Positions 1 through 64,000 of a stretch of DNA of 64,000 bases are shown in pieces. The notes under the pieces were generated by a model. The model had not been told where the DNA came from. It made no database searches and worked only from the letters and a program-made list of their open reading frames with translations. This stretch comes from Candidatus Beckwithbacteria bacterium (GTDB lineage: Bacteria; Patescibacteriota; Microgenomatia; UBA1400; CG1-02-47-37): positions 85,030 through 149,029 of the forward strand of contig JAPLVF010000013.1 in assembly GCA_026397255.1 (NCBI GenBank). The letters are read 5' to 3'. The position numbers were made by a program, and so were the translations under genes. Position 1 is the stretch's first letter, and each line of letters opens with the position of its first letter.

Positions 1-747
1 GGCGTCAACATCACTGGCCCGCATAGATTTAATAAAAGCGGAAATGGTGTTGAAATGTTCTTCACCGGCCCGGTCGTAACGCAAAAACTTACTCTGCAGA
101 GCGTTTTTAATATTGGCAACAGTAATCCGGTGATAGAGTGTATGGGTGGCTTCCAAAAGATTCAAGAGTTGGCGGCAGTCGCCGTTGGCAAACTCCAAAA
201 TAAATTCTTCGGCCTCCCGGGCAAGATTCTTAATTTTTAGCTCTTTTAACCCGCGTTTTAAAACTTTTTTTAAATCCGTTTTGGCGACTGACTCTAAAAC
301 AAATACCTGACAGCGGGATAAAAGCGGACTGATAACCGTAAAGCTGGGATTTTCAGTCGTGGCGCCGATTAGAGTCAGGGTGCCGTCTTCCACAAACGGC
401 AGTAAATAATCCTGCTGGAGTTTGTTAAAACGGTGAATTTCATCTAAAAATAAAATTGTCTGCTGCCGGAATAAGGTCGCCTTAGCCTCAACCACCACTT
501 TTTTAATATCGGCCTTACCGCAGGAAGCAGCGGATAACCCGACAAAATTTGCCTCCATTTCTTTGGCAATCAGACGCGCCAAAGTAGTCTTGCCGCACCC
601 GGGCGGACCCCAGAAAATCATTGAATGTAAAGTTTTCTTTTGAATGGTTAACAAAAGAGGCTTATTCAAGCCGACTAAATGCTTTTGACCGACAAACTCT
701 TTCAAATTTTTAGGGCGTAATCGGTCAGCCAACGGAGCTTCAACCAT
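1..747 (-). CDS. rarA: Replication-associated recombination protein A (RarA/MgsA) AAA+ ATPase. The 5' end is complete with ATG at 747; the 3' end is cut by the window edge.
   Basis: Minus-strand translation from 747 reads MVEAPLADRLRPKNLKEFVGQKHLVGLNKPLL...MIFWGPPGCGKTTLARLIA (Walker A) ...ILFLDEIHRFNK (Walker B) ...LIGATTENPSF. This is the typical RarA order. The ORF runs open to position 1 and is absent from the ORF track only because it is truncated. Confidence 0.8.
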   Translation of the reverse strand, partial: MVEAPLADRLRPKNLKEFVGQKHLVGLNKPLLLTIQKKTLHSMIFWGPPGCGKTTLARLIAKEMEANFVGLSAASCGKADIKKVVVEAKATLFRQQTILFLDEIHRFNKLQQDYLLPFVEDGTLTLIGATTENPSFTVISPLLSRCQVFVLESVAKTDLKKVLKRGLKELKIKNLAREAEEFILEFANGDCRQLLNLLEATHTLYHRITVANIKNALQSKFLRYDRAGEEHFNTISAFIKSMRASDVDA

Positions 748-778
748 AATACCAAACTAAACCCAAAGATGAAGATTG

Positions 779-1543
779 TCAACCAATGTCTTTGCCTTTG
801 ATAACGGCCGTATATTTATCGCCCAACTTTTTCTTTGCCCAATAACGGTTGGAGCGAAAAAGCGAGTAAAAAGTGCCGGAATCAGACCAAAAACCGGTTA
901 GTTCCTGCCAATGAAGCTGGCCCTGCTTTAAATAAGCATTATTAATATCAGTAACTTCCAGCTCTCCCCGGCCAGATGGTCTTAATTTTTTGATCATTTT
1001 AAAAACTTCATGATCGTAAATATACAAACCAGTGACGGCATAGGGCGAGCTGGGACTGGTTGGTTTTTCAACAATATCAATAATTTTTTGCGGATCGGTT
1101 TTGGCAAAAACCGGGTTGCCAAAACGCTCCGGATCAGGAACTTTTTTCAAAAAAATGGTGGCGCCGGATTTAAAATTTTTAACGGCCGGAGAAATATCCT
1201 CATCAGTGGTATTATCACCTAAAATTACGGTGATCGCGTCGCCGTCAGCAAAATCTTCAGCATATTGAAGCGCATCGGCAATCCCTTTAGACCCGCCTTC
1301 CTGATAGGCGTATTCCAAATGAGTAATGCCAAATTCTTTACCGTTTTTCAAAACCTGCATAAATTGTCCGGCATGGATATCCCCCGTAACGATTAAAATA
1401 TTCTTAATCCCGGCGTTAACTAAAGTCTGGATGGGGTAATAAATCATCGGCTGGTCATAAATAGGCAGTAAATGCTTGTTGGTAGGATAAGTTAAGGGGT
1501 ACAATCTTGTTCCCTTGCCGCCGGCTAAAATAACACCTTTCAT
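779..1543 (-). CDS. Sugar-1-phosphate nucleotidylyltransferase, glucose-1-phosphate thymidylyl/uridylyltransferase-like, short form
   Basis: N-terminus MKGVILAGGKGTRLYPLT...K matches the G-x-G-T-R-L nucleotidyltransferase signature; length 254 aa. Confidence 0.8.
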   Translation of the reverse strand: MKGVILAGGKGTRLYPLTYPTNKHLLPIYDQPMIYYPIQTLVNAGIKNILIVTGDIHAGQFMQVLKNGKEFGITHLEYAYQEGGSKGIADALQYAEDFADGDAITVILGDNTTDEDISPAVKNFKSGATIFLKKVPDPERFGNPVFAKTDPQKIIDIVEKPTSPSSPYAVTGLYIYDHEVFKMIKKLRPSGRGELEVTDINNAYLKQGQLHWQELTGFWSDSGTFYSLFRSNRYWAKKKLGDKYTAVIKGKDIG

Positions 1544-1554
1544 AAAAAACTCCT

Positions 1555-1782
1555 TTAGGCCCGCAAACTAATAAAAATTAATACAATCGCACCCAATAAA
1601 CTAATGGCTAAATATTCCAAGACTACCGGTAAAAATAAAGTTTTATCCCGTTTATGAATAAACATTCCCCAGAGAAAATAACTGATTCCCATAACAACAG
1701 AAACAGGCAGGCGATATTGAGGCACTTTTAAATAGATTAACCCTAAAATTATCAGCCAAGTCAACAAATTTAAATATGGCAT
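1555..1782 (-). CDS. Small hydrophobic membrane protein (75 aa), function unknown
   Basis: ORF tightly packed between neighbours with two predicted TM helices. No recognisable motif. Confidence 0.4.
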   Translation of the reverse strand: MPYLNLLTWLIILGLIYLKVPQYRLPVSVVMGISYFLWGMFIHKRDKTLFLPVVLEYLAISLLGAIVLIFISLRA

Positions 1783-1783
1783 A

Positions 1784-2620
1784 TTAAAGGATTAAGCCTG
1801 GCTGGATTCCCACCAGCAAGATTAATAGTATACCTAAAAATATCAAGTGAGCCAAGCTGGAACCGGAAAGCCGGATAATTTTCTTTTTGGTCACAATCGC
1901 CGAATCGATTAAAATTACGGCTATAAGAATAATCGTTAAGCTGATAGAAATCGCTTTAGTTAAGTGAAAAGAGCTGATTAAGGGACTCGTTTTGATCTCT
2001 GCCAGAACGGCTTCGGCGTTGGCATTGATTTCTCCGGTTTTAACCGGCAGTGCCGAACTGACCTGCGTACCGAATAATTGAACGATTAAAGTAGTCGGCT
2101 GACCCTGAAAAGTATCCTGGATGACGGCAATACCGATTTCCCGGTAACGGCCGGAGAGAAGATTATCCCGGTGTGTCGGCGAGTTCATCCAAGCGGTAAT
2201 AACCGACGGAGAATCCTGAAAATCCCTGGCTAAATTCTCGCCGGCATAAAGATATTGATAATGAACATTTTTAAAAAAATCCCAAGGAGTGGTTCCGTCC
2301 GGCGACGCATGCGCCCAATAATTTTTGGCAATCATGTCCGCTCCTTTTTCCTGGGCAGCTTCGGATAAAAGCGGGCTAATCGTTAAGACCGGCAGGCCAT
2401 TTTCCTCCCGGGTTTTATTAGTCAGATTGACAATTTCGTCGGCAGTAATCGAAGAATTAATCCCTAAAACACCGGGCATCCTTGCCCCTAAGAAACTAAA
2501 ACAAACCTGGGTAAAAATTACTAAGACCAGCAAAACACTGAGCGAAGAAGCGTGAAGGGTTTTAGCTTTGTAGTTATTGGATTCCTGGGGGGTGAATAAA
2601 TGGGACAGTAAATGAATCAT
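1784..2620 (-). CDS. CAP/SCP (PR-1-like) domain protein, membrane-anchored
   Basis: Central region YWAHASPDGTTPWDFF...YAGENLARDF...AWMNSPTHRDNLLSGRYREIGIAV resembles the CAP/SCP family. Hydrophobic N- and C-terminal segments are present. Confidence 0.6.
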   Translation of the reverse strand: MIHLLSHLFTPQESNNYKAKTLHASSLSVLLVLVIFTQVCFSFLGARMPGVLGINSSITADEIVNLTNKTREENGLPVLTISPLLSEAAQEKGADMIAKNYWAHASPDGTTPWDFFKNVHYQYLYAGENLARDFQDSPSVITAWMNSPTHRDNLLSGRYREIGIAVIQDTFQGQPTTLIVQLFGTQVSSALPVKTGEINANAEAVLAEIKTSPLISSFHLTKAISISLTIILIAVILIDSAIVTKKKIIRLSGSSLAHLIFLGILLILLVGIQPGLIL

Positions 2621-2675
2621 TGATTCATTTTACTCAAGTTCAGCAGTAACAATCAAGCGCTTCAAGAAGTCTTGT

Positions 2676-5600
2676 TTACTTAATCTTCCGACGGCGATAG
2701 TAACGGATTAAAAACCAAGCCGGAAATAATGTTAATAACCAGGGCCACCAACCGAAATAATGTTCACCCAACACAGTTCCTGGAGATTCTACGCCAGAAG
2801 CAGGAGGGGTAGCTTCTTCTTCAACTCCAAGAACTTCCGGCGCCGGTAAAAATCCGGTTGCCGGTCCGATGGCTCCCGGAATGCCAGCTATGGTGGTAGC
2901 TGTATTAACTTCATTGGAATATGTGCCACGATTACCAACAGTGTCGTAAGCCGCGACGACGACATAATAAAGACCGGTTCCTAAGCCTTGAATTGTGTAT
3001 GAGGTAACGTTACCTACGTGTGCAGCATAATCATAAACGCCTGTTGCCGTACCGTACCACACAGAATAGTCAGTGGCATCAGAAATTGCATTCCAAGCCA
3101 AGCTGACAGAACCAGTTCCTGTGCCAACCATAGATAATATAGGAGCGATTGGTCCGGTCAAATCAACAGTGGCGGTTGTTGAAGTATCTGCTGTGAAACC
3201 GGCTTGATCATAGGCAGTTACTTTTATTGTCCAATCACCTTCACTTAAATTATCGGTGATAGTATATTCAAAAGTTGCTTCAGATACATCTGCGCCTTTT
3301 TCATCTACGCCGTCTTTCTTCCAGGTGACTCGGTAATGATTGATGCCAACGTTATCTTGAGCTGCTTCCCATGTTACTTTAACGTTATTTCCGTTAGAGG
3401 GATTTGGTGATACAGAAAGGTTTTGTGGTCCTTTATCCAGCGTTGTTTCGTCCCATGAAATATTTTTAATACCAACTTCTGAATAATTGTCTGCCAAATC
3501 ATGTGCTCGGTAGTATAAAATGTGAGCGCCTTCGCTTCCTGGTTTAAATGGGGCTGAATACGTAGTCCAAGAACCAGTCTGGGAATCCCATTGATATTCA
3601 ATCTTGTCAATATTTGTATCTGTTGCCGTAAGAGTCACTTCCGGCTGAGTTTTATACCAGCCATTACTCCCATCAGCTGTTAGAGGGTTGATTGATAAAG
3701 CTACTTCCGGGATTGTTTTATCTAAGATAATAGTTAAAGTATAGGTATCTTCTATATTACCGGCATTATCAGTGGCATGAGATTTTATGGTGTAGGTACC
3801 TTGAGCAGGTGAAGTAAGGCCAGCATATTCCCAATTCCCTGTTGCATAAGATGTATTAAGTAGGATTTCTGTCCCGCTGACTACAAATGATGTGCCATCG
3901 AAGTATTGAGTCAAGTCTTTTTGAATTGAAATTTGTACACCGTTCACGTGACTAAGAGTGTCTGTGGCGGCTCCCTTAATAGATCCGTTCCAACTATTCG
4001 TGATTATTGTACTATCAGTTCCCGAGTTTAATGGGTCAGTAATCGTACTATCTGGGTCGGTAAAATCAATATCAGCTCCATTTGAAGTAACAGTGGTTGT
4101 ATTACAGTTTCCCGCGGCGTCACAGACATTAGGAGTAATTGAGCAGGTTTGATTTGTCCCCTGAGTGGTTATGTCACAGGTTGGATTATTACCTGAGGCT
4201 ACTCCATTTGTATCTGCGTAAGTAAAGGTGGATGTTCTGTTTGTGTTATACCATCCGGAAAACGTTGTTTTGGAAGCCAAAGCCGGAGCTGTGGCATCGT
4301 AATAGTAATGCACCGGAGTGCTCCAACCACTTTCGTTACCAGCGTTGTCGATAGCTTGTACCCAAATGGTTACACCATCTTGTTCGTTAAGGCCTGGTGT
4401 GTGGTTGCGTGAGGTTCCGGAAACTGTACGTATAATGGTATCTTGTCTGCCGGCGAGGTGGTGGTCATAAGTATATTTGATTTGATATTCTTTGATGCCA
4501 CTACCGCCGGTGTCGCTCGATACGGACCATTGATTTAGAATGGGAATTGTTTTGAAATATTGTTCAGCAGTTGGTGAGGTTATAGTTGGTTTTCCCGGCG
4601 CTGTTTTGTCAATATTAGTTATTGTTACTGTTTTAGTGGTAATATTTCCCGCAGTATCAGTGGCGACAAAATCAAATGAACCGTTTGTTGTAAATTGGTG
4701 AGATGTAGTATTTAATATTCCTTCATTTGTCGAAGCAGTCACAGTGATATTTTGATTAGTCCAACTCGTATTGTAAGGATCAACTGTTATAACCGGTGCG
4801 GTTGTATCATAGGTGATTGCACATAAAGATGTCCAAGTACCTTTATTACCAAGGGCATCATAAGCGCGAATTCTGGTCCAATATGTATTTCCATTGGTTG
4901 CCCCACCACCATTTACATAATTTGTAGACAAGGAGTGACTTACAAGCAACGTTGTTGAATTTGGTGAATAAACTTCCCTATCGTAACCGGCTACTCCAGC
5001 GTTTGCATCCGTAGAAGGACCCCAAAGGTTTGTCAGTGGTAAATAGTTCAAACTTTGTCCACATGTTTTGTAATTATTAAAGTCAGCGCCACTTGCATAA
5101 TCGCTGCCAACTGGCGGATTTTCGCTAGACCAACCAATTTGTCCTGGAGTTGTAGGACCAGTTTTATCGATACCCGCTATTGCGTCAGACATTAGATACG
5201 TTGTATTAGTGGCAGCATCAACTGCCCTGTAGCAAACTTTTTTGCCATTATCGGATTCAGAAGTAAATGTCTGACTGGCATAAGACACAAAGGTTAAAGT
5301 GCCGTCACAAACCGAACCAGTAGTATTACTCATTTCTAAAGTGCCTTCGGAAGTACTAGCCGTAATCGTTTTACTCAGCGCTGGATTTGTGTTGGGATTA
5401 TTAATGGTGATTGTTGGAGCGGTGGTATCCCAAACCAAATTAAACTCATCAAATGAAGAATTGCCGGCATTATCGGTAGCCGTCAATCTTAAAACATAAG
5501 TTCCATCAACAGTCGCAGAAACGGTTGTTGAGGTTAAACTGGCAGTACCAAAAGATATCGTTCCCGGACCTGATTCTTTTGTCCAGAGAACACTGGCAAT

Positions 5601-7556
5601 CCCGGAGATTAAATCGGTTGCCGAACCAATTTGGGTAAATAAGGCATTTTTGGATTGATCAGCACCGGCGTTAACTGAGGGGGCAGTTTTATCAATATTG
5701 GCACCATTAGAAGTCACCGGAGCGGTACTGCAATTGCCAGCGTTGTCACAAACATTTGGCGTGACCGAGCAAGTTTGATTGGCCCCTTCAGTGCTGATAG
5801 TGCAGGAAGCCGGATTACCGGAATTTATGCCGCTCCTTGAATCTGTGTAATTAAAATAAGATGTTTTACTTATCTTATACCAATCCCAACCAGAAAAGGT
5901 TGTTTTCGATGAAAAAACAGGGGCTGTTTTATCTAATTTAATAGTGACTGAATTAGAACTGTTACCACCTGTGCTAGTGGCCGAACAGGTAATGGTTTGA
6001 CCGGAGGTCTCAGTGTTTATGGTTTGTGTATTACAACCGGTTTGAGAAGTGATTGTGGACTCGGGATCAGTAACGCTCCATGTCACAGTTGGGTTAGAAT
6101 TATTCCAGCCGGCGGCATTTGGCGCTGGGCTGACATTGTAGGTAATTACTGGAGGAGTGGGATCGCTGTTAACAGTAAAAGTAGAGGTCCCCTTATCTGC
6201 CCAAGACCAACAAGTAAAAAGCCAAAAACTACAGTTTTGGACATTTGCGTACCAAGTTCCAAGAGCGGCGTTGCTTGGTAATGCATATGAACAAGTTACT
6301 TCTTTACTTCCCCCGCCGTTATCACAACTGGCGATAGAACTGTTGCTTGGATTTTTGATATTTAGACGCAAAAGTTCGGTCTTAGTGGAAGTTGCTTTAG
6401 CAAAAACTGTTTGTCCGCGCACGTATGAAGTTTTCGGAGTTGAGTAACTATTAGACGAATAGGTTGATACAGAATACACCGCATCTGTAAATGTTGTTTC
6501 AGCAACTATTTTATTCTCGTCTTTAACTTCAACTTTATAATTCGGCCGATAGTTGCCGTCGAGTTGGTAGGCATAAGTAAATTCGCCTAGATCGTTGGTG
6601 GTAATGGAAGTCTCGAAATTAACCGTTGGCTCATCGGTGGAAGAAATAATTAAAGCATAATCTTTATTGGGAGCAAAGGAGGTGCCGGAAATAATGACGA
6701 TTTCGGTCGGGGCATAATCGGGTTTATCGGTAGACAGTTGGGCGCTGGAAACATTGGCTGAGTCAAGATCAAAGACGGGAAGGCTAGTTTCAGAATTAAC
6801 AATCACGGCAGATAGTTGGCCGGTTTCTTCAGGTTGAGTGGAGCCTAAAACTTCCGGGCTAGGCTGAATGTCCTCCTTCGCTGAAGCTTCGGCGGACGAA
6901 GGCGGACCGGTTTCTTTAGGCGGATCAGATGGTTGAACGGACGGACTGGGAAGGGATAACGGGGCCGGACTGACTGATGGTGTTGGGCTGGGAGTAATCA
7001 CCGGCGACGGACTGACTAGCGGTTGATTAGGATTTTCCAGCCAACTATTTTCGTCTGCGGAAAGATTAAGTGATGTATCAGCGGCTTCGGATACTATTTC
7101 CAATTGCTGACTAGTAATAGTAAACCTAGTCACATTGACGACGGATGCGCCGTCAATCTGGGTTTTAAGAATACCGCGGACAACCTGGTGTTTAACGCAG
7201 TTGCCATTTTCAGAACACGTGCCGGCATAAATTTCTTTGGTAAAAGTTCCGCTGTCAACTTTATCTTGACCACTAACGGCTTCGGTTTTATCATCGACTG
7301 TCCGATAGGCTAAAAGATAGCTAACTTCTTTATCAGTATCGACGGTAAAAGAAAAAGAGTTTTTAGCTGAATCGAAAGTAATTGGAGTTGTTTTGACAAC
7401 GGTTGAAACCAAATCTTCTTCAGCATAAACAGGCTTTATTAAAACTGAAGCGATCGGCAATAATTGATTAGCCAATAAAGCCCAGGCCGAAATAACAGAA
7501 AGCAGTTTTCTGGAAAAACTTTTTTTCATTCGCCTTATTATACCCTTGCTTGTCAA
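2676..7556 (-). CDS. Giant secreted or cell-surface protein (1626 aa) with a signal peptide, a Pro/Ser-rich linker, repeated FN3/Ig-like modules and a C-terminal TM anchor with basic tail
   Basis: N-terminus MKKSFSRKLLSVISAWALLANQLLPIASVLIKPVYA is a signal peptide. A linker reads PSPVITPSPTPSVSPAPLSLPSPS. Two roughly 85-aa Cys-containing modules are duplicated internally (TAPVFSSKTTFSGWDW...CDNAGNCS and TAPALASKTTFSGWYN...CDAAGNCN). The protein is T/S/N-rich with likely beta-sandwich repeats. The C-terminus reads ...PAPEVLGVEEE...HYFGWWPWLLTLFPAWFLIRYYRRRKIK. Confidence 0.8.
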   Translation of the reverse strand: MTSKGIIRRMKKSFSRKLLSVISAWALLANQLLPIASVLIKPVYAEEDLVSTVVKTTPITFDSAKNSFSFTVDTDKEVSYLLAYRTVDDKTEAVSGQDKVDSGTFTKEIYAGTCSENGNCVKHQVVRGILKTQIDGASVVNVTRFTITSQQLEIVSEAADTSLNLSADENSWLENPNQPLVSPSPVITPSPTPSVSPAPLSLPSPSVQPSDPPKETGPPSSAEASAKEDIQPSPEVLGSTQPEETGQLSAVIVNSETSLPVFDLDSANVSSAQLSTDKPDYAPTEIVIISGTSFAPNKDYALIISSTDEPTVNFETSITTNDLGEFTYAYQLDGNYRPNYKVEVKDENKIVAETTFTDAVYSVSTYSSNSYSTPKTSYVRGQTVFAKATSTKTELLRLNIKNPSNSSIASCDNGGGSKEVTCSYALPSNAALGTWYANVQNCSFWLFTCWSWADKGTSTFTVNSDPTPPVITYNVSPAPNAAGWNNSNPTVTWSVTDPESTITSQTGCNTQTINTETSGQTITCSATSTGGNSSNSVTIKLDKTAPVFSSKTTFSGWDWYKISKTSYFNYTDSRSGINSGNPASCTISTEGANQTCSVTPNVCDNAGNCSTAPVTSNGANIDKTAPSVNAGADQSKNALFTQIGSATDLISGIASVLWTKESGPGTISFGTASLTSTTVSATVDGTYVLRLTATDNAGNSSFDEFNLVWDTTAPTITINNPNTNPALSKTITASTSEGTLEMSNTTGSVCDGTLTFVSYASQTFTSESDNGKKVCYRAVDAATNTTYLMSDAIAGIDKTGPTTPGQIGWSSENPPVGSDYASGADFNNYKTCGQSLNYLPLTNLWGPSTDANAGVAGYDREVYSPNSTTLLVSHSLSTNYVNGGGATNGNTYWTRIRAYDALGNKGTWTSLCAITYDTTAPVITVDPYNTSWTNQNITVTASTNEGILNTTSHQFTTNGSFDFVATDTAGNITTKTVTITNIDKTAPGKPTITSPTAEQYFKTIPILNQWSVSSDTGGSGIKEYQIKYTYDHHLAGRQDTIIRTVSGTSRNHTPGLNEQDGVTIWVQAIDNAGNESGWSTPVHYYYDATAPALASKTTFSGWYNTNRTSTFTYADTNGVASGNNPTCDITTQGTNQTCSITPNVCDAAGNCNTTTVTSNGADIDFTDPDSTITDPLNSGTDSTIITNSWNGSIKGAATDTLSHVNGVQISIQKDLTQYFDGTSFVVSGTEILLNTSYATGNWEYAGLTSPAQGTYTIKSHATDNAGNIEDTYTLTIILDKTIPEVALSINPLTADGSNGWYKTQPEVTLTATDTNIDKIEYQWDSQTGSWTTYSAPFKPGSEGAHILYYRAHDLADNYSEVGIKNISWDETTLDKGPQNLSVSPNPSNGNNVKVTWEAAQDNVGINHYRVTWKKDGVDEKGADVSEATFEYTITDNLSEGDWTIKVTAYDQAGFTADTSTTATVDLTGPIAPILSMVGTGTGSVSLAWNAISDATDYSVWYGTATGVYDYAAHVGNVTSYTIQGLGTGLYYVVVAAYDTVGNRGTYSNEVNTATTIAGIPGAIGPATGFLPAPEVLGVEEEATPPASGVESPGTVLGEHYFGWWPWLLTLFPAWFLIRYYRRRKIK

Positions 7557-7595
7557 GTGAACAAATGACTCAATCCGAATCTTATTATACCTAAT

Positions 7596-8831
7596 CTATA
7601 TCTGCCAAGAAGTTTTTAGCTGAAATTGTTTGTCGCCTAAGTAGCCGTTGATTTCCGGCCGAATTATAGTTTGATTAAGCAAGGCTGCCGGATAAATCGT
7701 ATACTCGCCGTAACTTTGATTAATTAAATCAACTGTTTTTAAAATTTTATCTTGCTTTTGATCAGCAATAAATAACGGTTGAGGCAGTAAGTTCTTTTTA
7801 GTCAAAAGAGAAATCCAAACGCCGGCGAAACGAATGGGGCGGTGAATTTGCCAGCGATTATATATAGTATAAAGTTGCCGGAAAACTTCCCGACCGGAAT
7901 CAGTAAAAATTTGTCTGGTAACGTGCTTTAATTGATTAAAGTGGTCCCCACGGACAGCCAAACCAAACTGCCGGCCGACTAAGCCCATCTGCCGTAATTT
8001 CCAGACAGCTTCTTCCACTAAATTTCTGATTAAAGCTTTAATGACAGCTTGATTGGTGGTGGTGGCAAATAAAGTATAGGTGCGGGAAACAGACTTGGCT
8101 GGCTGTATCTCTTTCACTGTCACTAAAGAATGGTTGTCTTCCCCTTGACTGAAACGGGTTAATTCTTTGGCCCAAAACTGACCGAATTCGGCTTGAAGAA
8201 TCGATTGGGGCACAAGTTTAACTTGGCTTAAAGACGTAATCCCCAGGTTGTTTAATCGTTGACTCAAATGGCGACCAATGCCGCAAACGTCGGCAAATTT
8301 AGCCTCTTTTAAAACTTGGTTTTGATTCTGATCGTTAATCACAAAAAAGCCTTTTTTCTGGGCTAAGCTGGAAGCCAGTTTGGCTAAAAATTTATTTTTA
8401 GCAATGCCGATGGAAACGCCTAAACATTCCCCTAATTCTGACTGAATTTTGGTTTGGATTTTTTGAGCTAATTTGACTGAACCGCCGAAAAAGATTTGAG
8501 TATAGGTGACGTCTAAAAAAACTTCATCCAGCGAGAAAACTTCCACGACGTCGCTAAAATTATTCATCAGCTGAATAAACTGTTGGGTGACGGCGGCATA
8601 GCGAGTAAAATTGGCGGGAACTAAGATAATTTTAGGACAAAGGGTTTTAACTTCTCCTAAACTCATGCCGGTTTTAATCCCAAAGGTTTTGGCTTGGTTA
8701 GAACAGGCAATGACGCAAGTGCGGCCTAGGGCTTTTAAGATACCGACTGGTTTTCCCCGTAAAGACGGATTAAACTGTTGTTCGACTGAGGCAAAAAAAC
8801 TATTTAAGTCAACGTGGAAAATTAGCCGATC
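7596..8831 (-). CDS. dinB: DNA polymerase IV (Y-family, DinB)
   Basis: MDRLIFHVDLNSFFASVEQ...VIACSNQAKTFGIKTGM...FSLDEVFLDVT are Y-family polymerase motifs. The ORF track starts at 8912, but the internal Met at 8831 matches the conserved DinB N-terminus (hhhhvDmd.FFAsVE). The 8832-8912 stretch overlaps a terminator hairpin. Confidence 0.8.
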   Translation of the reverse strand, partial: DRLIFHVDLNSFFASVEQQFNPSLRGKPVGILKALGRTCVIACSNQAKTFGIKTGMSLGEVKTLCPKIILVPANFTRYAAVTQQFIQLMNNFSDVVEVFSLDEVFLDVTYTQIFFGGSVKLAQKIQTKIQSELGECLGVSIGIAKNKFLAKLASSLAQKKGFFVINDQNQNQVLKEAKFADVCGIGRHLSQRLNNLGITSLSQVKLVPQSILQAEFGQFWAKELTRFSQGEDNHSLVTVKEIQPAKSVSRTYTLFATTTNQAVIKALIRNLVEEAVWKLRQMGLVGRQFGLAVRGDHFNQLKHVTRQIFTDSGREVFRQLYTIYNRWQIHRPIRFAGVWISLLTKKNLLPQPLFIADQKQDKILKTVDLINQSYGEYTIYPAALLNQTIIRPEINGYLGDKQFQLKTSWQI

Positions 8832-8875
8832 CATTAATTCTAGTAAAGCCGAATAAAAGACGAATGTAAAGAGGG

Positions 8876-8909
8876 AAAAACCCCGTCCCGACATAATATC
8901 GGGGCGGGG
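8876..8909 (-). terminator. Rho-independent terminator for the small Pro/Thr-rich ORF
   Basis: The minus strand reads GCCCCGCCCCGA-tattatg-TCGGGACGGGG, an 11-bp stem with one mismatch, followed by TTTTT. It sits immediately downstream of the 8928 stop. Confidence 0.5.
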
Positions 8910-8927
8910 CAAAAATAAATTTATTTT

Positions 8928-9113
8928 TTACATCTTAGGTTCTTCAGTTACTGGTGCGGCCGGCCCGCCTGGAGTCGAGACAGGTTCCGGAGTCGGAGCC
9001 GCCGGAGTATCACCGGGCAAAGGTATATCCGTGGGTGTAGGGGTAGGTGTAGGCGTGGGTGTAGGAGCCGCCGGAGTATCACCGGGCATTACAGGATTTT
9101 GTGTATCATCCAT
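8928..9113 (-). CDS. Small acidic Pro/Thr-rich protein (61 aa) encoded on a (GGTGTA/GGCGTG)n-like simple repeat
   Basis: Strong SD (AGGGGGGTGA) 7 nt upstream of the ATG and a dedicated terminator downstream. The protein MDDTQNPVMPGDTPAAPTPTPTPTPTPTDIPLPGDTPAAPTPEP has the PGDTPAAPTP unit duplicated. Confidence 0.45.
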   Translation of the reverse strand: MDDTQNPVMPGDTPAAPTPTPTPTPTPTDIPLPGDTPAAPTPEPVSTPGGPAAPVTEEPKM

Positions 9114-9163
9114 AAATCACTCACCCCCCTTCTTTTTGCTATTATCTATTATAAATCACTATA

Positions 9164-9967
9164 TTATGAAAAGTGGATTGAACGCAAGTCAGATAAAGTC
9201 TTGGAGCTTAAACCAAGGCCGGATAATTTTTTGGCAGGAGCCTTAAGGACATCGCTGCATAACACTAAATTATTCTGAATTAAAATTTCCAGTTGGTGTT
9301 TTTCTAAAAAAGCAAAGCAAGTAACCGGATACAACTGATAGGTTTCAATTAATTGTTCCAGACTGTCTTTTGTAGGATAACGCCAAGCCAGCAATTTCAT
9401 TCCCCGACACTCACCATACTTAACGGCATTTTGAGTTAATTTGGTATTAGTGACCAACCACACTCCATGATAATCATTAACCGCGGTCACATCTTCAAAA
9501 CGGCCTTCGGTATAAAGGACATCTTTAGAATGGGATTTGGTGCCGGGCCGGTTATGAAATTTACACTCGATTAAAAATTTAAGATTATCTTTTTCGGCCA
9601 CCACATCAATTTCATGATCAATACAGCGGCCTTTAACGATCACTTGAGTTTGGGTGTGGAAACCCAGAGAGTTTAAAAGCCGGGCAACAAATTTTTCAAA
9701 CGGATAGCCGGACGGGCCTAAGGCCATCAAGGCTTCTTTTAAAGTGTAACGATAGCTATCACCGAATTGATATTGATTTAAAAGCGCAAAAACTTTGGTA
9801 TAAATTTCTTTGGTGGTAATGCCGTCGTAAAGCTGACCGATTAAGTTCACTAATATTTTATCGATAATGGCGGCTTTAACGCCGGCGCGCTGTAAAGACT
9901 GACGAACTTTACTTTCTAAAAAAACTTCTTTTTCTCCGGAAGCTTTAATAATATTAATGGCGGACAT
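9164..9967 (-). CDS. ATP-cone domain fused to an Mrr-like (PD-(D/E)xK) restriction-endonuclease domain
   Basis: The N-terminus MSAINIIKASGEKEVFLESKVRQSLQRAGVKAAIIDKILVNLI has an ATP-cone pattern like NrdR and RNR N-termini. The central region FEKFVARLLNSLGFHTQTQVIVKGRCIDHEIDVVAEKDNLKFLIECKF is a Mrr_cat-like D...E.K core. The start is moved to the internal Met (9967) because the upstream extension overlaps the divergent glycosyltransferase gene. Confidence 0.6.
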   Translation of the reverse strand: MSAINIIKASGEKEVFLESKVRQSLQRAGVKAAIIDKILVNLIGQLYDGITTKEIYTKVFALLNQYQFGDSYRYTLKEALMALGPSGYPFEKFVARLLNSLGFHTQTQVIVKGRCIDHEIDVVAEKDNLKFLIECKFHNRPGTKSHSKDVLYTEGRFEDVTAVNDYHGVWLVTNTKLTQNAVKYGECRGMKLLAWRYPTKDSLEQLIETYQLYPVTCFAFLEKHQLEILIQNNLVLCSDVLKAPAKKLSGLGLSSKTLSDLRSIHFS

Positions 9968-9989
9968 ACCCTTATGATAAACTAAAGCT

Positions 9990-10607
9990 ATGAAAATTTC
10001 TGCAATAGTGCCGGTTTTTAACGAAGAAAAAACCGTTAGCCGAATAATTAAAACTTTGCTGAAAAATAAATTCATCAACGAAGTTATTGTTGTCAATGAC
10101 GGATCGAGCGATTCGAGTCTAAAAATTCTTAAAAGTTTTAAGAAGAGAATTAAATTAATCGATTTAAAGAAAAATCACGGCAAGGGCAGGGCGATCGCCG
10201 AAGGCATTAAAAAAGCCCATGGGGAAATTGTGGTTTTTTTTGACGCGGACCTGACTAACTTAAACAATCAATACGTCAACCAATTAATTAAACCGCTGAT
10301 TAATAAAAAGTTCCGCGGGACTATCGGGATTTTAACCACCAAAAGTTACCTGCCCATCATTTTCCCGCCGCTGGCCGGGCTCAGAGCTTATTTTAGAAAA
10401 GATCTAATTGATCATTTTAAAGCAATCAGAAACAGCAAATATGGTGTCGAAGCTTTTTTCAATAAGTTATTCAAGGGGAAAGAGGTAAAAAAAGTCAGTT
10501 TAAGAGGTTTAAAATATTTGCGCAAAAATGAAAAACGCAGCAATAAAGAAGCGTTTAAAGAATACATCAAAATGTATAAGGAAATCGCTAAAGAAATGGT
10601 AAAATAG
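9990..10607 (+). CDS. Glycosyltransferase family 2 (short, dolichyl/undecaprenyl-phosphate sugar transferase-like)
   Basis: MKISAIVPVFNEEKTV...VIVVNDGSSDSS...VVFFDADL are GT2 motifs of the D-x-D type. Confidence 0.75.
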   Translation: MKISAIVPVFNEEKTVSRIIKTLLKNKFINEVIVVNDGSSDSSLKILKSFKKRIKLIDLKKNHGKGRAIAEGIKKAHGEIVVFFDADLTNLNNQYVNQLIKPLINKKFRGTIGILTTKSYLPIIFPPLAGLRAYFRKDLIDHFKAIRNSKYGVEAFFNKLFKGKEVKKVSLRGLKYLRKNEKRSNKEAFKEYIKMYKEIAKEMVK

Positions 10608-10634
10608 AGGGGCTTGCCCTGAACATCAGCGAAG

Positions 10635-10706
10635 GGCCCCATCGTCTAACGGTTAGGACAGCAGATTCTCAATCTGTAAATTCGGGTTCGATTCCCGGTG
10701 GGGCCA
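10635..10706 (+). tRNA. tRNA-Glu (anticodon CUC). CCA is not encoded.
   Basis: Cloverleaf folded by hand. The acceptor stem is GGCCCCA/TGGGGCC. The D arm is TCGTCTAACGGTTAGGAC. The anticodon stem is GCAGA/TCTGT with loop TTCTCAA (U33, anticodon CTC, A37). The T arm has GTTCGATTC. It closely parallels the E. coli tRNA-Glu architecture. Confidence 0.85.
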
Positions 10707-10797
10707 CAGTTTTAAATAAGGTTAGGTCATCTTTTATTCTCAATACTCTTCCCGAATTTTGGTCTAATGTATAATTAATCTGTTTAAACTCACGAAT

Positions 10798-11508
10798 ATG
10801 AGAAGATTATTAAAATTCATTGCTCCAAAAAGTTTTAACGATGGTCTCTCAAAATGTAATAATCTAGGAAAAAATCTAATAATAAAAAACAAAGTAAATA
10901 GATTTTTAGATCTTGGTTGTGCTGACGGTGAATTTACCCTAAAGTTCGCAAAAGTTTTACGGCCAGAAGAAATATATGGCGTAGAGATTGTTGATAAATA
11001 TTGCAATGAGGCTAAAAGGAAAGGAGTAAAGTGTGTAAAATTTGACTTAAATTCTAAATGGAAATTTGATAATAATTATTTTGATTTTATTTTATCCAGC
11101 CAAAACATTGAACATTTGCATAACACTAGACTTTACATGGAAGAATGCTATCGGTGCTTAAAAAAAGGAGGGCAATTATTAATACTAACTGAAAATTTAG
11201 CATCTTGGATTAATATTTGGTCGTTAATTTTTGGCTGGCAACCATTTTCAACAACTTTAATTAATGGTTGGAGTATTGGCAATCCATGTATTTGGCATTC
11301 TCAAAAACCTTCTAATAATACTGGCAAAACTAGCCACGTAAGAGTATTAGCCTTTAAGGGCTTAAAAGATATAATGCAACATATTGGTTTGAAAGATGTT
11401 CAAGTTTACTCCAGGGGTTATCTTCCATTCTGGGGAAAGCTATCAGATATTCTTTGTAGAGTTGATAAAAAACATGGACATTTTTTAATCGGAACAGGAA
11501 TAAAGTAA
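10798..11508 (+). CDS. Class I SAM-dependent methyltransferase, AT-rich and immediately downstream of tRNA-Glu
   Basis: FLDLGCADGEFT (motif I) ...CLKKGGQLLI (motif post-II/III). The codon usage is visibly more AT-rich than the flanks. Confidence 0.7.
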   Translation: MRRLLKFIAPKSFNDGLSKCNNLGKNLIIKNKVNRFLDLGCADGEFTLKFAKVLRPEEIYGVEIVDKYCNEAKRKGVKCVKFDLNSKWKFDNNYFDFILSSQNIEHLHNTRLYMEECYRCLKKGGQLLILTENLASWINIWSLIFGWQPFSTTLINGWSIGNPCIWHSQKPSNNTGKTSHVRVLAFKGLKDIMQHIGLKDVQVYSRGYLPFWGKLSDILCRVDKKHGHFLIGTGIK

Positions 11509-11599
11509 TATTATTCCTGATATATCCTTTTAAAATACTCTACCGAGGAGTTAGATATTCGCCCCTCCGGGCCACAAAATTATATTTATTAAATGTGTA

Positions 11600-11627
11600 T
11601 TGATTTTGGATTTCATAAGTATATAAT
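11600..11627 (+). promoter_or_regulatory. Putative sigma70-type promoter for greA
   Basis: TTGATT at 11600-11605, a 16-nt spacer, then TATAAT at 11622-11627, about 65 nt upstream of the greA start. Confidence 0.35.
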
Positions 11628-11692
11628 TCACCTTTGTAACTTCAGTTTGCCCGGTGAGGTAAAACTTTAATAATCTCCTGAAACAGGGTGAA

Positions 11693-12172
11693 GTGAAGTT
11701 TTCTTTTTTTATGCCGCAACAGGATTTTTATTTAACACCCGAAGGCTTAAAAGAGCTCAAAGAAGAGCTCAAGGTTTTAGTGGAAGAAAAAAAGCCGGCC
11801 CTACTGGAAAGAGTGGCGACCGCCAGGTCCCATGGTGATTTATCAGAAAACAGCGAATATGCTGCGGCCAGAGAAGATTTGGCGTTTGTGGAAGGCAGAA
11901 TTGAAGAAATTGAAACTTTGGTCGTTAAAGCCAAAATAATTAAAAGTAAAAAAACTGACGAAGTTAAATTGGGCAGTCTGGTGACAGTGAAAACCAATGG
12001 ATCAACTCAGACTTTTGAGCTGGTGGGCGAATGGGAAGCCGACCCATTGAAGCAGAAAATTTCCCACACTTCGCCTTTAGGCCAAGCGCTTTTAGGCAAG
12101 AAAAAAGGCGATAAAGTGGAAATTAAAGCCCCGGCCGGAAAAGTTATTTACCAAATTCACAAAATCGAATAA
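11693..12172 (+). CDS. greA: Transcription elongation factor GreA
   Basis: LTPEGLKELKEELKVL...ARSHGDLSENSEYAAA...SPLGQALLGKKKGDKVEI are GreA N-terminal coiled-coil and C-terminal FKBP-like motifs. 11693 is a GTG start; ATG at 11711 is an alternative. Confidence 0.8.
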   Translation: MKFSFFMPQQDFYLTPEGLKELKEELKVLVEEKKPALLERVATARSHGDLSENSEYAAAREDLAFVEGRIEEIETLVVKAKIIKSKKTDEVKLGSLVTVKTNGSTQTFELVGEWEADPLKQKISHTSPLGQALLGKKKGDKVEIKAPAGKVIYQIHKIE

Positions 12173-12204
12173 CTCCTCAAGGTTTTTGTTATATACTTAA
12201 AGAT

Positions 12205-14391
12205 ATGTTTTGGGCAGATGAATTGGCTGACGAAATCATTAAATCAGGGAAATATAAACCTTATCATGTTGATGACATGAAAACGCCTTCGGGCAAAATT
12301 CATGTCGGTGCCTTAAGAGGGGTAGTGGTCCACGACTTAATTTACCAAGCTTTGCTCAAACGAAAAGTTAAAGCCAGCTATAGCTGGGTATTTAACGACA
12401 TGGATCCAATGGATGCTTTCCCTTATTACTTAGCACCGGAATTTAAACAACAGATGGGAAAACCCTTATGTCAAATCCCCTCGCCGGAACCAGGATATCA
12501 GTCTTTGGCAGAAGGTTATGCCAAACAGTTTATTAAAGTCTTTAATGATTTGGGGGTGAAGCCGGAAATTATCTGGTCAAGCCAGTTTTACCGGCAGGGG
12601 AAATTTAATGAGATTATCCGGCAGGCTTTGGATAAGGTCGAAAAAATCAGACAGCTTTATCACGAAATTTCCGGCTACGACAAACCGAAAAATTGGTACC
12701 CTTACCAAGTAATTTGCCCTAAATGCGGCAAAATCGGGTCAACGATGGTGACTGACTGGGACGGCAAAATGGTCAGTTTTGAGTGTAAAAAGGATTTGGT
12801 CACCTGGGCAACTGGCTGCGGCTTTAAAGGCAAAATTGAACCGATTAATGCCAACGGCAAACTGATGTGGAAAGTGGATTGGGCCGCCCACTGGAAAGTG
12901 ATCGGGGTGACGATTGAGGGCGCCGGTAAAGATCATATGAGTAAAGGCGGTTCGCACGATTTATCCTCAGTCATCTGTGAACAGGTATTTAACTATCCCT
13001 CTCCGTTTGCTTTTAGCTATGAATGGTTTTTGGCTAAGGGCGGAGCAAAAATGTCGTCTTCCAAGGGTGTGGGGGTGTCGGCGGTAGAAATCAGCCAAAC
13101 ACTGCCGCCGGAAATTTTAAAATTTTTAATGGTAAAAACCAATTACCGGCGGGCAATTATTTTTGATCCGGCAAATAATGAAACAATTTTAAAATTGTTT
13201 GATGATTATGATGCCACCTTACCTCACAAAAATTTGCCCAGATTCAGAGATGTGGTTCAATATCTGCAGGACCCAAAAATTGATTTGAAAAAACAGTTTG
13301 CAAAAGCCAACAAAAAAGAATTGGAAAAACGAATTAAATATGGCAAAATCTGGCTGGATAAATATGCACCCGAAGAACAAGTTTTTCAAACAACTAAAGA
13401 AATTCCTGAATTTGTCGGGACTTTTACAAATACACAGCGTGAGATATTAACCAAAGCACATATTATCGCAATAGAAGCTAAATCACCTGAGGAGATTCAG
13501 CAAAAAATTTATGAGGAAGCTAAAACAATTGGGTTATCAACCAGTAAAGCGTTTGGAACAATTTACCAAGCAACAATAGGAAAAGATTATGGACCAAAAG
13601 CCGGATGGTTACTTTTTAACAATCAGCAAGCAATTAAAAGATTGGATGAAGCGGCTAAATTTAAACCAGCAGAAATCAAGTCAACAAAAACTGATTTAAT
13701 TAAATTAAGTCCGGAGTTTGTGAAAAAATACCCTTCGGCCAGTGTTGGGTTTGCTTTAATTAAGGGTGTTAAAATCGGGAAAATAAATACTGAGCTGGAA
13801 AAAGAAAAACAAGACTTTTTAAAAACAGTCAACGGCTTAACCACGGAGGCCTTGAATCAATCTCCGGAAATCCTGAGTTATCGAAAAATGTATAAACAAA
13901 TGGGGGTAGATTGGCACTCAAAACGGCCCAGCCCGGAAGCACTTTTAAGACGAATTGCCACCGGTAAAGGCTTATATAACCCGATTAATGTCATTGTCGA
14001 TGCCTATAATTTGATCGTTATGAAAAATAAAGTTTCCTGCGGGGCTTTTGATAGCGATAAAATTAAATTTCCCAGTGTGGTTCAAATAGCTCAGGGAGGG
14101 GAAACAGCTTTATTTCTCGGAGATAATCAACCAACGGTTTTAAAACCCGGCGAAGTTTGTTATTTTGACCAATTAGGGCCTTATAACATGGATTATAATT
14201 ATCGGGATGCTACCAGAGCGTTAGCCACGGAAAAAACCAAAAATGTTTGGGTTAACGTTGACGGCATATATGAAATTACACCGGATAAAGTTCAAAAAAC
14301 AGTGGAAGAAACAATCGCAATTATTATTAAATACTGCGGAGGCCAGGTGCTAGAAAAAGGCATCCTGGTGGCTAATGATCAAACGCGATGA
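12205..14391 (+). CDS. lysS: Class I lysyl-tRNA synthetase (LysK type) with a C-terminal B3/4-like domain
   Basis: KIHVGALRG is the HIGH-type motif of class I LysRS. KMSSSKG is the KMSKS motif. Zn-binding cysteines read CPKCG...C..C. The C-terminal 250 aa (...SCGAFDSDKIKFPSVVQIAQGGETALFLGDNQPTVLKPGEVCYFDQLGPYNMDYNYRDATRALATEKTKNVWVNVDG) match the B3/4 domain pattern of PheT. Confidence 0.8.
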   Translation: MFWADELADEIIKSGKYKPYHVDDMKTPSGKIHVGALRGVVVHDLIYQALLKRKVKASYSWVFNDMDPMDAFPYYLAPEFKQQMGKPLCQIPSPEPGYQSLAEGYAKQFIKVFNDLGVKPEIIWSSQFYRQGKFNEIIRQALDKVEKIRQLYHEISGYDKPKNWYPYQVICPKCGKIGSTMVTDWDGKMVSFECKKDLVTWATGCGFKGKIEPINANGKLMWKVDWAAHWKVIGVTIEGAGKDHMSKGGSHDLSSVICEQVFNYPSPFAFSYEWFLAKGGAKMSSSKGVGVSAVEISQTLPPEILKFLMVKTNYRRAIIFDPANNETILKLFDDYDATLPHKNLPRFRDVVQYLQDPKIDLKKQFAKANKKELEKRIKYGKIWLDKYAPEEQVFQTTKEIPEFVGTFTNTQREILTKAHIIAIEAKSPEEIQQKIYEEAKTIGLSTSKAFGTIYQATIGKDYGPKAGWLLFNNQQAIKRLDEAAKFKPAEIKSTKTDLIKLSPEFVKKYPSASVGFALIKGVKIGKINTELEKEKQDFLKTVNGLTTEALNQSPEILSYRKMYKQMGVDWHSKRPSPEALLRRIATGKGLYNPINVIVDAYNLIVMKNKVSCGAFDSDKIKFPSVVQIAQGGETALFLGDNQPTVLKPGEVCYFDQLGPYNMDYNYRDATRALATEKTKNVWVNVDGIYEITPDKVQKTVEETIAIIIKYCGGQVLEKGILVANDQTR

Positions 14392-15151
14392 ATTAATTAA
14401 ATTTGTTTATCAAACGATTGGCGAAGAACTAATCCAAAAAGCGCTGATTAAAGACGAGGTGGCCAACGGCGTGCAGTTTTTGGGCAGTGAAGAAATAAAT
14501 AAAGTGGCTTTAGGGGTCAGCTGCAATGAAGAGTTTTTGCTAGGGGCGGTAAAAGCCGGAGCGAATTTCTGTATTTTCCACCACGGGCTGGATACCCGAG
14601 TTTGGAAATCCCGTTTTCCTTTGTTTGCTCAAAAAAGATTAAAAGTTGTTATCGAAAATAAACTAACAATAATGGGGTTACATTACTCTTTAGACAGCCA
14701 TCCGAAAATCGGCAATAATGCCACTATAATTCGTTTGCTGGGGGCAGAAATTAAAGAAACTTTATTTGAAGAATGGGGCTATACAGCCACTTTTAATCAA
14801 CCACAAGACATTAAAGGATTGTTGGATAAATGCCAAAAATTATTTAATCATAAGGTTTTTAGCGTCCTGGCCGGGCCAAGCAAAGTGACAACAATAGGCG
14901 TAGTTTCCGGGGCCGGAAAACCAGATATGGCAGAGTTGGCAGAAATAGAAAGTAAAGGGGTCCAATTATATATTTCCGGAGAAACCAGCGAGTGGATTGT
15001 TCATCAAATAAAAGAGTCGGAAATCAATTATTTTTGCGGCGGACATTACGCGACCGAAGTTTTCGGGGTAAAAGAACTAGCTAAAAAAATTAAAGAAAAT
15101 TACCAAAATAAACTGGAAGTGGAATTTATCGACATTCCTAATGAAATATGA
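14375..15151 (+). CDS. Nif3-family (DUF34/YqfO-like) dinuclear metal-centre protein
   Basis: ANGVQFLGSEEINKVALGVSCNEEFLLGAVKAGANFCIFHHGLD matches the Nif3 N-terminal pattern (NVGL.vG...v....D.....A...gadl.i.HHPl). A C-terminal GGHYATE-type motif is present. Confidence 0.6.
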   Translation: MIKRDELIKFVYQTIGEELIQKALIKDEVANGVQFLGSEEINKVALGVSCNEEFLLGAVKAGANFCIFHHGLDTRVWKSRFPLFAQKRLKVVIENKLTIMGLHYSLDSHPKIGNNATIIRLLGAEIKETLFEEWGYTATFNQPQDIKGLLDKCQKLFNHKVFSVLAGPSKVTTIGVVSGAGKPDMAELAEIESKGVQLYISGETSEWIVHQIKESEINYFCGGHYATEVFGVKELAKKIKENYQNKLEVEFIDIPNEI

Positions 15152-15720
15152 TTTCCAGAGAAGAAGTTTTAGTTTTAATCAGAAAATACATTAAGACAGA
15201 AAATACAATCAAGCACATGTTGGCCACGGAAGCGATTATGCGGGCGTTGGCGAGAAAATTTGAGCCGGAAAAAGAAGATATTTGGGGAATGGCTGGTTTA
15301 ATCCATGATTTGGATTACGAAGTGATTAAGGATAAGGAAAAAGAGCACGGCAAAAAAACCGTGGAGATTTTAAAACAGGAGAAAGTGGATTTACCGGAAG
15401 AAGTCTACGCGACAATTTTAGCCCATTGCTGTAATCTTTATCCGGAATATCAGCCGAAAAATAAAATGGAGTGGAGTTTATTCATCAGCGATTCTTTAAC
15501 CGGTTTAATCACCGCCACAACTTTAGTCCGGCCTGACCGAAAACTAGCCAGTGTAGAAGTAAAATCAGTCATGAAAAAGTTTAAACAAGCGGCATTTGCT
15601 GCCGGAACCAGAAGAGAAGAAATTGCTCTCTGTGAAGAAAAATTAGGCATTCCCCTGGCCGAATTTGTCGAGTTAAGCCTTAAAGCCATGCAGGCAATTA
15701 GCAATGATTTAGGGTTATAA
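15148..15720 (+). CDS. HD-domain phosphohydrolase
   Basis: HMLATEAIMRALA...GLIHDLDYE is an H...HD metal-binding signature. Confidence 0.65.
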   Translation: MISREEVLVLIRKYIKTENTIKHMLATEAIMRALARKFEPEKEDIWGMAGLIHDLDYEVIKDKEKEHGKKTVEILKQEKVDLPEEVYATILAHCCNLYPEYQPKNKMEWSLFISDSLTGLITATTLVRPDRKLASVEVKSVMKKFKQAAFAAGTRREEIALCEEKLGIPLAEFVELSLKAMQAISNDLGL

Positions 15721-15727
15721 TTTCACT

Positions 15728-16972
15728 ATGTTAGATATTCAATTCATTAGAGACCATCCGGATAAAGTTAAAGAGTCGACGACAAATAAAAACTACGACC
15801 CGAAAATCGTGGATGAAGTGTTGAAAGTAGATAAAACCAGGCGGGAGTGGCTGCAAAAAATTGAAAGCTTAAGAGCTGAGCGTAATCAATTGACCAAGGA
15901 AGGAAAACCCCACTCCGCCAAGGCTACGCGGGGCAAGGAGATTAAAAAAGAACTAAAAAAGCTTGAGCCAGAATTAAAAGAAGCCGAAATAAAATTTAAA
16001 GATAAATTAAATCAAATCCCTAATTTATGTTCGGCTAAAGCGCCGGTCGGCAAAAGCGAAAAAGACAATAAAGAGGTAAAAAAGTGGGGTGAAGTGAAAA
16101 AATTCAATTTTCCAGTAAAGGATCATTTGGAGTTAGGGAAAAATTTAGGAATTTTGGATTTTGAGACCGGGGCAAAAGTGGCCGGTTCACAATTTTATTT
16201 TCTTTATGGAGACGGAGCAAGATTGGAGCTAGCTTTGATTCAATATGCTTTTGATTTACTGTCCAAAGAAGGGTTTTTACCGGTTATTACCCCAGACTTG
16301 GCCAAAAGCAGATATTATTTAGGCACAGGCTATATCCCCAAAGGCAAAGAGGCACAAACCTATGAAATAAAAGACCAAGATTTAGGGTTAATTGCTACGG
16401 CTGAAGTCACTTTAGCCGGAAAACACAGCGATGAGGTGATTTTGGAAAATAAACTGCCTTTAAAATATATCGGTTATTCGCATTGTTTTAGGCAGGAACA
16501 AGGTGCTTACGGCAAATACTCTAAAGGCCTTTACCGCGTCCACCAGTTTACTAAAGCGGAAATGTTTATTTACTGTAAACCGGAAGATTCGGATAAATAC
16601 CATGAATATTTGCTGACAATGGAGGAAAAAATCTACCAGGGATTAGGGCTACCCTACCGAATAGTGGAAATGTGCACCGGCGACTTGGGGGCAATGGCTG
16701 CAAGAAAACTGGACATTGAAGCTTGGATGCCCAGCCGCAATGAATACGGCGAAGTCACTTCCACCTCCAACTGCACTGATTATCAAGCCCGCAACTTAAA
16801 TATTAAGTTTAAAGGTAAAGAAAAAAATGAATATGTCCATATGTTAAACGGAACGGCGATCGCTACCTCCAGAACGCCGTTGGCAATTTTGGAAAACTAC
16901 CAAACGAAAGCTGGATACGTGGAAATACCTAAAGTTTTACAAAAATATATGGGTAAAAATGAAATTTCTTAA
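15728..16972 (+). CDS. serS: Seryl-tRNA synthetase
   Basis: MLDIQFIRDHPDKVKE N-terminal coiled-coil, then class II motifs YSHCFRQEQGAYGKYSKGLYRVHQFTKAEMF and TSNCTDYQARNL. The C-terminus reads GTAIATSRT. Confidence 0.9.
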   Translation: MLDIQFIRDHPDKVKESTTNKNYDPKIVDEVLKVDKTRREWLQKIESLRAERNQLTKEGKPHSAKATRGKEIKKELKKLEPELKEAEIKFKDKLNQIPNLCSAKAPVGKSEKDNKEVKKWGEVKKFNFPVKDHLELGKNLGILDFETGAKVAGSQFYFLYGDGARLELALIQYAFDLLSKEGFLPVITPDLAKSRYYLGTGYIPKGKEAQTYEIKDQDLGLIATAEVTLAGKHSDEVILENKLPLKYIGYSHCFRQEQGAYGKYSKGLYRVHQFTKAEMFIYCKPEDSDKYHEYLLTMEEKIYQGLGLPYRIVEMCTGDLGAMAARKLDIEAWMPSRNEYGEVTSTSNCTDYQARNLNIKFKGKEKNEYVHMLNGTAIATSRTPLAILENYQTKAGYVEIPKVLQKYMGKNEIS

Positions 16973-17612
16973 AAATTTATTCCCCCATTTAATTAAAGAC
17001 TATCACTTGCCGATTAACGGATTAATTGAAGTGGTGATGGCTCTAAACAGGCCAAGGTTAATGATCGGCGGCATGATCCAATCCGGCGGATTAGTCCGGG
17101 CGATTTGGGAAAAAGCCCTAAAAAATCTAAAAAATATCCAAAAGAAAATTGATAATGTTTTAATCATTGGTTTGGGTTGCGGCGATTGCGCTTTTGAGGT
17201 GCAAAAATATTATCCGGAGGCCCAGATGAAAGGCTTAGAAATTGACGATAAAGTCGTCGAAGCGGCCCAATGTTATTTTAATCTAGCCACTGTCAAAAAT
17301 CTAAAAATTAGCATTGAAGATGGAGCCAAATATTTAACTAAAATCGTCAAACAAAAAAATAAAATTAAGTTCGATTTGGTCATCATTGATGCTTACTTAG
17401 GGAAAACCATGCCGAAAAATTTCAGAACCAAGATATTTTTTACCCAACTCAAGAAAATATTAGCCACTAACGGGGTAGTAATTTATAATCATTTGTTTTT
17501 TGGAGAACATAAAAATCAGGCGAAAATTTTTATCAAAGAACTAGAAAATATTTTCCGCAAGATTACTTTACTAAGGACCGCTAGCAACCTGTTGATTTTC
17601 GGCTGGCAATAA
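16959..17612 (+). CDS. Spermidine-synthase-like or class I methyltransferase-fold protein
   Basis: VLIIGLGCGDCAFEV (G-x-G-x-G) ...FDLVIIDAY...NGVVIYN matches the SpeE-like or MTase fold pattern. Function uncertain. Confidence 0.5.
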   Translation: MKFLKNLFPHLIKDYHLPINGLIEVVMALNRPRLMIGGMIQSGGLVRAIWEKALKNLKNIQKKIDNVLIIGLGCGDCAFEVQKYYPEAQMKGLEIDDKVVEAAQCYFNLATVKNLKISIEDGAKYLTKIVKQKNKIKFDLVIIDAYLGKTMPKNFRTKIFFTQLKKILATNGVVIYNHLFFGEHKNQAKIFIKELENIFRKITLLRTASNLLIFGWQ

Positions 17613-17621
17613 ACATAAAGA

Positions 17622-20351
17622 ATGTTTAAATTTTTAAGCAAGCTTTTTGATACCAATAAAAAGGAGTTAAAAAAACTTAGAGTTTTGGTGGAAAAAATCA
17701 ATAACTTATCCAGCCAAGTTCAAAAGTATAAATTAACGGAATTTAAACAAAAAACAACGGAGTTAAAAAAAAGACTGGCCAAGGGAGAAACCCTAGACAG
17801 TTTGATGCCGGAAGCTTTTGCTCTGGCCCGGGAAGCGGCAGACAGAACCATAAATTTAAGGCCATTTGACGAACAATTGATGGCGGCAATTTGTTTTCAC
17901 GAGGGTAAAATTGCGGAACAAAAAACCGGAGAAGGCAAGACTCTATCGGCCGTTCCGGCTTTGTATTTAAACGCCTTAACCCAAAAAAGTTGTCACTTAG
18001 TCACGGTCAACGATTATTTAGCCCGCCGCGACGCCGGCTGGAATGGACCGGTTTTTAACCTTTTAGGAGTATCGGTGGGAGTAATTATTCACGAAAAAGC
18101 GTTCATTTTTGATCCGGATTTTACCGACGATTCCGTAGATGATCTTAAATTAAAACATTTAAAAGAAGTCAGCCGCCAAGATGCTTATAAGGCGGATATT
18201 ACTTACGGCACCAATAATGAATTTGGTTTTGATTATTTAAAAGACAACATGGTGCAAAGCCTGGACCAAATGGCCCAGCGCGGACACTATTTTGCCATTG
18301 TTGACGAAGTGGATTCAATTTTAATTGATGAAGCCAGAACGCCGTTAATTATTTCGGCGCCGGATACCGAACCGACGCAGAAATACTACCAATTTAGCGC
18401 TTTAGTAGCGAGCTTATCGAAAGACATGGATTATGAAAGTGACGAAAAACACAAAACCGTTAATTTAACCGAGCATGGGATTAAAAAAATCGAGAAAAAA
18501 CTGGGAGTGGAAAATTTGTATGAAAAAGATTTTGAAACCATTCATCATCTGGAACAAGCTTTAAAAGCCCGCGAACATTTCCAACGGGATAAAGATTATG
18601 TGGTCAAAGACGACGAAGTAATTATTGTGGATGAGTTTACCGGCAGATTGATGTTCGGCCGGAGATTTTCCGAAGGATTACATCAGGCAATCGAGGCCAA
18701 AGAAAATGTCACCATTAAGCAAGAATCAAAAACCCTGGCAACGATTTCATTCCAAAATTATTTTAGGATGTACGAAAAATTGGCCGGCATGACCGGAACG
18801 GCGGCAACCGAGGCGGAAGAATTTAAAAAAATTTACAATCTGGAAACGGTGGTGATTCCGACGCACATGCTGATGATAAGGAAAGATTTTCCGGACATGG
18901 TGTATAAAACTACCAGAGCAAAATACGCAGCAATCGTGGCCGAGATTAACGAACGGCACGCCAAAGGCCAACCGATATTAATCGGGACAACTTCGATTGA
19001 AAAAAATCAAATTATTGATGAATTTTTAAAACGTAAAAAAATCCCCCACCAGATTTTAAACGCCAAAAATCATGAAAAAGAAGCCAGTATTATTGCCCAA
19101 GCCGGTAGTGTCGGGGTAGTAACGGTAGCCACCAATATGGCCGGCCGGGGCGTGGATATTGTTCTGGGCGGCGACCCCAGCGGCCATAAAGATAAAAAGG
19201 CGTGGCAGAAGGCTCATAATGAAGTGGTTAAATTTGGCGGTTTACACGTTATCGGCGTGGAGCGGCATGAATCACGACGGATCGATAATCAGCTTAGGGG
19301 TCGGTCAGGCCGGCAAGGCGATCCTGGGTCTTCCAGGTTTTATGTGTCTTTGGAAGATGATATTATGCGGATTTTCGGCGGCGAACAAATTTCTAGGTTG
19401 ATGACGACTTTAAAAATGCCGGAAGACGTTCCCCTGGAGCACCCGATGGTATCCAAAGCGATTGAACAAGCTCAGGTCAAAGTAGAAAGTTTTTACTTTG
19501 ACTCAAGAAAAAATCTGGTCGAATACGACGACGTGATGAATAAACAGAGAGAAATTATCTATAAAAAACGAAAACAAATTATCGAGGAAGAAAATTTAAA
19601 AGAAAAAATGATCGGTCTTGTCAATAAAGAAGTTGACGATTTGGTAGTAAAAAATACGAACCCTGTAACTCGCGAATTAGACACAGAGAACTTGGCTAAA
19701 GATTTAGTTCTAATTATCCCCTTTGACCCAGATTCGCAAAAACGAATCCAAAAACAACTGGAAAAACAGCCGGAAGATTTAAAACAAATTGTTGCCAAAA
19801 CCTATGAACAAAGAGAGACGCAGTTAACTCCTTCATTAATGAGGCAAGTGGAAAAATTAATGATGCTGAATACCATCGATCACCTGTGGATTGACCACCT
19901 GGACGCCATTGACGATTTACGGGAAGGGATTGGCTTGCGGGGTTACGGCCAAAGAGATCCGCTGGTGGAGTACAAAGGCGAAGCATTTACGATGTTTGAG
20001 CGGTTGGTTAAAACGATTGATTTTGAAGTGGCTAGGCGCATTTTTAGAGTTCAAGTCATGGAGCAACCCCGGCCACAACCGATGACTCAAGCCCAAGAAA
20101 CAAAACCGGATTTACCTAAACCGTCTGCTCCAATAACCCCAACTTCGGCTTTTGCGAGCGCCTTTGCCAAAGCCGGCCAAAATTCACCTGCAAGGAGAGA
20201 ACCTGTAGGTACGAATCCCCCTTCGCCAGAGGCTTCGGAGGGACGCAAGCGAAAATTGGGCCGGAATGATCCCTGCTGGTGCGGTAAAATTGACGCCAAC
20301 GGCAAACCGGTCAAGTGGAAGAAGTGCCATTATCCCCAACAAGCACAGTAA
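17622..20351 (+). CDS. secA: Preprotein translocase ATPase SecA
   Basis: 909 aa. MAAICFHEGKIAEQKTGEGKTL is the Walker A / DEAD-like motor. FAIVDEVDSILIDEARTPLIIS is also present. The C-terminal Zn finger reads CWCGK...C.Y. Confidence 0.9.
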   Translation: MFKFLSKLFDTNKKELKKLRVLVEKINNLSSQVQKYKLTEFKQKTTELKKRLAKGETLDSLMPEAFALAREAADRTINLRPFDEQLMAAICFHEGKIAEQKTGEGKTLSAVPALYLNALTQKSCHLVTVNDYLARRDAGWNGPVFNLLGVSVGVIIHEKAFIFDPDFTDDSVDDLKLKHLKEVSRQDAYKADITYGTNNEFGFDYLKDNMVQSLDQMAQRGHYFAIVDEVDSILIDEARTPLIISAPDTEPTQKYYQFSALVASLSKDMDYESDEKHKTVNLTEHGIKKIEKKLGVENLYEKDFETIHHLEQALKAREHFQRDKDYVVKDDEVIIVDEFTGRLMFGRRFSEGLHQAIEAKENVTIKQESKTLATISFQNYFRMYEKLAGMTGTAATEAEEFKKIYNLETVVIPTHMLMIRKDFPDMVYKTTRAKYAAIVAEINERHAKGQPILIGTTSIEKNQIIDEFLKRKKIPHQILNAKNHEKEASIIAQAGSVGVVTVATNMAGRGVDIVLGGDPSGHKDKKAWQKAHNEVVKFGGLHVIGVERHESRRIDNQLRGRSGRQGDPGSSRFYVSLEDDIMRIFGGEQISRLMTTLKMPEDVPLEHPMVSKAIEQAQVKVESFYFDSRKNLVEYDDVMNKQREIIYKKRKQIIEEENLKEKMIGLVNKEVDDLVVKNTNPVTRELDTENLAKDLVLIIPFDPDSQKRIQKQLEKQPEDLKQIVAKTYEQRETQLTPSLMRQVEKLMMLNTIDHLWIDHLDAIDDLREGIGLRGYGQRDPLVEYKGEAFTMFERLVKTIDFEVARRIFRVQVMEQPRPQPMTQAQETKPDLPKPSAPITPTSAFASAFAKAGQNSPARREPVGTNPPSPEASEGRKRKLGRNDPCWCGKIDANGKPVKWKKCHYPQQAQ

Positions 20352-20399
20352 TATTTTCTAATATCTTCCAATATCTTCTAAAATCTTCTAAAATAATCC
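20349..20399. repeat. Short tandem array of a roughly 10-bp unit (TAAtATCTTC), 4-5 copies, between secA and fic
   Basis: taatattttc taatatcttcc aatatcttc taaaatcttc taaaataatcc read directly from the sequence. Confidence 0.4.
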
Positions 20400-20400
20400 A

Positions 20401-21345
20401 ATGAAGCAATTATTGCAGGAATTGGAAGCTTTACGTTTCGCTTTTAAATTAATTAAACCACCGGCGGTCGTGGTAGAAAATATCCGCCGGGAATCACTGT
20501 TAAAAAGTTCTCTTTATTCAGCGAAAATCGAAGGTAACCAATTGTCTTACGAGACAATTAAAACCAATCTGAATAATAAAACTAAAGCTAAACTGGAAGT
20601 ATTTAATTTATTGACTGCTTATAAATATGTTTATTCTAAAAAGGCCCAAAAAAAAATTTCTTTATCTTTAATAAAAGATCTTCATTTAAAAACGATGAAG
20701 AATTTAATGCCTCATCCTGGAGAATTCCGTCATGAAGCCAGTGCGATTTTTAATCAAGCCGGGGTGGCAATTTATTTGACACCGCCGCCAACGGAAATTA
20801 TTGACCGACTTAACCGGTTAATCAAACAGCTAAATCAATCCCCTGAACAGACACTAATAAAAGCAGTCATGACCCATTTTTGGTTTGAAAAAATCCATCC
20901 TTTTATTGATGGCAACGGCCGGGTCGGCAGATTATTGACTGCCGCAATTATGAACCAAGGGGGATTTGGATTTAACGGTTTAGTATCAATTGAAGAAGCG
21001 ATAAATGATAAAAAGGACGTTTATTACCAAGCCTTAAATGAAACAAAAAATTACCAACACTTAACTGAGTTTTTACTAAATCTTTACCTTGAACAGGGTA
21101 AAAAAGTTTTTACTAAATTAACCCAACCGCAAACAGAAGAAGAATCGACATTGCCGTTGAGGCGTCAGGAAATATTAAATATTCTTAAAGATCACCCCTA
21201 TGCCAGCTTTGATTTTATTCAGCGGCGGTTTTTGTCAATCAATCCGAAAACCCTCCATTATGATTTAAAAAAACTCCAAGAGCAAAAGTTAGTAATAAAA
21301 ATCGGTTCTACCCGTGGCGCAGTCTATCAGCTGATTTTCAGGTAA
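20401..21345 (+). CDS. Fic/DOC family protein with a C-terminal winged-helix region
   Basis: The canonical Fic motif HPFIDGNGRVGR is present. The C-terminal 60 aa (ILNILKDHPYASFDFIQRRFLSINPKTLHYDLKKLQEQKLV) resemble a wHTH. Confidence 0.8.
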   Translation: MKQLLQELEALRFAFKLIKPPAVVVENIRRESLLKSSLYSAKIEGNQLSYETIKTNLNNKTKAKLEVFNLLTAYKYVYSKKAQKKISLSLIKDLHLKTMKNLMPHPGEFRHEASAIFNQAGVAIYLTPPPTEIIDRLNRLIKQLNQSPEQTLIKAVMTHFWFEKIHPFIDGNGRVGRLLTAAIMNQGGFGFNGLVSIEEAINDKKDVYYQALNETKNYQHLTEFLLNLYLEQGKKVFTKLTQPQTEEESTLPLRRQEILNILKDHPYASFDFIQRRFLSINPKTLHYDLKKLQEQKLVIKIGSTRGAVYQLIFR

Positions 21346-21366
21346 ACCTACTAATATTCTGATATT

Positions 21367-22161
21367 ATGTTAAACATGATTGAAGTGAAAAACTTAGTAA
21401 AAAAATTCGGCAAATTCACAGCGGTTGATAAAATTTCTTTTGCGGTGAAAGCCGGAGAAATATTTGCGTTTTTAGGGCCAAACGGCGCCGGGAAAACCAC
21501 CACGATTAAAATGCTGACAACGATGTTGAAACCAACAGCAGGACAGATCAGCGTTAATGGTTTTGATCCAATCACTCAGCAAGACAGTGTCCGCCATTCT
21601 TTCGGCATCGTTTTCCAAGACCAAAGCTTGGATGACGAATTGACGGCAAGGGAAAATTTAAGTTTCCACGGCGTGTTATATAAAGTGCCGAAAGATCTAA
21701 GAGAAAAAAGAATTAAAGAGTTGTTACAAATCGTGGAATTGTATGACCGAAGAAACGCGCTGGTAAAAACTTTTTCCGGCGGAATGAAACGACGTTTGGA
21801 AATCGCCCGAGGCTTACTCCATCACCCAAAAATATTTTTCCTGGATGAACCAACTATCGGCTTGGACCCGCAAACCCGAAAGCATATTTGGGACTATATC
21901 TTAACTTTAAATAAAAAAGAGGGAATTACCATCTTTTTTACCACCCAATATATTGAAGAGGCAGAAAAAATCGCCCAAGAGGTGGCAATCATTGACAATG
22001 GAAAAATTGTCGGTCAGGGAACAGTGGAGGAACTGAAGCAAAAAACGAAAACGAAAACTTTAGAAGAAGCTTTTCTAAATATAACCGGGCACGAAATCCG
22101 AACCGAAGAAGCCAGCGGTCTAGAACATATGCGGATGAACCGCAGGATGTGGAGGCACTAA
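21367..22161 (+). CDS. ABC transporter ATP-binding protein (ABC-2 type)
   Basis: GPNGAGKTT is Walker A, LSGGMKRRLEIA is the signature motif and FFLDEPTIGLD is Walker B. Confidence 0.85.
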   Translation: MLNMIEVKNLVKKFGKFTAVDKISFAVKAGEIFAFLGPNGAGKTTTIKMLTTMLKPTAGQISVNGFDPITQQDSVRHSFGIVFQDQSLDDELTARENLSFHGVLYKVPKDLREKRIKELLQIVELYDRRNALVKTFSGGMKRRLEIARGLLHHPKIFFLDEPTIGLDPQTRKHIWDYILTLNKKEGITIFFTTQYIEEAEKIAQEVAIIDNGKIVGQGTVEELKQKTKTKTLEEAFLNITGHEIRTEEASGLEHMRMNRRMWRH

Positions 22162-22910
22162 ATATGAGCACAATTTATATTCTGTGGTTAAGACAACTAA
22201 AAAGATATTTAAGATCAAAGTCAAGAATTTTCGGCTCGCTGGGCCAACCGCTCTTGTTTTTAGTAGCATTAGGGTTTGGCTTAGGCCCGGTGTTCCAAAA
22301 AGCCGGCCAGGGCAATTACATCCACTTTTTGGCGCCGGGAATTATCGCCATGAGCGTTTTATTCACTTCAATATTTTCCGGAATCGAAATTATCTGGGAC
22401 CGGCAGTTCGGTTTTTTGAAAGAAACTTTGGTAGCGCCGGTATCCAGATTAAATATTATGATCGGTCGGACTTTGGGCGGGGCGACAATTGCTGTTGGCC
22501 AGGGGTTAATAATTTTTTTAATTTCTTTATTAATCGGTTTTAAGCCGCAAAGTCTGACTGGAGTAATAATGGGCTTGTTAATTATGCTGATTACGGCAAT
22601 TTTATTTACGGCCTTAGGCACAGCGATTGCCAGTAAAATGGAGGATATTCACGGTTTTCAGCTAATTATGAATTTTTTAATTATGCCGCTCTTTTTCCTC
22701 TCGGGAGCTTTATTCCCCTTGCAGGATTTACCTAGAGTTTTAAGCATTATTACCAGGATCGATCCTTTGTCTTACGCTATCGACGGCATGCGGGCGGCAT
22801 TCTTGGGAACGTCACAGTTTAGTTTAGGATTCAATTTAGGTATTCTGACTGGTTTGGCCTTGTTGTTATTAGCTATCGGCGGCTATTTCTTTTCGAAAAT
22901 AGAAATCTAA
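22149..22910 (+). CDS. ABC-2 family transporter permease
   Basis: 253 aa with 6 predicted TM helices. Its start overlaps the upstream ATPase gene stop. Confidence 0.75.
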   Translation: MEALNMSTIYILWLRQLKRYLRSKSRIFGSLGQPLLFLVALGFGLGPVFQKAGQGNYIHFLAPGIIAMSVLFTSIFSGIEIIWDRQFGFLKETLVAPVSRLNIMIGRTLGGATIAVGQGLIIFLISLLIGFKPQSLTGVIMGLLIMLITAILFTALGTAIASKMEDIHGFQLIMNFLIMPLFFLSGALFPLQDLPRVLSIITRIDPLSYAIDGMRAAFLGTSQFSLGFNLGILTGLALLLLAIGGYFFSKIEI

Positions 22911-22911
22911 A

Positions 22912-23847
22912 TCATTGAGTGGCAGACAAAATCGTTTGGCCGCTGGGAAGAAGATCAACATAATCCTCTTGAGTGGAAGTAGATATTAAATTTTCCGGGT
23001 CAGTAGTAACGCTAACTAACATTCCTTTTCGGGTTTGCGGACTGAAATACTGGTCGTAAACAAAGTTACCTAAAGAATAATAAATCGGCTGCCCCTGATA
23101 AATTTCCGATTGCTGAATCACGTGCGGATGGGTACCGATAACCAAGTCAGCGCCGTTGTCGATGAATTGATGAGCCATGGCCTGGATTGTGGGGCTAGCA
23201 ATCGGCTGATATTCTTCCCCCCAATGACAAAAAACAATTAAAACATCAACCCGGGGCCGAAGGGTTTGTAAATCTTCCAGAGCCGCTGACAGAGAGTCGC
23301 TGGCAAACTGATTGTAATTAACAAAACCAAAGTTTAACTGGTTAATTTGTTTAACGGCAGACCGGGCGGAATCCGATGCCTGGCCAGTATTACCGAAAAA
23401 ATCAACTCCGGCAGCAGTTAAATATCCTTTGGTTTGCTTTAAACCGTCGAGACCAAAATTTAAAGTATGATTATTGCCTAGATTAACTAATTTAATGTTA
23501 TGGCGGGCTAAGACGGCGGCAGTTTCCGGGGCAGAAGTAAACCGGTAATTTTGCGGCGAACCGATAACTGATCCGACACTCACAGAGGGATTATCAGTAA
23601 TCGGAGTTTCCAGATTAACGATAACTAAATCGGCGCTGAAAAATAAATCTTTAAGCGGGACCAAAATAAAATCATAGCTGTTTTGATCAGCCATTTGACG
23701 GATATGGCGGTCAAAGGATAAATCACCGGCAAAAATCAAGTTGACCGGACGGGGCGGAGACGGCATATCCGGAGACGGAATATCCAAGGGCTTTGGCTGA
23801 AATAGTCCGACAAACAGTGCAATTATTATCGCCAAAATTTTTTGCAT
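22912..23847 (-). CDS. CapA/PgsA-like metallophosphoesterase (poly-gamma-glutamate/capsule synthesis family)
   Basis: N-terminal signal/TM segment. ...LIVFCHWGEEYQPIASPTIQAMAHQFIDNGADLVIGTHPHVIQ...YSLGNFV are calcineurin-like phosphoesterase motifs typical of the CapA family. Confidence 0.7.
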   Translation of the reverse strand: MQKILAIIIALFVGLFQPKPLDIPSPDMPSPPRPVNLIFAGDLSFDRHIRQMADQNSYDFILVPLKDLFFSADLVIVNLETPITDNPSVSVGSVIGSPQNYRFTSAPETAAVLARHNIKLVNLGNNHTLNFGLDGLKQTKGYLTAAGVDFFGNTGQASDSARSAVKQINQLNFGFVNYNQFASDSLSAALEDLQTLRPRVDVLIVFCHWGEEYQPIASPTIQAMAHQFIDNGADLVIGTHPHVIQQSEIYQGQPIYYSLGNFVYDQYFSPQTRKGMLVSVTTDPENLISTSTQEDYVDLLPSGQTILSATQ

Positions 23848-23849
23848 AC

Positions 23850-24626
23850 CTAAATTACCAACGGCCAGTCAAAGGTAGGAGTTAGGACTTCAGGTTGATC
23901 TTTCACCACGACCATATATTCAAACATGCCAACTAAACCGCCATCCGTAGTTTTAACTGACCAGCCGTCGTCAGCCTGATAAACCTGATCGCTTTTCTCC
24001 ACCACTTGATTTTCCAGACAAACTACCATGTTGGGGAGAAAAACTTCCCCCTGATGCGGCTGGCCATGAGCCGGAATTACCGGTTTATCATGCAGGGTGT
24101 GACCAATACCGTGACCGGTATATTGTTTTAAAACATCAAAACCGGCCTCTCGGGCAACCTGATGCATATTGTGACCAACGTCACCGGTAGTATTGCCGGG
24201 AATAGCTAAAGCAATGCTGGACTGGACTGATTTTTTAGCTGTTTGAAGCAGTTTTTCCTGCTGGGGAGAGATTGATTTAACCCCAACAGTCACACAAAAA
24301 TCCGTATAATAATTTTGATAAATTAAGCCAAAGTCAATTTTAACCAGGTCGCCGATTTTTAACGGTTCGGTGGGGCTGGGAATACCATGAACAGCAGTAT
24401 CGTTAACAGAAATACAGGTAGCATACTGATAAGGATTGTCCGGGCGGCCGACCCCTAAAAAAGCCGGCCGGACATGAGCTTCGTGACAAAATTTCTTGGT
24501 CAAATCGTCTAATTTCAAGGGTAAAATTCCCGGCTTAACCGATTCCACAATATTCTTGAGAATTTTTAAGGAAATTTTGGCGGCCCGGCGGTAGGTAGTG
24601 AAATCCTGGTCGGTTTTAAGGATCAT
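23850..24626 (-). CDS. map: Methionine aminopeptidase type I
   Basis: FLGVGRPDNPYQYATCISVNDTAVHGIP...DFGLIYQNYYTDFCVT...GHGIGHTLHD are MetAP metal-ligand motifs. Confidence 0.85.
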   Translation of the reverse strand: MILKTDQDFTTYRRAAKISLKILKNIVESVKPGILPLKLDDLTKKFCHEAHVRPAFLGVGRPDNPYQYATCISVNDTAVHGIPSPTEPLKIGDLVKIDFGLIYQNYYTDFCVTVGVKSISPQQEKLLQTAKKSVQSSIALAIPGNTTGDVGHNMHQVAREAGFDVLKQYTGHGIGHTLHDKPVIPAHGQPHQGEVFLPNMVVCLENQVVEKSDQVYQADDGWSVKTTDGGLVGMFEYMVVVKDQPEVLTPTFDWPLVI

Positions 24627-24629
24627 AAA

Positions 24630-25862
24630 TTAAATGACAAATTGACCTTCTTTATATATTACTCTTTTTTGGCCATTGGTTAATTCGGCAGTCACCGTCC
24701 TATCAGTGGTAGAAATCATGTCCGTATGCTCGGCCGAATCGTTAAAACCAAGTTTGGCCCAATCTGTGGCGGTTAAATCTGGCGCTTTACCCTTAAAACA
24801 ATCTTTGTAAGCCATCCCGATGGCTACATGAGTATTGCCAAAAGGGCCGCCGATGTTTTCATCAAATAAAGTCTCGGCCATGACGTGAGTAATCCGGGAC
24901 AGGCGTTTATCGGTCAGAGAAAATTCACCTAATTTATCAGCGTTGGTACTTTTAAGCATTGCCTGAAGTAACCGATTGCCCTCAACGGCAGAAGCCTTGA
25001 CAACTAAGCCGCGCTTAAATTCCAGATAAATATTTTTAACAATGTGGCCGTAGCGGTAGAGCGGTTGGTTAAACTTCATCCAGCCTTTTGTCCCGCGCCA
25101 ATCAGGCGAGGTAAAAATCTCAAAGCTGGGAATGTTGCGGCCGGAACCACCAACCCATTGCCTATTGGCCCCAATTTGAATAATTAAATCAACGTCTTCA
25201 CCTTTAATATGGACACTTTGAATATTTAAAGTGTTAAGTTTAGTTAAAATTTTTTGCTGTAAGCGACTAACTTTTTTCCAGGCACTGATTGGGTTGGCTT
25301 TATCCAAAAAGCAGGCCTGAATAATTTGCTGCCAATAAGCTTTCAGGTTTAAACCGACCAATCTGGCCTTAGCCGGAGTGGCCCAAAGACCTATGGTCCA
25401 GGTAAATTTACCCTTGATTTCCTTCTCGTTTAACCAGTCGCGGTAAGGTTTTTGCGAGTCGCGATTTAAAATAATTTTTTTTGGGTTAATTGATTGCAAC
25501 TCCCGAGGATCAACATCAGCGATAACCCCAAGACTATGATCAATTAAATCGGTCTGGGCCTGAAGGTATTTTTGCGGGAAGTAAGTCAATTGAGTAGGGT
25601 TGGCTAAAGAAAGAAAATCCTTGGTAAAACCGGTAGGAATCAAACGCATAATCGGGTGAGCACCGGCTTTTAAGATTGTGTTTTGCAGCTCCCTGGCTAA
25701 GGGTTTAGCCACATCCGGAATTGCACACAAAACCACTTCCCCGGCTTTTACGCCCTGGCCGGAGTTTAAGGCATAGTTAACTAAAACTTGAGCATAGCGG
25801 CGCAGAATATTGACGGAAGGTTGATAATTTGACATATTGAGGTAGATTTTAACATAAATCAA
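24630..25862 (-). CDS. Aminopeptidase, M29 (AmpS/PepS-like) family, putative
   Basis: 410 aa. General resemblance to the thermophilic metalloaminopeptidase family (...EGNRLLQAMLKSTNADKLGEFSL...HVAIGMAY...). Called by pattern only. Confidence 0.55.
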   Translation of the reverse strand: MIYVKIYLNMSNYQPSVNILRRYAQVLVNYALNSGQGVKAGEVVLCAIPDVAKPLARELQNTILKAGAHPIMRLIPTGFTKDFLSLANPTQLTYFPQKYLQAQTDLIDHSLGVIADVDPRELQSINPKKIILNRDSQKPYRDWLNEKEIKGKFTWTIGLWATPAKARLVGLNLKAYWQQIIQACFLDKANPISAWKKVSRLQQKILTKLNTLNIQSVHIKGEDVDLIIQIGANRQWVGGSGRNIPSFEIFTSPDWRGTKGWMKFNQPLYRYGHIVKNIYLEFKRGLVVKASAVEGNRLLQAMLKSTNADKLGEFSLTDKRLSRITHVMAETLFDENIGGPFGNTHVAIGMAYKDCFKGKAPDLTATDWAKLGFNDSAEHTDMISTTDRTVTAELTNGQKRVIYKEGQFVI

Positions 25863-25880
25863 AAAGATGTTAATGAAAAT

Positions 25881-26414
25881 ATGAAGAGATTTAGCTTCTG
25901 GCTTTTACCAGACAAAGAAATTCAGGCAGTGTACCAACCAATTATTGACCTGTGGAGCCGCAAACTAAAAACACCGAACTTTGAACCGCATATCACGATT
26001 ACCACTAATGCGATGTTGAAAGGTGAAGAAAAATCAGTCATGCAAGTAGTGGGGTCAGTAATTAAAAACTTGCAGCCGATTCCAATTGAATTTAGCGAAG
26101 TCAGCGTCAGCACCACTTGGGCTCAATGCGTTTTTGCTAGAGTGAAACCAAACTATGAATTATTATTGGCAAACCAATATATTAAAAGTGCGGCTGGGCA
26201 TCCGGACCCGAGCATGTATACCCCGCACATGAGCTTGGTATATGGTAATTTAGATTTAAAACAAAGGTTGGAGATTGCCGAGAATATAACATTGCCGTTA
26301 ACTAAATTTGTGGCTCGCAAAATTTGCATTGTCCCGGCCGATGTCAGGAACCCGAAAACCTGGAAACACCTGGCCGAATTTGAATTAAAAAAGAAAGCAA
26401 TAATTAGGGTTTAA
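25881..26414 (+). CDS. 2H phosphoesterase superfamily protein (LigT/CPDase-like)
   Basis: Two H-x-T/S-x motifs, PHITITT and PHMSLVYG, at the appropriate spacing. Confidence 0.65.
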   Translation: MKRFSFWLLPDKEIQAVYQPIIDLWSRKLKTPNFEPHITITTNAMLKGEEKSVMQVVGSVIKNLQPIPIEFSEVSVSTTWAQCVFARVKPNYELLLANQYIKSAAGHPDPSMYTPHMSLVYGNLDLKQRLEIAENITLPLTKFVARKICIVPADVRNPKTWKHLAEFELKKKAIIRV

Positions 26415-26853
26415 TCTGATATTTCTGAACCAGGGTTTTGCCGCTTTTTAGGGCGGTTTTGACTTCCAAAATCATGTCGGTAATATTTTTATGGTAAGTG
26501 CAGACGTCTTTGGAACAAGTACCGAAGACCAACTCTTTTTGAGTGTTGCCCTGAGTGGCAGCGTAAGTCCCCTGCACCCCCTGACTGACATTATCAGCCA
26601 CATAAGTCAGGTTATAAGTAACCGAAGTGGCTTTAGTCATATCATCTAAAACCAATAAAAGCGCCTGGCGGTCAGCCCGAAGTTTGTGCTTGGCAGCGGA
26701 AGTAACGGTTGATTGAGGCAGACGGACTAATTTTTTCTTTGCCAAAACCATTGAAGCGGAAAATAAACTTAAAAAAATAATAACAATAACTATCAGTCTC
26801 AACTTCATGTCAACCTCATGATATACTGGAAAAAGCGGATATGTCAAAAACAA
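26404..26853 (-). CDS. Hypothetical secreted or membrane-anchored protein (149 aa)
   Basis: N-terminal TM/signal segment LIVIVIIFLSLFSASMVLA. No other motif recognised. Confidence 0.45.
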   Translation of the reverse strand: MFLTYPLFPVYHEVDMKLRLIVIVIIFLSLFSASMVLAKKKLVRLPQSTVTSAAKHKLRADRQALLLVLDDMTKATSVTYNLTYVADNVSQGVQGTYAATQGNTQKELVFGTCSKDVCTYHKNITDMILEVKTALKSGKTLVQKYQIKP

Positions 26854-27440
26854 AGATATTAATCATTGTTTTAATGCTAATTTTGGTCGCGGGAACAATC
26901 ATTTGGTTGGTAAAACCGAAAACTAAAGAAAATTTTGTCGAACAGGAAATCAGCATTAAACAGACAGAACCGGTGGAAGTGAAAACGGTAACTTATCAAG
27001 ACAGCAGCGGATTTTCTTTTGAGCATCCGTCAGATTTAAAAATTCAGGAAGTAGAATTGGATGATAAAACCGTGTTTTCTTCTTTAGAAATTACCGGCAA
27101 CCAACCCGGTAAGTTAAGTTTAAAGATCAGTGACACTAATTTTAAGACCTTAAAAGACTGGCAAAAAGAGTTCGAGCAGAAAAATATTATCATGGATGTA
27201 CGGGGAATCAGTTTTGACGATATAACCGGCGTTGAATTCACTTACACAGCGCCGAAATTAAGAAAAGCTGTCGCTATCGATAACGCTATAATTTATAGTT
27301 TAGAAGCGCCGGCTGACGATGGTTATTGGGATAAAATTCAGGAAGGAATTCTGAATAGTTTTAAGTTTGCTCTGCCAGCTGGCGGAGCAACGGCCACTAA
27401 TTCCGGGGAAATTACTTTGATCGAAGAGAAGTATGAATAG
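26841..27440 (+). CDS. Hypothetical N-terminally anchored protein (199 aa)
   Basis: MSKTKILIIVLMLILVAGTIIWL is a signal anchor. No motif recognised. Confidence 0.45.
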   Translation: MSKTKILIIVLMLILVAGTIIWLVKPKTKENFVEQEISIKQTEPVEVKTVTYQDSSGFSFEHPSDLKIQEVELDDKTVFSSLEITGNQPGKLSLKISDTNFKTLKDWQKEFEQKNIIMDVRGISFDDITGVEFTYTAPKLRKAVAIDNAIIYSLEAPADDGYWDKIQEGILNSFKFALPAGGATATNSGEITLIEEKYE

Positions 27441-29631
27441 GTACAAACGACTGGTTAAAAATTTATTGATTTTCCTAGACAACCGCTTGGCTTTGAGTTT
27501 AATGCTGCAAATGTTGTTTGTGCCTTTATTCCATGATGTGTCTTTTTTAGGCAGAGTGTTAAGTTTTATTTATCGGGTGGTAAGAATTGTTATTGGCAGT
27601 ATCGTGATGAGTTTAAGTATTATCGCGATAGGTTTTTGGTTAATTATCTGGCTAATATTATCTCCGATAATTAGCACGATTTCGTGGCTAATAAACTCTG
27701 TCAAGAAAAACATAAAAATAGAATCGTCATTAATTAAAGATCCGACGGTTAAAGAAATATTAAAACGCTTGGAAATTGCCGAAACGACGATCAATAATAT
27801 AGCGCCGGAAATCACCTTTGATGCCAGGAAAATAAAACCGGAACAGTTATTATTAACGATTTTGAAACAAGAAAATTGGCGATATAAAGAAGCACAAGAA
27901 ACAGTTAAGTGGCTTCAGAAAGAGAAAAGCTGGGGAAGAACCCCATTTATTTGGGATAAAGATTATGAAGCCAGACCGATTGGCGGCATTGACCGGGGTT
28001 TAATCGGCATCCCGACGCCGACTTTGGATAAATACAGCGTGGATTTAACCAAATTGGCCCAAAAAAGACAGCTAGCGGAAATGTTCTGTAAAGCCGAAGC
28101 CGTAACGCAAATTACCGAAATTTTATCCCGCAGGGAAAAAAATAATGTTTTAGTGGTCGGGGCCCCGGGAAGCGGTAAAACAACTTTGGTAAAAAGTATT
28201 GCCCAGGAAATTGTCCGGGGAGTCAAGGCAAAAAGCTTAAAGTTTAAGCGGTTAATTTCGTTAGATGTCAGCCGCTTGGCGGCCGGAGCCGGCAGTGGCG
28301 AATTGAACCAAAGAATGACGAAAATTATTGAAGAAATAACCACAGCCGGCAATATTATTCTGTTTGTGGACGAAGTTCATAATTTAGCCTCGATTAACCA
28401 AGATTCACCGGAGACCAGTAAAGTCTTTATTGCTTTAGAACCGGCCTTATCTGAAGGCGTCTTCCAGTTTATCGGGGCAACCACAACCGCCAATTATAAA
28501 AAAGCGCTGGAACCAAATGAGGCTTTTGCCAGGTTATTTGAGTTGGTAGAACTAAAAGAAGCCGATAATGAACAAACTTTAGCGGTCTTAGAATATCTGG
28601 CTTGGGAAAGAGAACAAAAAGAAAAAATAACGGTTTCTTTCCTCGCTCTAAAAAAAATAATTGAGTTGGCGGCTAAGTTAATCCATGACCGGGTTTTTCC
28701 GGACAAGGCAGTAAATCTTTTGGATGAGGTGGTGGCCGTGGCCAAAAATCAGGAAAAAACTTTAGTCATTGTTCCGGATGTCGAAAAATTGATTACCCAA
28801 AAAACTAAAGTTCCGGTAACACAATTAACTAAAGAGGAAACGGCACTACTTCTTAATTTGGAGAAAAAACTGCACCAGCGGGTCATCGGACAAGATAAGG
28901 CGATTAAAGCGGTGGCCGACGCCATCCGGCGGGCAAGAACGGGCCTAAAACAAGACAACAAACCGATTGCCAGCTTTTTGTTTGGCGGGCCAACCGGTGT
29001 AGGTAAAACGGAAACCGCCAAAACCTTAGCGGCCGAGTTTTTCGGCTCAGAAAAAGTAATGATACGCTTAGACATGAGTGAATACCAAAATTTAAACAGC
29101 TTAGATAGATTGAATAATCAGCTGACCGGGGCGGTGAAACATCAACCCTATACTTTAATCTTGCTGGATGAGCTGGAAAAAGCTCACTCTAAGATTTTAA
29201 ATCTGTTTTTGCAGGTTTTAGACGATGCTAGGCTTACTGACAGCACTGGAAAAACCATTGATTTTAGTAATACCATTATTATCGCCACCACGAATGCCGG
29301 GACTAAAATTGAACAAATTGAGAGTGCTTTTCCGCCGGAATTTTTAAACCGTTTCAGCGGAATAATTGTTTTTGAAACCCTCTCTAAAAAAGAAACCGAG
29401 GAGGTCATTAAATTAAAATTAAAAGAGGTGGCAGCAGAATTAGCAAAACAGGAAATTATTGTTAACTTTAATGAGGAGGCGGTAAAAAATTTAATTGCTG
29501 ATAGCTTTTCGACCAAATGGGGCGGCAGGCAAATTGACAGAACCATTCAGGAAAAAATTACTAATGTTATTGCCGAAAAAATTCTTCAGGGCGAGATTAA
29601 GAAAAACCAAGCGTTTGAGTTTAAGGTATGA
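27433..29631 (+). CDS. Membrane-anchored double-AAA+ Clp/Hsp100-like ATPase lacking the Clp-N and middle domains
   Basis: Two N-terminal TM helices (residues about 20-95). D1 reads [15 protein letters not shown]...[11 protein letters not shown]2 reads [19 protein letters not shown]...[11 protein letters not shown]...IIATTNAGT. Confidence 0.75.
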
Positions 29632-30638
29632 CTGCGCTAATTGACAGGCTGAACCAATTGAAAAAGGCGATTAATTTTGATGGGAAAAAAGCGGAATTGG
29701 CGGCGTTAGAAAAGCAAATTCAAGACCCGGATTTCTGGAAAGACCACCAGCGGGCGCAAAATGAGATGAAAAACTTAAGCCGATTACAGGAAGAATTGAG
29801 CGAAATAGACAGATTTGAGGAAAAATTAGGGGAAAATCAAGACCAAGCTATTTTAGAGGCGGAATTAGCGAAACTCGAGTTAAAGCGATATTTAGCCGGA
29901 CCGCACGATCAGGCTGACGCAATTTTAGCCATTCATGCCGGGCAGGGCGGGGTCGAAGCCATGGATTGGGCAGAGATGCTGAAACGGATGTACTTAAGAT
30001 ACAGCGAAAGAAAGGGGTTTAAAACCCAAATATTGCAGGAAAGCCAAGGAGAAGAAGCGGGAATTAAAAGTACGACGATTAAAATTGAAGGCAATCTGGC
30101 TTACGGTTATTTAAAGAATGAAAAAGGGACCCATCGTTTAGTCCGACAGTCGCCGTTTAATTCCGACCATTTAAGGGAAACGTCTTTTGCCTTAGTGGAG
30201 GTTTTGCCGGTTTTAGAGGAGACGGAAATGGTGACTATCCGCCCGGAAGATTTGGAAATTGAATTTTCCCGCTCGTCCGGGGCCGGCGGCCAGAATGTTA
30301 ATAAAGTATCGACGTCCGTCAGGTTAAAGCACAAACCGACGGGAATCGTTGTGGAATGCCAAACCCAGAGGTTTCAGGAACAAAACCGGAAGATTGCCAT
30401 GCAAATTTTAGCGGCTAAGCTTTGGCAGATTGAAGAAGAAAAACGGCAGCTAAACTTAAAAAATCTTAAAGGCGAACACAAACCGGCTTCCTGGGGGAAC
30501 CAAATCCGTTCCTATGTCCTCCACCCTTATAAACAAGTGAAGGATTTAAGGACCGGCCACACGGAAACTGACCCGGGGAAAGTATTAGATGGCGAGCTGG
30601 ATAGTTTTATTGAGGCAGAATTGGGACTTGTGGTATGA
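29628..30638 (+). CDS. prfB: Peptide chain release factor 2. The ORF is contiguous with no +1 frameshift site.
   Basis: The SPF tripeptide (RQSPFNSD) specifies RF2. The GGQ motif is [17 protein letters not shown]. Confidence 0.9.
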
Positions 30639-30673
30639 TTAAAGTATATTAATTTTTCGGGGAGGTTCAACCT

Positions 30674-31153
30674 ATGGTCGAAATAAAACCATTAAATTTA
30701 TCTTCGGATACAACGACGCCAATGATGTCTAAAAAACCACAGGCAAAAAGCAAGGGGAAATTAATCCTCTGGTTTTTAGTAATAATTCTTTTAGGCGCCG
30801 GTTCGGGTTTTGGACTATTTCGTTTGAAACAGCCCGGAGGTACGACCGGAGTAAAATATCTGAGCCGAACGGCAACAGATGAAACCATGAAAAAAGGCGC
30901 TACTTTTGGCGTCCAAGACGAGAAATCATTTCCAGATTTAGCCGAAGGCCAATTAGTCCAGGGAGGAATTGACGGAGAAGGTTCCCATCATTTAATCAGG
31001 GAGGGGGGCGAATCACAAAACGTTTACCTAACCTCATCAATTATCGACTTAGATCAATTTGTCGGGAAAAAGGTTAAAGTTTGGGGACAGACATTTCAAG
31101 CGCAAAAAGCCGGCTGGTTGATGGACGTCGGGCGCTTAGAAATTCAAGAATGA
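30674..31153 (+). CDS. Hypothetical N-terminally anchored protein (159 aa)
   Basis: GGGGAGG SD lies 8 nt upstream. One TM segment (ILWFLVIILLGAGSGFGLF) is present. Confidence 0.5.
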   Translation: MVEIKPLNLSSDTTTPMMSKKPQAKSKGKLILWFLVIILLGAGSGFGLFRLKQPGGTTGVKYLSRTATDETMKKGATFGVQDEKSFPDLAEGQLVQGGIDGEGSHHLIREGGESQNVYLTSSIIDLDQFVGKKVKVWGQTFQAQKAGWLMDVGRLEIQE

Positions 31154-31836
31154 TTGTTTTTCAAAAAGTCACCAAAATTTTTCCGGACGGAACTCAAGCT
31201 CTTCATGAAGCCTCTTTCCAAATAAAAAAGGGTGAGTTTGTGTTTTTCATCGGACCTTCAGGGGCAGGTAAAACCACGGTAATGAAATTATTGCGGCGGG
31301 AAATTATCCCCACTCAGGGAGAAATTTTAATTAAAGATAAAAATTTGGCGGAAATTAAACAAAAAGAAATTCCTTTTTTGAGGCGGCAGACAGCCATGTG
31401 CTTTCAGGATTTCAAACTATTGGGTGATCGAACGGTAAAAGAAAATGTGGCTTTAAATTTGGAGGTGGAAGGAATTAAAGATGAGGAAATTGATAAAAGA
31501 GTTCACGAGGTTTTAAAAAATGTCGGTTTGGAAAAAAAAGGCAATTTTTTCCCGAGGCAGATTTCCGGAGGCGAACTACAGCGGGTGGGAATTGCCCGGG
31601 CAATTGTCGGGAAGCCAGATATCCTGTTGGCTGATGAACCGACAGGCAACCTTGATCCTCAAGCCGGTTTTGATATTTTAAAACTATTCAAAGAAATTAA
31701 CCTAGCCGGGACAACCGTACTGGTCGCCACCCATAACGCCGAAGTGGTAAATAATTTTGAAGAAAGAGTCATTACTTTAAATAAAGGCAAAGTGATAACG
31801 GACACGAAGAAAGGAAAGTATAAAATAAAAATATGA
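31150..31836 (+). CDS. ftsE: Cell-division ABC transporter ATP-binding protein FtsE
   Basis: [14 protein letters not shown]...GPSGAGKTT...[16 protein letters not shown]...[11 protein letters not shown]. The start is set at the internal Met (ATGA overlap with the upstream stop). Confidence 0.85.
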
Positions 31837-32711
31837 CCTTTCTTAAAAAAACCTGGACACAGATAAGAAGAAGCCCTTGGCAAAATCTGGCAGCAGTAAT
31901 GACGACAACTTTAACTTTATTGGTAATCGCCGTTTTTGTCCTGATTTCTTTCGGTTCAATCAAAATTTTGAAATATTTTGAATCGGCCCCTCAGGTAATC
32001 GCCTTTTTTAAACCGGGGAAAGATTTAACCGATGCCAATATTGCCAATATCCGGGCGCAGCTGGATAAAACCGGCAAGTTAAATGATTTCCGCTACGTTT
32101 CCACCCACGAGGCGGAAGCAATTTATAAAGAAAAAAATAAAGATAATCCCCTGTTGTTGGAATTAGTCGATTATAGTATTCTACCCGCTTCAATCGAGAT
32201 CTCAGCGAAAGATTTAAAAGATTTAAAGGATTTAAGGCAAATTCTGCAGGTGCAAGATAATGTCGACGAAGTGGTTTATTACGAAGATATTATTAATAAC
32301 CTGGCCAAATGGATTAACAGCATTAAGACGTTGGGCCTCGGAATAATTATTTATTTGACCGTAGAGTCGATTTTGGTAATTTTGGTGATTACCGGTATGC
32401 AGATTGCCTCTAGGCGGGAAGAAATTGAGATTTTACGTCTAATCGGCGCCACTAGTTGGTTTATCAGAAAACCATTTATCTTAACCGGGATAATTTACGG
32501 AATCGTGGGTAGTTTTTTGGCCTGGGGAGTGTCATATTTACTGTTACTTTACTCGACACCCTTCTTAACTAATTGGCTCCAGGATATTCCGTTACTCCCG
32601 ATTCCTTTCTGGTTTATGATGCTGGTACTATTGATTGAATTATTTTTAGGTGCCTTGATCGGAGCAACCGGCGGTTTATTGGCCACACACAGATTTTTAA
32701 AAGAAGAATAA
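31833..32711 (+). CDS. ftsX: Cell-division permease-like protein FtsX
   Basis: Immediately follows ftsE. It has an N-terminal TM segment, a periplasmic domain and three C-terminal TM helices (FtsX topology). Confidence 0.8.
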   Translation: MTFLKKTWTQIRRSPWQNLAAVMTTTLTLLVIAVFVLISFGSIKILKYFESAPQVIAFFKPGKDLTDANIANIRAQLDKTGKLNDFRYVSTHEAEAIYKEKNKDNPLLLELVDYSILPASIEISAKDLKDLKDLRQILQVQDNVDEVVYYEDIINNLAKWINSIKTLGLGIIIYLTVESILVILVITGMQIASRREEIEILRLIGATSWFIRKPFILTGIIYGIVGSFLAWGVSYLLLLYSTPFLTNWLQDIPLLPIPFWFMMLVLLIELFLGALIGATGGLLATHRFLKEE

Positions 32712-32720
32712 AATTAAGCC

Positions 32721-33887
32721 ATGTGGAAAAAAATTTTAGGGATTTGCTTACTGCTATTATGTATATCGACGGTAGAAATTCAGGCTGATGATTGCGCTAA
32801 TTTTTCTACCGGCAGCAGTGAAAAAGTTAATTGCTACCAAAATAAATTAAACGAGAATCAGGGACAACAAAAAACCTTAAACTCCACCATTGTCTATTTA
32901 GACAATAAAATGGCTTTAACCATGGCCCAAATCGCCAAAACCGAACAAGAATTGAAGGTCCTGGAAGAAGACATTGCCACTTTAACGGTAAAAATCAGCC
33001 GGCTGGATGAAAACTTAACAGAGATTTCCAAGCTTTTGGTTTCCCGGGTCGGAGCCGGCTATAAAAGAAGTTTATTTAACCCGATACTGATGTTGTTTTC
33101 CAGCGATGGGTTAACCAGCTTTATGCAAAAAGCCAAATACCTGGAACTGGCCCAACAAAATGACCGAAATTTGCTAATGGAGCTGCAAAGTACAAAAAAC
33201 CAACACGAACAGCAAAAACAGCTTGAGGAAGAAAAACAAAAACAAGCGGAAGCTTTAAGACAAACGCTAGCAACGCAAAACTCCAACCTACTGACACAAA
33301 AACAAAGCAAGCAACAATTATTAGAAATTACTAAGAATGATGAAAAAACTTACCAACAATCATTAGCAGAGGCACGAGCAGAGCTCGAAGCTTTACTAAA
33401 TTCTAAGTTTACAGAAAAACGTAATGTGAAAAAAGGGGAAGTTATTGGAATTATGGGTAGCACCGGTAATTCTACCGGTCCGCATTTACACTTTGGTATT
33501 TATAATCTAAGGGAAAATGAGAGGGAAAATTTTAATTATTATGCTGACACTAACCCCTATGACTACCTATCATCCAAAACAGTATTATTTGATAGTAAGT
33601 CATGTGATGATGTTGGTAATGAGCCTGTTACTAAAACTGTAGGCAATGGAGGCCACGATTGGCCCATGGGGAATATTCGAGTTACGCAATGTTGGGGACA
33701 TACTCCATATTCATATAAATATCCAAATAACTTTCATAACGGTTTTGACATCGTTGATCCAAATGCCATCGTTAAAACCACTGATGATGGAATTGCTTAT
33801 TTCTACCGAGGAAGTTCCGCTATGGGCAATAATGTTCGGGTTTTTCACAATGATGGTAAGATGACCCTTTATCTTCATCTTCAATAA
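32721..33887 (+). CDS. M23 family peptidase with an N-terminal coiled coil (EnvC-like FtsEX partner)
   Basis: Signal peptide, long heptad-like coiled-coil region, then C-terminal GIMGSTGNSTGPHLHFGIY and H..F M23 motifs. It sits directly downstream of ftsEX. Confidence 0.8.
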   Translation: MWKKILGICLLLLCISTVEIQADDCANFSTGSSEKVNCYQNKLNENQGQQKTLNSTIVYLDNKMALTMAQIAKTEQELKVLEEDIATLTVKISRLDENLTEISKLLVSRVGAGYKRSLFNPILMLFSSDGLTSFMQKAKYLELAQQNDRNLLMELQSTKNQHEQQKQLEEEKQKQAEALRQTLATQNSNLLTQKQSKQQLLEITKNDEKTYQQSLAEARAELEALLNSKFTEKRNVKKGEVIGIMGSTGNSTGPHLHFGIYNLRENERENFNYYADTNPYDYLSSKTVLFDSKSCDDVGNEPVTKTVGNGGHDWPMGNIRVTQCWGHTPYSYKYPNNFHNGFDIVDPNAIVKTTDDGIAYFYRGSSAMGNNVRVFHNDGKMTLYLHLQ

Positions 33888-33910
33888 TTTTTTTTGATAC
33901 ACTATTCTTA

Positions 33911-34837
33911 ATGCCTGCCCGCATAAATAATATACGAACAAAAATTTTCATTAGCGCCCTCACCGGCGCTTTATTTTTAATTACTCCAAATAAAATATTG
34001 GGACAAATACGGATTAATGAATTTAGCTCAGACACTTCAAGTGATTGGGTTGAAATTTATAACGACTCTGATAATTCTGTGGATCTGAGCGAATACAGCT
34101 TAGTCGATGGTAGTACTTCAGGTAATCCAAAAAGTTTTAACTGCATTTTAGCAGCAAAAGGTTGGACAGTAACAGAATGGAGCAATAAATTAAATCATGA
34201 CGGCGATATTATTAAATTAAAGAGTGGTGAAAATGTAACTGATTGCGTTAGTTATGGTAACTGGACAGAACAATTTTGTTCAGAAGCAACTCAAGTTACT
34301 TTAGCTGAGATTAAAGGAAATGAGGTGGGAGCGCGAAATCCTGACGGCAACGGGACATGGATAGTAACGACAACAGTAACCAAAGATGGTCCTAATGGCG
34401 GTGGTCAAAAGGATTCGAATCTTGGTTGTTTTATGCCCAGCCCGTCACCAGCGCCGAGTCCGTCACCCTCATCTACTCCCTCACCAAGTCCTGAACCCAG
34501 CCCGAGTCGAAGTCCAAGTCCAACACCATTACCATCAAAATCCCCCAGCCCAAAACCCAGCCCCTCGAGTCCCTCGATTGCACTCGGGACAGGTTCGCTC
34601 GGGGTCGTTGATCCATCATTTGATCCTGAAGAAAATTTAATAGCTGAGTTGGCCACGCCTGAAGGCGAGGTTTTGGGGGAAACTGAGCCGGCGACGAAAG
34701 CCGGAAAAACCAAAAATCCTTATTTATTATCTTTTGGTCTAATCGGCTTGGGTTTAGCTTTGATGGCTACGACAGTGGTAGTTTTTACAAAAAGCAACCA
34801 TTATAATAAACCTCATGACACTCAAGGAAAGATTTAA
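33911..34837 (+). CDS. Lamin-tail-domain (LTD) surface protein with a Pro/Ser-rich stalk and a C-terminal TM anchor
   Basis: IRINEFSSDTSSDWVEIYNDSDNSVDLSEYSLVDGS is the LTD signature. The stalk reads PSPSPAPSPSPSS.... The C-terminus reads GEVLGETEPATKAGKTKNPYLLSFGLIGLGLALMATTVVVF. Confidence 0.65.
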   Translation: MPARINNIRTKIFISALTGALFLITPNKILGQIRINEFSSDTSSDWVEIYNDSDNSVDLSEYSLVDGSTSGNPKSFNCILAAKGWTVTEWSNKLNHDGDIIKLKSGENVTDCVSYGNWTEQFCSEATQVTLAEIKGNEVGARNPDGNGTWIVTTTVTKDGPNGGGQKDSNLGCFMPSPSPAPSPSPSSTPSPSPEPSPSRSPSPTPLPSKSPSPKPSPSSPSIALGTGSLGVVDPSFDPEENLIAELATPEGEVLGETEPATKAGKTKNPYLLSFGLIGLGLALMATTVVVFTKSNHYNKPHDTQGKI

Positions 34838-35186
34838 ATTGTGGCTGCCGGCAATGATTTGGATGGTAATAATTTTCTTCATATCCGGCCAACCGATTAA
34901 TAACCCGGGGGTAGCTTTCAGCTGGCTGGATTTTATTTTTAAAAAAACCGGCCATCTGACAGAATACGCTATTTTATACGGATTAATTTTCCGGGCAGTC
35001 TCACAAAAAGGAAAATTTACTTATAAAAAAATTTTTATGACTGCGTTTGTTTTAGGCTTGATTTATGCTTTAACTGATGAATGGCATCAGACTTTTGTGA
35101 CCGGCAGAGAAGGAACCTTAAGAGATGTAGGTTTTGATTCTTTGGGGATGTTGGCCGGATTAATAATCACCAGAAATTGGTTATGA
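34815..35186 (+). CDS. VanZ-like family membrane protein
   Basis: ...LTDEWHQTFVTGREGTLRDVGFDSLG matches the VanZ-like D-E-x-x-Q-x-F-x-x-G-R...D signature. It overlaps the LTD gene end by 23 nt. Confidence 0.6.
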   Translation: MTLKERFKLWLPAMIWMVIIFFISGQPINNPGVAFSWLDFIFKKTGHLTEYAILYGLIFRAVSQKGKFTYKKIFMTAFVLGLIYALTDEWHQTFVTGREGTLRDVGFDSLGMLAGLIITRNWL

Positions 35187-36115
35187 AAATATTAGTGACC
35201 GGCGGCAAAGGCTATATTGGCTCGATTACGGCTAGTGCTTTAGAAAAAAACGGACAGAAAGTGGTAATTTTTGATAAAAAAGACGGACAGGATATTCAAG
35301 ATATCAACAAATTAAAACAACTGTTAGCAACGGAAAAAATCGAGGCGGTGATGCATTTTGCCGCTTATATCGAAATGGGTGAATCAATGACTAATCCGCA
35401 AAAATATTTTGAAAATAATTTTGTCGGTTCACAACACTTAATCCAAGCAATGGTAGACACTAAGGTTAAATATTTAATTTTTTCTTCCACCGCCGGAGTG
35501 TACGGCAATCCGATCAGAATTCCGATTAAAGAAGATGACCGGAAAGAGCCGGAAAATCCGTATGGACAGTCAAAATTAATGGTGGAGGAAACTTTAGATT
35601 TTTATGACCGGATTTACGGTTTAAAATCGATTTCTTTAAGATATTTTAACGCGGCGGGGGCTTCGCCTGCTGGCGAAGGATTAGGAGAAAACCATCAACC
35701 GGAAAGCCATTTAATCCCTAACCTGATTAAAGCGATTTTGGAAAACCGGGAGTTCTCTTTGTTCGGCAACGATTATCCGACTAAAGATGGAACTTGTATC
35801 CGGGATTACATCCATGTTTTGGATTTGGCCGAGGCGCATATTTTAGCCTTAAAAGCACTTATTTCCGGTCATAAAAGCGAGGTTTATAATGTGGGTGCCG
35901 GAAAAGGTTATTCTTCTTTAGAAGTGATCAAAATGGTGGAAAAAGTCAGCGCTAAAAAATTAAAGTTAAAAATCGGACCAAGGCGACCGGGAGATGCTAA
36001 TGAGTTGGTGGCCGACCCGACAAAAATTCAAAAAGACTTAGGCTGGCGACCAAAATATTCGGATTTAGAAACAATTGTTAGATCTGCCTGGCAGTGGCAC
36101 AAAAAACAGCTATGA
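35177..36115 (+). CDS. galE: UDP-glucose 4-epimerase
   Basis: MKILVTGGKGYIGS is a Rossmann motif. YGQSK is the Y-x-x-x-K catalytic motif. Length and overall pattern fit the SDR-extended epimerase family. Confidence 0.85.
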   Translation: MVMKILVTGGKGYIGSITASALEKNGQKVVIFDKKDGQDIQDINKLKQLLATEKIEAVMHFAAYIEMGESMTNPQKYFENNFVGSQHLIQAMVDTKVKYLIFSSTAGVYGNPIRIPIKEDDRKEPENPYGQSKLMVEETLDFYDRIYGLKSISLRYFNAAGASPAGEGLGENHQPESHLIPNLIKAILENREFSLFGNDYPTKDGTCIRDYIHVLDLAEAHILALKALISGHKSEVYNVGAGKGYSSLEVIKMVEKVSAKKLKLKIGPRRPGDANELVADPTKIQKDLGWRPKYSDLETIVRSAWQWHKKQL

Positions 36116-36708
36116 ATATGATTGGTTCTGCAATTGAAAAGGGTCTGGGAATTTTAGGGATAAGGGAGAGTGTAAAATTGGTCGCTCCGATTCAAAAACT
36201 TGATTTTTCTATTAAAGAAGTAGCCGATCCTGAGTTTTCTGCCATTGTGCAAAAAGAACCGGAGGCAAACAGAATCTTTGTTTTACCTTTTAAGGTTAAT
36301 TCCTCAGATTATTTTTCTTTTTTGCAATTATTGCAAAATTTAGGTTTTGATAATTTTGCTATGCTGAGTATGCCTCATGGGGAAAAATTATCACCTGTCC
36401 ATAGCAATATTGCCGGACTTCGCCAACAATTACTGGAAAATCCTATTCCCACAAACAGGAAAAGCGAGCCTAGAAATAAATTTTCTTCACTGAATATTTT
36501 CAAATCAGGAAGATTGCACCTGCGTCTATTTGAATTTGGACAAGATACGGTAATTGCGGCACATATCGACCAACCAAATACAGAACATTTAGATATCAGA
36601 AAACATCTGGCAAATAAGTTTGTTTCTGATTATCCGGGTGGAGAAACATTGTTTCAGGAATTACTTGAAAATGTAAAATCGGCTTTGGAGCCAAGCATTA
36701 CTTCCTAA
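36094..36708 (+). CDS. Hypothetical protein (204 aa)
   Basis: ORF in the same operon-like run after galE. No motif recognised. Confidence 0.45.
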   Translation: MAQKTAMNMIGSAIEKGLGILGIRESVKLVAPIQKLDFSIKEVADPEFSAIVQKEPEANRIFVLPFKVNSSDYFSFLQLLQNLGFDNFAMLSMPHGEKLSPVHSNIAGLRQQLLENPIPTNRKSEPRNKFSSLNIFKSGRLHLRLFEFGQDTVIAAHIDQPNTEHLDIRKHLANKFVSDYPGGETLFQELLENVKSALEPSITS

Positions 36709-36709
36709 C

Positions 36710-36729
36710 ATTCCGTTCCGGAACGGAAT
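36710..36729. repeat. Perfect 20-bp palindrome ATTCCGTTCCGGAACGGAAT directly after the 36708 stop codon
   Basis: Read directly from the sequence. No U-tract follows. Confidence 0.6.
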
Positions 36730-36739
36730 AAACGAAACC

Positions 36740-36769
36740 ACCTCTATCACACACCGGGTGTGTGATAAG
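36740..36769. repeat. 30-bp direct repeat, copy 1 (ACCTCTATCACACACCGGGTGTGTGATAAG), containing a 23-bp perfect palindrome
   Basis: Identical to the copy at 36992-37021. The palindrome TATCACACACC-G-GGTGTGTGATA spans 36745-36767. Confidence 0.75.
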
Positions 36770-36801
36770 ACTATAGCAAGGTAACGTGTTAAAATGCCTT
36801 T

Positions 36802-36975
36802 ATGTGGTTAATCTGGGCGTTGATATCAGGACTGTTTTATACCGGGGATAATTTAATTACCCGCTATATTCTCAAAGGGAATAAAGACGCTTGGGCGTTC
36901 TCATTTTATTTTAGTTTTATTGGCGCGCTGGTAAGTTTGCCGCCGTCATCGCCGCCACCCTCGGCGCAATTTTAA
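36802..36975 (+). pseudogene. Possible N-terminal fragment of an EamA/DMT-type transporter gene (57 codons) trapped between the two direct repeats
   Basis: MWLIWALISGLFYTGDNLITRYILKGNKDAWAFSFYFSFIGALVSL... resembles a DMT transporter N-terminus, then degenerates into PPSSPPPSAQF-stop. Confidence 0.3.
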
Positions 36976-36991
36976 TCCGCTGGAGCTAATT

Positions 36992-37021
36992 ACCTCTATC
37001 ACACACCGGGTGTGTGATAAG
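36992..37021. repeat. 30-bp direct repeat, copy 2, with the same 23-bp palindrome at 36997-37019
   Basis: Exact match to 36740-36769. Confidence 0.75.
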
Positions 37022-37027
37022 AAAAGT

Positions 37028-37047
37028 GGCGGAAAGGCCGCCTTTTT
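37028..37047 (+). terminator. Rho-independent terminator-like hairpin GGCGG-AAAGG-CCGCC followed by TTTTT, 15 nt upstream of the yidC start
   Basis: 5-bp GC stem, 5-nt loop and T5 tract read directly from the sequence. Confidence 0.55.
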
Positions 37048-37061
37048 ACTACAATAACCAT

Positions 37062-37835
37062 ATGGGTTGGTTTACGACCTTTATTTATCAGCCGTTTTTT
37101 AATCTATTGGTAGGAATTTACTGGGCTTTAGGGAGGGTGGCGCCGCAATATTTGGACATGGGAAATGCGGTGATTATTTTTACGATAATTTTTAGAATTA
37201 TCTGGATACCCATCTCTCTTTCTTCCTCTCGCAGCGCTAAAGAACGGCATGAAATCTCGGAAAAATTTTCAGAAATTCAGGCATTACACGCTAAAGATCC
37301 TATCAGAGAACGGGAAGAAACGAAAAAATTAATGAGGAGAAACAGAAGAATCATCTTTATGTCCTCGTTCGATATCTTTTTTCAGATAATGGTGATGCTG
37401 ATGCTTTACCGGATTTTTACCACCGGTTTGGAGGGGGCAGATTTTCATTTGATTTATAAGTGGATGCCAGCGCATCCGGAACACTTTAATTTAACCTGGC
37501 TAAACGGCCGGTTTGATTTAACCCACCCGAATGTAACTTTAAATCTCATCAATTCGCTGGTTATTTTTGTCGCCGAAGGACTGTCGGGGTTGCTGTCGCC
37601 CTTCCCAACCGGCAGAAGCGAACTATTAACTTTATTTATCTTGCCGATCGGGGCGTTTAGTTTTTTTGCTTTTATGCCGGCCGGGAAAAAATTGTTTGTG
37701 ATTACCACTTTACTGTTTTCAATTGTAATCATGCTTGCTAAGGCCGTAAAAATTATCTATTATGAATCCAGGGGCAGGCTGAAGAAATTAGCCTACGGCC
37801 TAATTATTGATAAACCCAAAGAAGGGGTAAAATAA
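37062..37835 (+). CDS. yidC: YidC/Oxa1-family membrane protein insertase (short form)
   Basis: MGWFTTFIYQPFFNLLVGIYWALG...AVIIFTIIFRIIWIPISL and the following TM helices match the YidC core. The start is set at ATG 37062; the track GTG start at 37014 lies inside the palindromic repeat. Confidence 0.8.
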   Translation: MGWFTTFIYQPFFNLLVGIYWALGRVAPQYLDMGNAVIIFTIIFRIIWIPISLSSSRSAKERHEISEKFSEIQALHAKDPIREREETKKLMRRNRRIIFMSSFDIFFQIMVMLMLYRIFTTGLEGADFHLIYKWMPAHPEHFNLTWLNGRFDLTHPNVTLNLINSLVIFVAEGLSGLLSPFPTGRSELLTLFILPIGAFSFFAFMPAGKKLFVITTLLFSIVIMLAKAVKIIYYESRGRLKKLAYGLIIDKPKEGVK

Positions 37836-38453
37836 ATGGAGTTTGATAAATTAGTGGTTTCTTTCTTAGCCGATGAGGTGGTCGGCGGATTTTTTGTCAA
37901 TGTGCCGCCGGGACACGTCGCCTGCATCCATGACTTAGGACGAGGGGTATTAAAAAAAGTTAAGGGTCCGGGATTACATCTTAAAATCCCCTTTTGGCAA
38001 AGAGCCAAGCTGTTTAACGCGCAGATTCTGGAATACTTAATCCGGCATGACTTTGATTTAACTTATAAAGAAGCAATGGGCGATGAAGCGATTACCGGCA
38101 AGACTTCAGACGGAAAAAATATCCAATTAGAAGGTTCAATCTTATTTAAAATCGATAAAACCCGGGCCAATGAACTGTGGGAAACGATTGGAGAGAATTT
38201 TATCAGTAAAATTGTCCGGCCGGTTTCCCGGAGCCGCATCAGAAGCGTTTTATCAGAGGTCTCCTTAAATCAGTTAACCTCTTATCGAACCCAAGTCGAG
38301 GAAAAAATCAAAAAAGAGTTGAATAATATTTTTTCCAAATCAGGTATTATTTGCGACGGATTTTTATTATCGGAATTAAAAGATTTAGGAGTTTTGAAAA
38401 CCACCAGTGATGATAAAGTGATTTTTAAAGAAGAAAAATCAGACGAAAGCTAA
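37836..38453 (+). CDS. SPFH/band-7 (prohibitin-like) domain protein, putative
   Basis: ...VACIHDLGRGVLKKVKGPGLHLKIPFWQRAKLFNAQILE...GSILFKIDKTRANELWETIGENF pattern resembles the SPFH domain. Weak call. Confidence 0.5.
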   Translation: MEFDKLVVSFLADEVVGGFFVNVPPGHVACIHDLGRGVLKKVKGPGLHLKIPFWQRAKLFNAQILEYLIRHDFDLTYKEAMGDEAITGKTSDGKNIQLEGSILFKIDKTRANELWETIGENFISKIVRPVSRSRIRSVLSEVSLNQLTSYRTQVEEKIKKELNNIFSKSGIICDGFLLSELKDLGVLKTTSDDKVIFKEEKSDES

Positions 38454-39331
38454 CGGAAATAATTTAAGATAAGTTTAGCGGTCAGTTCGTGACCAGCCAC
38501 AGAAGGATGAAGGCCGTCATGACTGATATAGCGGCTATTACCTTCTCCGTCTGGAGATAAACTCGCCTCATAGACATTAATTAAAGGAATGTTTTGGCTG
38601 TGAGCAAAGTTAATAAAATTATTCAAATATAACTTAACTGTTTTAGCCTGATCAGCCCGATCATTGGCTGATAAATTTAATCCTTCAATGTTGCCGGCAA
38701 AAAGCTTGGAGTTGGGGGCAATGGTGGCCAAAAATATCAATTTCGCGTGACTGTTGTTTCTGACCGTCTCGACAATTTTGCCTAAAGTCAGCCACTGTTT
38801 ATCCAAATCCTCCTGGGACTGGCTCCCATGATTGTAGGCCATGGACTCAATAATAATAATATCCGGCTGGACAGAGAAGAGAGCCGGAATGGTTTGGCCT
38901 AAATATTGATAATCATTATTTAACCGATGCAGGCCAAATTCTAAGTTGGTAGCGCCGGCGCCGTAATTGAAAATTTGAAAGGCGGCGGCGGGAAAATAGC
39001 GACTGAGCTCCTGCTGTAATGCCGGAAACCCCGGACCGGCAGTATCGATCATGGAATCACCTAATAGGGCAATTTTATATTCCCCTTTGAGTTGGTTATT
39101 GGTTTTTGGCTCAACTTCTGGTTTAGTTGAGGGAACACGAGGAATTTCGATTACTTGGGCTTGGATAGTTCCGGCCGGAATCACAATCTGTAAAGGCACT
39201 GAAGTATCTTCACTGCTACTGCTTAATGGGGATAAAAACGCCGGTTGATTGACAGAAAAGCCGCCGACTGAAAAAACGCCGACAATCAGGCCTAAAGAAA
39301 AAATAAAGCCAGCCTTTTGCCAGTAAGCCAT
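38450..39331 (-). CDS. SGNH/GDSL-family hydrolase, secreted or membrane-anchored
   Basis: IALLGDSMIDTAG is GDS(L) block I. DGLHPSVAGHELTA is the catalytic D-x-x-H block V. An N-terminal TM segment is present. Confidence 0.7.
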   Translation of the reverse strand: MAYWQKAGFIFSLGLIVGVFSVGGFSVNQPAFLSPLSSSSEDTSVPLQIVIPAGTIQAQVIEIPRVPSTKPEVEPKTNNQLKGEYKIALLGDSMIDTAGPGFPALQQELSRYFPAAAFQIFNYGAGATNLEFGLHRLNNDYQYLGQTIPALFSVQPDIIIIESMAYNHGSQSQEDLDKQWLTLGKIVETVRNNSHAKLIFLATIAPNSKLFAGNIEGLNLSANDRADQAKTVKLYLNNFINFAHSQNIPLINVYEASLSPDGEGNSRYISHDGLHPSVAGHELTAKLILNYFR

Positions 39332-39355
39332 GATGCAACCATCTTAACCTTAAAG

Positions 39356-41716
39356 TCAGACGAAGGCTAATTTAAGCACTTCATCCAGGTGGGAAACGAA
39401 TTCAAACTTAATTTCTTTTTTAACTTTAGCGGGAAGTTTGTCTAAATTTTTCTGATTGTCTTTCGGTAAAATTACCATGGTGATGCCGGCACGATGAGCG
39501 GCGATGACTTTTTCTTTAACCCCGCCGATTTCCAGGACCCGGCCCCGAAGGGTAATTTCACCGGTCATGGCGACAGTTTTTTTAACTTTTTTCTTAGTTA
39601 AAGCGGAAATAACGGCGGTGGCCATGGTAATACCGGCCGACGGACCGTCTTTAGGCACCGCCCCCTCAGGCACATGAATATGGATATCCACGGTTTGATA
39701 AAAATTCTTGTTGAGTTTTAGCTGCTGCCAGCGGGAACGGACATAAGAGATGGCGGCTTGAGCAGATTCTTTCATCACTTCGCCTAAATGACCGGTAAGG
39801 GTAATTTTGCCTTTGCCGGGAACAATCGCTACTTCAATAAATAAAACATCGCCGCCGGCTTCGGTCCAAGCCAGGCCGGTAGCCACACCAATATCATCTT
39901 TTTGTCCGGCCAAAACAGGAGAAAATGCTTCCGGGCCAAGATATTCAAATAAATTTTTAGGGATAACTTTAAAGGGACCACGTTTTTTAAAGGCAATTTT
40001 CTTGGCAATTTTGCGAAAAACCTTAGAGATTTCTCTTTCTAAGCCGCGAACGCCGGCTTCATGAGTGTAGCCGGAAATAATTTTTTTCAAACTTGATAAG
40101 GGTAAAATCGCCTGTTTTTTAGTCAGACCGCTGGCATTTAAGCTTTTATTGATCAAGTATTTTAGGGCAATTTTTTCTTTTTCATCAGCGGTATAACCGG
40201 AAAAATGAATTACTTCTAAACGGTCTCTTAAGGACGGCGGGATCGTATCTAAAATATTAGCTGTGGTGATAAACATCACCTGGGATAAATCAAAAGCCAC
40301 TTCCAGATAGTGATCGGAAAAATCTTTATTCTGCTCGGGGTCCAAAGCTTCCAATAAAGCGGCCGAGGGGTCACCGCGAAAATCTGCCCCAACCTTGTCA
40401 ATTTCATCCAGCATAAAGACCGGATTATTGGTCCCGGCGGTTTTAATCCCCTGAATAATCCGGCCGGGCAAGGCACCAACATAAGTGCGGCGGTGGCCGC
40501 GGATTTCGGCTTCGTCGCGAATACCGCCTAAAGAAACTTTGACAAATTTACGATTTAAGGCCCGGGCAATCGAACGGCCAATCGAGGTTTTACCAACTCC
40601 GGGAGGGCCAACGAAGCAAAGAATCGTCGGTCCGGCCGGAACAACAGATTTATTAGCGCCCTGACGTTGTTTTTTCAACTGGAGCACGGCTAAATATTCC
40701 ATAATTCTGTCTTTAACTTCTTCAAGACCATAATGATCGGCTTCGAGGATACTCTCAGCCTTATTCATACTGACATTATTGGGACTACCAACACTCCAGG
40801 GCAAGCCACAAAGCCAATCCAAATAGGTACGAATATAGCCTGTTTCTGGATTATACATATGCATTTCTTCCAGACGGTTTAATTCTTCCAAGGCTTTTTT
40901 GTTTGCCTCATTAGGCATCTTGGCGGCGGTGATTTTCTCCCGATATTCTTTAATGTCTTTATTTTCACTGTCATCGCCCAGTTCTTTTTGAATGGTTTTT
41001 AAACGTTCGCGCAAAACAGTCTCCCGCATGTTTTTATCGAATTTCTTCTGGGTTTTAGTATTAATATTGCGTTCAATTTCCAAAATTTTTAATTCCTGCG
41101 AGAGGTGGTCGGAAACTAATTCCAAACGTTTTTTCACCTCCAGAGTTTCCAAGAGAAACTGTTTTTGACTGGTAGAAATATCCAGATTGGTGGCAATTTG
41201 ATCAGCCAGCTCGGAAGCGGAAACCCCGCTCATTACCCGCATAAACATGAAAAAATCGACGGATTTACCCATATTGACGGCTTGTTTATAGTTATTGCTA
41301 ACCAGCTTCAGCAAAGCCGTAACCTCATCAGATTCTTCGGTAATTTCCGCTAATTCTTCCACTTCGCCAACTAAAAAAGGTTCACTGGCAGTTAAACTGT
41401 TAATTTTGACCCGGACTAAACCCTTGACCAGAGCGTTAATTTCCCCATCGGTCTTTAAAATTCTTTCCAGGCTGCAAAGCGTCCCGATTGTATAAATATC
41501 GTTTACCCCCGGTTCGGCAACTTCAGGGTTTTTTTGCGCCACGAAAACAATTAATCGATCGGTGCGAAAAGCGGCCTCGACACCGGCACTACTTTTGGCC
41601 CGGCCAAAAGTCAAGACCGACTCACTGTGAGGAAAGACAACCCCTTCACGCAAGGGCACAAGCGGAACAACCCTTTTGGTTGGTTTATTCTGGTGCGGAC
41701 CTAAAAGAATAGCCAT
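39356..41716 (-). CDS. lon: ATP-dependent Lon protease
   Basis: 786 aa. GPPGVGKTS is Walker [20 protein letters not shown] is the Lon catalytic Ser region. An N-terminal LON domain is present. Confidence 0.9.
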
Positions 41717-41742
41717 AATTTAGCAGTATAAACAAAAGAGTG

Positions 41743-42384
41743 CTAACGGTCAAGTCCCAGTATTAATTCTTTTAGAGTTTGTTCCTGATTATCTGATTTG
41801 GCAAATTCGGAAGCGACTAACACTCCGGCACCGCCGGCGGCTAAAGCTTTTTGAACATGGAGTTTGTTTCTAATTCCCCCGCCGATAATTAAAGGTGCCT
41901 GAGCCACTTGAACGGCTTTTTTAATTAAAGCCTCATGGGCATCAATCATAGCGACCGGCCCGCCAATCAGCCGGGGATCTTCAAAAGCGATAAAATCAGG
42001 TTTTAAGGTGTTAAATTTGGTAATCATGGCCAAATCGGATGCCATTAACATAAATTTGAGCCCTACCTTCCGGCAAAAAGCCGTGGTTTTGATAATAGTT
42101 GACCAATCAAGCAGGTGTTCGGCGTGATTTAATAACACCCCTGAGGCTCCGGCAAATTTTAAACTTGCTGGTGCCTGCCAGCCGGTAAATTTTCCAGACT
42201 CAACCGGGTCGGCGTGCTGGGCCCAGATTTCTAAATCAGGCAAAGCTTGCTTAACCTGGTAAATATCCACAGCCTGAAGACAAGGAATTACAAGTTTGTC
42301 TGCCAGTTGGCGGATCAGACGGCAAAGTTTAAGAGTATTCTCCCCGCAGGTTTGGCGATAAATCTTAAAATTAAGAAAAATCAT
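41743..42384 (-). CDS. tpiA: Triosephosphate isomerase, archaeal type (short, about 213 aa)
   Basis: MIFLNFKIY (N-x-K) ...WAQHADPVESGKFTGWQAPASLKFAGASGVLLNHAEH...FEDPRLIGG...IIGGGIRNKLHVQKALAAGGAGVLVASEF parallels archaeal TIMs such as the Pyrococcus type. Confidence 0.6.
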   Translation of the reverse strand: MIFLNFKIYRQTCGENTLKLCRLIRQLADKLVIPCLQAVDIYQVKQALPDLEIWAQHADPVESGKFTGWQAPASLKFAGASGVLLNHAEHLLDWSTIIKTTAFCRKVGLKFMLMASDLAMITKFNTLKPDFIAFEDPRLIGGPVAMIDAHEALIKKAVQVAQAPLIIGGGIRNKLHVQKALAAGGAGVLVASEFAKSDNQEQTLKELILGLDR

Positions 42385-42387
42385 ATT

Positions 42388-42789
42388 TTATTGACATTTA
42401 ATTTCTTTAGCGACATTACAAATGTCTTCCTCTAAAAGATTTTCGCAGGCGCCGATTTTAATCTTTCTTACCTGTTGGGCCGGAAACTGCCTAATTTGAG
42501 TAGTGGTAGTTTCTAAAATCTGGGTAATTTCCTGCTTGACTGCCTGGCTAATTGCCTGACTAACCTCCTGGGGAGTTAGATCTTTTAAATTGTTTAAATT
42601 CAGAGGCTGGGGAGATTCACCGGAGGAGACAAGGCTGCCCTGAACACCTTTAATTAAACTTGAAGTGGCCAGATTTTTGGGAAAATCAGGATAATACTGC
42701 TTAATAACGATGTATAAACCAAAAGCACCGAAAGCAAACCAGGCCAATTTCAGTAAATTTTTCGGCCGGAAAATTTTTAACAAAAACAT
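42388..42789 (-). CDS. Hypothetical N-terminally anchored protein (133 aa)
   Basis: One TM segment. No motif recognised. Confidence 0.4.
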   Translation of the reverse strand: MFLLKIFRPKNLLKLAWFAFGAFGLYIVIKQYYPDFPKNLATSSLIKGVQGSLVSSGESPQPLNLNNLKDLTPQEVSQAISQAVKQEITQILETTTTQIRQFPAQQVRKIKIGACENLLEEDICNVAKEIKCQ

Positions 42790-42807
42790 TGATTTATTGT
42801 AACATCC

Positions 42808-43374
42808 ATGCTAATTTTAGGATACATGAGAAGGTTGATAATTATTTTGGCTTTATTCCTGATTAGTGCGACCCCGGTATTGGGTCAAAAAGAAGCTTCC
42901 GAAACAGGCAAAAATCGCCTCTTAATACAGCAAGAAAACCAGGCATTTAAAGAAAAAGTAAAAACAATTAAAGATCAGAGGAAACAAAAAATTGCGGAGA
43001 GAATTAATCAGCAGCTGGCTCATATCAATGACCAGGCGACTAAAGCCATGACTAATGTATTAGACCGAATGACTCAACTGTTAGAAAAACTGTCCAGTCG
43101 AGTGGCCAAACTTAAAGAGCAAGGCAAAAATACAACCGCAGCCGAAGCAGCAATTGCTAAGACCCAAGATTCAATTACCGCCACTAAGGCGGCAGTGGAA
43201 GAGCAAGCTAAAAAAGTGTACGTAATTGAATTCACTGAAGAAAGCGGTTTAAAGGTTGGCGCATCCCAAGCAAAAACCAGCTTAAGGGTAGACTTAAAAG
43301 CTCTGCGAGAAAAAGTCCAAACCACCAGACAAATGTTGGTTGATGCCCTTAAAGCCGTAAAGAATAGTTTATGA
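42808..43374 (+). CDS. Hypothetical secreted coiled-coil protein (188 aa)
   Basis: Signal peptide MLILGYMRRLIIILALFLISATPVLG, then an Ala/Lys/Glu-rich helical sequence. Confidence 0.45.
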   Translation: MLILGYMRRLIIILALFLISATPVLGQKEASETGKNRLLIQQENQAFKEKVKTIKDQRKQKIAERINQQLAHINDQATKAMTNVLDRMTQLLEKLSSRVAKLKEQGKNTTAAEAAIAKTQDSITATKAAVEEQAKKVYVIEFTEESGLKVGASQAKTSLRVDLKALREKVQTTRQMLVDALKAVKNSL

Positions 43375-43604
43375 AAAAAATATTTTTTATCACAATAGTT
43401 TTAAGTTTAGGAATTATTTTGTCCGGTTGCTTGCCAAAAAAAGTTGATGAAACAACAACAATTGGACAACCGGAATCAACTCAACAAGAACAAATTAACA
43501 ATGATGATTCTGTGGAAACCATCGAAAAAGAGATAGATCAAACAACTGTGCAAGATTTTGACAAGGAGATTAACACTCTGGATTCGGATATCAATCAATT
43601 GTAA
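43371..43604 (+). CDS. Small putative lipoprotein (77 aa)
   Basis: MKKIFFITIVLSLGIILSGC has lipobox LSGC. Confidence 0.4.
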   Translation: MKKIFFITIVLSLGIILSGCLPKKVDETTTIGQPESTQQEQINNDDSVETIEKEIDQTTVQDFDKEINTLDSDINQL

Positions 43605-45093
43605 GCGACTGATAAAGTTGCCTGTCAATAAAGCCCAAACGGCGGTAATACTCACGGGTGCCGACGCTAGAGATAACCCTAACTCTTTGATATTTAAATT
43701 TTTTAGCAATCTGGGCGGCTCTCATTATTAATTTTTTACCTAAACCAGCGTGCTGTACCCGAGCCTGGCCACCTAAAGCCAAAGCCTGACCATAAACATG
43801 AAGTTCGCGGATCATGGCCGTAGTTTTATTTTTAGGTAATGACAAACGCAAGAAAGCGCATAGTTTATTTTTTTCCGTCACCCACTGCAAAAACTTCTCT
43901 TCGCCGACTGAAGTCTGATAAGAGATAATTTTTAGGGTTAAATTTTTCCAAGGCTCGTTCCTGATTTCCCGAAAGCGGATTTCTTTAATCTTATTGGTGG
44001 TTTTTTGCTCGACTAACTGACGTAAATTACTGGTTTTGTTACCACTAACAATATCCGAGGCAGAAAAATCGCGGATCATCCGGGAAACACGGCAGTAAGG
44101 CGGCACGAGCGGCAAGGTTTGAGTTAAAACTTTGATTAATTCTGATTGAGTATAAGGCCGCCATAAATTTTTTTGATAATATAGATAGAGTGGGGCGGAT
44201 TTAATTAAGCTACAAGGGTAGATTTTTAATTCATCCGGCCGAAAATTTTTATCGCTAAATAATTTTTTAAAATCAGCAATATCTGTTTTAGGGGTGGCGC
44301 CGTATAAGTTAGCCATCCAGTGGGCCTGAATTTTAAAACCATATAAACGCAGTAATTTAATTGCCTTTTTGGTGGCGGCCACGGTGTGCCCGCGCTGATT
44401 CAATTTTAAAATGCGATCACTTAAACTCTGAATACCGATTTGAACTTTGGTACAACCTAAGTGGCGAAAACGAATTAATTCTGGCTTGGTAATCCAATCC
44501 GGGCGGGTTTCCAGACTTAAACCAACACAGCGGTTGGTGGCGGTTTCGTTGATTTTTTGCGCTACAGCTAACGAAACAGACTTTTGACCGTTAAGGGCTT
44601 CAAAACAACGCTTAATAAACCAGATTTGATAAGCTCTGGGGTAAGCTGACCAGGTACCCCCTAAAATGATTAACTCGATTTTGTCAGTGGGATGACCGTT
44701 AGCCTGATAGGTTTTTAAACGGGAAATCACTTGGCGGTAAGGGTTAAATTGGTTGGCAACTGCCCGCTGGCCGCCGGGCTCGTTCGGCAAGTAGCTTTTG
44801 GGCATCCTGGGATCATTAGGGCAATAGAGACAGCGGCCGGGACAAGGATAGGGCTTAGTTAAAAGCGTGACCGGAACCACGCCGGATAAGGTGCGGACCG
44901 GCTTAGCCACCAAAGAAGGAGGATAATTAAAATATCTTAAACCGCTAATCACCTCCGCTTTAGTAAAAAGTGTGGTTGCAGTTTTGGGGAAACGGCGCAA
45001 AACCTGGTCGTAATTTTTGCCAGCCGCCAATTCCTTAATTAAAGGCTGAAGTTTTTTCTCATAGGTTTTTGGGTTAAAATCAAATTTAGCCAT
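43591..45093 (-). CDS. Elp3-like radical SAM + GNAT acetyltransferase (tRNA wobble-uridine modification family)
   Basis: YPCPGRCLYCPND is the CxxxxCxxC radical SAM cluster. C-terminal ...GLGKKLIMRAAQIAKKFKYQRVRVISSVGTREYYRRLGF has a GNAT fold. Length 500 aa. Confidence 0.8.
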   Translation of the reverse strand: MAKFDFNPKTYEKKLQPLIKELAAGKNYDQVLRRFPKTATTLFTKAEVISGLRYFNYPPSLVAKPVRTLSGVVPVTLLTKPYPCPGRCLYCPNDPRMPKSYLPNEPGGQRAVANQFNPYRQVISRLKTYQANGHPTDKIELIILGGTWSAYPRAYQIWFIKRCFEALNGQKSVSLAVAQKINETATNRCVGLSLETRPDWITKPELIRFRHLGCTKVQIGIQSLSDRILKLNQRGHTVAATKKAIKLLRLYGFKIQAHWMANLYGATPKTDIADFKKLFSDKNFRPDELKIYPCSLIKSAPLYLYYQKNLWRPYTQSELIKVLTQTLPLVPPYCRVSRMIRDFSASDIVSGNKTSNLRQLVEQKTTNKIKEIRFREIRNEPWKNLTLKIISYQTSVGEEKFLQWVTEKNKLCAFLRLSLPKNKTTAMIRELHVYGQALALGGQARVQHAGLGKKLIMRAAQIAKKFKYQRVRVISSVGTREYYRRLGFIDRQLYQSLTID

Positions 45094-45738
45094 ATGGATT
45101 TAAATAAATTAAACGAAAAGTTTTACTTAAAAACCCAAGAGTATTTTAACACTTCCCGGCAGTTTTACTGGGAAGGGTGGAAAAAGCTCTTGCCTTACCT
45201 GCCTCGCCGGCAGGCGGGCCTACAGGGAGAGAACCTGCAGGTATTGGACCTGGGGTGTGGCAATGGCCGGTTCGGCAAATTCTTGGCAGAACATAAAAAT
45301 ATTGATTATATTGGCATTGATAATAATCAGTATTTACTGGATCAGGCGAAAAAATCTCTACCGCAGGCAAAATTGATAAAACAAGATTTACTGCTCCCCT
45401 GGCCGGTGAAAGAAAAATTCGATTTAGTAGCAATTTTAGGAGTAATGCACCACTTATCTGAACTTGATCGCGCGCCGCTGCTCCGGCGCGCTGCCGCTTG
45501 TTTAAAATCTAACGGAGTTTTATTTTTAAGTTTCTGGCAATTTAATCCGGCCAAAGGAAAATCAATTGGCAACCATGATTATCTTTTACCCTGGCATTTA
45601 GGCGTAGACGCCGAACGCTACTGCCATCTTTACAGTCAAGAAGAAATTAATAAATTAATTAAGCCGCTTAAATTAAAATTGCTTGATAACTTTATCGCCG
45701 ACAAGAACAACCGCTATTTGGTGCTTAAAAACTGTTGA
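45094..45738 (+). CDS. Class I SAM-dependent methyltransferase
   Basis: VLDLGCGNGRFG is motif I. ...LKSNGVLFLSF is also present. Confidence 0.7.
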   Translation: MDLNKLNEKFYLKTQEYFNTSRQFYWEGWKKLLPYLPRRQAGLQGENLQVLDLGCGNGRFGKFLAEHKNIDYIGIDNNQYLLDQAKKSLPQAKLIKQDLLLPWPVKEKFDLVAILGVMHHLSELDRAPLLRRAAACLKSNGVLFLSFWQFNPAKGKSIGNHDYLLPWHLGVDAERYCHLYSQEEINKLIKPLKLKLLDNFIADKNNRYLVLKNC

Positions 45739-46160
45739 ATAATCTCTAAATGGTCAAAGGCAAAAGATTTAGCCGGAGGAAGCTTGTCTAAATCAAACCA
45801 TTTAATTTCACTGACTTCATGATCATGACCGCCGAGCTTTTTAAGCGGTTTTAGTAAATAAACTAAGGAAACGTTTTGACGGTTTAATTCGTGAGGCCGC
45901 TGAGGATTGTCATTAACCATAAATAGCTTGATTACTTTGGCCTCATAACCGGTTTCTTCGCGGATTTCGCGCACTGCCGCCTGAGCCCCAGTTTCATTCA
46001 AGTCTAAAAATCCACCCGGTAAAGCCCACTTACCGGTCTCCACCCACTTGCCGCTGCGTTTAACCAGAAGAATTTGGTTATCTTTTACTAACAGCATATC
46101 CACCACCATGTGGCGCAAAAAAACTTTTTTCTTTGATTTTTCAAAATAACAGGTGATCAT
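45714..46160 (-). CDS. NUDIX hydrolase
   Basis: Nudix box GGFLDLNETGAQAAVREIREETGYE (G-x5-E-x7-REUxEExGU). Confidence 0.75.
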   Translation of the reverse strand: MITCYFEKSKKKVFLRHMVVDMLLVKDNQILLVKRSGKWVETGKWALPGGFLDLNETGAQAAVREIREETGYEAKVIKLFMVNDNPQRPHELNRQNVSLVYLLKPLKKLGGHDHEVSEIKWFDLDKLPPAKSFAFDHLEIIQQFLSTK

Positions 46161-46938
46161 AAAGCTGGTTGGCCAAATTTTCCGAGCCGATGACCATTGA
46201 ATACTGATATGTTTTCAAATTATCGGTGCCTAGATTGGGTGGAGCGGAAGTGTATTTTATTGTTAACCCGGCTTCCTGACACAATAAAATGATGGCGCCA
46301 ATATCCCAAACTGCCTGGTTAACAAACACCCCGGCATCAATCCGACCTAAGGCAATATTGACGCCGTGAAAAACACAACTACCATAACTGCGGGGGACGG
46401 AAGAAACGTGACAAATCTTAGCAAAAACCGCTTGCTTTTCTTCGGCTGAACCCACCATTGAGTAAACCAGCAACTTTTGTTTTAAGCGGTTAAATTTGGG
46501 TTTAATTTTTTTCTGATTCAGAAATATACCACCGCTTTTAAGCGCATGAATGATTTCATTGGATATCGGGAAAGAAGCTAACGTATAAACCGGCTGGTTT
46601 TTATACCACAAGGCAATAGAGACAGCAAAAACCGGAATTTTATTGGCAAAATTTAAAGTGCCGTCAATCGGATCAATTATCCAGTTATATTCCGGCCGGA
46701 CATTAACGCCGGTTTCTTCACCGATAAAACCGGCCTGAGGCAGAATTTTTTTCAAGGCTTTTTTTAAGAAATTTTCTATCTGACTATCAAGATGGGTAAC
46801 AACCGAGACTGACAGCTGAGGACTGGTTTTATAGCTAACTTTATTAGTCTTAGAAAAACCCAGCCGCAGCCGCTCGTTAATTGAGGGAATTAACTTAACT
46901 ACCTGCTGGTGAATTTTAGAGAGAGATAATTCGGACAT
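46141..46938 (-). CDS. Inositol monophosphatase / FBPase-family phosphatase
   Basis: ...GEETG..., WIIDPIDGTLNF (the D-P-I-D-G-T motif) and ...WDIGAIILL are IMPase-family motifs. Confidence 0.75.
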   Translation of the reverse strand: MSELSLSKIHQQVVKLIPSINERLRLGFSKTNKVSYKTSPQLSVSVVTHLDSQIENFLKKALKKILPQAGFIGEETGVNVRPEYNWIIDPIDGTLNFANKIPVFAVSIALWYKNQPVYTLASFPISNEIIHALKSGGIFLNQKKIKPKFNRLKQKLLVYSMVGSAEEKQAVFAKICHVSSVPRSYGSCVFHGVNIALGRIDAGVFVNQAVWDIGAIILLCQEAGLTIKYTSAPPNLGTDNLKTYQYSMVIGSENLANQLYDHLLF

Positions 46939-48016
46939 CTGTGGTTATTTGATTAATAATCTGGTCTATTTTAATCTTTTTTTCTAATATTTGTATCCGG
47001 GAAAAATTAGCCTTGATGGCTGGGTGAGTAGAGATAAGCGAGCAACAATCTTTGTAAGGTTTAATTGTTTCTTCATACAGGCCAATACCTTTCACTAAAG
47101 CGATAATGTCTTTTTTGTCAGTACCGATTAGGGGGCGAAAAATGGGAATTTTGACAGCCTCATCAACGCTACAGATATTTTCCATGGTTTGAGAGGCCAC
47201 CTGACCTAAACTATCACCCAAAACTAAAGCCTGGTAGCCGTATTTTTTAGCCAAGATTTCCCCCACTCTGGCCATCAACCGGCGATAAACCACTAATTCC
47301 TGCGGTTCATCACGACTAGTTAAATCTAAAACAGCCATTTGAAAGGGTAAATACGAGGCCAAATAAATATTCTGGGATAAGGTCAGGCCGGACAATTTAT
47401 CAACGATTGTTTTAATTTTGCTTTGCAGAACTGTCTTTGAATCAGGAAAAACATGAAAGTGTAAGAAATCCACCTGCGCTCCCCGCTTGGCTAATAAATA
47501 CGAGGCGGCAATCGAGTCAAAGCCGCCGGATAATAAAGATAAAACTTTGCCGGAAGTGGCAACCGGCAGGCCACCTGGTCCGGGGATTTTTTGGTTAAAA
47601 ATAAGCGTCTGATTATTAAATTCAGTAATGTAAATTGTTTGTTGGGGATGAGATAAATCGACTTTTATCTTTTTCTTGGTTCTAATCACATCGCCAATGG
47701 CCACTTCTAAATGACGGTGGGCTCTGACACTAAAAGTTTTTTTAGAAACGGCCATTTGTAAAGCAATTTTAGAAATTGATTCCAGGTTATTGGTTGACTC
47801 TTGAACCGGAGCAAACCAGGCAATGCCAAAAACGTTTTTTAATTTATCCAAGTCAATGTTTTCGCCGGAAATCATAATCTGTTTTTGCCCTTTAATTATT
47901 TGAAGTGAGGGATTTTTCAAGGCGATTTTAATATTGGTAATCAACCGGTTTTCAAAAAACGGCCGATTACCGCCTTTTAGGCCAATTTCGGCATAACGAA
48001 CGAGAATTTTTTGCAT
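46916..48016 (-). CDS. thiI: tRNA 4-thiouridine synthase ThiI (THUMP + PP-loop)
   Basis: MQKILVRYAEIGLKGGNRPFFE is the ThiI N-terminus. The PP-loop reads LSLLSGGFDSIAASY. Confidence 0.85.
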   Translation of the reverse strand: MQKILVRYAEIGLKGGNRPFFENRLITNIKIALKNPSLQIIKGQKQIMISGENIDLDKLKNVFGIAWFAPVQESTNNLESISKIALQMAVSKKTFSVRAHRHLEVAIGDVIRTKKKIKVDLSHPQQTIYITEFNNQTLIFNQKIPGPGGLPVATSGKVLSLLSGGFDSIAASYLLAKRGAQVDFLHFHVFPDSKTVLQSKIKTIVDKLSGLTLSQNIYLASYLPFQMAVLDLTSRDEPQELVVYRRLMARVGEILAKKYGYQALVLGDSLGQVASQTMENICSVDEAVKIPIFRPLIGTDKKDIIALVKGIGLYEETIKPYKDCCSLISTHPAIKANFSRIQILEKKIKIDQIINQITTDVRIISL

Positions 48017-48070
48017 ATTAGTTTATTTTACTCTCAAAGCTGCAAAATCTGTTAAAATAAGCTATAAAAC

Positions 48071-48141
48071 TGCCGGATGGTGAAATGGCATCACAGGCGG
48101 CTCTGAACCGCCTATTCCAAGTCCGAATCTTGGTCCGGCAA
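48071..48141 (+). tRNA. tRNA-Gln (anticodon CUG), with U1-A72 and an unusual T-loop TCCGAAT
   Basis: Hand-folded cloverleaf. The acceptor is TGCCGGA/TCCGGCA (7 bp, perfect). U8 is present. The D stem is GTGA/TCAC with loop AATGGCA. The anticodon stem is GGCGG/CCGCC with loop CTCTGAA (U33, CTG, A37). The variable region is TATT. The T stem is CCAAG/CTTGG. The discriminator is A. Confidence 0.65.
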
Positions 48142-48281
48142 CACTACTGGACGGAAAGCGACCGTAAGCTCTTAAATAGGTTGATGGCACTTGCTAAACC
48201 TCTACTTTGTTTTTAGGAGTTTCGGACCGTCCCCCTTATTGTTCAGGGTCCTAAATATTTTTCTTCAGACAATTTTTGAAC

Positions 48282-49391
48282 TTAATTATTCTTTTTTCGT
48301 CTTATGAAGAAAATGTAGCCTGCTGCAAGAAGCGTGATTCCTATTCCAAAAAAGATTATATTTTTGCGACTACGACTTCCTTGGGAAACTGGGGAAATTG
48401 TGGGCGCTGGAGAAGAAGTTGCTTCTTTACCCAGCACTTCTCCCGCGGCTGAAACTGTTTCACCAAGCACTCCTGGAGCAAAACCTTCCGGAACCTCATT
48501 TATTACTTGACCATAAACATCGGTTGATAGCTCATTGGAAAAATCGCCTGGCATACAATTATTACCGGCCCTAACTTTGAAAAAATATTTAATTCCTGAC
48601 GACAGTCCTTTTACTGTATAGGATGTTGTATTATTTCCACCAACATTTGGATTTCCATAAAGCATTTCTCCGGATTTAGTTCCAAATGCAATTAAGTAAT
48701 AAGTTACCGGGTCCTTTGCTTTCGACCAGATTAAGGTAACTTCATTTGATCCACCTTGAATTATGGAAACAAGAGAAGGAGCGCTTCCAGGTTTTTCATC
48801 AGAACATACAGAAGAAGTAGAAGTTGTTGTTGTTCCCACTACTTCCCCTCCGCTACTTGTGTTATTTTCAGTCGCAAAACTTTTTTCATCACCAACTACC
48901 TCTGGTGAACCATGTGAAATTACACGGTAATAATAGGTAGTTTCTGCGGTGAGCCCACTGATTGTCACAGAATGTGAAGTAACTTTTGGAGAATTATCTG
49001 CTTCTATTGTAGAGTTAGCATAGCCATAGTTTGGAGCAATATCCAATACAGCGTGAGAAACAGTATCGTAAATCACTCTACTGGTACTTTGATGGTCAGT
49101 AGTCCAAACTATTGTTATGCTCGTTTCACTTGGTGCGTTAGTGGTTTCCTGTGAGATTGTGGGAGGTGGATTAACAGTAATGCTAATAGTGGCCGTATTG
49201 CTGTCAATCGTCCCGTCATTAGCTTTAAAGGTAAAAGAGTCTGTACCAGTGTAGCTGGCGGTTGGAGTGTAATCCACCTGGCTATCAGTCAAATTGCTTA
49301 AAATGCCATGGGAAACTCCGGAAACAATTGAGATCCAAAAAATAATTGATAAATTATACCTTAAAAAAAGGTAAGCAATGGTAAAAATCAC
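48282..49391 (-). CDS. Secreted FN3-like surface protein (369 aa) with a C-terminal TM anchor and basic tail
   Basis: A signal peptide, beta-rich T/S-rich repeats (ETTYYYRV is FN3-like) and C-terminal ...GEVLGKEATSSPAPTISPVSQGSRSRKNIIFFGIGITLLAAGYIFFIRRKKNN. Confidence 0.65.
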   Translation of the reverse strand: MIFTIAYLFLRYNLSIIFWISIVSGVSHGILSNLTDSQVDYTPTASYTGTDSFTFKANDGTIDSNTATISITVNPPPTISQETTNAPSETSITIVWTTDHQSTSRVIYDTVSHAVLDIAPNYGYANSTIEADNSPKVTSHSVTISGLTAETTYYYRVISHGSPEVVGDEKSFATENNTSSGGEVVGTTTTSTSSVCSDEKPGSAPSLVSIIQGGSNEVTLIWSKAKDPVTYYLIAFGTKSGEMLYGNPNVGGNNTTSYTVKGLSSGIKYFFKVRAGNNCMPGDFSNELSTDVYGQVINEVPEGFAPGVLGETVSAAGEVLGKEATSSPAPTISPVSQGSRSRKNIIFFGIGITLLAAGYIFFIRRKKNN

Positions 49392-49522
49392 TGACCCCTT
49401 TATTGATAAAATGGCTCCCTCTATCCAAAAAAAGGCGAAAGAAATTTTAGTTTATTGTAAAAATGATATTGTCAGAATTAAAAGAGAAAGGCCTAGAAGA
49501 AAAAAGCCAATAAATATTAAAA

Positions 49523-49909
49523 ATGACCATTAAAAAAGAGTCAGCCGAAGAATTTATCAAAAGAAAAGGAAACCTTTTTAAAAAACATAACACTATTCAA
49601 GTTAAAGATATTGGTAGGACTGGGGTTCATTATTTTATCCGTGAAGCTTGGACGTTTTTAGCACAGAGTAATCTTAAGGAAAAAGTGTTTGTTATCGAAC
49701 GATTAAGAAAAGAGTCGACTATAGGCAAACTGGCTTATGATAACTGGAAAAAAGGAGACATTGAATACAGAATCGGTTACTACATCGTAGGTAGAGTTGG
49801 TCGCGCCAAAGGGAAGTGGATTTGGGGGCAGTTTTGTCCAATGATTCCTCAAAACGATTTAGGTAAATTATTGGACAAAGCTCGGAAAGAAAGAACAATT
49901 ATTTACTAA
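49523..49909 (+). CDS. Hypothetical basic protein (128 aa), first gene of the island operon
   Basis: ORF with intergenic gaps of 16, 5 and 21 nt to the next three genes. No motif recognised. Confidence 0.5.
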   Translation: MTIKKESAEEFIKRKGNLFKKHNTIQVKDIGRTGVHYFIREAWTFLAQSNLKEKVFVIERLRKESTIGKLAYDNWKKGDIEYRIGYYIVGRVGRAKGKWIWGQFCPMIPQNDLGKLLDKARKERTIIY

Positions 49910-49925
49910 TTTGAACTAGGATTAT

Positions 49926-50525
49926 ATGCCTTTATCTGACAAAGCTATTCAAGAATATAAGGATATTTTTAAGAAAAAGTATGGTAAGGATTTATCTGAT
50001 GCTGAAGCCAAAGAACAAGGAGAAAACCTATTAGGATTTTTTGAGCTTTTGTTTAAAATGGCCGAAAAGGAATATTTAAGGAAACAGAGACTTAAAAGAG
50101 AAAAAATTAAGGGATTTTTCCTTGATGCCGATGAAGGAGCTTATTCTTGCGGGATTTGTGGAGAAAATTACCCCGGAAATAATATTTGGTGGAACCCAAA
50201 AGGATTAAAATGCCGAGATTGTTGGAGAAATATTAAAAATAGAGTAATCCCCGATTTGAAATATAAACATGATCATAATGAAGTTTGGATTCAAGATTGG
50301 CAAATAAAATACGACTATGGCGTTCACCCATCAACAGCAAGAAAACTTAGTCGAGAAGGATTGCTTCATGGGAGAGATTTAAAAAGAGAAAACGGAATGA
50401 CTTACTGTACGATTTATTTGGTGAAAGAAAATAAAGGGTTTTTAAAGAAATATCCGAAGAAGCCGGCAATTAAAGTTAAATTTGTTAATCCCGAGATTAA
50501 TAAAACAATGCAACAAAAAACATAA
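49926..50525 (+). CDS. Hypothetical protein with a C4-type zinc ribbon (199 aa)
   Basis: SCGICGEN...(13 aa)...CRDCW gives two CxxC pairs after an N-terminal helical region. Confidence 0.5.
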   Translation: MPLSDKAIQEYKDIFKKKYGKDLSDAEAKEQGENLLGFFELLFKMAEKEYLRKQRLKREKIKGFFLDADEGAYSCGICGENYPGNNIWWNPKGLKCRDCWRNIKNRVIPDLKYKHDHNEVWIQDWQIKYDYGVHPSTARKLSREGLLHGRDLKRENGMTYCTIYLVKENKGFLKKYPKKPAIKVKFVNPEINKTMQQKT

Positions 50526-50530
50526 GTTCT

Positions 50531-51367
50531 ATGCATTTTAATAAACGCCAGGAAGAATTAATTTCAGAGTATAAAAAACTTTTACTTTTTGGTTATCAAA
50601 AAATAAGCACAATCGGTCTAAATATTAAAAAAACTAGAGTAAGGAAAAGAGTTCTATATTTCATGATGGGTGCGATGCAAAATTTTTCTGAAAGTATATT
50701 GAAATTATTAGGTTCAATACCAATTTATGAAAGACCTGGAGAATCTCTATTAAGATCTCAGTTTGAATTATTGCTAAACGTAAGGTTTATTTATTCGGGC
50801 AGAACAGAAGAAAATGCAAGATTATTTCTTTCGGATTTATTACTAGAATCTATTAGCTTTGCAAAAAAACATCATAGGCTATGGGACAAATATCCCAAAT
50901 GGGATCTAACTTTCGGATCAATAAAAAAACCGTGTGATTGGGACAAATTTATCTTGGGAAGTTTATATGATCTACAAAAATATAGAGAAAGGCACGGTGA
51001 TAATAATGTTAATAAGCTACCCAGCTTATACGATAGAACTTTACAAATAGATAAATATCTTAAAAAGATAGGTACATTCTCCGAAAACAACAGCGCTGAG
51101 AAATATTATATTTACTATTATCAATTTTTTTCTCAAGCAACTCATTTAAATATGTCAGGGTTGCAAAGATATTTGAGAAGTAAAAAAGATATTTTAAAGG
51201 AACCCTTTTTTGATATTGATTCAAAACCTGAAGATGCTGAAAGAATATTGGCAGTTAGCTATCAAGCCTATTTTGTAATGCTTCGTCATTTTTTACAGGT
51301 ATTTAATAGTTTTGATAGCCATGAATTAAAGTTTTTTAACAAATATTCAAAAAAAATAGCAAAATAA
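50531..51367 (+). CDS. Hypothetical all-alpha protein (278 aa)
   Basis: ORF in the operon. No motif recognised. Confidence 0.5.
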   Translation: MHFNKRQEELISEYKKLLLFGYQKISTIGLNIKKTRVRKRVLYFMMGAMQNFSESILKLLGSIPIYERPGESLLRSQFELLLNVRFIYSGRTEENARLFLSDLLLESISFAKKHHRLWDKYPKWDLTFGSIKKPCDWDKFILGSLYDLQKYRERHGDNNVNKLPSLYDRTLQIDKYLKKIGTFSENNSAEKYYIYYYQFFSQATHLNMSGLQRYLRSKKDILKEPFFDIDSKPEDAERILAVSYQAYFVMLRHFLQVFNSFDSHELKFFNKYSKKIAK

Positions 51368-51388
51368 AGAATTATCTTTAAAAAAATT

Positions 51389-52645
51389 ATGGGTCCAACG
51401 ATAATATTTGATAAATCGTTCCTTCAAAGTATAAGCGTTGATGAATCCGTATTTCTTCAACAGTTTTTTATAACCAACGTAACCCCACTTTTTTATGTAG
51501 AGACTCTAGGAGACCTTGATTTAGGAAAACACAAAAGCGGGAAACCAATCACAGAAATTATTAGTGCACTAGCAATAAAAGTACCATCAACTAGTGTTGC
51601 GCCAAATATTCATCATAGAAGATTAATTATGGGTAATTTAATAGGCATGGACGTTGAAATGGATGGCAGAATTATTCGTGAAGGTGGTATCGAGAAAGTT
51701 GATCCTGACGGAAACGTTGGTATTCACTACTCTGAATCTCAAGAGGAAATGGCCTTAAATAGATGGCATAAAAGAGAATATTTTGCTGTTGAAAAATTAT
51801 TTTCTAAATCATGGAGAAATATGTTATCAAATCTAACCTTTGATCACATATTAGGAATCATTAAAAATCTTCTACCTAATAATGAAAAGTTATCAAATTA
51901 TTCACAAGTAAAAAAATTCGTAGATAAATTTATCACAAAAACAAAGATCGAGCTTTTACTTTATCTCGTTATTGAATTTTCAGGGATTAACCAAAATTAT
52001 TATCATAAAGCATTACAAAGATGGCGTAGAGAATCTATTTCGGATTTTGAGAAATTTGCCCCTTATGCAGCATATGTTTTAAAAATCGACTTGTTTTTCT
52101 ACATTTGCATGTTTCTTGGCTTGGAGTCGAAAAATCGTCCAAGCCATAAAATCGATCTAGCCTATTTATATTATTTACCTTTTTGTAATGTTTTCGTATC
52201 AAGCGATAAACTACATAAAAGAATTGTTAATTTTTTTTTGAGAAAAGATCAAATTTTTGTAGATGGCCCAGACTTTAAAAGAGGCTTAAGTAAATTAAAT
52301 GAATACTACTTGCATTATTTAGATCAAATTAATAAAGAAGGATTTATGAGATTTGCCCCTCAGCCTCCAAAAGATTTAGACAATACCGTTTCTAAAATAT
52401 GGGACAAAATATTTCCTAATTGGAGAGGAACAAAGCTAGATAAAATAAAAGAGAGAAATCCGGAAGAAGAAAAAATATTATTAGAAAAGTTAAAAAGAAT
52501 TCAGAAAGAATCAATTGTAGTTGATAGAAAAACACCTATGGATGACATTCATCACATTATCGAAACACATAAAGTTCTGGTTCAAAAAGGAAAATGGAGA
52601 ATTCTTCCCGAGGGAATAGAAAATAAAAAGTCACAAAATAAATAA
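51389..52645 (+). CDS. Hypothetical protein (418 aa), possibly with PIN-like features at the N-terminus
   Basis: N-terminal TIIFDKSFLQS...YVETLGDL and later NVFVSSDK segments loosely resemble the PIN acidic-residue pattern. Very tentative. Confidence 0.45.
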   Translation: MGPTIIFDKSFLQSISVDESVFLQQFFITNVTPLFYVETLGDLDLGKHKSGKPITEIISALAIKVPSTSVAPNIHHRRLIMGNLIGMDVEMDGRIIREGGIEKVDPDGNVGIHYSESQEEMALNRWHKREYFAVEKLFSKSWRNMLSNLTFDHILGIIKNLLPNNEKLSNYSQVKKFVDKFITKTKIELLLYLVIEFSGINQNYYHKALQRWRRESISDFEKFAPYAAYVLKIDLFFYICMFLGLESKNRPSHKIDLAYLYYLPFCNVFVSSDKLHKRIVNFFLRKDQIFVDGPDFKRGLSKLNEYYLHYLDQINKEGFMRFAPQPPKDLDNTVSKIWDKIFPNWRGTKLDKIKERNPEEEKILLEKLKRIQKESIVVDRKTPMDDIHHIIETHKVLVQKGKWRILPEGIENKKSQNK

Positions 52646-52755
52646 TATATCAAACTATATCAGCAATATTAAAGACGTCCCTTTTTATACTGTCTCATTT
52701 GTCTCATTTAGTCTGGGGATGATACACTATGGGAGTTTAGTTATAGCGACTTAAT

Positions 52756-52781
52756 GGTCCCAGACCGGACCGCTCAACTAA
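52756..52781 (+). promoter_or_regulatory. Conserved hairpin motif copy 1: GGTCCCAGACCGGACCGCTCAACTAA
   Basis: Stem GGTCC/GGACC. The motif ends 32 nt before the ATG at 52814. Confidence 0.5.
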
Positions 52782-52813
52782 TACGAGCAAAATTAATAAA
52801 AAAACAAAATTAT

Positions 52814-53626
52814 ATGGGTAATACATTAATTACTTACAAACAAAAATTAAATCTTAATAATGGATTTGTTATTAATATTAATGAATTTAAACGTATTTAT
52901 AGGGCTGTAGAGGAAACAATCAAAAATACCTCGGAATACAAAAAAGATATCAGTATCTACTCAAGCATAGAAGGTGAAACAAGTGCCGGAGATATAAAAG
53001 GACAATCTTTTGAAGATTTTCTAAATGAAATTATAACTCGACAGCTTGAGCTACAGTCTGTCAGAATATATCTGAGTTATAGTACTTATTCAAAAGAAAA
53101 TCCCTATTCCTATACAATCGACATGTATTTAGGAAGAGCTTTTGGTAACCAGATAAATCTGAGTGGATCAGACGAAAAATGGGTTTTAGATTCAAAAGAC
53201 AAACTTGAATTCACTTTTAGCAAGGTATCTCTATACCCCAAAGCTAAAAAGCCATTACCAACTAGATTAGTTGACTTTATATTTAATGGTAAGTTGGTAG
53301 TTACGGCGTGGATAATGGTGATTTTCTCTCTTTTGTTTTCGAAATTTTTCCCAAACATTTATTATGCCTGGATAAGTTCGTTTATTATCGCATATGCGTT
53401 AATGGGTGTAGCTACATTGGCGCTTATTAACCAAGGAGACAAAACTCCAATCGCAAAATTCATGTTTGTAAATAAAGAAAAGCAGGCTACCAAAAAGTCA
53501 ATTGTTGATTATGCTGTGAAGCAGCCGAGAATAATTCAAATAATCCTTTTCATTTTTGCTTTGGTAGGTTTTATTTCTGCGATATTTACAATAATAGACA
53601 TTGCTAAAAGATATAACTGGATATAG
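52814..53626 (+). CDS. Hypothetical protein with an N-terminal soluble domain and two C-terminal TM helices (270 aa)
   Basis: The start is set at MGNTLITYK because the upstream in-frame extension is the conserved nucleotide motif. The C-terminus has hydrophobic helices VVTAWIMVIFSLLF... and IIQIILFIFALVGFISAIF. Confidence 0.5.
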   Translation: MGNTLITYKQKLNLNNGFVININEFKRIYRAVEETIKNTSEYKKDISIYSSIEGETSAGDIKGQSFEDFLNEIITRQLELQSVRIYLSYSTYSKENPYSYTIDMYLGRAFGNQINLSGSDEKWVLDSKDKLEFTFSKVSLYPKAKKPLPTRLVDFIFNGKLVVTAWIMVIFSLLFSKFFPNIYYAWISSFIIAYALMGVATLALINQGDKTPIAKFMFVNKEKQATKKSIVDYAVKQPRIIQIILFIFALVGFISAIFTIIDIAKRYNWI

Positions 53627-53653
53627 TTATTTAGTTATTTATAAGGATAGAAT

Positions 53654-53679
53654 GGTCCGAGATCGGGCCACTCAACTAA
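53654..53679 (+). promoter_or_regulatory. Conserved hairpin motif copy 2: GGTCCGAGATCGGGCCACTCAACTAA
   Basis: Extended stem GGTCCGA/TCGGGCC with one G-T position. It ends 2 nt before the ATG at 53682. Confidence 0.5.
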
Positions 53680-53681
53680 AT

Positions 53682-54362
53682 ATGAAATTAAAAGTGGGAT
53701 ACTACAATGAAGAATACAATCTAAAAGAATTCTATGAATTGAAGAAGAAGAATTTTTGGATTGTAATTGTTGTTTTATTATTAACCTTTTTAATAGTTAC
53801 TTTTAAACTACTCCCAAATAATTTTACGGCGGTTTTAATTTCCTTTGTTGCTGTCGGTGTAATATCTGATTTATTGATAAATATGATTGTGGGTAATATT
53901 TGGAGCCGTAAGTCTTTAAGAGATGTTGATGGCGTTCAAAAATATCTATCTCCATTAGAACAGGTGTCTTGGTTACCCAGAATAATTGGTATTTTTGAAC
54001 GAATAATCTTTACGGCTAGTTTTATTATGCAAAAACCTGAATTCATTGGTATTTGGTTAGGTTTGAAAGTTATTGGAAGCTGGAAAGACAATTCTCCTGA
54101 AAATCTGGAGAAAGAAAGAAAGAAAAAAGAAAAAGGGGAAAAAGTAATTAAACTCTGGCGCATAAGAGAGAATATTTTTCTTATAGGGACAGCTTTATCA
54201 CTTTTTTCGAGTTTTTTCGCATCCTACATATATTCACAAATAATTCATTTAACCAATTCTTTCGATAATAAATCTATCCATCTTCAGAAAAAAATTATGT
54301 ATTTACAACATAATTATTATCATTTTCCAGCGTACGATAATTTTTCAAAATCAGAAAAATAA
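53682..54362 (+). CDS. Hypothetical polytopic membrane protein (227 aa)
   Basis: The start is set at MKLKVGYY. About 4 TM helices and a KE-rich loop (EKERKKKEKGEK). Confidence 0.5.
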   Translation: MKLKVGYYNEEYNLKEFYELKKKNFWIVIVVLLLTFLIVTFKLLPNNFTAVLISFVAVGVISDLLINMIVGNIWSRKSLRDVDGVQKYLSPLEQVSWLPRIIGIFERIIFTASFIMQKPEFIGIWLGLKVIGSWKDNSPENLEKERKKKEKGEKVIKLWRIRENIFLIGTALSLFSSFFASYIYSQIIHLTNSFDNKSIHLQKKIMYLQHNYYHFPAYDNFSKSEK

Positions 54363-54428
54363 ATTAGTCATAGACCAACTAGTTAAGTAAATTTGAGACA
54401 AATACGGAGATTGTCTTTAAATTTGAAT

Positions 54429-55025
54429 ATGCAACAATATATATGGGGAACATGCCAAACGAAAAAATATTCAATATTAGAAGTAAGCCAATCACAAAAT
54501 CAAATAGTTATAAGGCCAATTGGAACAAAAACACATTTAACTTTACACAAGCTCGATGTTAAAAAGGAAACTGATCAGTACTGGATAGTTAAATATCAAA
54601 ATTCTCCACTTAAGTTATATAAAAATTCGTATGCGCCTATATCATTTAGTTGGAATAGTTCAGCAATTAGAGGAGTCTGGTCAGATTTAATAGTAGATGT
54701 GGCAAGGAAAAGTGGATTTTTAAATCCGGAAAAACACGCCACCTCTTCTCAAGGTTTATTAGTTAAATGTGTAAACACAATGGGTTACGATATCGGTACA
54801 ACTAGAATAGAATTGAATCATAGCTCTATCAAGGCAAAATATCTTAAACAGGCTGATAAGATCGCTGAATTAGATCTAAAAAATACTAAATTTATGGTTA
54901 GGATAATTCTTTCAACTCCAGATAATGAATATAAAAACAAGTCAGATTGTTCATTTGAAACTAATTTAGGTAAATTATTTATTGTTAATGAAGAGGTACC
55001 AGTTATCAGGATAAAACGGTCCTAG
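54429..55025 (+). CDS. Hypothetical soluble protein (about 198 aa)
   Basis: The ATG at 54429 (MQQYIWG...) is preferred over the TTG start at 54393. The stop codon TAG lies inside motif copy 3. Confidence 0.45.
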   Translation: MQQYIWGTCQTKKYSILEVSQSQNQIVIRPIGTKTHLTLHKLDVKKETDQYWIVKYQNSPLKLYKNSYAPISFSWNSSAIRGVWSDLIVDVARKSGFLNPEKHATSSQGLLVKCVNTMGYDIGTTRIELNHSSIKAKYLKQADKIAELDLKNTKFMVRIILSTPDNEYKNKSDCSFETNLGKLFIVNEEVPVIRIKRS

Positions 55026-55043
55026 ACCGAACCGCTCAATAAA
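55018..55043 (+). promoter_or_regulatory. Conserved hairpin motif copy 3: GGTCCTAGACCGAACCGCTCAATAAA
   Basis: The most diverged copy. It contains the stop codon of the upstream gene and ends 39 nt before the ATG at 55083. Confidence 0.45.
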
Positions 55044-55082
55044 TAGGTACTTAATACACCTAAAATTTGATATTATAAAAAT

Positions 55083-55979
55083 ATGAATATAAATATAAGT
55101 ATAAATACAAATAAAAATCAACTTTCCCTGACCCCATTGGAAATTGCATCTAACAAACTTTTTGCAGTTTTGCTGGCCTTGTCCACTCTCATGTATTTTT
55201 TAAATATATTTACTCTCCCGACAATCATTATCTATATAGTGTTTGTCTTTTTCCTCTGGTTCGGTAAAAAATATCGCCTGTTTGCCAACATTATTTTTTT
55301 AATTTTCGCTATAGGTGTTTATTTTATCCCAATTACGCCCATTGGCTGGGGGCTTTTCCGCATGCTAAAAGAACTTCGACTTGGCGATGTTGATTTTAAT
55401 TTTGCCTTAATTTTTTACCTTGCCGCACTTATTTTTATTTCTTTTTCGGTTAGAAATGTTTTAGGCAATATTTTCGCTTACTTTAAAACCAGCACCGCGT
55501 CGCGTAATGTTTATTATTTTATTTCTCTAGTTATTGTTTTGGCAACACTCTTAGCTTATCCGTTTTTGGATAGCGTAAAGTTACGCGATCAATCTTTTCC
55601 AGCACAAGGAACCGGAGATCTGAGTACAATTGTCATACGACAAACACTTACTTTTATAGATCGTTATCATAAAGAGGACGGTTTCACTTCGAGGTTTGAT
55701 TCTTCCACTAAAAAATATGTTTACCGTTTGCGATTACTTGAGCCATTAAATAAAGACCTTCAATTTACAAAAGTTGAAACTGACGGCGAAAAAATTAATT
55801 TTACAACTGATAACCGGGTAAAATGTTTGAATTGTCAAAAGGATATGGGCAATCCCTACGGCTTAGTTTTCCCGGCTGGCAAAGACATTGATTTCATCAT
55901 CTCCAGTGACCAGTTGATTAGGACAATAAATTTCACTGAGCAGGAAAATAAGCTGGCTGAATTTGTTTTTTGGAAATAA
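55083..55979 (+). CDS. Hypothetical membrane protein with about 4 N-terminal TM helices and a soluble C-terminal domain (298 aa)
   Basis: Hydrophobic segments FAVLLALSTLMYFL, IIIYIVFVFFLWF, IIFLIFAIGVYFI and ALIFYLAALIFISF. Confidence 0.5.
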   Translation: MNINISINTNKNQLSLTPLEIASNKLFAVLLALSTLMYFLNIFTLPTIIIYIVFVFFLWFGKKYRLFANIIFLIFAIGVYFIPITPIGWGLFRMLKELRLGDVDFNFALIFYLAALIFISFSVRNVLGNIFAYFKTSTASRNVYYFISLVIVLATLLAYPFLDSVKLRDQSFPAQGTGDLSTIVIRQTLTFIDRYHKEDGFTSRFDSSTKKYVYRLRLLEPLNKDLQFTKVETDGEKINFTTDNRVKCLNCQKDMGNPYGLVFPAGKDIDFIISSDQLIRTINFTEQENKLAEFVFWK

Positions 55980-56024
55980 TTTCGGAGGATAAAGTTTGCA
56001 AACTACACTTATAATGATATTAAG

Positions 56025-56049
56025 GGTCCAGACCGGACCGCTCAACTAA
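56025..56049 (+). promoter_or_regulatory. Conserved hairpin motif copy 4: GGTCCAGACCGGACCGCTCAACTAA (one nt shorter)
   Basis: It ends 1 nt before the ATG at 56051. An in-frame TAA within the motif rules it out as coding extension. Confidence 0.5.
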
Positions 56050-56050
56050 G

Positions 56051-56710
56051 ATGAAATTTTTTAGATATTTGCTGGCGTTTTTAACTATCTTAATTTTTAT
56101 TTTGGCCATTTATTTTGGGTTTTTTAAGACGAAAAATAAAGAACACACGATTCTTTCACCGATCGCAGAAGTAACTACCCAAAAAACTTCAAATTTCTCA
56201 CTAGAAAAAGCACCAACGGAATCACTTAAAGGAAAAATTGTGACTATGACAGGAGAAATTAGCTGGCAGTCAAGAACGGCAACTGAGGCAGCCAGAATTT
56301 TTTCGCCCAGCGAAATTCAACAAGGAGAGAAATTAATTACCGGAGAAAAAAGCAATTTAGCTTTGGTTTTTACAGAGGCCTGTTCGGTAACACTTTCGGA
56401 GAAAACAGAAATGGAGATTGTGCAAACTCTTCCGGCCAATATAGTTTTTTCCCAAACTAACGGGACTGGCGAATATGTTAAAACAGGTGGTTATCCTGTG
56501 ACTATCAGGGTGATGAACCTTTTGGCAGAAGAGGATGGTGATATGATCGTCTCTATTGATCCAAAAAAACCGATTATTAGCTTGACTCTAAGGTCAGGAA
56601 AAGCGACGGCGGCCTTTAATGATTTAAATTATGTCAGTCATGAAATGACAGTGGTTGCCGGACAAACTTTTATTTTCAATTATGATACGCGGAAAGGGGT
56701 TCTAAAATAG
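56051..56710 (+). CDS. Hypothetical signal-anchored secreted protein (219 aa)
   Basis: MKFFRYLLAFLTILIFILAIYFGFF is a signal anchor. The 3' end overlaps the convergent GH18 gene by about 35 nt. Confidence 0.5.
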   Translation: MKFFRYLLAFLTILIFILAIYFGFFKTKNKEHTILSPIAEVTTQKTSNFSLEKAPTESLKGKIVTMTGEISWQSRTATEAARIFSPSEIQQGEKLITGEKSNLALVFTEACSVTLSEKTEMEIVQTLPANIVFSQTNGTGEYVKTGGYPVTIRVMNLLAEEDGDMIVSIDPKKPIISLTLRSGKATAAFNDLNYVSHEMTVVAGQTFIFNYDTRKGVLK

Positions 56711-57848
56711 TTTCTCCCTCGTACCCTAAAGCCCAAAGAGCAATGCCGCCAAGGGAATTTTGTTTGGCTAACTCAGTTTTATACTGGATGGCCGCTTTAT
56801 CCGGATAAAAAATTTGGTAATAAGTTTTAGTTGTCTGGTCCTCATAAATAAAGTGGCTTTCTTTATCAATTTGGTCAAACTGGGCACTGCAAGTAGCACA
56901 GTCTGCCAACAAAGTCTCCGCCCGGACATTGCTGATAATAAAGCCTGTTCCCGGAATAATTGCCGAGCGGGGAACATTGCCGATGGCTTCCCAGCCGTAG
57001 CCATAAAGAGGAATGCCTAAAATAAGTTTTTTGGCAGGCATTATTTTAAGAGCCGCCTCAACTGCAGCTTGAGTGTCGAATTCGGAAACCACTCCTGCCC
57101 CCTCTCCCGGAGCCACCGGTCCGGTGACATAAGAACCGATGTAGTGATAGTCATAAGCCATGAGAATTACTTTATCAACCAGCGAAGCCAGGATAGCCGG
57201 ATCGGAAAGGTTTGTTTCTTTGACAAAAGCAAAGGCAGTAATATCAATAGACAGGCTTTTTACTTTTTTAGGATCGAGGTTGCTTTTGACTGCTTGAACA
57301 AAACGGGTAAATTTTACCCGGGCTGCAGGAGAGGCATCTTGAGTCTGTTCAATGTCTAAATTTAAATCAGTAAAACCATAATTCTCCATTATGGGAGTAA
57401 CTGCTTCGACTAAATTTTTAGCGCTGGCTTCCGGATCAGCCAGCAGATTATTTATGGTTTCGTCATCAACGCTGAAGACAGCCAACGAAAGCTTAACTTT
57501 TTTTTCTTTGGCGCTATTAATGAAAGGGTCAATTTTGCCGCTGGTGAGGGCTAAATAGCCGGGTTCACTTTCTCCGGGATTGGTATATTTTTGAATGGTC
57601 CCGTCACCGGCAACGGTCAAGCTAAAATAGGTCAACGTAGTAATATATTTTGAGTAATCGTTTTGGGCCCGGCTGACCAACCAATAAGGCAGGAAACCGA
57701 CAACTTCCCGACGGGGAATGACAATATTAACCAATGAGACTTTTTCGCCGGAGATTTTTGGCAGGAAGTAATTATAAATTGTCAGATATCCGGCAAAAAT
57801 TACGGCGATTAAAATTAGAAAGATTAAGACGCTTTTTCGCTTCATCAA
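56676..57848 (-). CDS. Glycoside hydrolase family 18-like protein (YdhD/YaaH-like), N-terminally anchored
   Basis: YGFTDLNLDIEQ aligns to the GH18 DGxDxDWE region with the catalytic Glu retained. LILGIPLYGYGWE is a GH18 hallmark. A TM helix is at the N-terminus. Confidence 0.7.
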   Translation of the reverse strand: MMKRKSVLIFLILIAVIFAGYLTIYNYFLPKISGEKVSLVNIVIPRREVVGFLPYWLVSRAQNDYSKYITTLTYFSLTVAGDGTIQKYTNPGESEPGYLALTSGKIDPFINSAKEKKVKLSLAVFSVDDETINNLLADPEASAKNLVEAVTPIMENYGFTDLNLDIEQTQDASPAARVKFTRFVQAVKSNLDPKKVKSLSIDITAFAFVKETNLSDPAILASLVDKVILMAYDYHYIGSYVTGPVAPGEGAGVVSEFDTQAAVEAALKIMPAKKLILGIPLYGYGWEAIGNVPRSAIIPGTGFIISNVRAETLLADCATCSAQFDQIDKESHFIYEDQTTKTYYQIFYPDKAAIQYKTELAKQNSLGGIALWALGYEGETILEPLSAYHN

Positions 57849-57869
57849 AAGAAATTATATAATACTTTA

Positions 57870-58706
57870 ATGAAGAGGACCTTAATATTTATTTTATTAC
57901 TAGTAATCGCTGGGGGGATTTTGGGGGTAGTAAAATATTTCTCTCAGCGTAAGACTGATTTCCAAGCCGCAACTGCACATCAACCAAAAATCCCCTTTCA
58001 AAAACTAATCAAGGAGTCAGAAACGGTAAAAGTGCCGATCCTCATTTATCATTACGTGGAATATGTCAAAGATGAAGGAGACACAATCAGAAAAAGCCTG
58101 AACATCACGCCGAATATTTTTGAAAAACAAATTCAGACACTTTTAGATAATTCTTATTCTTTCATTTTTATCGATGAGCTGGCGGATTATCTGGATGGCA
58201 AGGTCAAATTAGCGCCAAAACCGATTATTTTAACTTTTGATGACGGCTATGAAGACTTTTATACCGTGGTTTTGCCAATATTAACAAAACATAACGTCAA
58301 GGCGACGGTTTATATTGTGCCGGGATTTTTGGACAAACTAAATGCGATGACGAGTAAACAAATTCAGGAAGTAGCTAACAGCGGCCTGGTGGAAATTGCC
58401 TCGCACACAGTTCATCATATCAATCTTAAATATGAGTCGGCTAAAATAGCCGAAGCAGAAATTATCGACAGTAAAAACAAACTGGAACAGCTAATTGCCA
58501 AAAGGGTGAATAATTTTGCTTACCCTTACGGCGGTTTTAATGAAGAAACAATCAAATTGCTTAAGGAAGCGGGGTACCGAACGGCGGTGACGGATACAAA
58601 CGGCAGTTACCAATCTGAAGTTAATCGCTATTATCTTTATCGTCTGCGTCCAGGAGCCAAAACCGGCAAAGAGTTAATCGACTGGTTGGAGAGTTTGGAA
58701 AAATAA
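57870..58706 (+). CDS. Polysaccharide deacetylase (NodB homology domain), N-terminally anchored
   Basis: ILTFDDGYEDFYTVVLPIL is NodB motif 1 (TFDDG). ...HTVHHINL is also present. Confidence 0.8.
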   Translation: MKRTLIFILLLVIAGGILGVVKYFSQRKTDFQAATAHQPKIPFQKLIKESETVKVPILIYHYVEYVKDEGDTIRKSLNITPNIFEKQIQTLLDNSYSFIFIDELADYLDGKVKLAPKPIILTFDDGYEDFYTVVLPILTKHNVKATVYIVPGFLDKLNAMTSKQIQEVANSGLVEIASHTVHHINLKYESAKIAEAEIIDSKNKLEQLIAKRVNNFAYPYGGFNEETIKLLKEAGYRTAVTDTNGSYQSEVNRYYLYRLRPGAKTGKELIDWLESLEK

Positions 58707-58707
58707 A

Positions 58708-60486
58708 TCAGTGTAAATCGTATTTGGCGAGAAGTTTTTGGTTACCGGCAATTTGGTAGCGCAAGAGTTCGGAATAAACCCCGGGTTTTTGGGCTAATTC
58801 ACCCGGAGTGCCAACATTAACCAATTTCCCTTCATCAATCACCAAAATTTGGTCGGCGGCCTGAATGGTGGAGAAGCGGTGGGCAATAATAATCACTAAT
58901 TTATCTTTCATTAAATTTTCCAGAGCAGATTGAATTGTGCTTTCAGACTGAGAATCAAGGTTGCTGGTAGCTTCGTCCAAAATTAAAATCGGTGAGTTGC
59001 GCATAATCGCCCGGGCGATTTGAATCCGCTGTTTTTGGCCGCCGGAAAGCTTAACTCCCCGTTCGCCGATTTCGGCATCTAATTTGCCTGGCAATTGCCT
59101 CACAAAATCATAGGCATTGGCTTTTTTTAAAGCAGAAATAATCGCTTCATCTGAGGCTTTAGTCAGTCCATAGCTGACGTTTTCCCGGACAGTGGTAGAA
59201 AACAATTCATTATCCTGGAACACCAGAGAAATATGGCTACGGATCTGTTGGTGGGTCAATCGGCTGTAAGGTTGATTGTTTAAATAAATCTCGCCGGAAG
59301 CCGGCTGATAAAATTTTAAAACCAAGTTGATAATGGTGGATTTGCCGGCGCCGGAGTGACCGACTAAGGCAATAGTTTGACGGCCGGGAGTCGAAAAACT
59401 TAAATTGTGCAAAACTTCCTGACCGTCAGCCGAGTAGCGAAAAGAAACTTTATCAAAACGCAGGCTGGGGGGTTTAATAATTTTGACCGGCGGCAAAGGC
59501 AACAGATTTAATTTTTCTTCTGACTCTAAATCCATAACTTCAAAATATTCCTTAGAACCGCTTTCCGCCGCCTGAATTCTTTCCAAAATAAAACTCATCG
59601 CAAACAACGGCCGGCGCATCAGGTTAATCAACTGTAAAATCAAAACCATTTCGCCTAAAGTTAATTTGCCGGTAAAAGTTTGGCTGAAAGTAATCAGAGA
59701 AATTAGGACTAAAACCAGCTCGAGGCTAAATTCACGGATAAAATTAATGATGTGATAAGTAGTGGATTGACGGTCATAAATTTCGTTAACTTTGGCCAGG
59801 ATTTTGGAAACTAATTTCCATTCCAGCGCCTGGGCCATAAAACCCCGGACCAAACGAATATTGCTGATGACTTCGCTGATGCGGCCGCGGGCAATATCTT
59901 CCAGTCGGTTTTTTTTAACTTCTTCTTTGCCCCATTTTTTGGTCGAGTAATTACTCATTAAGATATAGGCAGGAAAAATCAGAAAGGCGAGCAAGCCGAT
60001 CGGCCGGCTGTAATAAAACAGAATCCCGACGGTAAAAATGCTTTGGAAAATGGCCGGCAAAACAAAGTTGGTGAACATCCCCATAAAATCCTGAATGGAT
60101 TGGATGCCGCGGATAAGTTGATTTAAGATTTTTCCGGAAATCTCCGAGTCAAAATATTTTTGGGGCAGGGTAAAAACGTGCGAGTAAAATTTTTCGGTTA
60201 AAAAACGGCGCAAACGACTGTTAATGTAGTCGCCAAAACGCATACTTAAGGAATCAAGCAGGGAAGATAAAAGATTAACTACCAATAAGCCCAACATTAA
60301 CAGGCTGACGGTTTGAAGATTGCCGTTATGGGTAGTAATCTCTTTTTGAATGTTATCAACGATAAATTTTATAAAAAACGGTTGGACCTGCTGCAAAACA
60401 GACATCACTAAAACCAACAAGCTTAAAAGCAAAGTCAGCCGATACAAAGGTTTGGATAAGGCGATAATTTTGCGGATGTTCTTCAT
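58708..60486 (-). CDS. ABC exporter, fused permease-ATPase (MsbA/lipid A exporter-like)
   Basis: 592 aa with 6 N-terminal TM helices. GHSGAGKST is Walker A, LSGGQKQRIQIARA is the signature motif and ILILDEATSNLD is Walker B. Confidence 0.85.
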   Translation of the reverse strand: MKNIRKIIALSKPLYRLTLLLSLLVLVMSVLQQVQPFFIKFIVDNIQKEITTHNGNLQTVSLLMLGLLVVNLLSSLLDSLSMRFGDYINSRLRRFLTEKFYSHVFTLPQKYFDSEISGKILNQLIRGIQSIQDFMGMFTNFVLPAIFQSIFTVGILFYYSRPIGLLAFLIFPAYILMSNYSTKKWGKEEVKKNRLEDIARGRISEVISNIRLVRGFMAQALEWKLVSKILAKVNEIYDRQSTTYHIINFIREFSLELVLVLISLITFSQTFTGKLTLGEMVLILQLINLMRRPLFAMSFILERIQAAESGSKEYFEVMDLESEEKLNLLPLPPVKIIKPPSLRFDKVSFRYSADGQEVLHNLSFSTPGRQTIALVGHSGAGKSTIINLVLKFYQPASGEIYLNNQPYSRLTHQQIRSHISLVFQDNELFSTTVRENVSYGLTKASDEAIISALKKANAYDFVRQLPGKLDAEIGERGVKLSGGQKQRIQIARAIMRNSPILILDEATSNLDSQSESTIQSALENLMKDKLVIIIAHRFSTIQAADQILVIDEGKLVNVGTPGELAQKPGVYSELLRYQIAGNQKLLAKYDLH

Positions 60487-60524
60487 AAGAAAGATTTTAT
60501 AAGGAATTATAATATAATTAATTA

Positions 60525-61052
60525 ATGAAATCTCTAAAATTAATTATTTTTATTTTAGTTTTGGGGCTTGTTGGCAGTATAATTGTATTGAGCCAGAAAA
60601 AAGGGGTAAAGATGCAAATATTCAGTTCCGCTTTTGAAAACGGGGAAACAATACCGAGCAAATATAGCTGTGATGGTGACAATGTTGGCCCGCCGTTAAC
60701 TTTTGCGAACGTACCGGAAACAACTAAATCACTGGCGTTAATTGTTGATGATCCGGATGCGCCGTCAGGAACCTGGATTCATTGGTTAATTTGGAATATT
60801 GACCCGAAAACAACAACGTTAGCAGAAAATTCCGTACCGGCAGGCGCAGTTCAGGGAACCGCCAGTTCCGGACAAGCCAAATACGGCGGGCCGTGTCCGC
60901 CATCAGGCGAGCATCGCTATTTTTTCAAACTTTATGCCTTGGACAGCAGACTCAATCTAATTAGTTCGGCAAGAATTGAAGAGTTGGAAGCGGCAATAAA
61001 GGGGCATGTTTTAACCCAAGCCCAAATTATGGGCCGCTACGGACGAGAATAA
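60525..61052 (+). CDS. PEBP/YbhB-YbcL family protein, secreted
   Basis: LIVDDPDAPSGTWIHW...GGPCPPSGEHRYFFKLYALD are PEBP signature motifs (DPDAP, GxHR). A signal peptide is present. Confidence 0.75.
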   Translation: MKSLKLIIFILVLGLVGSIIVLSQKKGVKMQIFSSAFENGETIPSKYSCDGDNVGPPLTFANVPETTKSLALIVDDPDAPSGTWIHWLIWNIDPKTTTLAENSVPAGAVQGTASSGQAKYGGPCPPSGEHRYFFKLYALDSRLNLISSARIEELEAAIKGHVLTQAQIMGRYGRE

Positions 61053-61435
61053 ACTGGATTTAACTGGATATTTTGAGCGGTCACACTGCCATCGGCATTA
61101 GTAGTGCCAAAAACAGCGACCTTTTGTCCAACAGTTAAATCAGCAGTGGTCGCTTCACTGGCTTTATTGATAGTCGTGCTAGCAGAAAAGAGAATGATTT
61201 TGCTGCTGCCATCAGTCAATTTAACGGTGATGGATTTGTCAGTACTGGCAATAATATCGCCATTAACCGGCCCTCCTCCGCCAAGGCTACGGCGGGGCGA
61301 GCCTCCCCCCTGACCATTTCCCAGTTGTCGATTAAAGATAGGCTGTTTTCCTTGCTGATATTTTATGCCACCAACAAAGCCACCGACACCAACAATCACC
61401 ACTAATAAAAGAGTAATAATTAAGTTTTTATTCAT
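61037..61435 (-). CDS. Hypothetical N-terminally anchored Gly-rich protein (132 aa)
   Basis: TM anchor followed by GNGQGGGSPRRSLGGGGPVNG. It overlaps the neighbours by a few nt. Confidence 0.4.
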   Translation of the reverse strand: MNKNLIITLLLVVIVGVGGFVGGIKYQQGKQPIFNRQLGNGQGGGSPRRSLGGGGPVNGDIIASTDKSITVKLTDGSSKIILFSASTTINKASEATTADLTVGQKVAVFGTTNADGSVTAQNIQLNPVYSRP

Positions 61436-62654
61436 ATCTTAAGGCTTCGATGGGTTGGAGATTGGCGGCTTTTCGGGCAGGATACCAACCAAAAATAATC
61501 CCAATGGCTCCGGACACGCCGATGGCCATAATAATTGATGAGGCAGACATGGTAAAAGGTAAATTAATTAATTTGGAAATAATTAAAGAGATAATAATGC
61601 CTAAAATCATGCCAAAAATTCCACCGGTAATGGTTAAAATGATTGATTCGATTAAAAATTGGGCAACAACAGTCTTTTTCTTCGCCCCCAGGGCTTTTCT
61701 TAAACCAATTTCCCGGGTTCTTTCCGTCACCGTAACCAGCATAATATTCATAATGCCGATGCCGCCGACCAATAAAGAAATGGCGGCAATGCCGGAAAGC
61801 ATACCGGTAAAAGTGCTGGTAATTGAGGAGGCAGTATTTAAAATGTCCTGTTGGGAAAAGATAGAAAAGTCGGCTTGAATCGGATCATTAAATTTATGCC
61901 GGGCTAATAATAAATAACCGATTTGATTTTGGGCATCAGTCATAACGTCAGCGTTGATGGCTTCAACGGCAATTGAACTAAGGTAGTTAACGCCAAAAAG
62001 TTCTTTTTGGGCAGTCGACAAGGGCACGTAAATAATGTCGTCCTGATTTTGAAATCCGCTGCCGCCTTTGGAAGTAGTCTCGCCAATAATAGTAAAAGTT
62101 TGACCACTGATCCGAAGGGTTTGTCCTTCGACGGGCTCAGGATTATCGCCAAATAAATCGCTCACCACCTGGGGACCAACCACCGCTACCTTACCCAAGG
62201 TATCCACATCTCTCTGGCTAATAAAGTTCCCGGAAGAGAGAGTGACTTTATGAACATCGGTATAAACAGGCGTGGCTCCAACTACCTGAGTATTGGTGTT
62301 ATTAGCCCCAGTCGTTACCTGACTTCTTCGGGAAAATTCCGCTGAAACATTTTTAACGGTAGTAATTTGAGGAGAGTTGGTAATGGCCGCGGCATCATCA
62401 TTAGTTAAAGTTGTTGAACCACCACCGGCTCCCCTAACGGCACCGCTTCTTTGGGCCCCAGGACTAACTGTTAATAAATTAGTGCCTAAGGCTTGAATTT
62501 GGGATTGAACCGCTTGCTGGCTGGCCCGGCCTAAAGACACCAAGGCAATGACGCTGCCGATACCGATCACTATGCCCAGTATGGCCAAACCCGTCCGCAG
62601 TTTATTGACAGTCAGGGTGGTTAAACTTTCTAAGAATAGTTGAGTAAAGTCCAT
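61428..62654 (-). CDS. MacB/FtsX-family ABC transporter permease
   Basis: 408 aa with an N-terminal TM helix, a large periplasmic domain and three C-terminal TM helices (MacB topology). Confidence 0.8.
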   Translation of the reverse strand: MDFTQLFLESLTTLTVNKLRTGLAILGIVIGIGSVIALVSLGRASQQAVQSQIQALGTNLLTVSPGAQRSGAVRGAGGGSTTLTNDDAAAITNSPQITTVKNVSAEFSRRSQVTTGANNTNTQVVGATPVYTDVHKVTLSSGNFISQRDVDTLGKVAVVGPQVVSDLFGDNPEPVEGQTLRISGQTFTIIGETTSKGGSGFQNQDDIIYVPLSTAQKELFGVNYLSSIAVEAINADVMTDAQNQIGYLLLARHKFNDPIQADFSIFSQQDILNTASSITSTFTGMLSGIAAISLLVGGIGIMNIMLVTVTERTREIGLRKALGAKKKTVVAQFLIESIILTITGGIFGMILGIIISLIISKLINLPFTMSASSIIMAIGVSGAIGIIFGWYPARKAANLQPIEALRYE

Positions 62655-62656
62655 AA

Positions 62657-63367
62657 TTATTGTTTTAATTTAACTTGTTTATTAAGACTGTCTTTGATAA
62701 TTTTTCCGTCACGGATTTGGATAATTCTTTTTGAATGTTCCGCGATATCCGGCTCATGGGTAATCATGACAATCGTATGCCCGGCATTATTTAATTTTTG
62801 AAAAATGGCCATAATTTCTTCGGCTTGATTAGAAGCAATGTTCCCGGTCGGCTCATCGGCTAAAATCATGGACGGATCTAGCACTAAGGCACGGGCGATG
62901 GCTACCCGCTGCTGCTGGCCGCCGGATAGTTGATTGGAGGTGTGGTTTAAACGATCGCCTAAACCAACCAGCTGGAGATATTTTTCCGCCTCTTGTTGAC
63001 GTTTGGTTTTATCAATCCCGGCATACATCATCGGCAACATCACATTTTTCAAAGCCGTGGTGCGGGGTAAAAGATTAAAAGCCTGAAAAACAAAACCAAT
63101 TTTCTGATTGCGGATATCGGCCAATTCGTCGTCAGAAAGCTTATTTACACTCACTCCGTCAAGAAGATACTCACCACTGGTAGGTTTATCAAGAGCACCC
63201 AAAATATGCATCAAAGTGGATTTACCGGAACCGGAAGGACCCATGATCGCCACAAATTCGCCTTGATTAATGCGAAAAGAAACATCGGAAATAGCAATCG
63301 TTTCGAGAGTATCAATCTGATAAATTTTGGTCAGATGGCTGGTTTGAATAATCGGACGGAGACTCAT
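62657..63367 (-). CDS. ABC transporter ATP-binding protein (MacB/LolD-type)
   Basis: GPSGSGKST is Walker [16 protein letters not shown] is the signature motif and [13 protein letters not shown] is Walker B. Confidence 0.85.
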
Positions 63368-64000
63368 CTTCCCCCAAATCCCCGATTACCGCCAAGACTA
63401 AAAGGGGAAGTAGTGGTTTGAGTCCGGCTGGTAGTGGAATTGGTAGTACTAATAACAACCGTGTCGCCTTCAGACAAACCGGAAGTGATTTCTGTCTGAG
63501 TACTGGATGATAAACCGGTGACCACAGCAACTTGGCTGACCTGATTATTTTTCATTATCTGAACATACGTCTGGCCGTTTTGGCTATGAACCGCAGCCGA
63601 AGGAATCAATAGAATGTCATTTTTTGTCTGGGTGATGATATTGGCTTGACCGGTCATATTAGGGAAAATCTCGTCCGCGCCAAGATCGAGCTTGATGACC
63701 GCCGGATAAGAGGTGACGCCAGAACTGACAATACCGGTAGTATCAATACTGACAACTTTGCCGGTATAGGTTTTTCCCGGGAAAGCATCTAGGGTTATTG
63801 TCGCTAAATTTCCCGGTTGGACGTTGGGAACATCAATTTGAGTAAGATTAACGGTGACTGCCGGTGCGGCTTGGGTTTTAATGTTGGCGATTCTTTGAGA
63901 CGTAGAGCTACCAGTAGAACTGGTTTGCGCAGTCAAAACCGAACCGACCTGAAGCGAAAGACCGCTAATAACACCGGAAATCGGGGCATAAATTGTCGGG
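63364..64000 (-). CDS. Periplasmic adaptor (HlyD/MacA-like membrane fusion protein), C-terminal part. The 5' end lies beyond the window.
   Basis: The reading frame stays open upstream of the annotated TTG start to the window edge. It is a beta-rich T/S-rich C-terminal domain directly upstream of the MacB-like genes. Confidence 0.6.
   Translation of the reverse strand, partial: PTIYAPISGVISGLSLQVGSVLTAQTSSTGSSTSQRIANIKTQAAPAVTVNLTQIDVPNVQPGNLATITLDAFPGKTYTGKVVSIDTTGIVSSGVTSYPAVIKLDLGADEIFPNMTGQANIITQTKNDILLIPSAAVHSQNGQTYVQIMKNNQVSQVAVVTGLSSSTQTEITSGLSEGDTVVISTTNSTTSRTQTTTSPFSLGGNRGFGGR

What the first reader, a model, noticed from the sequence alone, without database searches (positions are those of the whole stretch)
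2676..2900. Shared C-terminal EVLGxE motif plus TM helix plus basic tail in three unrelated surface proteins: possible uncharacterised sorting or processing signal
Three secreted proteins carry the same short motif 19-27 residues upstream of a single C-terminal TM helix that ends in a basic cluster. The giant 1626-aa protein ends ...PAPEVLGVEEEATPP...WWPWLLTLFPAWFLIRYYRRRKIK. The FN3 protein at 48282-49391 ends ...GEVLGKEATSSPAPT...IIFFGIGITLLAAGYIFFIRRKKNN. The LTD protein at 33911-34837 ends ...GEVLGETEPATKAGK...LLSFGLIGLGLALMATTVVVFTKSNH. The giant protein has an additional SPEVLGSTQPEE copy near its N-terminal linker. None has LPXTG, PEP-CTERM, PGF-CTERM or a GlyGly-CTERM directly abutting the helix. 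A conserved motif at a fixed distance from a C-terminal anchor is the hallmark of sortase, exosortase or rhombosortase-type processing. This particular combination is not one I recognise.
Basis: seen in the sequence. Interest (0 to 1): 0.6.

Follow-up and report, generated by a model that had tools for sequence, protein, structure and literature searches.

The report
Conserved VLG motif before membrane anchors
The short EVLG motif is real: it is a strongly conserved, undescribed element in the stalk before the C-terminal anchor of nearly all surface proteins in one group of ultra-small (CPR) bacteria, sitting just before the sortase LPXTG motif where that motif is present; what it does is unknown.

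Summary
The window is from a Candidatus Beckwithbacteria (CPR/Microgenomates) genome. All three of its single-pass, C-terminally anchored proteins carry [P/G]-[E/Q]-[V/I]-L-G-x-[S/A/T]-[T/S] in a disordered stalk before the helix.

The same island recurs across relatives:
- 52 of 74 LTD homologues (shuffle mean 0.7).
- 46 of 58 anchored candidates in 80 CPR metagenome loci; most misses are false positives.
- 93 of 98 tails of giant CPR surface proteins (shuffle mean 6.6).
- 0 of 9 anchored candidates in loci labelled non-CPR.

It is not a classical tripartite sorting signal. Its distance to the helix varies from 4 to 63 residues. In 49 of 51 LPXTG-bearing CPR tails it sits upstream of a genuine sortase motif (VLGASTELPATG; spacer 4 residues in 45 of 50), next to sortase genes. 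Related copies occur after N-terminal helices and in interdomain linkers. The window's proteins carry the form without LPXTG, and the window has no sortase.

No Pfam or NCBIfam model covers it, and I found no literature. My best guess, at low confidence, is a site-specific processing or release site. Rivals are an extended sortase signal, a docking motif, or a glycosylation sequon.

The parts
2676..7556 (-). Giant surface protein gene (1626 aa): signal peptide, PS-rich linker, Ig/PKD/OmpL47/FN3 domains, then the stalk, TM helix and basic tail
2817..2840 (-). Pre-anchor motif copy 1 of the giant protein, PEVLGVEE (aa 1573-1580), preceded by GFLPA
   Evidence: homologous module GF[L/A]PGVLGEAT
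2760..2783 (-). Pre-anchor motif copy 2 of the giant protein, PGTVLGEH (aa 1592-1599), 3 residues before the helix
2706..2756 (-). C-terminal TM helix of the giant protein, FGWWPWLLTLFPAWFLI (aa 1601-1617)
2679..2705 (-). Basic cytoplasmic tail of the giant protein, RYYRRRKIK
6837..6860 (-). Linker copy SPEVLGST (aa 233-240) between the N-terminal domain and the TDKPDYAP domain. At this position 28 of 92 homologues carry G-[Q/E/D]-ILDG-[A/V]-ST instead
33911..34837 (+). LTD (lamin tail domain) surface protein gene, 308 aa
34661..34684 (+). Pre-anchor motif EGEVLGET (aa 251-258) in a stalk predicted to be disordered (pLDDT mostly below 50)
34724..34834 (+). TM helix (aa 272-292) and weakly basic tail (aa 293-308) of the LTD protein
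33992..34006 (+). KILG|Q at the end of the LTD protein's N-terminal signal peptide; homologues have V/I-F/L-A|Q at this position
48282..49391 (-). FN3 surface protein gene (369 aa). Its C-terminal half is 55% identical to the sortase-less cassette proteins found upstream of the CAP gene in other CPR genomes
48459..48476 (-). Pre-anchor motif copy 1 of the FN3 protein, PGVLGE (aa 306-311), preceded by GFA
48426..48446 (-). Pre-anchor motif copy 2 of the FN3 protein, AGEVLGK (aa 316-322)
48285..48359 (-). TM helix (aa 345-363) and basic tail RRKKNN of the FN3 protein
2459..2476 (-). PGVLGI after the N-terminal helix of the CAP/YkwD protein (gene 1784..2620). The segment P-x-[V/I]LG-[F/Y]-A-S-N-I-T is kept in 43 of 43 homologues
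1991..2011 (-). AVLAEIK before the C-terminal helices of the CAP protein; orthologues have VLA-E, ALA-QA or VLS-Q here
42871..42888 (+). TPVLG|Q at the end of the signal peptide of the exported coiled-coil protein 42808..43374

Best explanation
**Shown.** EVLG is the core of a lineage-wide short linear motif, [G/P]-[E/Q]-[V/I]-L-[G>A>S]-x-[S/A/T]-[T/S].
- It lies in the disordered stalk just outside the C-terminal anchor of surface proteins of Microgenomates (CPR).
- Its full context is a two-part signal: VLGxxT, one spacer residue, LPxTG, a TM helix and a basic tail. That form is found next to sortase genes.
- The window's three proteins carry a reduced form. LPxTG is absent, the protein stays tethered by its helix, and VLGxxT is still conserved.

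**Inferred.** The motif keeps its function without sortase cleavage. It also appears after N-terminal helices, in interdomain linkers and as tandem copies. The most likely reading is therefore a recognition and cleavage site for an extracytoplasmic, membrane-proximal protease.
- The site would be of signal-peptidase-I type: aliphatic at P3, a small residue at P1, and proline excluded around it.
- Cleavage would release or mature the ectodomain, leaving the anchor stub behind.
- This parallels the PPEP-1 sites placed upstream of the sortase motif in C. difficile adhesins.
- The enzyme is not identified.
For: **The motif is real and conserved.**
- 52 of 74 LTD homologues carry it before the C-terminal helix, against a shuffle mean of 0.74 and a maximum of 4.
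- 9 of 9 true anchored proteins in 7 CPR genome loci have it, against 0 of 9 candidates in the loci labelled non-CPR.
- 46 of 58 anchored candidates in 80 CPR metagenome loci have it.
- 93 of 98 giant-protein tails have it, against a shuffle mean of 6.6. Density is 16.6 per 1000 aa in the 70 residues before the helix and 0.94 per 1000 aa in the protein bodies.
- Reordered tripeptides of the same residues are rare in the same stretches.

**It does not depend on LPXTG.**
- 44 of 47 giant tails without LPXTG keep it, at 4-43 residues from the helix.
- The FN3 family has two kinds of tail: VLGVSTLGATG with a sortase gene, or VLGEATLSGELG with no sortase gene in the cassette.

**Features that fit a protease site.**
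- The last motif position is G 125, A 35, S 15, and the first is V 137, I 38.
- Proline falls from about 13% to 0.6-3% at the three positions after the motif.
- The stalk is predicted to be disordered.
- Tandem copies are common.
- The same core follows N-terminal helices where signal peptidase normally cuts: 43 of 43 CAP proteins and two window signal peptides.
- CAP orthologues swap VLA-E for ALA-QA before their C-terminal helices.
- A linker variant, G-[Q/E/D]-ILDG-[A/V]-ST, is present in 28 of 92 giant proteins against a shuffle mean of 0.45.

**Precedent.** PPEP-1 cleaves repeated sites upstream of the sortase motif of CD2831 (PMC6447587).
Against: - There is no direct evidence of cleavage.
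- G is strongly preferred over A at the presumed P1 position. The N-terminal signal peptides of the same protein family use A (56 A, 10 S, 3 G).
- A scoring matrix built from those N-terminal sites ranks the motif first in only 13 of 74 stalks.
- The invariant L and the conserved T three residues after the G are not typical signal peptidase I determinants.
- In LPXTG tails the motif is nearly obligatory (49 of 51), with a spacer of 4 residues in 45 of 50. That fits co-recognition with the sortase motif, and cleavage there would undo wall anchoring.
- No protease gene is consistently adjacent. SipW-type peptidases, an S8 and an M10 protease occur in some loci only.
Confidence: 0.38

Rival explanations
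1. VLGxxT is the upstream half of an extended recognition signal for the divergent CPR sortase or a partner protein. In tails without LPXTG it still recruits that machinery, for example to retain or position the protein, without transpeptidation.
For: - 49 of 51 LPXTG-type giant tails have VLG, and the spacer is exactly 4 residues in 45 of 50.
- V, L and G are as invariant as L, P, T and G in the 12-residue unit.
- Sortase genes lie beside such proteins: 22 sortases in the CPR loci searched.
- These sortases reach only the generic sortase model and none of the class-specific models (C, D, E, F, GN) that appear in the scan, so an unusual specificity is plausible.
Against: - The motif persists, conserved, in tails with no LPXTG and at variable distances from the helix.
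- It, or a close variant, also occurs after N-terminal helices and in N-terminal linkers.
- The window has no sortase gene; the rest of the genome was not seen.
- The 'fixed spacing' may simply be two motifs side by side, VLGxxT plus one residue plus LPxTG. Spacers of 3 and 5 residues also occur.
Confidence: 0.22
2. It is a non-catalytic docking motif. A short hydrophobic peg in an acidic, disordered stalk binds a wall, S-layer, pilus or partner-cell receptor and holds the ectodomain at a set position.
For: - It is an isolated V/I-L pair in a disordered, acidic, Ser/Thr-rich context.
- It appears at two places in the giant proteins, the N-terminal linker and the pre-anchor stalk.
- Tandem copies are common.
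- The linker variant E/Q-ILDG-A/V-ST resembles the fibronectin CS1 sequence EILDVPST, an LDV-type ligand of integrin metal-ion (MIDAS) sites. That resemblance is from memory and was not tested.
Against: - The distance from the membrane or wall attachment point ranges from about 6 to about 60 residues, which is hard to reconcile with a fixed structural partner.
- The preference for small residues (G, A, S) at the last position and the exclusion of proline look more like an enzyme subsite pattern.
- No partner has been identified.
Confidence: 0.2
3. It is a sequon for O-glycosylation or another modification of the conserved Thr/Ser two to three residues after the Gly, protecting or marking the stalk.
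For: - T or S is present at position +3 in 85 of 175 contexts (T 62, S 23) and at +2 in 66 of 175.
- Short hydrophobic-plus-Ser/Thr sequons are known in other phyla, for example the Bacteroidota D-[S/T]-[A/I/L/V/M/T] motif (from memory).
Against: - A general sequon should be scattered over exported domains. Here the density is 18 times higher in the 70 residues before the anchor than in the protein bodies.
- Several window copies lack Ser or Thr at +2/+3: VLGVEEE, VLGEHYF, VLGKEA.
Confidence: 0.08
4. One reading: a new exosortase, rhombosortase or archaeosortase-like tripartite sorting signal read by a dedicated membrane enzyme, possibly VanZ.
For: - Motif, helix and basic tail occur together in all three window proteins.
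- No known C-terminal sorting-signal model matches.
- A VanZ gene lies next to the LTD gene.
Against: - The spacing to the helix varies from 4 to 63 residues.
- The motif co-occurs with genuine LPXTG.
- It also occurs after N-terminal helices and, as a variant, in internal linkers.
- VanZ is part of a conserved block, ftsEX-M23-LTD-VanZ, and is never next to the other VLG proteins.
Confidence: 0.06
5. It is a chance match in low-complexity linkers, or a decaying relic of a lost sortase signal with no function.
For: The linkers are compositionally biased, and the tails without LPXTG look derived from sortase-type tails.
Against: - Enrichment over shuffled sequence is roughly 14- to 70-fold across three independent data sets.
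- Reordered tripeptides are rare.
- Codons differ between copies.
- The motif is kept while the surrounding sequence and the LPXTG motif are lost.
Confidence: 0.01

Closest known systems
LPXTG cell-wall sorting signal and sortase (TIGR01167, PF04203)
   Same: - The three window tails have the hydrophobic helix and charged tail of this signal.
- In related CPR proteins the VLG motif sits upstream of a model-matching LPATG (spacer 4 residues in 45 of 50), beside sortase genes.
   Different: - The window's three proteins have no LPXTG pentapeptide, and the window has no sortase.
- The VLG element lies outside the TIGR01167 model, and I recall no such element in classical Gram-positive substrates (protein A, M protein, InlA; from memory).
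- VLG persists where LPXTG has been lost.
PPEP-1 (Zmp1) release sites upstream of the sortase motif in C. difficile CD2831 and CD3246
   Same: - A short, often repeated motif lies in a disordered stalk just N-terminal to the anchor.
- In C. difficile that motif lets a secreted protease release the adhesin (PMC6447587).
   Different: - The motif there is Pro-Pro based (NPP), not VLG.
- The protease is encoded next door and regulated by c-di-GMP. No cognate protease was found here, and cleavage is unproven.
Signal peptidase I cleavage region (-3/-1 rule)
   Same: - V or I at -3, and G, A or S at -1.
- A helix breaker (P or G) at -5 and a polar residue at -4.
- Proline is depleted just after the site.
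- The same VLG core ends some N-terminal signal peptides and follows the N-terminal helix of all 43 CAP proteins.
   Different: - The C-terminal copies have no preceding hydrophobic region and lie N-terminal to an N-out/C-in helix.
- G is preferred over A, L is invariant at -2 and T is conserved at +3.
- A matrix built from N-terminal sites does not single the motif out.
PEP-CTERM/exosortase, GlyGly-CTERM/rhombosortase and PGF-CTERM/archaeosortase
   Same: A short signature, then a helix, then a basic cluster at the C-terminus of many unrelated surface proteins of one lineage.
   Different: - In those systems the signature abuts the helix and is read by an intramembrane enzyme.
- Here the spacing is variable and long, and the motif is not confined to C-termini.

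Membership tests
LPXTG/sortase sorting signal (TIGR01167) | LPXTG-type pentapeptide within a few residues of the helix | tested here: not met
   There is no L-[P/A/G]-x-T-G in the three window tails. TIGR01167 aligns only from profile position 9 (helix and tail) in the FN3 tail. The feature is met in related CPR tails.
LPXTG/sortase sorting signal (TIGR01167) | Hydrophobic helix followed by a positively charged tail at the extreme C-terminus | tested here: met
   The LTD protein's tail is only weakly basic.
LPXTG/sortase sorting signal (TIGR01167) | Sortase encoded in the genome | tested here: inconclusive
   The 64 kb window has none (hmmsearch; tblastn E at least 0.35). The rest of the genome was not available. 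22 sortases were found in related CPR loci.
PEP-CTERM / GlyGly-CTERM / PGF-CTERM and other NCBIfam C-terminal sorting domains | Family signature directly abutting the helix, matching the curated model | tested here: not met
   The NCBIfam scan of the full proteins and of the isolated tails gave no hit above cut-off. The Heimdall-CTERM and LPxTATN models gave sub-threshold matches to the helix only.
Signal peptidase I substrate | Small residue at -1 and small or aliphatic residue at -3 | tested here: met
   G, A or S at the last position and V or I at the first in 175 of 175 contexts, by construction of the search. The informative result is the G:A:S ratio of 125:35:15, and the VLA-E to ALA-QA exchange in CAP orthologues.
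Signal peptidase I substrate | Cleavage region directly follows an N-in/C-out hydrophobic region | tested here: not met
   The C-terminal copies precede an N-out/C-in helix by 4-63 residues. The feature is met only for the N-terminal copies.
Signal peptidase I substrate | Actual cleavage at the site | not testable with these tools
   This needs proteomic mapping of protein termini.
PPEP-type release site | Repeated cleavage motif in the stalk upstream of the anchor | tested here: met
   Tandem or double copies in the giant and FN3 proteins of the window and in many homologues.
PPEP-type release site | Pro-Pro scissile motif and an adjacent M34 PPEP protease gene | tested here: not met
   The motif is VLG and proline is depleted around it. 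Neighbouring proteases are M10, S8 or SipW-type and appear in some loci only.

The most novel reading that the evidence does not exclude
VLGxxT, together with its linker variant ILDGxST, is the recognition site of a so far unknown surface-processing system specific to CPR bacteria. Two versions are not excluded.

- **A lineage-wide sheddase.** It would govern release of essentially the whole anchored surface proteome of these episymbiotic bacteria.
- **Cleavage coupled to sortase.** Cleavage at the N-terminal-linker copy would expose an N-terminal Gly-Ala-Ser-Thr. The unclassified CPR sortase would then join that end to the LPAT of another subunit, building head-to-tail covalent fibres without a pilin-motif lysine.
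Probability: 0.12. Interest if true: 0.85.

Novelty: new variant of a known kind. Interest (0 to 1): 0.62.

Why it matters
CPR bacteria are a large, uncultivated part of bacterial diversity. They live attached to other cells, so their surface proteins are central to how they live.

- **Annotation.** A motif that marks almost every C-terminally anchored surface protein of Microgenomates gives a simple handle on the anchored surface proteome. It flanks the LPXTG motif of sortase substrates and survives where that motif has been lost.
- **Evolution.** It shows that sortase-type signals in this lineage have two parts, and that they have repeatedly turned into plain membrane anchors.
- **Biochemistry.** It points to an unidentified enzyme or receptor that reads the motif.

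If the motif is a release site, it would be a general switch for shedding adhesins.

Tried and rejected
- **Tail-profile searches.** The word-indexed protein database was searched with tail profiles A3 and A5. Only 8 and 10 short hits passed E of 10 or less, which says nothing about taxonomic breadth.
- **Locus search with the 35-sequence LTD alignment.** The narrower alignment A2 worked but returned mostly Bacteroidota LTD proteins, which I used as a negative control.
- **Signal-peptide mimicry.** A matrix built from N-terminal signal-peptide sites picked the motif as top scorer in only 13 of 74 stalks. Plain mimicry of the housekeeping signal-peptidase site is therefore not enough.
- **VanZ as the processing enzyme.** Rejected. 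Its position next to the LTD gene belongs to a conserved block, ftsEX-M23-LTD-VanZ.
- **DNA-level repeat or recent duplication.** Rejected.
- **Motif docking onto the LTD domain.** Rejected. AlphaFold2 places it in a segment with pLDDT mostly below 50.
- **SipW-type peptidase as the enzyme.** It occurs in loci of both cassette types and has its own AxFxD-type substrates next door. There is no specific link, and the window has none.
- **tblastn of a composite tail against plasmids.** No match.
- **Literature.** Searches for CPR/Patescibacteria with sortase and sorting-signal terms, for lamin tail domain with Patescibacteria, and for 'VLG motif' found nothing relevant.
- **VLG in Clostridia.** I recall a similar VLG element upstream of sortase motifs in some Clostridia. 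I could not test this, and it is not used as evidence.
Full report
**What the window is.** The LTD protein at 33911..34837 is identical to an NCBI protein annotated as Candidatus Beckwithbacteria (CPR, Microgenomates), from a 359 kb contig. GC content is 0.40.

**Check of the observation.**
- From the E of EVLG to the first residue of the helix, the distances are 27 residues (giant), 19 (LTD) and 27 (FN3).
  - PGTVLGEH, three residues before the giant protein's helix.
  - PGVLGE, ten residues upstream of AGEVLGK in the FN3 protein.
  - PGVLGI after the N-terminal helix of the CAP/YkwD protein at 1784..2620, and AVLAE before its C-terminal helices.
  - VLG or ILG as the last residues of two N-terminal signal peptides.
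- In the window's 20,309 residues, [PG]xVLG occurs 7 times against 0.87 expected, always in exported proteins. EVLG occurs 4 times against 0.48 expected.
- Codons differ between copies and the tails share no DNA similarity, so the conservation is at the protein level.
- NCBIfam and Pfam recognise the folded domains: LTD, FN3, OmpL47 barrels, PKD and CAP. For the tails they find only the helix-plus-tail part of the LPXTG-anchor model. No C-terminal sorting-signal model matches.

**Conservation in homologues.**
- 81 LTD homologues share only 23-56% identity with the query. In them the PS/PT-rich stalk is not alignable, yet a [V/I]LG island survives.
- 52 of the 74 proteins with a C-terminal helix have it within 90 residues of the helix. 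Shuffled stalks give a mean of 0.74 and a maximum of 4 in 1000 trials.
- Variants at the same place are VLA and VLS. Reordered tripeptides such as L[V/I]G or G[V/I]L occur 0-2 times.
- The gap between the G and the helix is 6-63 residues, median about 23.
- AlphaFold2, run with these homologues as the alignment, folds the LTD domain and the helix with confidence. It leaves residues 220-263, including the motif, mostly below pLDDT 50. The motif is therefore a short linear motif in a disordered stalk, not a strand of a domain.

**Unrelated families and controls.**
- A genome scan with the LTD alignment returned 7 loci labelled CPR and 73 loci with non-CPR labels, mostly Bacteroidota. One of the latter, L006, is probably a misbinned CPR contig.
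- All 9 genuine C-terminally anchored proteins in the CPR loci have [V/I]LG before the helix, including proteins of 1438 and 1460 aa with no LTD domain. None of the 9 anchored candidates in the other loci does.
- A metagenome scan seeded with the CAP protein gave 80 more Microgenomates-like loci, 675 kb in total.
  - 46 of 58 non-redundant anchored candidates carry the motif. Most of the others are false positives such as TsaB, GtrA-like proteins and glycosyltransferases.
  - [V/I]LG is found 82 times within 70 residues before a helix, against 7-31 for control tripeptides.
- A full-library search with residues 1-330 of the giant protein returned 150 representatives of giant surface proteins. 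Those with a source name are from Gottesmanbacteria.
  - Of the 98 with a C-terminal helix, 93 have the motif. Shuffles give a mean of 6.6 and a maximum of 16.
  - Density is 16.6 per 1000 aa in the last 70 stalk residues and 0.94 per 1000 aa in the protein bodies.

**Anatomy of the motif.** Over 175 non-identical contexts:

| Position | Residues |
|---|---|
| two before V/I | G 66, E 29, P 24 |
| one before V/I | E 40, Q 31 |
| first core position | V 137, I 38 |
| second core position | L, invariant |
| third core position | G 125, A 35, S 15 |
| +1 | E, A, V or T |
| +2 | S, A, T or E |
| +3 | T 62, S 23 |

Proline makes up about 13% of the surrounding positions. It drops to 5, 1 and 2 of 175 at +1, +2 and +3.

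**Relation to sortase.**
- In locus L007, a sortase (PF04203, TLQTC) precedes a 1438 aa protein that ends PQVLGAATELPATGN, then a helix, then a basic tail.
- In the giant-protein set, 51 tails have an LPXTG-like motif and 49 of them have VLG just upstream. The spacer is 4 residues in 45 of 50, giving the unit [E/Q]VLG-A-S-T-E-LPATG.
- TIGR01167 aligns these tails from the L of LPATG onward, so VLG lies outside the known model.
- 22 sortases occur in the CPR loci. They typically form a cassette of three genes: an FN3 protein ending VLG[A/V]STL[A/G]xTG, then the sortase, then CAP.
- These sortases pass only the generic sortase model and none of the class models.
- An alternative cassette has a homologous FN3 protein ending GF[L/A]PGVLGEAT[L/P]SGEL, a stalk and a helix, directly upstream of CAP with no sortase gene (L095, L097, L101, L123, L125, L138).
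- The window's giant protein is placed like this alternative cassette, directly upstream of CAP. The FN3 protein's C-terminal half is 55% identical to these proteins through GFAPGVLGE.
- Aligned, VLGEATLSGELG matches VLGVSTLGATGS. The tails without LPXTG therefore look like sortase signals whose LPXTG part has decayed while VLGxxT was kept.
- 44 of the 47 giant tails without LPXTG retain the motif, 4-43 residues from the helix.
- The window has no sortase. I could not see the rest of the genome.

**The motif away from C-termini.**
- All 43 full-length CAP homologues keep P-x-[V/I]LG-[F/Y]-A-S-N-I-T a few residues after their N-terminal helix. This is the geometry of a signal-peptidase cleavage region.
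- Before their C-terminal helices, the same orthologues alternate between VLA-E, VLS-Q and ALA-QA.
- At the position of SPEVLGST in the giant protein's N-terminal linker, 28 of 92 homologues carry G-[Q/E/D]-ILDG-[A/V]-ST, against a shuffle mean of 0.45. This has the same flanks as the C-terminal motif, with one extra Asp.

**How it most likely works.**
- *Shown:* this is a conserved, lineage-wide motif on the outer side of the membrane. It does not depend on LPXTG, sits in disordered sequence and is often duplicated.
- *Inferred:* a soluble or membrane-tethered enzyme reads it. A fixed structural partner is hard to reconcile with distances of about 4-60 residues from the anchor.
- I favour a protease site (confidence about 0.38) for four reasons:
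  - The pattern of aliphatic P3, small P1 and excluded proline.
  - The identical core where signal peptidase normally acts.
  - The exchange of VLG, VLA and ALA between orthologues.
  - The precedent of PPEP-1, whose repeated sites lie upstream of the sortase motif of CD2831 and release the adhesin (PMC6447587).
- Against this reading:
  - G is preferred over A, the opposite of the N-terminal signal peptides of the same family (A 56, S 10, G 3).
  - A matrix built from those N-terminal sites does not single the motif out.
  - The invariant L and the conserved Thr are not signal peptidase I determinants.
  - The near-obligatory, 4-residue spacing to LPXTG fits an extended sortase signal (rival, 0.22).
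- A docking motif (0.20) and a glycosylation sequon (0.08) remain possible. A new exosortase-like tripartite signal (0.06) and chance (0.01) are disfavoured.

**VanZ.** The VanZ gene at 34815..35186 follows the LTD gene in the window and in L003, L004, L007, L016 and L034. It is part of a block running prfB, a small TM protein, ftsE, ftsX, an M23 peptidase, LTD, VanZ and galE. It is never next to the other VLG proteins, so it is not a candidate for a general processing enzyme.

**Novelty.** Pfam and NCBIfam (release 20.0) do not model the element, and four literature searches found nothing. I file it as a new variant of a known kind: a two-part, CPR-specific version of the Gram-positive C-terminal anchoring signal, whose upstream half has a function of its own. 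Whether the same element exists in other Gram-positive phyla is untested. My control loci were mostly Gram-negative.

Noticed in passing
window 49400-56000: A low-GC island (0.29-0.35 against about 0.40) holds eight hypothetical ORFs rich in K, N and I (49523..55979). It lies directly beside the FN3 gene. That gene's N-terminus has no canonical signal peptide and only a partial Big_9/Cadherin_5 match, so the island may be foreign DNA whose insertion clipped the gene.
   Followed up: partly
window 29628-36115; L003, L004, L005, L007, L016, L034: A gene block is conserved across Microgenomates: prfB, a small TM protein, ftsE, ftsX, an M23 peptidase, the LTD surface protein, VanZ (absent in L005) and galE. 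This places the anchored LTD protein in a cell-division and wall-hydrolysis neighbourhood.
   Followed up: partly
window 1784-2620; 43 homologues in L083-L162: The CAP/YkwD family protein has an unusual conserved cytoplasmic N-terminal motif, LFxPxExNNY[K/R]A[K/R]xLH, ahead of its first helix, and two C-terminal helices. The gene sits next to the surface-protein and sortase cassette in most loci.
   Followed up: partly
L097 700-3255; L102 3020-5539; L125 3935-6691 (also L133 5724-6269 and L143 2656-3207 as stand-alone genes): An archaeal-type SipW signal peptidase (TIGR02228) is fused to an 840-920 aa ectodomain with an OmpL47 barrel and an LTD-like INEF/WVELYN segment, which I recognised by eye. 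An internal SipW-type AxFxD signal follows the peptidase domain, and TasA/camelysin-like genes lie next door. This may be a self-processing peptidase-substrate fusion.
   Followed up: partly
L016 12752-17134 compared with L007 14628-18944 and 18931-19827: Two surface-protein genes that are separate and overlapping in L007 form one continuous ORF in L016. The C-terminal helix of the first runs straight into the signal peptide of the second. The first has lost ELPAT from its sortase motif but has duplicated VLGAAT.
   Followed up: no
L006 12357-19403: This contig is labelled as a Gammaproteobacteria MAG, but it encodes a CPR-type FN3 giant protein with a GVLAETT stalk and a WW-rich helix tail. 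It is probably a misbinned CPR contig.
   Followed up: no
L007 13974-14570; L016 10894-11505; L126 3801-4373; L111 9383-9955: The CPR sortases pass only the generic sortase model (TIGR01076). They score far below the cut-offs of the class-specific models listed in the scan (C, D, E, F, GN), so they appear to form an unclassified sortase group.
   Followed up: partly
P0090-P0239, N-terminal linkers (for example P0190, P0183, P0214): The linker motif E/Q-ILDG-A/V-ST resembles the fibronectin CS1 integrin-binding sequence EILDVPST, which I recall from memory. This is most likely coincidence and was not tested.
   Followed up: no

Follow-up and report, generated by a model that had tools for sequence, protein, structure and literature searches.

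Gene content, composition and extent of the region

The window analysed here, a 64-kb stretch of a Candidatus Beckwithbacteria MAG, contains an AT-rich island of ten plus-strand ORFs (O0 to O9), which lies between a minus-strand gene for a cell-surface protein and a GH18 gene (56676-57848) that is convergent with O9 and overlaps it by 35 nt (Table 1). An earlier reading of the window from its letters alone (the sequence-only reading) had listed nine of these ORFs with the correct coordinates and strand, and had noted the overlap with the GH18 gene and a tRNA-Gln near the left side, both of which stand; it had missed the tenth, a conserved ORF of 51 aa (O0). Its report of no integrase or transposase agrees with the Pfam scan of 49 window proteins, which gave no match to either.

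Table 1. Features of the island and its left flank, in window coordinates.
Feature	Position	Strand	Basis
tRNA-Gln(CTG)	48071..48142	+	ARAGORN; Rfam tRNA 55.6 bits
Cell-surface protein gene, cadherin-like/fn3 domains, C-terminal anchor	48282..49320	-	Pfam Cadherin_5, Big_9, fn3; LPXTG-like C-terminus
Type ISP restriction-modification gene stump, last 17 codons + stop, 55 nt	49321..49375	+	blastn vs L147; translation ETIEIQKIIDKLYLKKR*
O0, basic 51-aa ORF overlapping O1 start	49378..49533	+	ORF list; gene called in L147
O1, basic 128-aa protein	49523..49909	+	ORF list
O2, 199 aa, CxxC...CxxC zinc ribbon + HTH-like C-terminal domain	49926..50525	+	family comparison
O3, 278-aa DUF5677 protein, all-alpha bundle	50531..51367	+	family and fold
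O4, 418-aa protein, split PIN-fold nuclease core	51389..52645	+	fold; invariant acidic residues
Box A (TAATATATCAAACTATATCA)	52643..52662	+	overlaps O4 stop codon
Box B (CCCTTTTTATACTGTCTCATTTGTCTCATTTAG) + inverted partner arm TGATACA (52720-52726)	52679..52726	+	cross-locus matches
Box C copy c1 (AGTTATAGCGACTTAATGGTCCCAGACCGGACCGCTCAAC)	52739..52778	+	repeat search, pattern search, nhmmer E=2e-11
O5, 270 aa, soluble N-terminal domain + three C-terminal transmembrane segments	52814..53626	+	NCBI start, NTZ93_03175
Box C copy c2	53637..53676	+	repeat search, pattern search, nhmmer
O6, 226-aa membrane protein from ATG 53682	53682..54362	+	three to four hydrophobic segments
O7, 210-aa soluble protein	54393..55025	+	ORF; stop codon inside Box C copy c3
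Box C copy c3	55001..55040	+	repeat search, pattern search, nhmmer
O8, 298 aa, five to six N-terminal transmembrane segments + soluble C-terminal domain	55083..55979	+	segment prediction
Box C copy c4	56007..56046	+	repeat search, pattern search, nhmmer
O9, 219 aa, N-terminal signal anchor + extracytoplasmic domain	56051..56710	+	one N-terminal transmembrane segment

The GC content falls to about 0.29-0.35 between about 49.3 and 56.2 kb, against about 0.41 outside; the successive 1-kb windows from 49 to 56 kb have values of 0.352, 0.318, 0.292, 0.299, 0.317, 0.295 and 0.343, and nearly all remaining ones lie at about 0.37-0.46, with a patch at 10-12 kb (0.346-0.354) as the single exception. 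Gene by gene, the island differs from the rest of the window in GC (0.323 vs. 0.409 +/- 0.029; Mann-Whitney p=5.7e-6) and in GC3 (0.275 vs. 0.403; p=1.3e-5), and the AT-richness described in the sequence-only reading is thus confirmed; its expectation for codon usage was borne out for GC3 but not for the CAI, which, with the rest of the window as reference, shows no difference (0.688 vs. 0.707, p=0.14), so that the island signal is one of base composition and not of codon-rank preference. A 300-nt scan places the drop at about 49,300 and the return to about 0.40 at about 56,200, inside O9; since the composition of O9 is itself intermediate (GC 0.376, GC3 0.336), the right edge falls somewhere within or just before this gene, and the island extends from about 49,320 to about 56,200-56,700. 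A close relative with an empty site or with the right boundary was not found; the nearest genomes found are only 62-79% identical in ThiI.

Left junction and the genes O0 to O4

The left edge had been placed just after a surface-protein gene of 48282-49391; the actual edge, at about 49,320, lies inside that ORF and is marked by the stump of a Type ISP restriction-modification gene. In L147, a contig from another sample's metagenome, the ORF that ends in the stretch homologous to the stump matches Pfam Type_ISP_C (E=4.9e-78), and O0-O4 follow directly behind this intact gene, whereas in the window only the 55-nt stump is left, abutting the surface-protein ORF on the opposite strand. The two sequences share 94.7% nucleotide identity by blastn over window positions 49321-52708, beginning at 49321; a copy of the first 3.4 kb in a different genomic context bears out a foreign origin of the island. 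The divergence between the copies is a mosaic, about 1% in O3 and O4 and 13% in O2, and all comparable island ORFs are under purifying selection, with pN/pS values of 0.12 (O2) to 0.34 (O0, with 5 nucleotide and 3 amino acid changes); O1 is more diverged in L147 and one codon shorter.

The surface-protein gene is probably truncated at its 5' end by the same junction. The first 23 codons of its ORF overlap the Type ISP stump on the opposite strand, and residues 23-75 align with positions 34-86 of the 98 in the NCBIfam profile tand_rpt_95, so that the match begins in mid-repeat. The GC3 of this gene is 0.276; other surface-protein genes in the window likewise have low GC3. The tRNA-Gln gene adjoins the variable region; its 3' end occurs only once in the 64-kb window, and the gene is not duplicated at the far end of the island. 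Relatives with conserved left-flank genes have nothing in common to the right of ThiI and tRNA-Gln; in one of them (L020) the tRNA-Gln gene also lies beside ThiI and is followed by unrelated genes.

Among the proteins of this block, O0 has no Pfam family, and O1, like O6, O7 and O8, has no family in Pfam, PADLOC, PHROGs or NCBIfam. O2 is probably a DNA-binding protein, judging from its zinc ribbon and its relatives: its family comprises 333 representative clusters, in which the domain stands alone (about 170-210 aa) or forms the C-terminus of proteins of about 530-556 aa, and its homologues show weak HTH_17 matches and fusions to AAA_18 and Peptidase_S51. The DUF5677 homologues of O3 are accompanied either by a DNA methylase and HicAB or by a Type ISP gene together with Pif1; in a defence-island screen DUF5677 was enriched beside serine recombinases, and an assay of a DUF5677 gene in Enterococcus did not place it with the active candidates (PMC12632615). 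The family founded by O4 has more than 1,591 clusters, with proteins of about 420 aa and invariant acidic residues; the core of O4 is made of residues ~1-45 and ~250-292, with a helical insert of about 200 aa between them and a C-terminal extension behind, and O4 is probably an RNA- or DNA-cutting enzyme. O4 homologues adjoin MmeI-type restriction-modification genes, Macro, LexA-like and SMODS/AGS_C genes in L005, where a 541-aa protein whose C-terminus is 41% identical to O2 lies 2.5 kb away; follow directly after N6_Mtase and Methylase_S in L146; and adjoin AAA and Peptidase_S8 genes and large serine recombinases in L145. No phage record matches O4, and a single partial plasmid hit was obtained. 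The earlier guess that the island houses defence or toxin systems is supported only by the association of O3 and O4 homologues with restriction-modification, SMODS/AGS_C, HicAB and large serine recombinase genes, and not by recognition of a known system, for which PADLOC gave 0 hits; PHROGs and NCBIfam returned no family for the island proteins.

The second half and its repeated intergenic element

The second half had been described as a set of small membrane or secreted proteins with a shared upstream motif. Hydrophobic segments are present in O5, O6, O8 and O9, but O7 is soluble; the motif is real: with up to three mismatches allowed, the core GGTCCnAGACCGGACCGCTCAAC has four matches, each on the plus strand and within the island's second half, and 100 shuffles gave none. 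The motif, here named Box C, is part of an element of about 140 nt, Box A-Box B-Box C, whose full form heads the first unit of the second half, and which has no copy elsewhere in the 64-kb window. The copies sit tightly between genes: 35 nt separate c1 from the O5 start given by NCBI, c2 reaches from 11 nt past the O5 stop to 5 nt short of the O6 ATG at 53682 (gene callers also pick an alternative ATG at 53652, inside the box, as seen in L001), and the end of c4 and the start codon of O9 are 4 nt apart. The Logan contig L001 breaks off 30 nt past c3.

At least 12 other loci, on low-GC, Patescibacteria-like contigs, carry homologous Box C copies, always on the same strand as the neighbouring genes. 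The box has a fixed length of about 40-41 nt without indels across 22 copies; for 16 of 25 copies the upstream stop codon lies between -27 and +26 nt relative to the start of the box, and for 8 of 25 the downstream start codon lies 1-6 nt past its end. Copies within a contig are not significantly more alike than copies between contigs (0.627 vs. 0.599, permutation p=0.20). In L129 and L133 the upstream gene is divergent, yet Box C still precedes the downstream gene; in L011 two copies have no gene after them. At six loci the full Box A-Box B-Box C series comes behind the stop codon of an O3 or O4 homologue; Box A overlaps or abuts the stop codon of the O4 homologue in L005 and of three DUF5677 homologues (L011, L013, L015), and in L002 it lies at the stop of a 323-aa gene that follows the O4 homologue. 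Box B has 0-3 mismatches in the window, L011, L013, L105 and L129, and 4-8 in L002, L005, L015 and L072; its arms pair at 7 of 7 positions through different sequences in L002 (TGTGCCA/TGGTACA) and L005 (TGTCCCA/TGGGACA), and at 6 of 7 in the window. Box B could be read as a sigma-70-like promoter (TTGTCT, 18 nt, TGnTACACT) or, alternatively, as a hairpin.

O5 has Box C on both sides and only two homologues, one in L144 flanked by good copies of the box, the other in L141, where decayed copies flank it and its neighbours are a DEAD helicase gene on one side and, in convergent orientation, a YkuD gene on the other; the box-O5-box unit is seen in three contexts. Of the cassette array proposed in the sequence-only reading, the motif and this recurring unit hold up, but the array is not an integron, and Box C does not mark mobile cassettes alone, since in another contig (L072) it precedes housekeeping genes (YceG/MltG, MTS methyltransferase). 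Integron attC sites have the arrangement R'' RYYYAAC ... R' GTTRRRY, where Box C instead has GTT...AAC; identity of the box with attC was rejected, as neither its polarity nor its structure is attC-like and there is no IntI.

Origin of the island and role of the element

We think it fairly probable that this accessory island is a mosaic gained by horizontal transfer, that it carries candidate defence cargo and portable intergenic linkers, and that it was put together by recombination and not by an integrase. Its first module, O0-O4 (49,378-52,645), would be a co-travelling block that once lay just downstream of a Type ISP gene; members of the O3 family and of the O4 family would spread separately among Patescibacteria, landing in variable regions next to genes for restriction-modification, nucleotide cyclases, toxin-antitoxin systems and serine recombinases. 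The module may serve in conflict or defence, with O4 as a putative metal-dependent nuclease effector of an abortive-infection or addiction type. The second module (O5, O6-O7, O8, O9) is a row of membrane or secreted-protein genes, each unit headed by Box C.

The region might instead be native, its AT-richness the outcome of relaxed selection or mutation bias in fast-evolving, weakly expressed, lineage-specific genes. The CAI shared with the rest of the window, the lack of an integrase, transposase or att duplication, the near-normal composition of O9 and the low GC3 of surface-protein genes elsewhere in the window fit this account, which we nevertheless regard as very improbable: O0-O4 occur at 94.7% identity behind a different left neighbour whose stump persists in the window, and this junction already contradicts it; moreover, homologues of O3, O4 and O5 lie in unrelated contexts of other genomes, the comparable ORFs are all under purifying selection, and the box element is confined to the island within the 64-kb window. 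Equally hard to credit is an origin of the island by decay of a prophage, plasmid or integrative element, as its AT-rich, unidirectional genes, the nearby tRNA gene and the possibly holin-like small membrane proteins (weak holin matches for O6, E of 0.4-0.5) might suggest; no PHROGs family was found below E=0.1, O4 has no phage record and a single partial plasmid hit, IMG/VR contains neither Box C nor Box B nor variants of them, and structural, replication or integration genes are not present.

For the element itself, an unlikely alternative is that the second half is an integron-like cassette array, in which Box C or the full element is the site of a site-specific recombinase encoded elsewhere that moves single-gene cassettes in and out, the boxes not being expression signals. 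The tight, unidirectional units with a box filling the entire stop-to-start gap, the O5 unit between direct box copies in three unrelated contexts (in one, with a decayed copy facing a convergent gene), the two adjacent gene-less boxes in L011 and the boxes behind the stops of independently mobile O3 and O4 homologues speak for such an array; the fixed length and the inverted Box B arms that change on both sides fit protein-DNA recognition, both short-read contigs (L001, L147) break at the repeat, and large serine recombinases are encoded no more than a few kb away in L141, L145 and L146. However, the scan of 49 window proteins detected no recombinase, box arrays do not consistently have one nearby (L072 is without any), the GTT...AAC polarity is the reverse of attC, Box C has no conserved secondary structure and precedes housekeeping genes in L072, and presence/absence polymorphism with breakpoints in the box was not observed, L013 and L014 differing elsewhere. 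We consider it quite unlikely that the element acts in cis as a structured RNA, be it a leader, processing site, stability element or small RNA, that regulates or processes the transcripts of flanking genes, with its spread reflecting selection for RNA function. The 7/7 pairing of the Box B arms kept through different sequences in L002 and L005, a small GGTCC...GGNCC hairpin that folds in four of four window copies, an orientation that is always that of the genes, and nucleotide conservation above that of the neighbouring proteins are what one would expect of such an RNA, but RNAalifold on 22 Box C copies yielded neither a consensus structure nor supported pairs, the small hairpin usually has a mismatch at its middle pair, single-sequence folds are no better than shuffles (z from -1.3 to -2.2), the Box B stem reaches a shuffle p of only 0.02-0.06 per locus, no Rfam family matches the element up to E 10, and the diversity of the downstream genes is too great for a metabolite-sensing leader.

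As a portable intergenic linker between the preceding stop codon and the following start codon, the element may combine two roles: as a repeated homology patch it would let genes shuffle between loci, and it may supply start-of-gene signals, with a TATAAN box about 6 nt before the point at which transcription would start in this largely leaderless genome and a conserved initial transcribed stretch. The TATAAN of Box C is usually without the final T of a -10 hexamer, and the most conserved part of the box lies downstream of it. A pure gene-start element does not explain the decayed copy downstream of the O5 homologue in L141, which faces the convergent gene, or the gene-less copies in L011. The genome has few Shine-Dalgarno sequences, and TAnnnT boxes lie 6-7 nt before the start codons of 20 of 52 genes, against 9.5 +/- 2.8 expected.

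Composition, borders and assembly of the island

The sequence-only reading had described nine plus-strand ORFs within a sharply AT-richer stretch, and both points were confirmed. The 1-kb windows between 49 and 56 kb have GC contents of 0.352, 0.318, 0.292, 0.299, 0.317, 0.295, and 0.343, compared to ~0.37-0.46 nearly throughout the rest of the window, where 10-12 kb (0.346-0.354) forms the sole exception; at 300-nt resolution, GC drops at ~49,300 and recovers at ~56,200. Mean GC per gene was 0.323 for the nine island ORFs vs. 0.409 +/- 0.029 for 53 other ORFs (p=5.7e-6), and GC3 was 0.275 vs. 0.403 (p=1.3e-5). The codon adaptation index (CAI), proposed alongside GC as a check of the boundaries, showed no island difference when the rest of the window served as reference (p=0.14) and was rejected as an island marker; the compositional claim therefore stands for GC and GC3 but not for CAI. 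A tenth conserved ORF lies upstream of O1 (see table of features). Both flanks consist of ordinary genes, coding for Elp3-like radical SAM, methyltransferase, NUDIX, inositol monophosphatase, and ThiI proteins on the left, and for GH18, polysaccharide deacetylase, ABC transporter, PEBP, and MacB proteins on the right. The supposed absence of an integrase or transposase held among the 49 window proteins scanned against Pfam, none of which contained a recombinase or transposase domain; the unscanned ORFs are of large housekeeping size or shorter than 250 aa. A second small compositional outlier lies beside a tRNA gene at 9164-11508, and a Fic/DOC family gene occurs among housekeeping genes.

Features of the window, with coordinates as window positions
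Feature	Position	Strand	Sequence or composition	Remark
Mrr_cat restriction-endonuclease-like gene	9164-10096	minus		part of the 9164-11508 outlier
tRNA-Glu	10635-10707			part of the 9164-11508 outlier
AT-rich SAM-methyltransferase gene	10798-11508		GC 0.307, GC3 0.224	
Fic/DOC family gene	20401-21345			
tRNA-Gln	48071-48142			
Surface-protein ORF	48282-49391	minus		
Type ISP gene stump	49321-49375		ETIEIQKIIDKLYLKKR and stop	last 17 codons and stop
Tenth conserved ORF	49378-49533			51 aa
Box A	52643-52662		TAATATATCAAACTATATCA	overlaps O4 stop codon
Box B	52679-52711		CCCTTTTTATACTGTCTCATTTGTCTCATTTAG	between Box A and Box C
Box C, copy c1	52739-52778			35 nt before NCBI start of O5
Box C, copy c2				11 nt after O5 stop; 5 nt before an ATG of O6
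Box C, copy c3				spans O7 stop
Box C, copy c4				4 nt before O9 start

The origin of the left half of the island (O0-O4, module 1) can be approached through a 4.1-kb contig from another sequencing run (L147), which aligns with window positions 49321-52708 (94.7% nucleotide identity) and has O0-O4 in unchanged order; O4 itself is identical to NTZ93_03170, encoded on a 358,919-bp contig that belongs to a Candidatus Beckwithbacteria MAG. Left of the aligned segment, L147 contains the intact C-terminal domain of a Type ISP restriction-modification protein (Pfam Type_ISP_C, E=4.9e-78); in the window, this gene is reduced to a terminal stump, and a complete Mrr-helicase-methylase-TRD polypeptide is absent. 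The stump abuts the surface-protein ORF on the opposite strand. Since the first domain match of this ORF begins partway through a repeat (positions 34-86 of the 98-position tand_rpt_95 profile) and the opening 23 codons of the ORF overlap with the stump on the other strand, the ORF is probably a 5'-truncated remnant, and ~49,320 would mark a recombination scar. The GC3 of the surface-protein ORF, 0.276, is as low as that of the island. We take L147 as the decisive evidence for a transfer of the O0-O4 block. Divergence between the window and L147 is mosaic, with ~1% in O3 and O4 and 13% in O2 (pS 0.45), and pN/pS amounts to 0.12-0.34 in every comparable ORF including O0; these are genuine genes under selection in which internal recombination has taken place. 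One block of four to five genes is seen in two genomic settings, and the stump of a restriction gene is left as the scar, which indicates that the island was assembled by recombination and not by an integrase.

A genome-collection scan with the left neighbor ThiI yielded four genomes (ThiI identity 62-79%) that share the genes to the left of ThiI; none of them contained the surface-protein gene, the island, or GH18, at a distance too large to define an empty site. One of these relatives (L020) keeps tRNA-Gln beside ThiI, followed by unrelated genes, and the comparison fits a predicted variable region. The locus resembles tRNA-adjacent integrative islands in its distance of 1.2 kb from tRNA-Gln, and in the different region downstream of tRNA-Gln in the sole tRNA-keeping relative; unlike such islands, it lacks both an integrase and a second copy of the tRNA 3' end (a search for the final 18 nt of tRNA-Gln, allowing <=3 mismatches, returned a single site), and the tRNA is separated from the junction by the truncated surface-protein gene. 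An island integrated at the tRNA was rejected, given that the 49 proteins scanned included no integrase and that no att repeat was found.

Gene content of module 1 and the O4 family

The 418-aa O4 protein belongs to a large family, with homologs in more than 1,591 clusters of ~415-430 aa; Patescibacteria account for most of these clusters and Actinomycetota for some, and no Pfam domain was found in any of them. Residues D8, K9, S10, E38, D42, D256, S271, D273, and H276 are invariant in 39 family sequences that share 37-67% identity. The AlphaFold model based on the family alignment is confident (pLDDT 91.2, pTM 0.89) and has the Rossmannoid three-layer fold of PIN domains, with a split core: strand 1 and the first helices are N-terminal, the remaining strands follow at ~268-292 after a ~200-residue helical insert, and a C-terminal extension comes last. 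In PIN domains, three or four invariant acidic residues make up the metal site, a set that D8, E38, D42, D256, and D273 would supply; as in PIN nucleases, the conserved acidic residues occur on the N-terminal strand, on the helix after it, and on the C-terminal strands. The best structural matches were VapC11, VapC15, Nob1, and other PIN domains. Neither full-length O4 nor, at E up to 10, the spliced core of nine members matched a curated Pfam PIN model, and a profile search found no sequence relatives in PDB; since these searches and Foldseek against PDB all missed the relationship, the predicted PIN assignment stands at the level of the fold only. PIN-like nucleases have reportedly been classified by Matelska et al. 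in 2017.

Unlike VapC-type PIN toxins, O4 has its core interrupted by the long insert, carries the C-terminal extension, and lacks a VapB-like partner. No upstream antitoxin was co-conserved with O4 in the loci compared; the upstream neighbor differs in every one of them (DUF5677 in the window; SMODS/AGS_C, a methylase S subunit, Peptidase_S8, DUF6308, or a 34-aa ORF elsewhere), and a VapBC module was rejected on this account. Individual O4 homologs follow SMODS/AGS_C, a LexA-like gene, Macro, and an MmeI-type restriction-modification gene (L005); directly follow N6_Mtase and Methylase_S with a serine recombinase nearby (L146); lie beside AAA and Peptidase_S8, two resolvase-family recombinases, HTH_17, and DUF4365 (L145); are embedded among housekeeping genes and precede a 323-aa partner gene (L002); or, in the actinomycetotal L008, have a 699-aa partner. 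These contexts differ from locus to locus, yet they recur in type. No Pfam, NCBIfam, PADLOC, or PDB sequence relative was found, and the split-PIN family is in this sense new to the databases searched; large, unnamed, and often placed beside restriction-modification or recombinase genes, it is a candidate for a new defense or addiction effector. Large serine recombinases (Resolvase/Recombinase/Zn_ribbon_recom) were seen within a few kb of O5 or O4 homologs at L141 4533-6059, L145 7646-9579, and L146 12722-13284; in both L145 and L146, DUF5659 and HTH_17 genes are found next to these recombinases.

The 278-aa O3 protein is a bona fide DUF5677 member (PF18928; 35.6 bits, above the Pfam gathering threshold of 27.1; E=1.3e-8; positions 26-164 of the 166-position profile). 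All of its 57 homologs come from Microgenomates-type genomes, all but one contain PF18928, and their neighbors are a DNA methylase with HicAB, a Type ISP gene with Pif1, or a LAGLIDADG gene; the O3 model shows a helical bundle lacking informative structural neighbors. In a defense-island screen, DUF5677 was enriched next to serine recombinases and, when tested, was not among the active candidates (PMC12632615). In L015, the ORF at 7237-7998, just upstream of the DUF5677 homolog at 8001-8843, is itself a weak DUF5677 match (E=0.0075), which suggests tandem paralogs in some genomes. O2 combines a CxxC...CxxC ribbon with a C-terminal domain whose counterparts in the homologs match HTH_17 weakly; domains of this type also stand alone or at the C-terminus of ~540-aa proteins, one of them 2.5 kb from the L005 O4 homolog.

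Patescibacteria have minimal genomes with few recognized defense or mobility systems, and little is understood of the ways in which they take up and express accessory genes. Genomic islands have been reported by the hundreds in patescibacterial MAGs (PMC12455944). The locus as a whole is a variable or defense-type genomic island of this known kind: it is compositionally deviant, non-syntenic, and packed with orphan genes whose homologs adjoin restriction-modification, cyclase, toxin-antitoxin, and recombinase genes. This neighborhood of the O3 and O4 homologs supports, by association, the earlier guess that the island has a defense or toxin role; PADLOC-DB 2.0 gave 0 matches for the nine island proteins (E up to 1), and PADLOC, PHROGs, and NCBIfam together yielded nothing usable for them. 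By association, we infer that module 1 may be conflict-type cargo with O4 as the candidate nuclease effector. In contrast to known defense and variable islands, the locus contains no recognizable defense system or mobility gene, its junction is a truncation scar and not an att site, and half of it is a linker-organized array.

The intergenic boxes and the reading of gene starts

The shared upstream motif noticed in the second half of the island proved to be real. A repeat search returned a 46-nt direct repeat at 52741, 53639, 55003, and 56009, whose core has four matches at <=3 mismatches, against 0 in 100 shuffles, and occurs nowhere else in the 64 kb. The associated genes (module 2) had been taken for small membrane or secreted proteins; O5, O6, O8, and O9 are indeed membrane or signal-anchored proteins, but O7 is soluble. 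This repeat, Box C (consensus AGTTATAAGGATAGAATGGTCCTAGACCGGCCCGCTCAAC), is of fixed length, with 0 indels in 22 copies, and is the last third of a longer element that also comprises Box A and Box B. The A-B-C order recurs after the O4 homolog of L005, after the 323-aa gene behind the O4 homolog of L002, and after DUF5677 homologs in L011, L013, and L015; Box B and Box C occur without Box A in L105, L129, L011, and L072.

Homologous Box C copies were found in other low-GC contigs (L023, L105, L129, L133, L144) and in loci fetched via O3 and O4 homologs (L002, L005, L011, L013, L015, L020); the pattern used on metagenomes was loose, so that ~110 of 120 loci were chance matches in high-GC contigs and L023, L072, L105, L129, and L133 the real ones. 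L072 has 6-7 copies within 11 kb, all on the gene strand. The stop codon of a same-strand upstream ORF falls within -27 to +26 nt of the Box C start in 16 of 25 copies, and the downstream start lies 1-6 nt past the Box C end in eight of the 25 and at 27-91 nt in about ten; in L129 and L133, the upstream gene is divergent and Box C still heads the downstream gene. Since Box C precedes YceG/MltG and an MTS methyltransferase in L072, along with serine hydrolases and unknown genes, it is not confined to mobile genes.

Several identities for Box C were tried and rejected. A coding function disagrees with variable sites at codon positions 1 and 2 and with the lack of an ATG in c3 and c4; a tRNA 3' half or an att repeat of tRNA-Gln was discarded, and so was a terminator, as there is no consistent GC hairpin with a T-run. 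A prophage remnant was dismissed because the boxes (Box B and variants included) are absent from IMG/VR phages and O4 has no relative in the phage collection, with only one partial relative on a plasmid.

Outside the island, only ~19% of the genes have a Shine-Dalgarno-like word, and 20 of 52 genes have a TAnnnT hexamer whose end lies 5-9 nt upstream of the start, vs. 9.5 +/- 2.8 in shuffled sequence, with a peak at 6-7 nt; the scarcity of the former and the excess of the latter suggest that this Beckwithbacteria genome makes frequent use of leaderless mRNAs. Box C contains TATAAN and, after a gap of ~6 nt, a position occupied by ATG in 9 of 25 copies, beyond which comes a conserved initial stretch of 25 nt; the box ATG is in frame for O5 and O6, and gene callers choose it. 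Box C thus looks like a compact start-of-gene module, to judge by its sequence pattern. As a pure promoter, it would have the weak final hexamer position and the orphan copies counting against it.

Competing readings of the element

The favored reading is a portable intergenic linker, in which the Box A-Box B-Box C element would end one gene and start the next, and its repetition would permit homologous exchange of genes between copies. Short, conserved, non-coding intergenic elements with many copies per genome, often near stop codons, are known as REP/BIME, Correia elements, and RUP/BOX. The element would resemble them in being short, multicopy, near stops, and perhaps equipped with promoter-like signals; it would differ in its strict co-orientation with genes, the lack of terminal inverted repeats or palindromic REP structure, the lack of a RAYT or other transposase, and its tripartite build that bridges stop and start codons. 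Box B can be parsed either as a promoter (TTGTCT, 18 nt, then TGnTACACT or TGnGACAAT) or as a hairpin arm in which TGTCTCA pairs with TGAGACA ~20 nt downstream. The arms pair at 7/7 positions in L105 and L013 and at 6/7 in the window, and again at 7/7 with changed sequence in L002 (TGTGCCA/TGGTACA) and L005 (TGTCCCA/TGGGACA); such changes on both arms would fit either a palindromic binding site for a protein or a hairpin in RNA or DNA, at shuffle p-values of only 0.02-0.06 per locus. RNAalifold found no consensus structure for Box C, and Rfam searches of 47,900-57,900 (E up to 10) returned only the tRNA and two chance-level matches elsewhere (E 1.4, 3.6); a structured RNA spanning all three boxes seems unlikely. 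The literature search yielded no description of the boxes and no link between Patescibacteria and integron attC sites; absent from Rfam, IMG/VR, and the literature found, the element is new to the sources searched.

An integron-like nature of the boxes, which would recast module 2 as the cassette array proposed by the sequence-only reading, has the geometry on its side. As in integron cassette arrays, the genes are unidirectional and tightly packed, and a repeated site abuts stop and start codons; as with integron cassettes, one gene-plus-site unit, O5, occurs in three contexts. Its only two homologs are a 54% identical protein in L144, which like O5 in the window has a Box C at either side, and a 79% identical one in L141, which a DEAD helicase gene and a convergent YkuD gene enclose, with decayed box copies on both sides (the downstream one facing no co-oriented gene) and a large serine recombinase 4 kb away. 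In L011 (11098-11220), two Box C copies 72 nt apart, with Box B upstream, have no gene downstream; this pair lies between two minus-strand genes and could be an "empty" linker site. Two independent short-read contigs end at the repeat, L001 at window position 55078, 30 nt past c3, and L147 at 52708, inside Box B, which hints at assembly-graph branching from multiple copies or strain variants. The O5 contexts, orphan boxes, and contig ends would fit a unit that moves with its boxes. Integron arrays are built of mostly promoterless single-gene cassettes, each bounded by the site; here O6-O7 form a two-gene unit, YceG and MTS genes are box-headed, and near-identical loci revealed no indel polymorphism or breakpoint inside a box (L013 and L014 differ elsewhere). 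No recombinase was consistently near the boxes in the loci compared, and copies within a contig were not significantly more alike than copies between contigs (p=0.20). Clusters of attC sites without an integrase are known as CALINs, and module 2 likewise has no integrase beside it; no IntI with an attI site was found in the window proteins scanned or in the fetched loci. The attC site has R'' (RYYYAAC) at its 5' and R' (GTTRRRY) at its 3' end, and forms an imperfect hairpin conserved in structure and not in sequence. Unlike attC, the box (AGTTATA...GCTCAAC) has GTT at the 5' and AAC at the 3' end, the reverse polarity, lacks an attC-like fold, is ~40 nt long, keeps its sequence across contigs that differ in composition and gene content, and also heads housekeeping genes. 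Box C as a canonical attC site was rejected on polarity and structure; the integron-like alternative appears unlikely.

A broader version would make Box A-Box B-Box C the signature of an undescribed patescibacterial gene-cassette system, a combined recombination site and expression module at which a recombinase moves single genes, with cargo that includes defense-type genes such as the split-PIN nuclease and DUF5677. We give such a system a distinctly low probability; if it existed, it would offer tiny genomes an integron-like route for exchanging accessory genes. Under the favored linker reading, a stop-start-bridging element found across several contigs may explain gene expression, and possibly gene shuffling, in an apparently mostly leaderless lineage; should it act as a recombination site, a new cassette system would follow, and a promoter or leader function would give an uncultivated phylum a portable expression signal of practical use.

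Finally, some Box C copies contain a 27-nt insertion, CCCTTCGACT(A/T)CGCTCAGGGTTATAA(A/C)CT, between GGCC and GCTCA (L072 ~10,841-10,893 and 6,145-6,194, minus strand; L023 704-790), which resembles a nested partial box joined to a GC-rich repeat. Small ORFs beside Box C in two unrelated contigs (L023 833-1102, L105 3719-4000) appear GIY-YIG-like, a likeness noted by eye in the N-terminal sequence (YVYIL...IYVGxT...RRxxEH).

Follow-up and report, generated by a model that had tools for sequence, protein, structure and literature searches.

Four open reading frames packed tightly together in the genome of Candidatus Beckwithbacteria raise the question of whether such spacing marks a single functional module or an assembly of separately mobile genes. 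The initial annotation of this DNA, a stretch of 64,000 nucleotides referred to here as the window, had proposed one four-gene module of accessory or defence function. To address this question, the four encoded proteins (A to D) and those of the island genes behind them (E to H) were searched by tblastn against 68 loci, and all neighbouring genes were clustered.

Architecture of the block and its island

The four reading frames recur in our analysis with the coordinates and spacing first described, all on the + strand and separated by only 16, 5 and 21 nt (Table 1). The block also heads an island, as had been suggested, lying at the left end of a low-GC region that extends from the start of an fn3 surface-protein gene to the first gene of normal GC content at 56051. 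Stop-free frames of these lengths would arise by chance at about 31% GC with probabilities of 3e-5 to 2e-15, which, together with the many homologs of each protein (counted for A, B, and D), shows that A to D are real genes. A 51-aa reading frame overlapping the start of A is not conserved and was rejected as a gene. Co-transcription of A to D is plausible from the sequence, with a candidate block promoter (TTGAGA-16-TAAATT with a TG) upstream of A and an AGGA located 8 nt 5′ of the ATG of B. In consensus scans, the region contained fewer promoter-like sites than its shuffles, and no terminator-like site was found on the + strand.

Table 1. Features of the island, in coordinates of the window
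Feature	Coordinates	Strand	Basis or remark
Promoter-like site upstream of A	49328..49355	+	Consensus scan only; sites not enriched relative to shuffles
Low-GC accessory island, 6.7 kb	49392..56050	.	GC per gene 0.28-0.35; flanks ~0.40-0.41
A, 128 aa, small and conserved	49523..49909	+	At least 401 homologs
B, 199 aa, C4 Zn-ribbon between a helical hairpin and a predicted winged-helix-like domain	49926..50525	+	AF2, alignment
C, 278 aa, DUF5677 family	50531..51367	+	Pfam PF18928
D, 418 aa, autonomous protein	51389..52645	+	AF2 and family alignment
Full boundary module, ~140 nt	52646..52785	+	Starts at the first base after the stop codon of D
E (290 aa as listed), F, G (210 aa), H (298 aa)	52754..55979	+	Further unrelated island ORFs bounded by partial module copies
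Partial module copy (3′ ~45 nt)	53637..53680	+	Between E and F; E 2.7e-8
Partial module copy (3′ ~45 nt)	55001..55046	+	Overlaps the stop of G, upstream of H; E 1.2e-8
Partial module copy (3′ ~45 nt)	56007..56051	+	Right edge of island, adjoins the start codon (ATG) at 56051; E 7.5e-10

As listed, E and F begin inside the repeat described below; for F, a start at 53682 is more likely. Proteins E, F, and H contain TM-like hydrophobic segments; E to H are not paralogs, as they share no mutual similarity, and none matches a family in Pfam, NCBIfam, PHROGs, or PADLOC. When the same profile libraries were run against all of A to H, the sole match was that of C to DUF5677, while PADLOC-DB gave no match at E ≤ 1, and PDB profile searches with A, B, C, D, the spliced core of D, and the c0 protein introduced below returned nothing past generic Zn-ribbon similarity. 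The earlier statement that these proteins cannot be assigned to families thus holds, with C alone reaching a Pfam DUF. A search of IMG/VR gave one match for B, three for D (these at 32-35% identity), and none for A or C.

Predicted functions of the four proteins

Protein A has homologs at 58-83% identity, with 29 positions invariant among them, and no match in Pfam, PADLOC, PHROG, or the PDB. Its description as very basic is correct in that its pI is 10.0, but this is a weak argument for any function because every island protein is basic (pI 9.2-9.7 for the others). A adjoins B only in L018, is isolated in L069-71, and in L072/73 lies in the rightward arm of an element with a recombinase, a TerL-like protein, and a ParB-methyltransferase. 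A would be an unrelated small accessory or regulatory protein.

Protein B, with 65 close homologs, does contain the C4 zinc ribbon after a helical N-terminal domain that had been read from its sequence: all of 32 homologs have Cys75, Cys78, Cys96, and Cys99, and in the AF2 model (pLDDT 87) a beta Zn-ribbon (strands 72-96) comes after an N-terminal helical hairpin. The C-terminal part, which was compared with winged helices of the excisionase/MerR type (HTH_17), is modelled with beta-alpha-alpha-beta-beta topology and has no Pfam match, with weak Foldseek matches to winged helices (E 0.3-1). Against the PDB, Foldseek found no significant match for B; the best was the DNA-binding domain of Rad14/XPA at an E value of only 0.07 and with no sequence similarity, followed by MarR/PadR winged helices. 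Residues ~28-195 of B match the C-terminus, from about residue 385, of c0, a protein of ~545 aa with three C4 Zn ribbons, and by this alignment B is a free-standing short form of the Zn-ribbon/winged-helix-like domain at the end of c0. The c0 form occurs in 34 of the 47 species with a B-domain gene. Like known zinc-finger DNA-binding proteins, B has a C4 zinc module beside an alpha/beta unit predicted to bind DNA, although its architecture differs from theirs. The small Zn-finger phage activators P2 Ogr and P4 Delta resemble B in belonging to phage-related elements and in lying next to genes whose expression might need control.

Protein C matches PF18928 with an E value of 1.3e-8 and 35.6 bits, above the curated gathering threshold of 27.1, and DUF5677 is also annotated or scored for relatives of C in three further loci (L015, L017, L033). 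DUF5677 genes have been reported as enriched beside serine recombinases in Bacillota, and a DUF5677 gene assayed in Enterococcus faecalis with six phages did not belong to the five protecting ORFs (PMC12632615), which weighs against a defence role. In contrast to DUF5677 at large, the subfamily of C is specifically tied to B/c0 genes: all 12 DUF5677 genes of our data set lie within three genes of one. C would be a helical protein that acts independently in defence or regulation, and it may cooperate with D, because one lineage fuses D with a DUF5677 domain.

Protein D belongs to a much larger family, with at least 1591 homologs in a word-indexed search and 2317 clusters at 50% identity in an exhaustive one. 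The AF2 model (pLDDT 92, pTM 0.90) shows a split core (residues 1-47 and 250-310) interrupted by a helical insertion of ~200 aa and followed by a C-terminal domain of ~110 aa. Asp8, Lys9, Ser10, Glu38, Asp42, Asp256, Ser271, Asp273, and His276 are invariant, with the invariance of the acidic residues (Asp8, Glu38, Asp42, Asp256, Asp273) scored in 56 sequences at 37-67% identity. In the model, these acids sit at the ends of beta1, within the helix that follows beta2, and within a helix-strand-S-x-D unit, an arrangement in which Asp8, Glu38, Asp42, Asp256, Ser271, and Asp273 would fit a split PIN-like nuclease core. D shares with PIN nucleases (VapC and PIN-like proteins with insertions) four acidic positions, the motifs hhhD-[KT]-S and hhh-S-x-D, and a predicted beta/alpha alternation, where hhhD-[KT]-S follows beta1, the Glu lies in the helix after beta2, and an Asp stands at a helix start. 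It differs from them in the split of its core, in the added C-terminal domain, and in lacking any PIN match. Here, the faint PIN-like spacing noted earlier stands in part: the motifs quoted for it do contain Asp8-Lys9-Ser10, Glu38/Asp42, and Ser271/Asp273, but neither profile nor fold searches support it. Pfam scans found no PIN family in 56 full-length members (E ≤ 1, and no recurrent family of any kind) or in eight spliced cores (E ≤ 10), the profile of the spliced core retrieved no PIN chain from the PDB, and hhalign of D with one genuine PIN_3 protein gave a probability of 0.2%. Foldseek against the PDB and BFVD was non-significant, with the sole PIN match at rank 29 (E 3.4), and overall D has no Pfam, PADLOC, or PDB relative. 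If the predicted active site (Asp8, Glu38/Asp42, Asp256, Asp273) is correct, D would be the effector, a metal-dependent nuclease under the gating control of its large helical insertion and its C-terminal domain, and it would act alone as an abortive-infection, immunity, or toxin protein.

A variable cargo slot and its boundary module

The elements that encode c0 (34 of 47 species) are compact, with TerL (phrog_38, E 2.5e-76), TerS, a ParB-methyltransferase (ParB_N and N6_N4_Mtase), and a LexA-like repressor (LexA/S24) followed by c0, and some of these loci also contain a large serine recombinase. At L033, a locus from a complete genome, the element stops immediately short of the ATP-synthase operon, and no capsid genes were seen within it. 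A separate observation concerns the IMG/VR contig 3300020195_001307, which has a repeat unit of 9,117 nt. No TerL, TerS, ParB-methyltransferase, or recombinase gene lies within the 64-kb window, which holds the right-hand arm only: A, B, C, D, the boundary module, and then three small module-bounded cassettes. Because these core genes are missing from the window, the history of the island may differ from that of the elements.

The slot downstream of B/c0 varies between species and holds many genes of recognised defence families (Shedu, CBASS cyclases, SAVED, HORMA, PLD). In the first three positions behind B/c0, which comprise 106 genes in total, DUF5677 is the most frequent family (7), ahead of S24/LexA (5), SduA_C and SMODS (4 each), and AGS_C, PLDc_2, and GIY-YIG (3 each); SAVED, bacterial HORMA, DUF4238-Pers, mad2, and many PADLOC cyclase models are also found there. 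With their unassigned families and this defence-dominated context, the four genes do appear to be accessory, as had been proposed, and we infer a defence role for the cargo from guilt by association in loci picked through B. Defence hotspots in P2-like prophages and P4-like satellites were reportedly described by Rousset et al. in 2022. These share with the c0 elements a variable slot between conserved features, interchangeable Shedu, CBASS, and R-M systems, and residence on small phage-related integrative elements. In contrast, the c0 elements are found in Patescibacteria, have a core of TerL, TerS, ParB-methyltransferase, LexA-like repressor, and a three-Zn-ribbon protein, and are bordered on the right by a DNA module of ~140 nt and no gene, while the window carries the cargo arm only. 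Other defence islands on mobile elements are comparable, and pipolins (PMC11551731) and serine-recombinase-associated defence (PMC12632615) are related cases.

The boundary module consists of the ordered blocks TATATCAAACTATATCA; CTTTTTATAC-TGTCTCATT-TGTCTCATTT; TGaTACAcT; GTTATAGCGAC; GGTCCCAGACCGGACC; and GCTCAAC. It combines a promoter-like part (sigma-70-like -35/extended -10, TTGTCT-17/18-TGnTAcAAT) with a palindromic part (GGTCTAGACC), and includes direct 9-mer repeats (TGTCTCATT). Our model of the module has 57 matches. Its core is present in 40 copies at 35 non-redundant loci, all 40 on the + strand, and lies downstream of B/c0 in 38 of 38 cases and never upstream, forming the right border of the cargo region in these 35 loci. 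The gene before it differs, being B (L026), c0 (L042), C (L046, L015, L031), or D (L054, L059, L049, L001, L008). Although the 3′ part resembles the T-arm and acceptor end of a tRNA, ARAGORN finds neither a full nor a pseudo tRNA, and the sequence differs from that of the neighbouring tRNA-Gln, of which it is not a fragment. A structured RNA was rejected as well, with no Rfam match and no conserved pairing by RNAalifold in 57 or 24 copies. A metagenome scan with a 22-nt core gave 12 matches, none with the flanks of the motif, and a viral scan with a 19-nt core gave 117 copies, only 3 with the rest of the module; both sets are mostly chance.

Punctuating DNA sites are known from mobile DNA, including integron attC sites, the 'stoperators' of mycobacteriophage L5, and tRNA-derived att repeats. 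Like these, the module is intergenic and has a single orientation; it comes after gene cassettes and, in the window, recurs at their boundaries. It differs from them in its sequence conservation over ~140 nt, in its sigma-70-like -35/extended -10, and in lacking an integron integrase, a conserved hairpin, and a full tRNA. An integron cassette array downstream of D was rejected on similar grounds, as there is no recombinase in the window and no conserved hairpin in the module copies.

The position of B beside this slot bears on what A and B do. B would be a DNA-binding protein that regulates or anchors the cargo region, and its targets might be the repeats or the palindrome in the module. Both proteins could serve mobile-element housekeeping, as a transcription activator, an excision or replication factor, or a binder of packaging sites. 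B/c0 is constant beside a variable region; c0 joins three Zn ribbons to a winged-helix-like domain, and the B/c0 domain has weak fold matches to XPA, MarR, and Mu-repressor-like proteins; HNH nucleases are fused or adjacent to B in three loci (L017, L022, L013); A lies in the early rightward arm of L072/73; and the direct 9-mers and palindrome of the module could serve as binding sites. However, neither A nor B has a family assignment, their DNA binding is putative, and the remaining parts of an element for these functions to serve are missing from the window. We give this housekeeping role a little less than an even chance.

One system or separately mobile genes

If A to D formed one new multi-component defence system, A and B might sense or bind nucleic acid, with C as the adaptor and D as the nuclease effector. 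The short gaps, the lack of an internal boundary module, and the occurrence of all four families in one type of element or hotspot speak for such a system, but the comparative data largely refute it. Among the 47 species with a B-domain gene, A precedes B once (L018), and C/DUF5677 lies within three genes of B/c0 in eight, directly downstream in five. No other locus combines all four genes, whether among the 47 B-bearing species, 11 D contexts, or 3 A contexts, and neighbourhood conservation is therefore absent for the set of four in other genomes, an outcome that the initial annotation had itself named as refuting its proposal. The families also differ greatly in size (about 65 for B, at least 401 for A, and at least 1591 for D), and D occurs elsewhere as a monocistronic gene. 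Together with the varying flanks of D, these results overturn the proposal of one four-gene module, and a single system of this kind is now very improbable. The links that survive are a facultative B-to-C adjacency and the single D::DUF5677 fusion.

The block is probably a co-oriented and co-transcribed array of separately mobile accessory genes in the variable cargo slot of small phage-derived Patescibacteria elements. Because no boundary module separates A, B, C, and D, they form one cassette by module punctuation, and local functional coupling, above all of C with D, is therefore possible. A two-gene system of a DUF5677 partner and a nuclease, with B/c0 as the neighbouring platform gene, would agree with the 21-nt gap between C and D, with the first boundary module following only after D, and with the fusion (P0385), a continuous ORF found in one lineage and in two independent samples. 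But the DUF5677 part of P0385 belongs to a different subfamily from C and is fused in the opposite order, and C and D are paired in no other locus examined: the 11 other D contexts lack DUF5677, D is missing beside the remaining 11 DUF5677 genes, and the usual arrangement is C alone followed by the module (L046, L015, L031). Such a two-gene system in this genome is unlikely.

By its wider distribution, D is a self-contained single-gene unit that is present in many kinds of mobile element. Across the 11 distinct contexts besides the window, its neighbours never repeat. D is monocistronic between opposite-strand genes in L066 and in a T4SS conjugative element (L003-5), where it stands between T4SS pilin genes and the relaxase region. 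It lies beside a serine recombinase together with an overlapping 69-aa XRE-type HTH_3 gene in L010-12, the only context with HTH_3, and after an R-M system in L008. D follows B/c0 by one to four genes in 3 of the 47 species (L049, L054, L059). In two of these (L054 and L059), and only there, a SMODS cyclase gene precedes D by 18 nt; no cyclase is present in the window to suggest a CBASS reading of D there. The window lacks the c20 protein (323-329 aa), the partner of the closest relatives of D. Among isolate phages and plasmids, the sole match is a fragment of a D gene, decayed and carried on a conjugative Granulicella plasmid.

Some of these settings would suit a D that is not antiphage, being instead an addiction toxin or an inter-element weapon (entry exclusion, anti-plasmid, or anti-defence), namely the pilin/relaxase region, the overlapping XRE-type HTH gene with its adjacent serine recombinase, and the decayed plasmid copy. 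Against this, D recurs in the slot of bona fide antiphage systems, directly after SMODS in L054 and L059, and has no conserved antitoxin partner. VapBC-like type II toxin-antitoxin pairs consist of a small upstream antitoxin and a PIN toxin of ~130 aa, whereas D has 418 aa, far above classical PIN toxins, and its upstream neighbour varies. We therefore consider such a role doubtful.

The ultra-small Patescibacteria account for much of bacterial diversity. To our knowledge, they are considered poor in classical immunity such as CRISPR systems, and descriptions of their mobile elements are scarce. A more far-reaching interpretation, which we offer tentatively and to which we assign a low probability, is that the region after c0/B and the module form an immune-gene cassette platform, an integron-like or moron-like exchange site, on terminase-encoding, capsid-less, satellite-like Patescibacteria elements. 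In this view, c0/B would bind the module repeats, and D would be the first member of a new and very large family of PIN-like nucleases that provide immunity as single proteins. DUF5677 would form another new defence family, one able to work with D. The hotspot, delimited by c0/B on the left and the 140-nt module on the right, may be where Patescibacteria keep and exchange defence genes and could serve as a search handle for new systems. It yields two abundant unannotated families, D (more than 2300 clusters) and DUF5677. The compact element, in which TerL and TerS are present and no capsid genes are visible, may be a satellite. Should D indeed be a lone gated PIN-like nuclease, it would add a widespread type of single-gene immunity.

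The four-gene block and its neighbourhoods

The open reading frames A, B, C and D lie at the head of an island of ~49.4 kb to 56.05 kb in which per-gene GC is 0.28-0.35, compared with ~0.40-0.41 in the flanks, and are separated by gaps of 16, 5 and 21 nt; coordinates, lengths and gaps agree with those of the initial annotation. The chance of stop-free frames this long in AT-rich DNA is 3e-5 to 2e-15, and each of the four has many homologs. The names of identical proteins in the database point to a Candidatus Beckwithbacteria (Patescibacteria) genome as the source. On the 5′ side of the island lie thiI, tRNA-Gln and, on the other strand, an fn3 surface-protein gene. The tRNA-Gln(CTG), called by ARAGORN and below the gathering threshold of the Rfam tRNA model, faces the island and has no relation to the repeat discussed below. 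C, identified as Pfam DUF5677 (35.6 bits against a threshold of 27.1), is the sole island protein above a curated threshold; PADLOC, NCBIfam and PHROGs gave no match for any island protein, and profile searches of PDB sequences with A, B, C and D gave no meaningful match.

The initial annotation had proposed that the four genes form a single accessory or defence module. We scanned one genome per species for relatives of B, which were found in 47 species, and clustered all neighbours. No other locus among those examined holds A, B, C and D together, and A adjoins B in one locus only (L018; L-numbers denote loci fetched from other genomes or contigs). A DUF5677 gene lies within three genes of B, or of c0 (a ~545-aa protein with a B-like C-terminal domain), in 8 of 47 species and directly after it in five; in three of the 47, D is the first to fourth gene downstream of B/c0. 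The adjacency of B and C is real but facultative, because all 12 DUF5677 genes in the data set have a B-domain gene no more than three genes away. The single module was thus not borne out, and the four-gene block is not the unit of function; an accessory, probably defence-related character remains reasonable for the genes, for which we infer a defence function.

Coordinates of the features discussed, in the window or in the named locus (Trio: the LexA-like/SMODS module with the gene that follows it)
Feature	Locus	Position	Strand	Remark
A	window	49523-49909	+	128 aa
B	window	49926-50525	+	199 aa
C	window	50531-51367	+	278 aa
D	window	51389-52645	+	418 aa
tRNA-Gln(CTG)	window	48071-48142		
Full module copy	window	52646-52785	+	onset at base after D stop
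3′-partial module copies	window	53637-53680, 55001-55046, 56007-56051	+	flank unrelated ORFs E, F+G, H
B with HNH domain	L017	6001-6924		
Separate HNH gene	L013	5685-6017		
Two B-family genes	L015	6001-6585, 12135-12585		
Compact element	L033	1300-12500		
Compact element	L046	1000-11400		
Repeated stretch	L167	1-5363		identical to 9118-14480
Trio	L054	10516-14274		
Trio	L059	10506-14276		
Trio	L065	10438-14227		
Trio	L036	5940-8880		
Trio	L015	9221-12145		
c52 + c27	L026	6593-9350		
P0385	L086	1791-3902		
P0385	L087	1694-3805		

B, c0 and the adjoining cargo slot

In 34 of the 47 species the B-like region forms the C-terminal ~160 aa of c0, which carries three invariant C4 ribbons, and ten species have the short form of B. 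The model of B (pLDDT 87) consists of a helical hairpin, then a beta zinc ribbon and a beta-alpha-alpha-beta-beta unit; its fold matches are weak, the best being the Rad14/XPA DNA-binding domain (E 0.07), followed by MarR/PadR winged helices and Mu repressor. An HNH nuclease domain is fused to the C-terminus of B in L017 and L022 (P0169, P0173), a separate HNH gene lies 5′ of B in another species (L013), and the two B-family genes of L015 are 6 kb apart, with a DUF5677 gene and a CBASS-like module between them.

The 5′ side of B/c0 holds a recurring core of TerL (phrog_38, E 2.5e-76), TerS, a ParB_N+N6_N4 methyltransferase, a LexA/S24 repressor, an XRE regulator and often a large serine recombinase, none of which occurs within the 64-kb window; on the 3′ side, gene content is variable throughout the 47 species. 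In a complete genome (L033), XRE, TerL, TerS and ParB-methyltransferase genes run leftward, LexA-like, Cap15-type receptor, c0 and DUF5677 genes run rightward, the element stops before the ATP-synthase operon, and neither a capsid nor a portal gene was recognised there. Compact patescibacterial elements of ~10-12 kb (L033, L046, L036, L058, L026, L072) encode TerL, TerS, ParB-methyltransferase, LexA-like repressor, c0 and often a large serine recombinase, and look like satellite-type or remnant phage elements with a defence hotspot. A circular or concatemeric free form is suggested by IMG/VR contig 3300020195_001307 (L167, a 26-kb viral contig), which contains an exact repeat of a 9,117-nt unit that encodes TerL, TerS and two methyltransferases and includes the boundary module.

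In the 47 species, the three positions following B/c0 yielded 106 proteins, among which DUF5677 has the highest count (7), followed by LexA/S24 (5), Shedu SduA_C and SMODS (4 each) and AGS_C, PLD and GIY-YIG (3 each), with further representatives of SAVED, bacterial HORMA, DUF4238-'Pers', MADS mad2 and many PADLOC cyclase models. Judged by gene content, this slot is a predicted defence hotspot. A preprint describes DUF5677 as enriched beside serine recombinases in Bacillota, and the member assayed there was not among the five ORFs protecting E. faecalis (PMC12632615). A trio of LexA-like repressor, ~170-aa protein and SMODS cyclase recurs, and the gene that follows it is interchangeable: two species have D there, L065 has a gene for a 440-aa coiled-coil protein, and other loci encode a protein of 235-260 aa. 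D begins 18 nt after this trio in L054 and L059, where it may be a substitute for a CBASS-type effector; related loci have other genes in that place. Clusters c52 (~400 aa) and c27 (~515 aa), a conserved unannotated pair beside B/c0 in three species (L026, L031, L060), are a possible further two-gene cargo system, as yet uncharacterised.

The D family

An indexed search returned 1591 matches to the D family, and an exhaustive one 2317 clusters at 50% identity (919 below 1e-30); the family is conserved across its full length, and its context differs at each locus examined. In L001, D neighbours housekeeping genes and has a 323-aa partner; in L003-5 it stands by itself, with T4SS pilin genes on one side and a relaxase region on the other; in L010-12 it lies 3′ of a serine recombinase, accompanied by an overlapping HTH_3 gene of 69 aa; in L008 it comes 3′ of an R-M system; in L006, from Actinomycetota, its partner has 699 aa; and in L066, a viral contig, opposite-strand genes lie on both sides of it. 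The predicted fold (pLDDT 92, pTM 0.90) comprises strand 4-7, helices, strand 28-30, helix 33-45 and a ~200-aa helical insertion, then helix 252-265, strand 268-271, helix 274-282, strand 289-292, helices and a small C-terminal domain. The invariant residues D8-K9-S10, E38, D42, D256, S271, D273 and H276 are placed in what we take to be the manner of PIN-domain catalytic acids, so the PIN-like motifs that had been called faint are in fact the conserved residues of the family; we infer nuclease chemistry for D. A D-family domain (1-422) is also fused to a DUF5677 domain (491-613), of a different subfamily from C, in the 703-aa protein P0385, whose ORF is unbroken in two independent samples.

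The boundary module

The 64-kb window holds exactly four copies of a 46-nt direct repeat (52741, 53639, 55003, 56009). A model built from these copies and those spotted in L021 and L055 matched 57 sites across the 1.06 Mb of fetched loci, almost always in gene orientation, and extended alignment defines a module of ~135-160 nt that starts 0-30 nt beyond the stop codon of the gene before it. Its blocks are, in order, TATATCAAACTAT-ATCA; CTTTTTATAC-TGTCTCATT-TGTCTCATTT-AGCC, with tandem TGTCTCATT 9-mers; TGnTAcAAT with TTGTCT 17-18 nt upstream, which reads as a sigma-70 -35/extended -10; a variable insert; GTTATAAGGAC; GGTYCnAGACC, in some copies the perfect palindrome GGTCTAGACC; and YGCTCAGC(CA). 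The 3′ part resembles a tRNA T-arm and acceptor end; no tRNA was detected and no conserved RNA structure found in the module, Rfam gave no match to it, and database scans with its short cores returned mostly chance matches.

The core is present in 40 copies at 35 non-redundant loci (L001, L008 and others within L013-L065), all 40 on the + strand, and is downstream of B/c0 in 38 of 38 cases and upstream in none. Of 39 cases, 35 fall between genes; 32 have a same-strand gene before the module and 9 a convergent gene after it, an arrangement in which the module behaves as a putative 3′ boundary of a cassette. The gene directly before it is B (L026), c0 (L042), C (L046, L015, L031) or D (L054, L059), and the preceding set may also be D plus one gene (L049) or D plus cluster c20 (L001, L008). 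In the window, the last partial copy abuts the first normal-GC gene. The listed starts of the island ORFs E (52754) and F (53601) lie inside or before the repeat, which both ORFs translate as they open, so their real starts are probably farther downstream, at about 52816 and 53682. The module may serve as a promoter/operator directed outward, as a site of recombination, or in both roles.

In our best reading, A is a small conserved protein unrelated to the other three, B is a predicted DNA-binding protein at the border of a hotspot, C is the commonest cargo, D is an autonomous candidate nuclease from a very large unannotated family, and the module closes the cargo.
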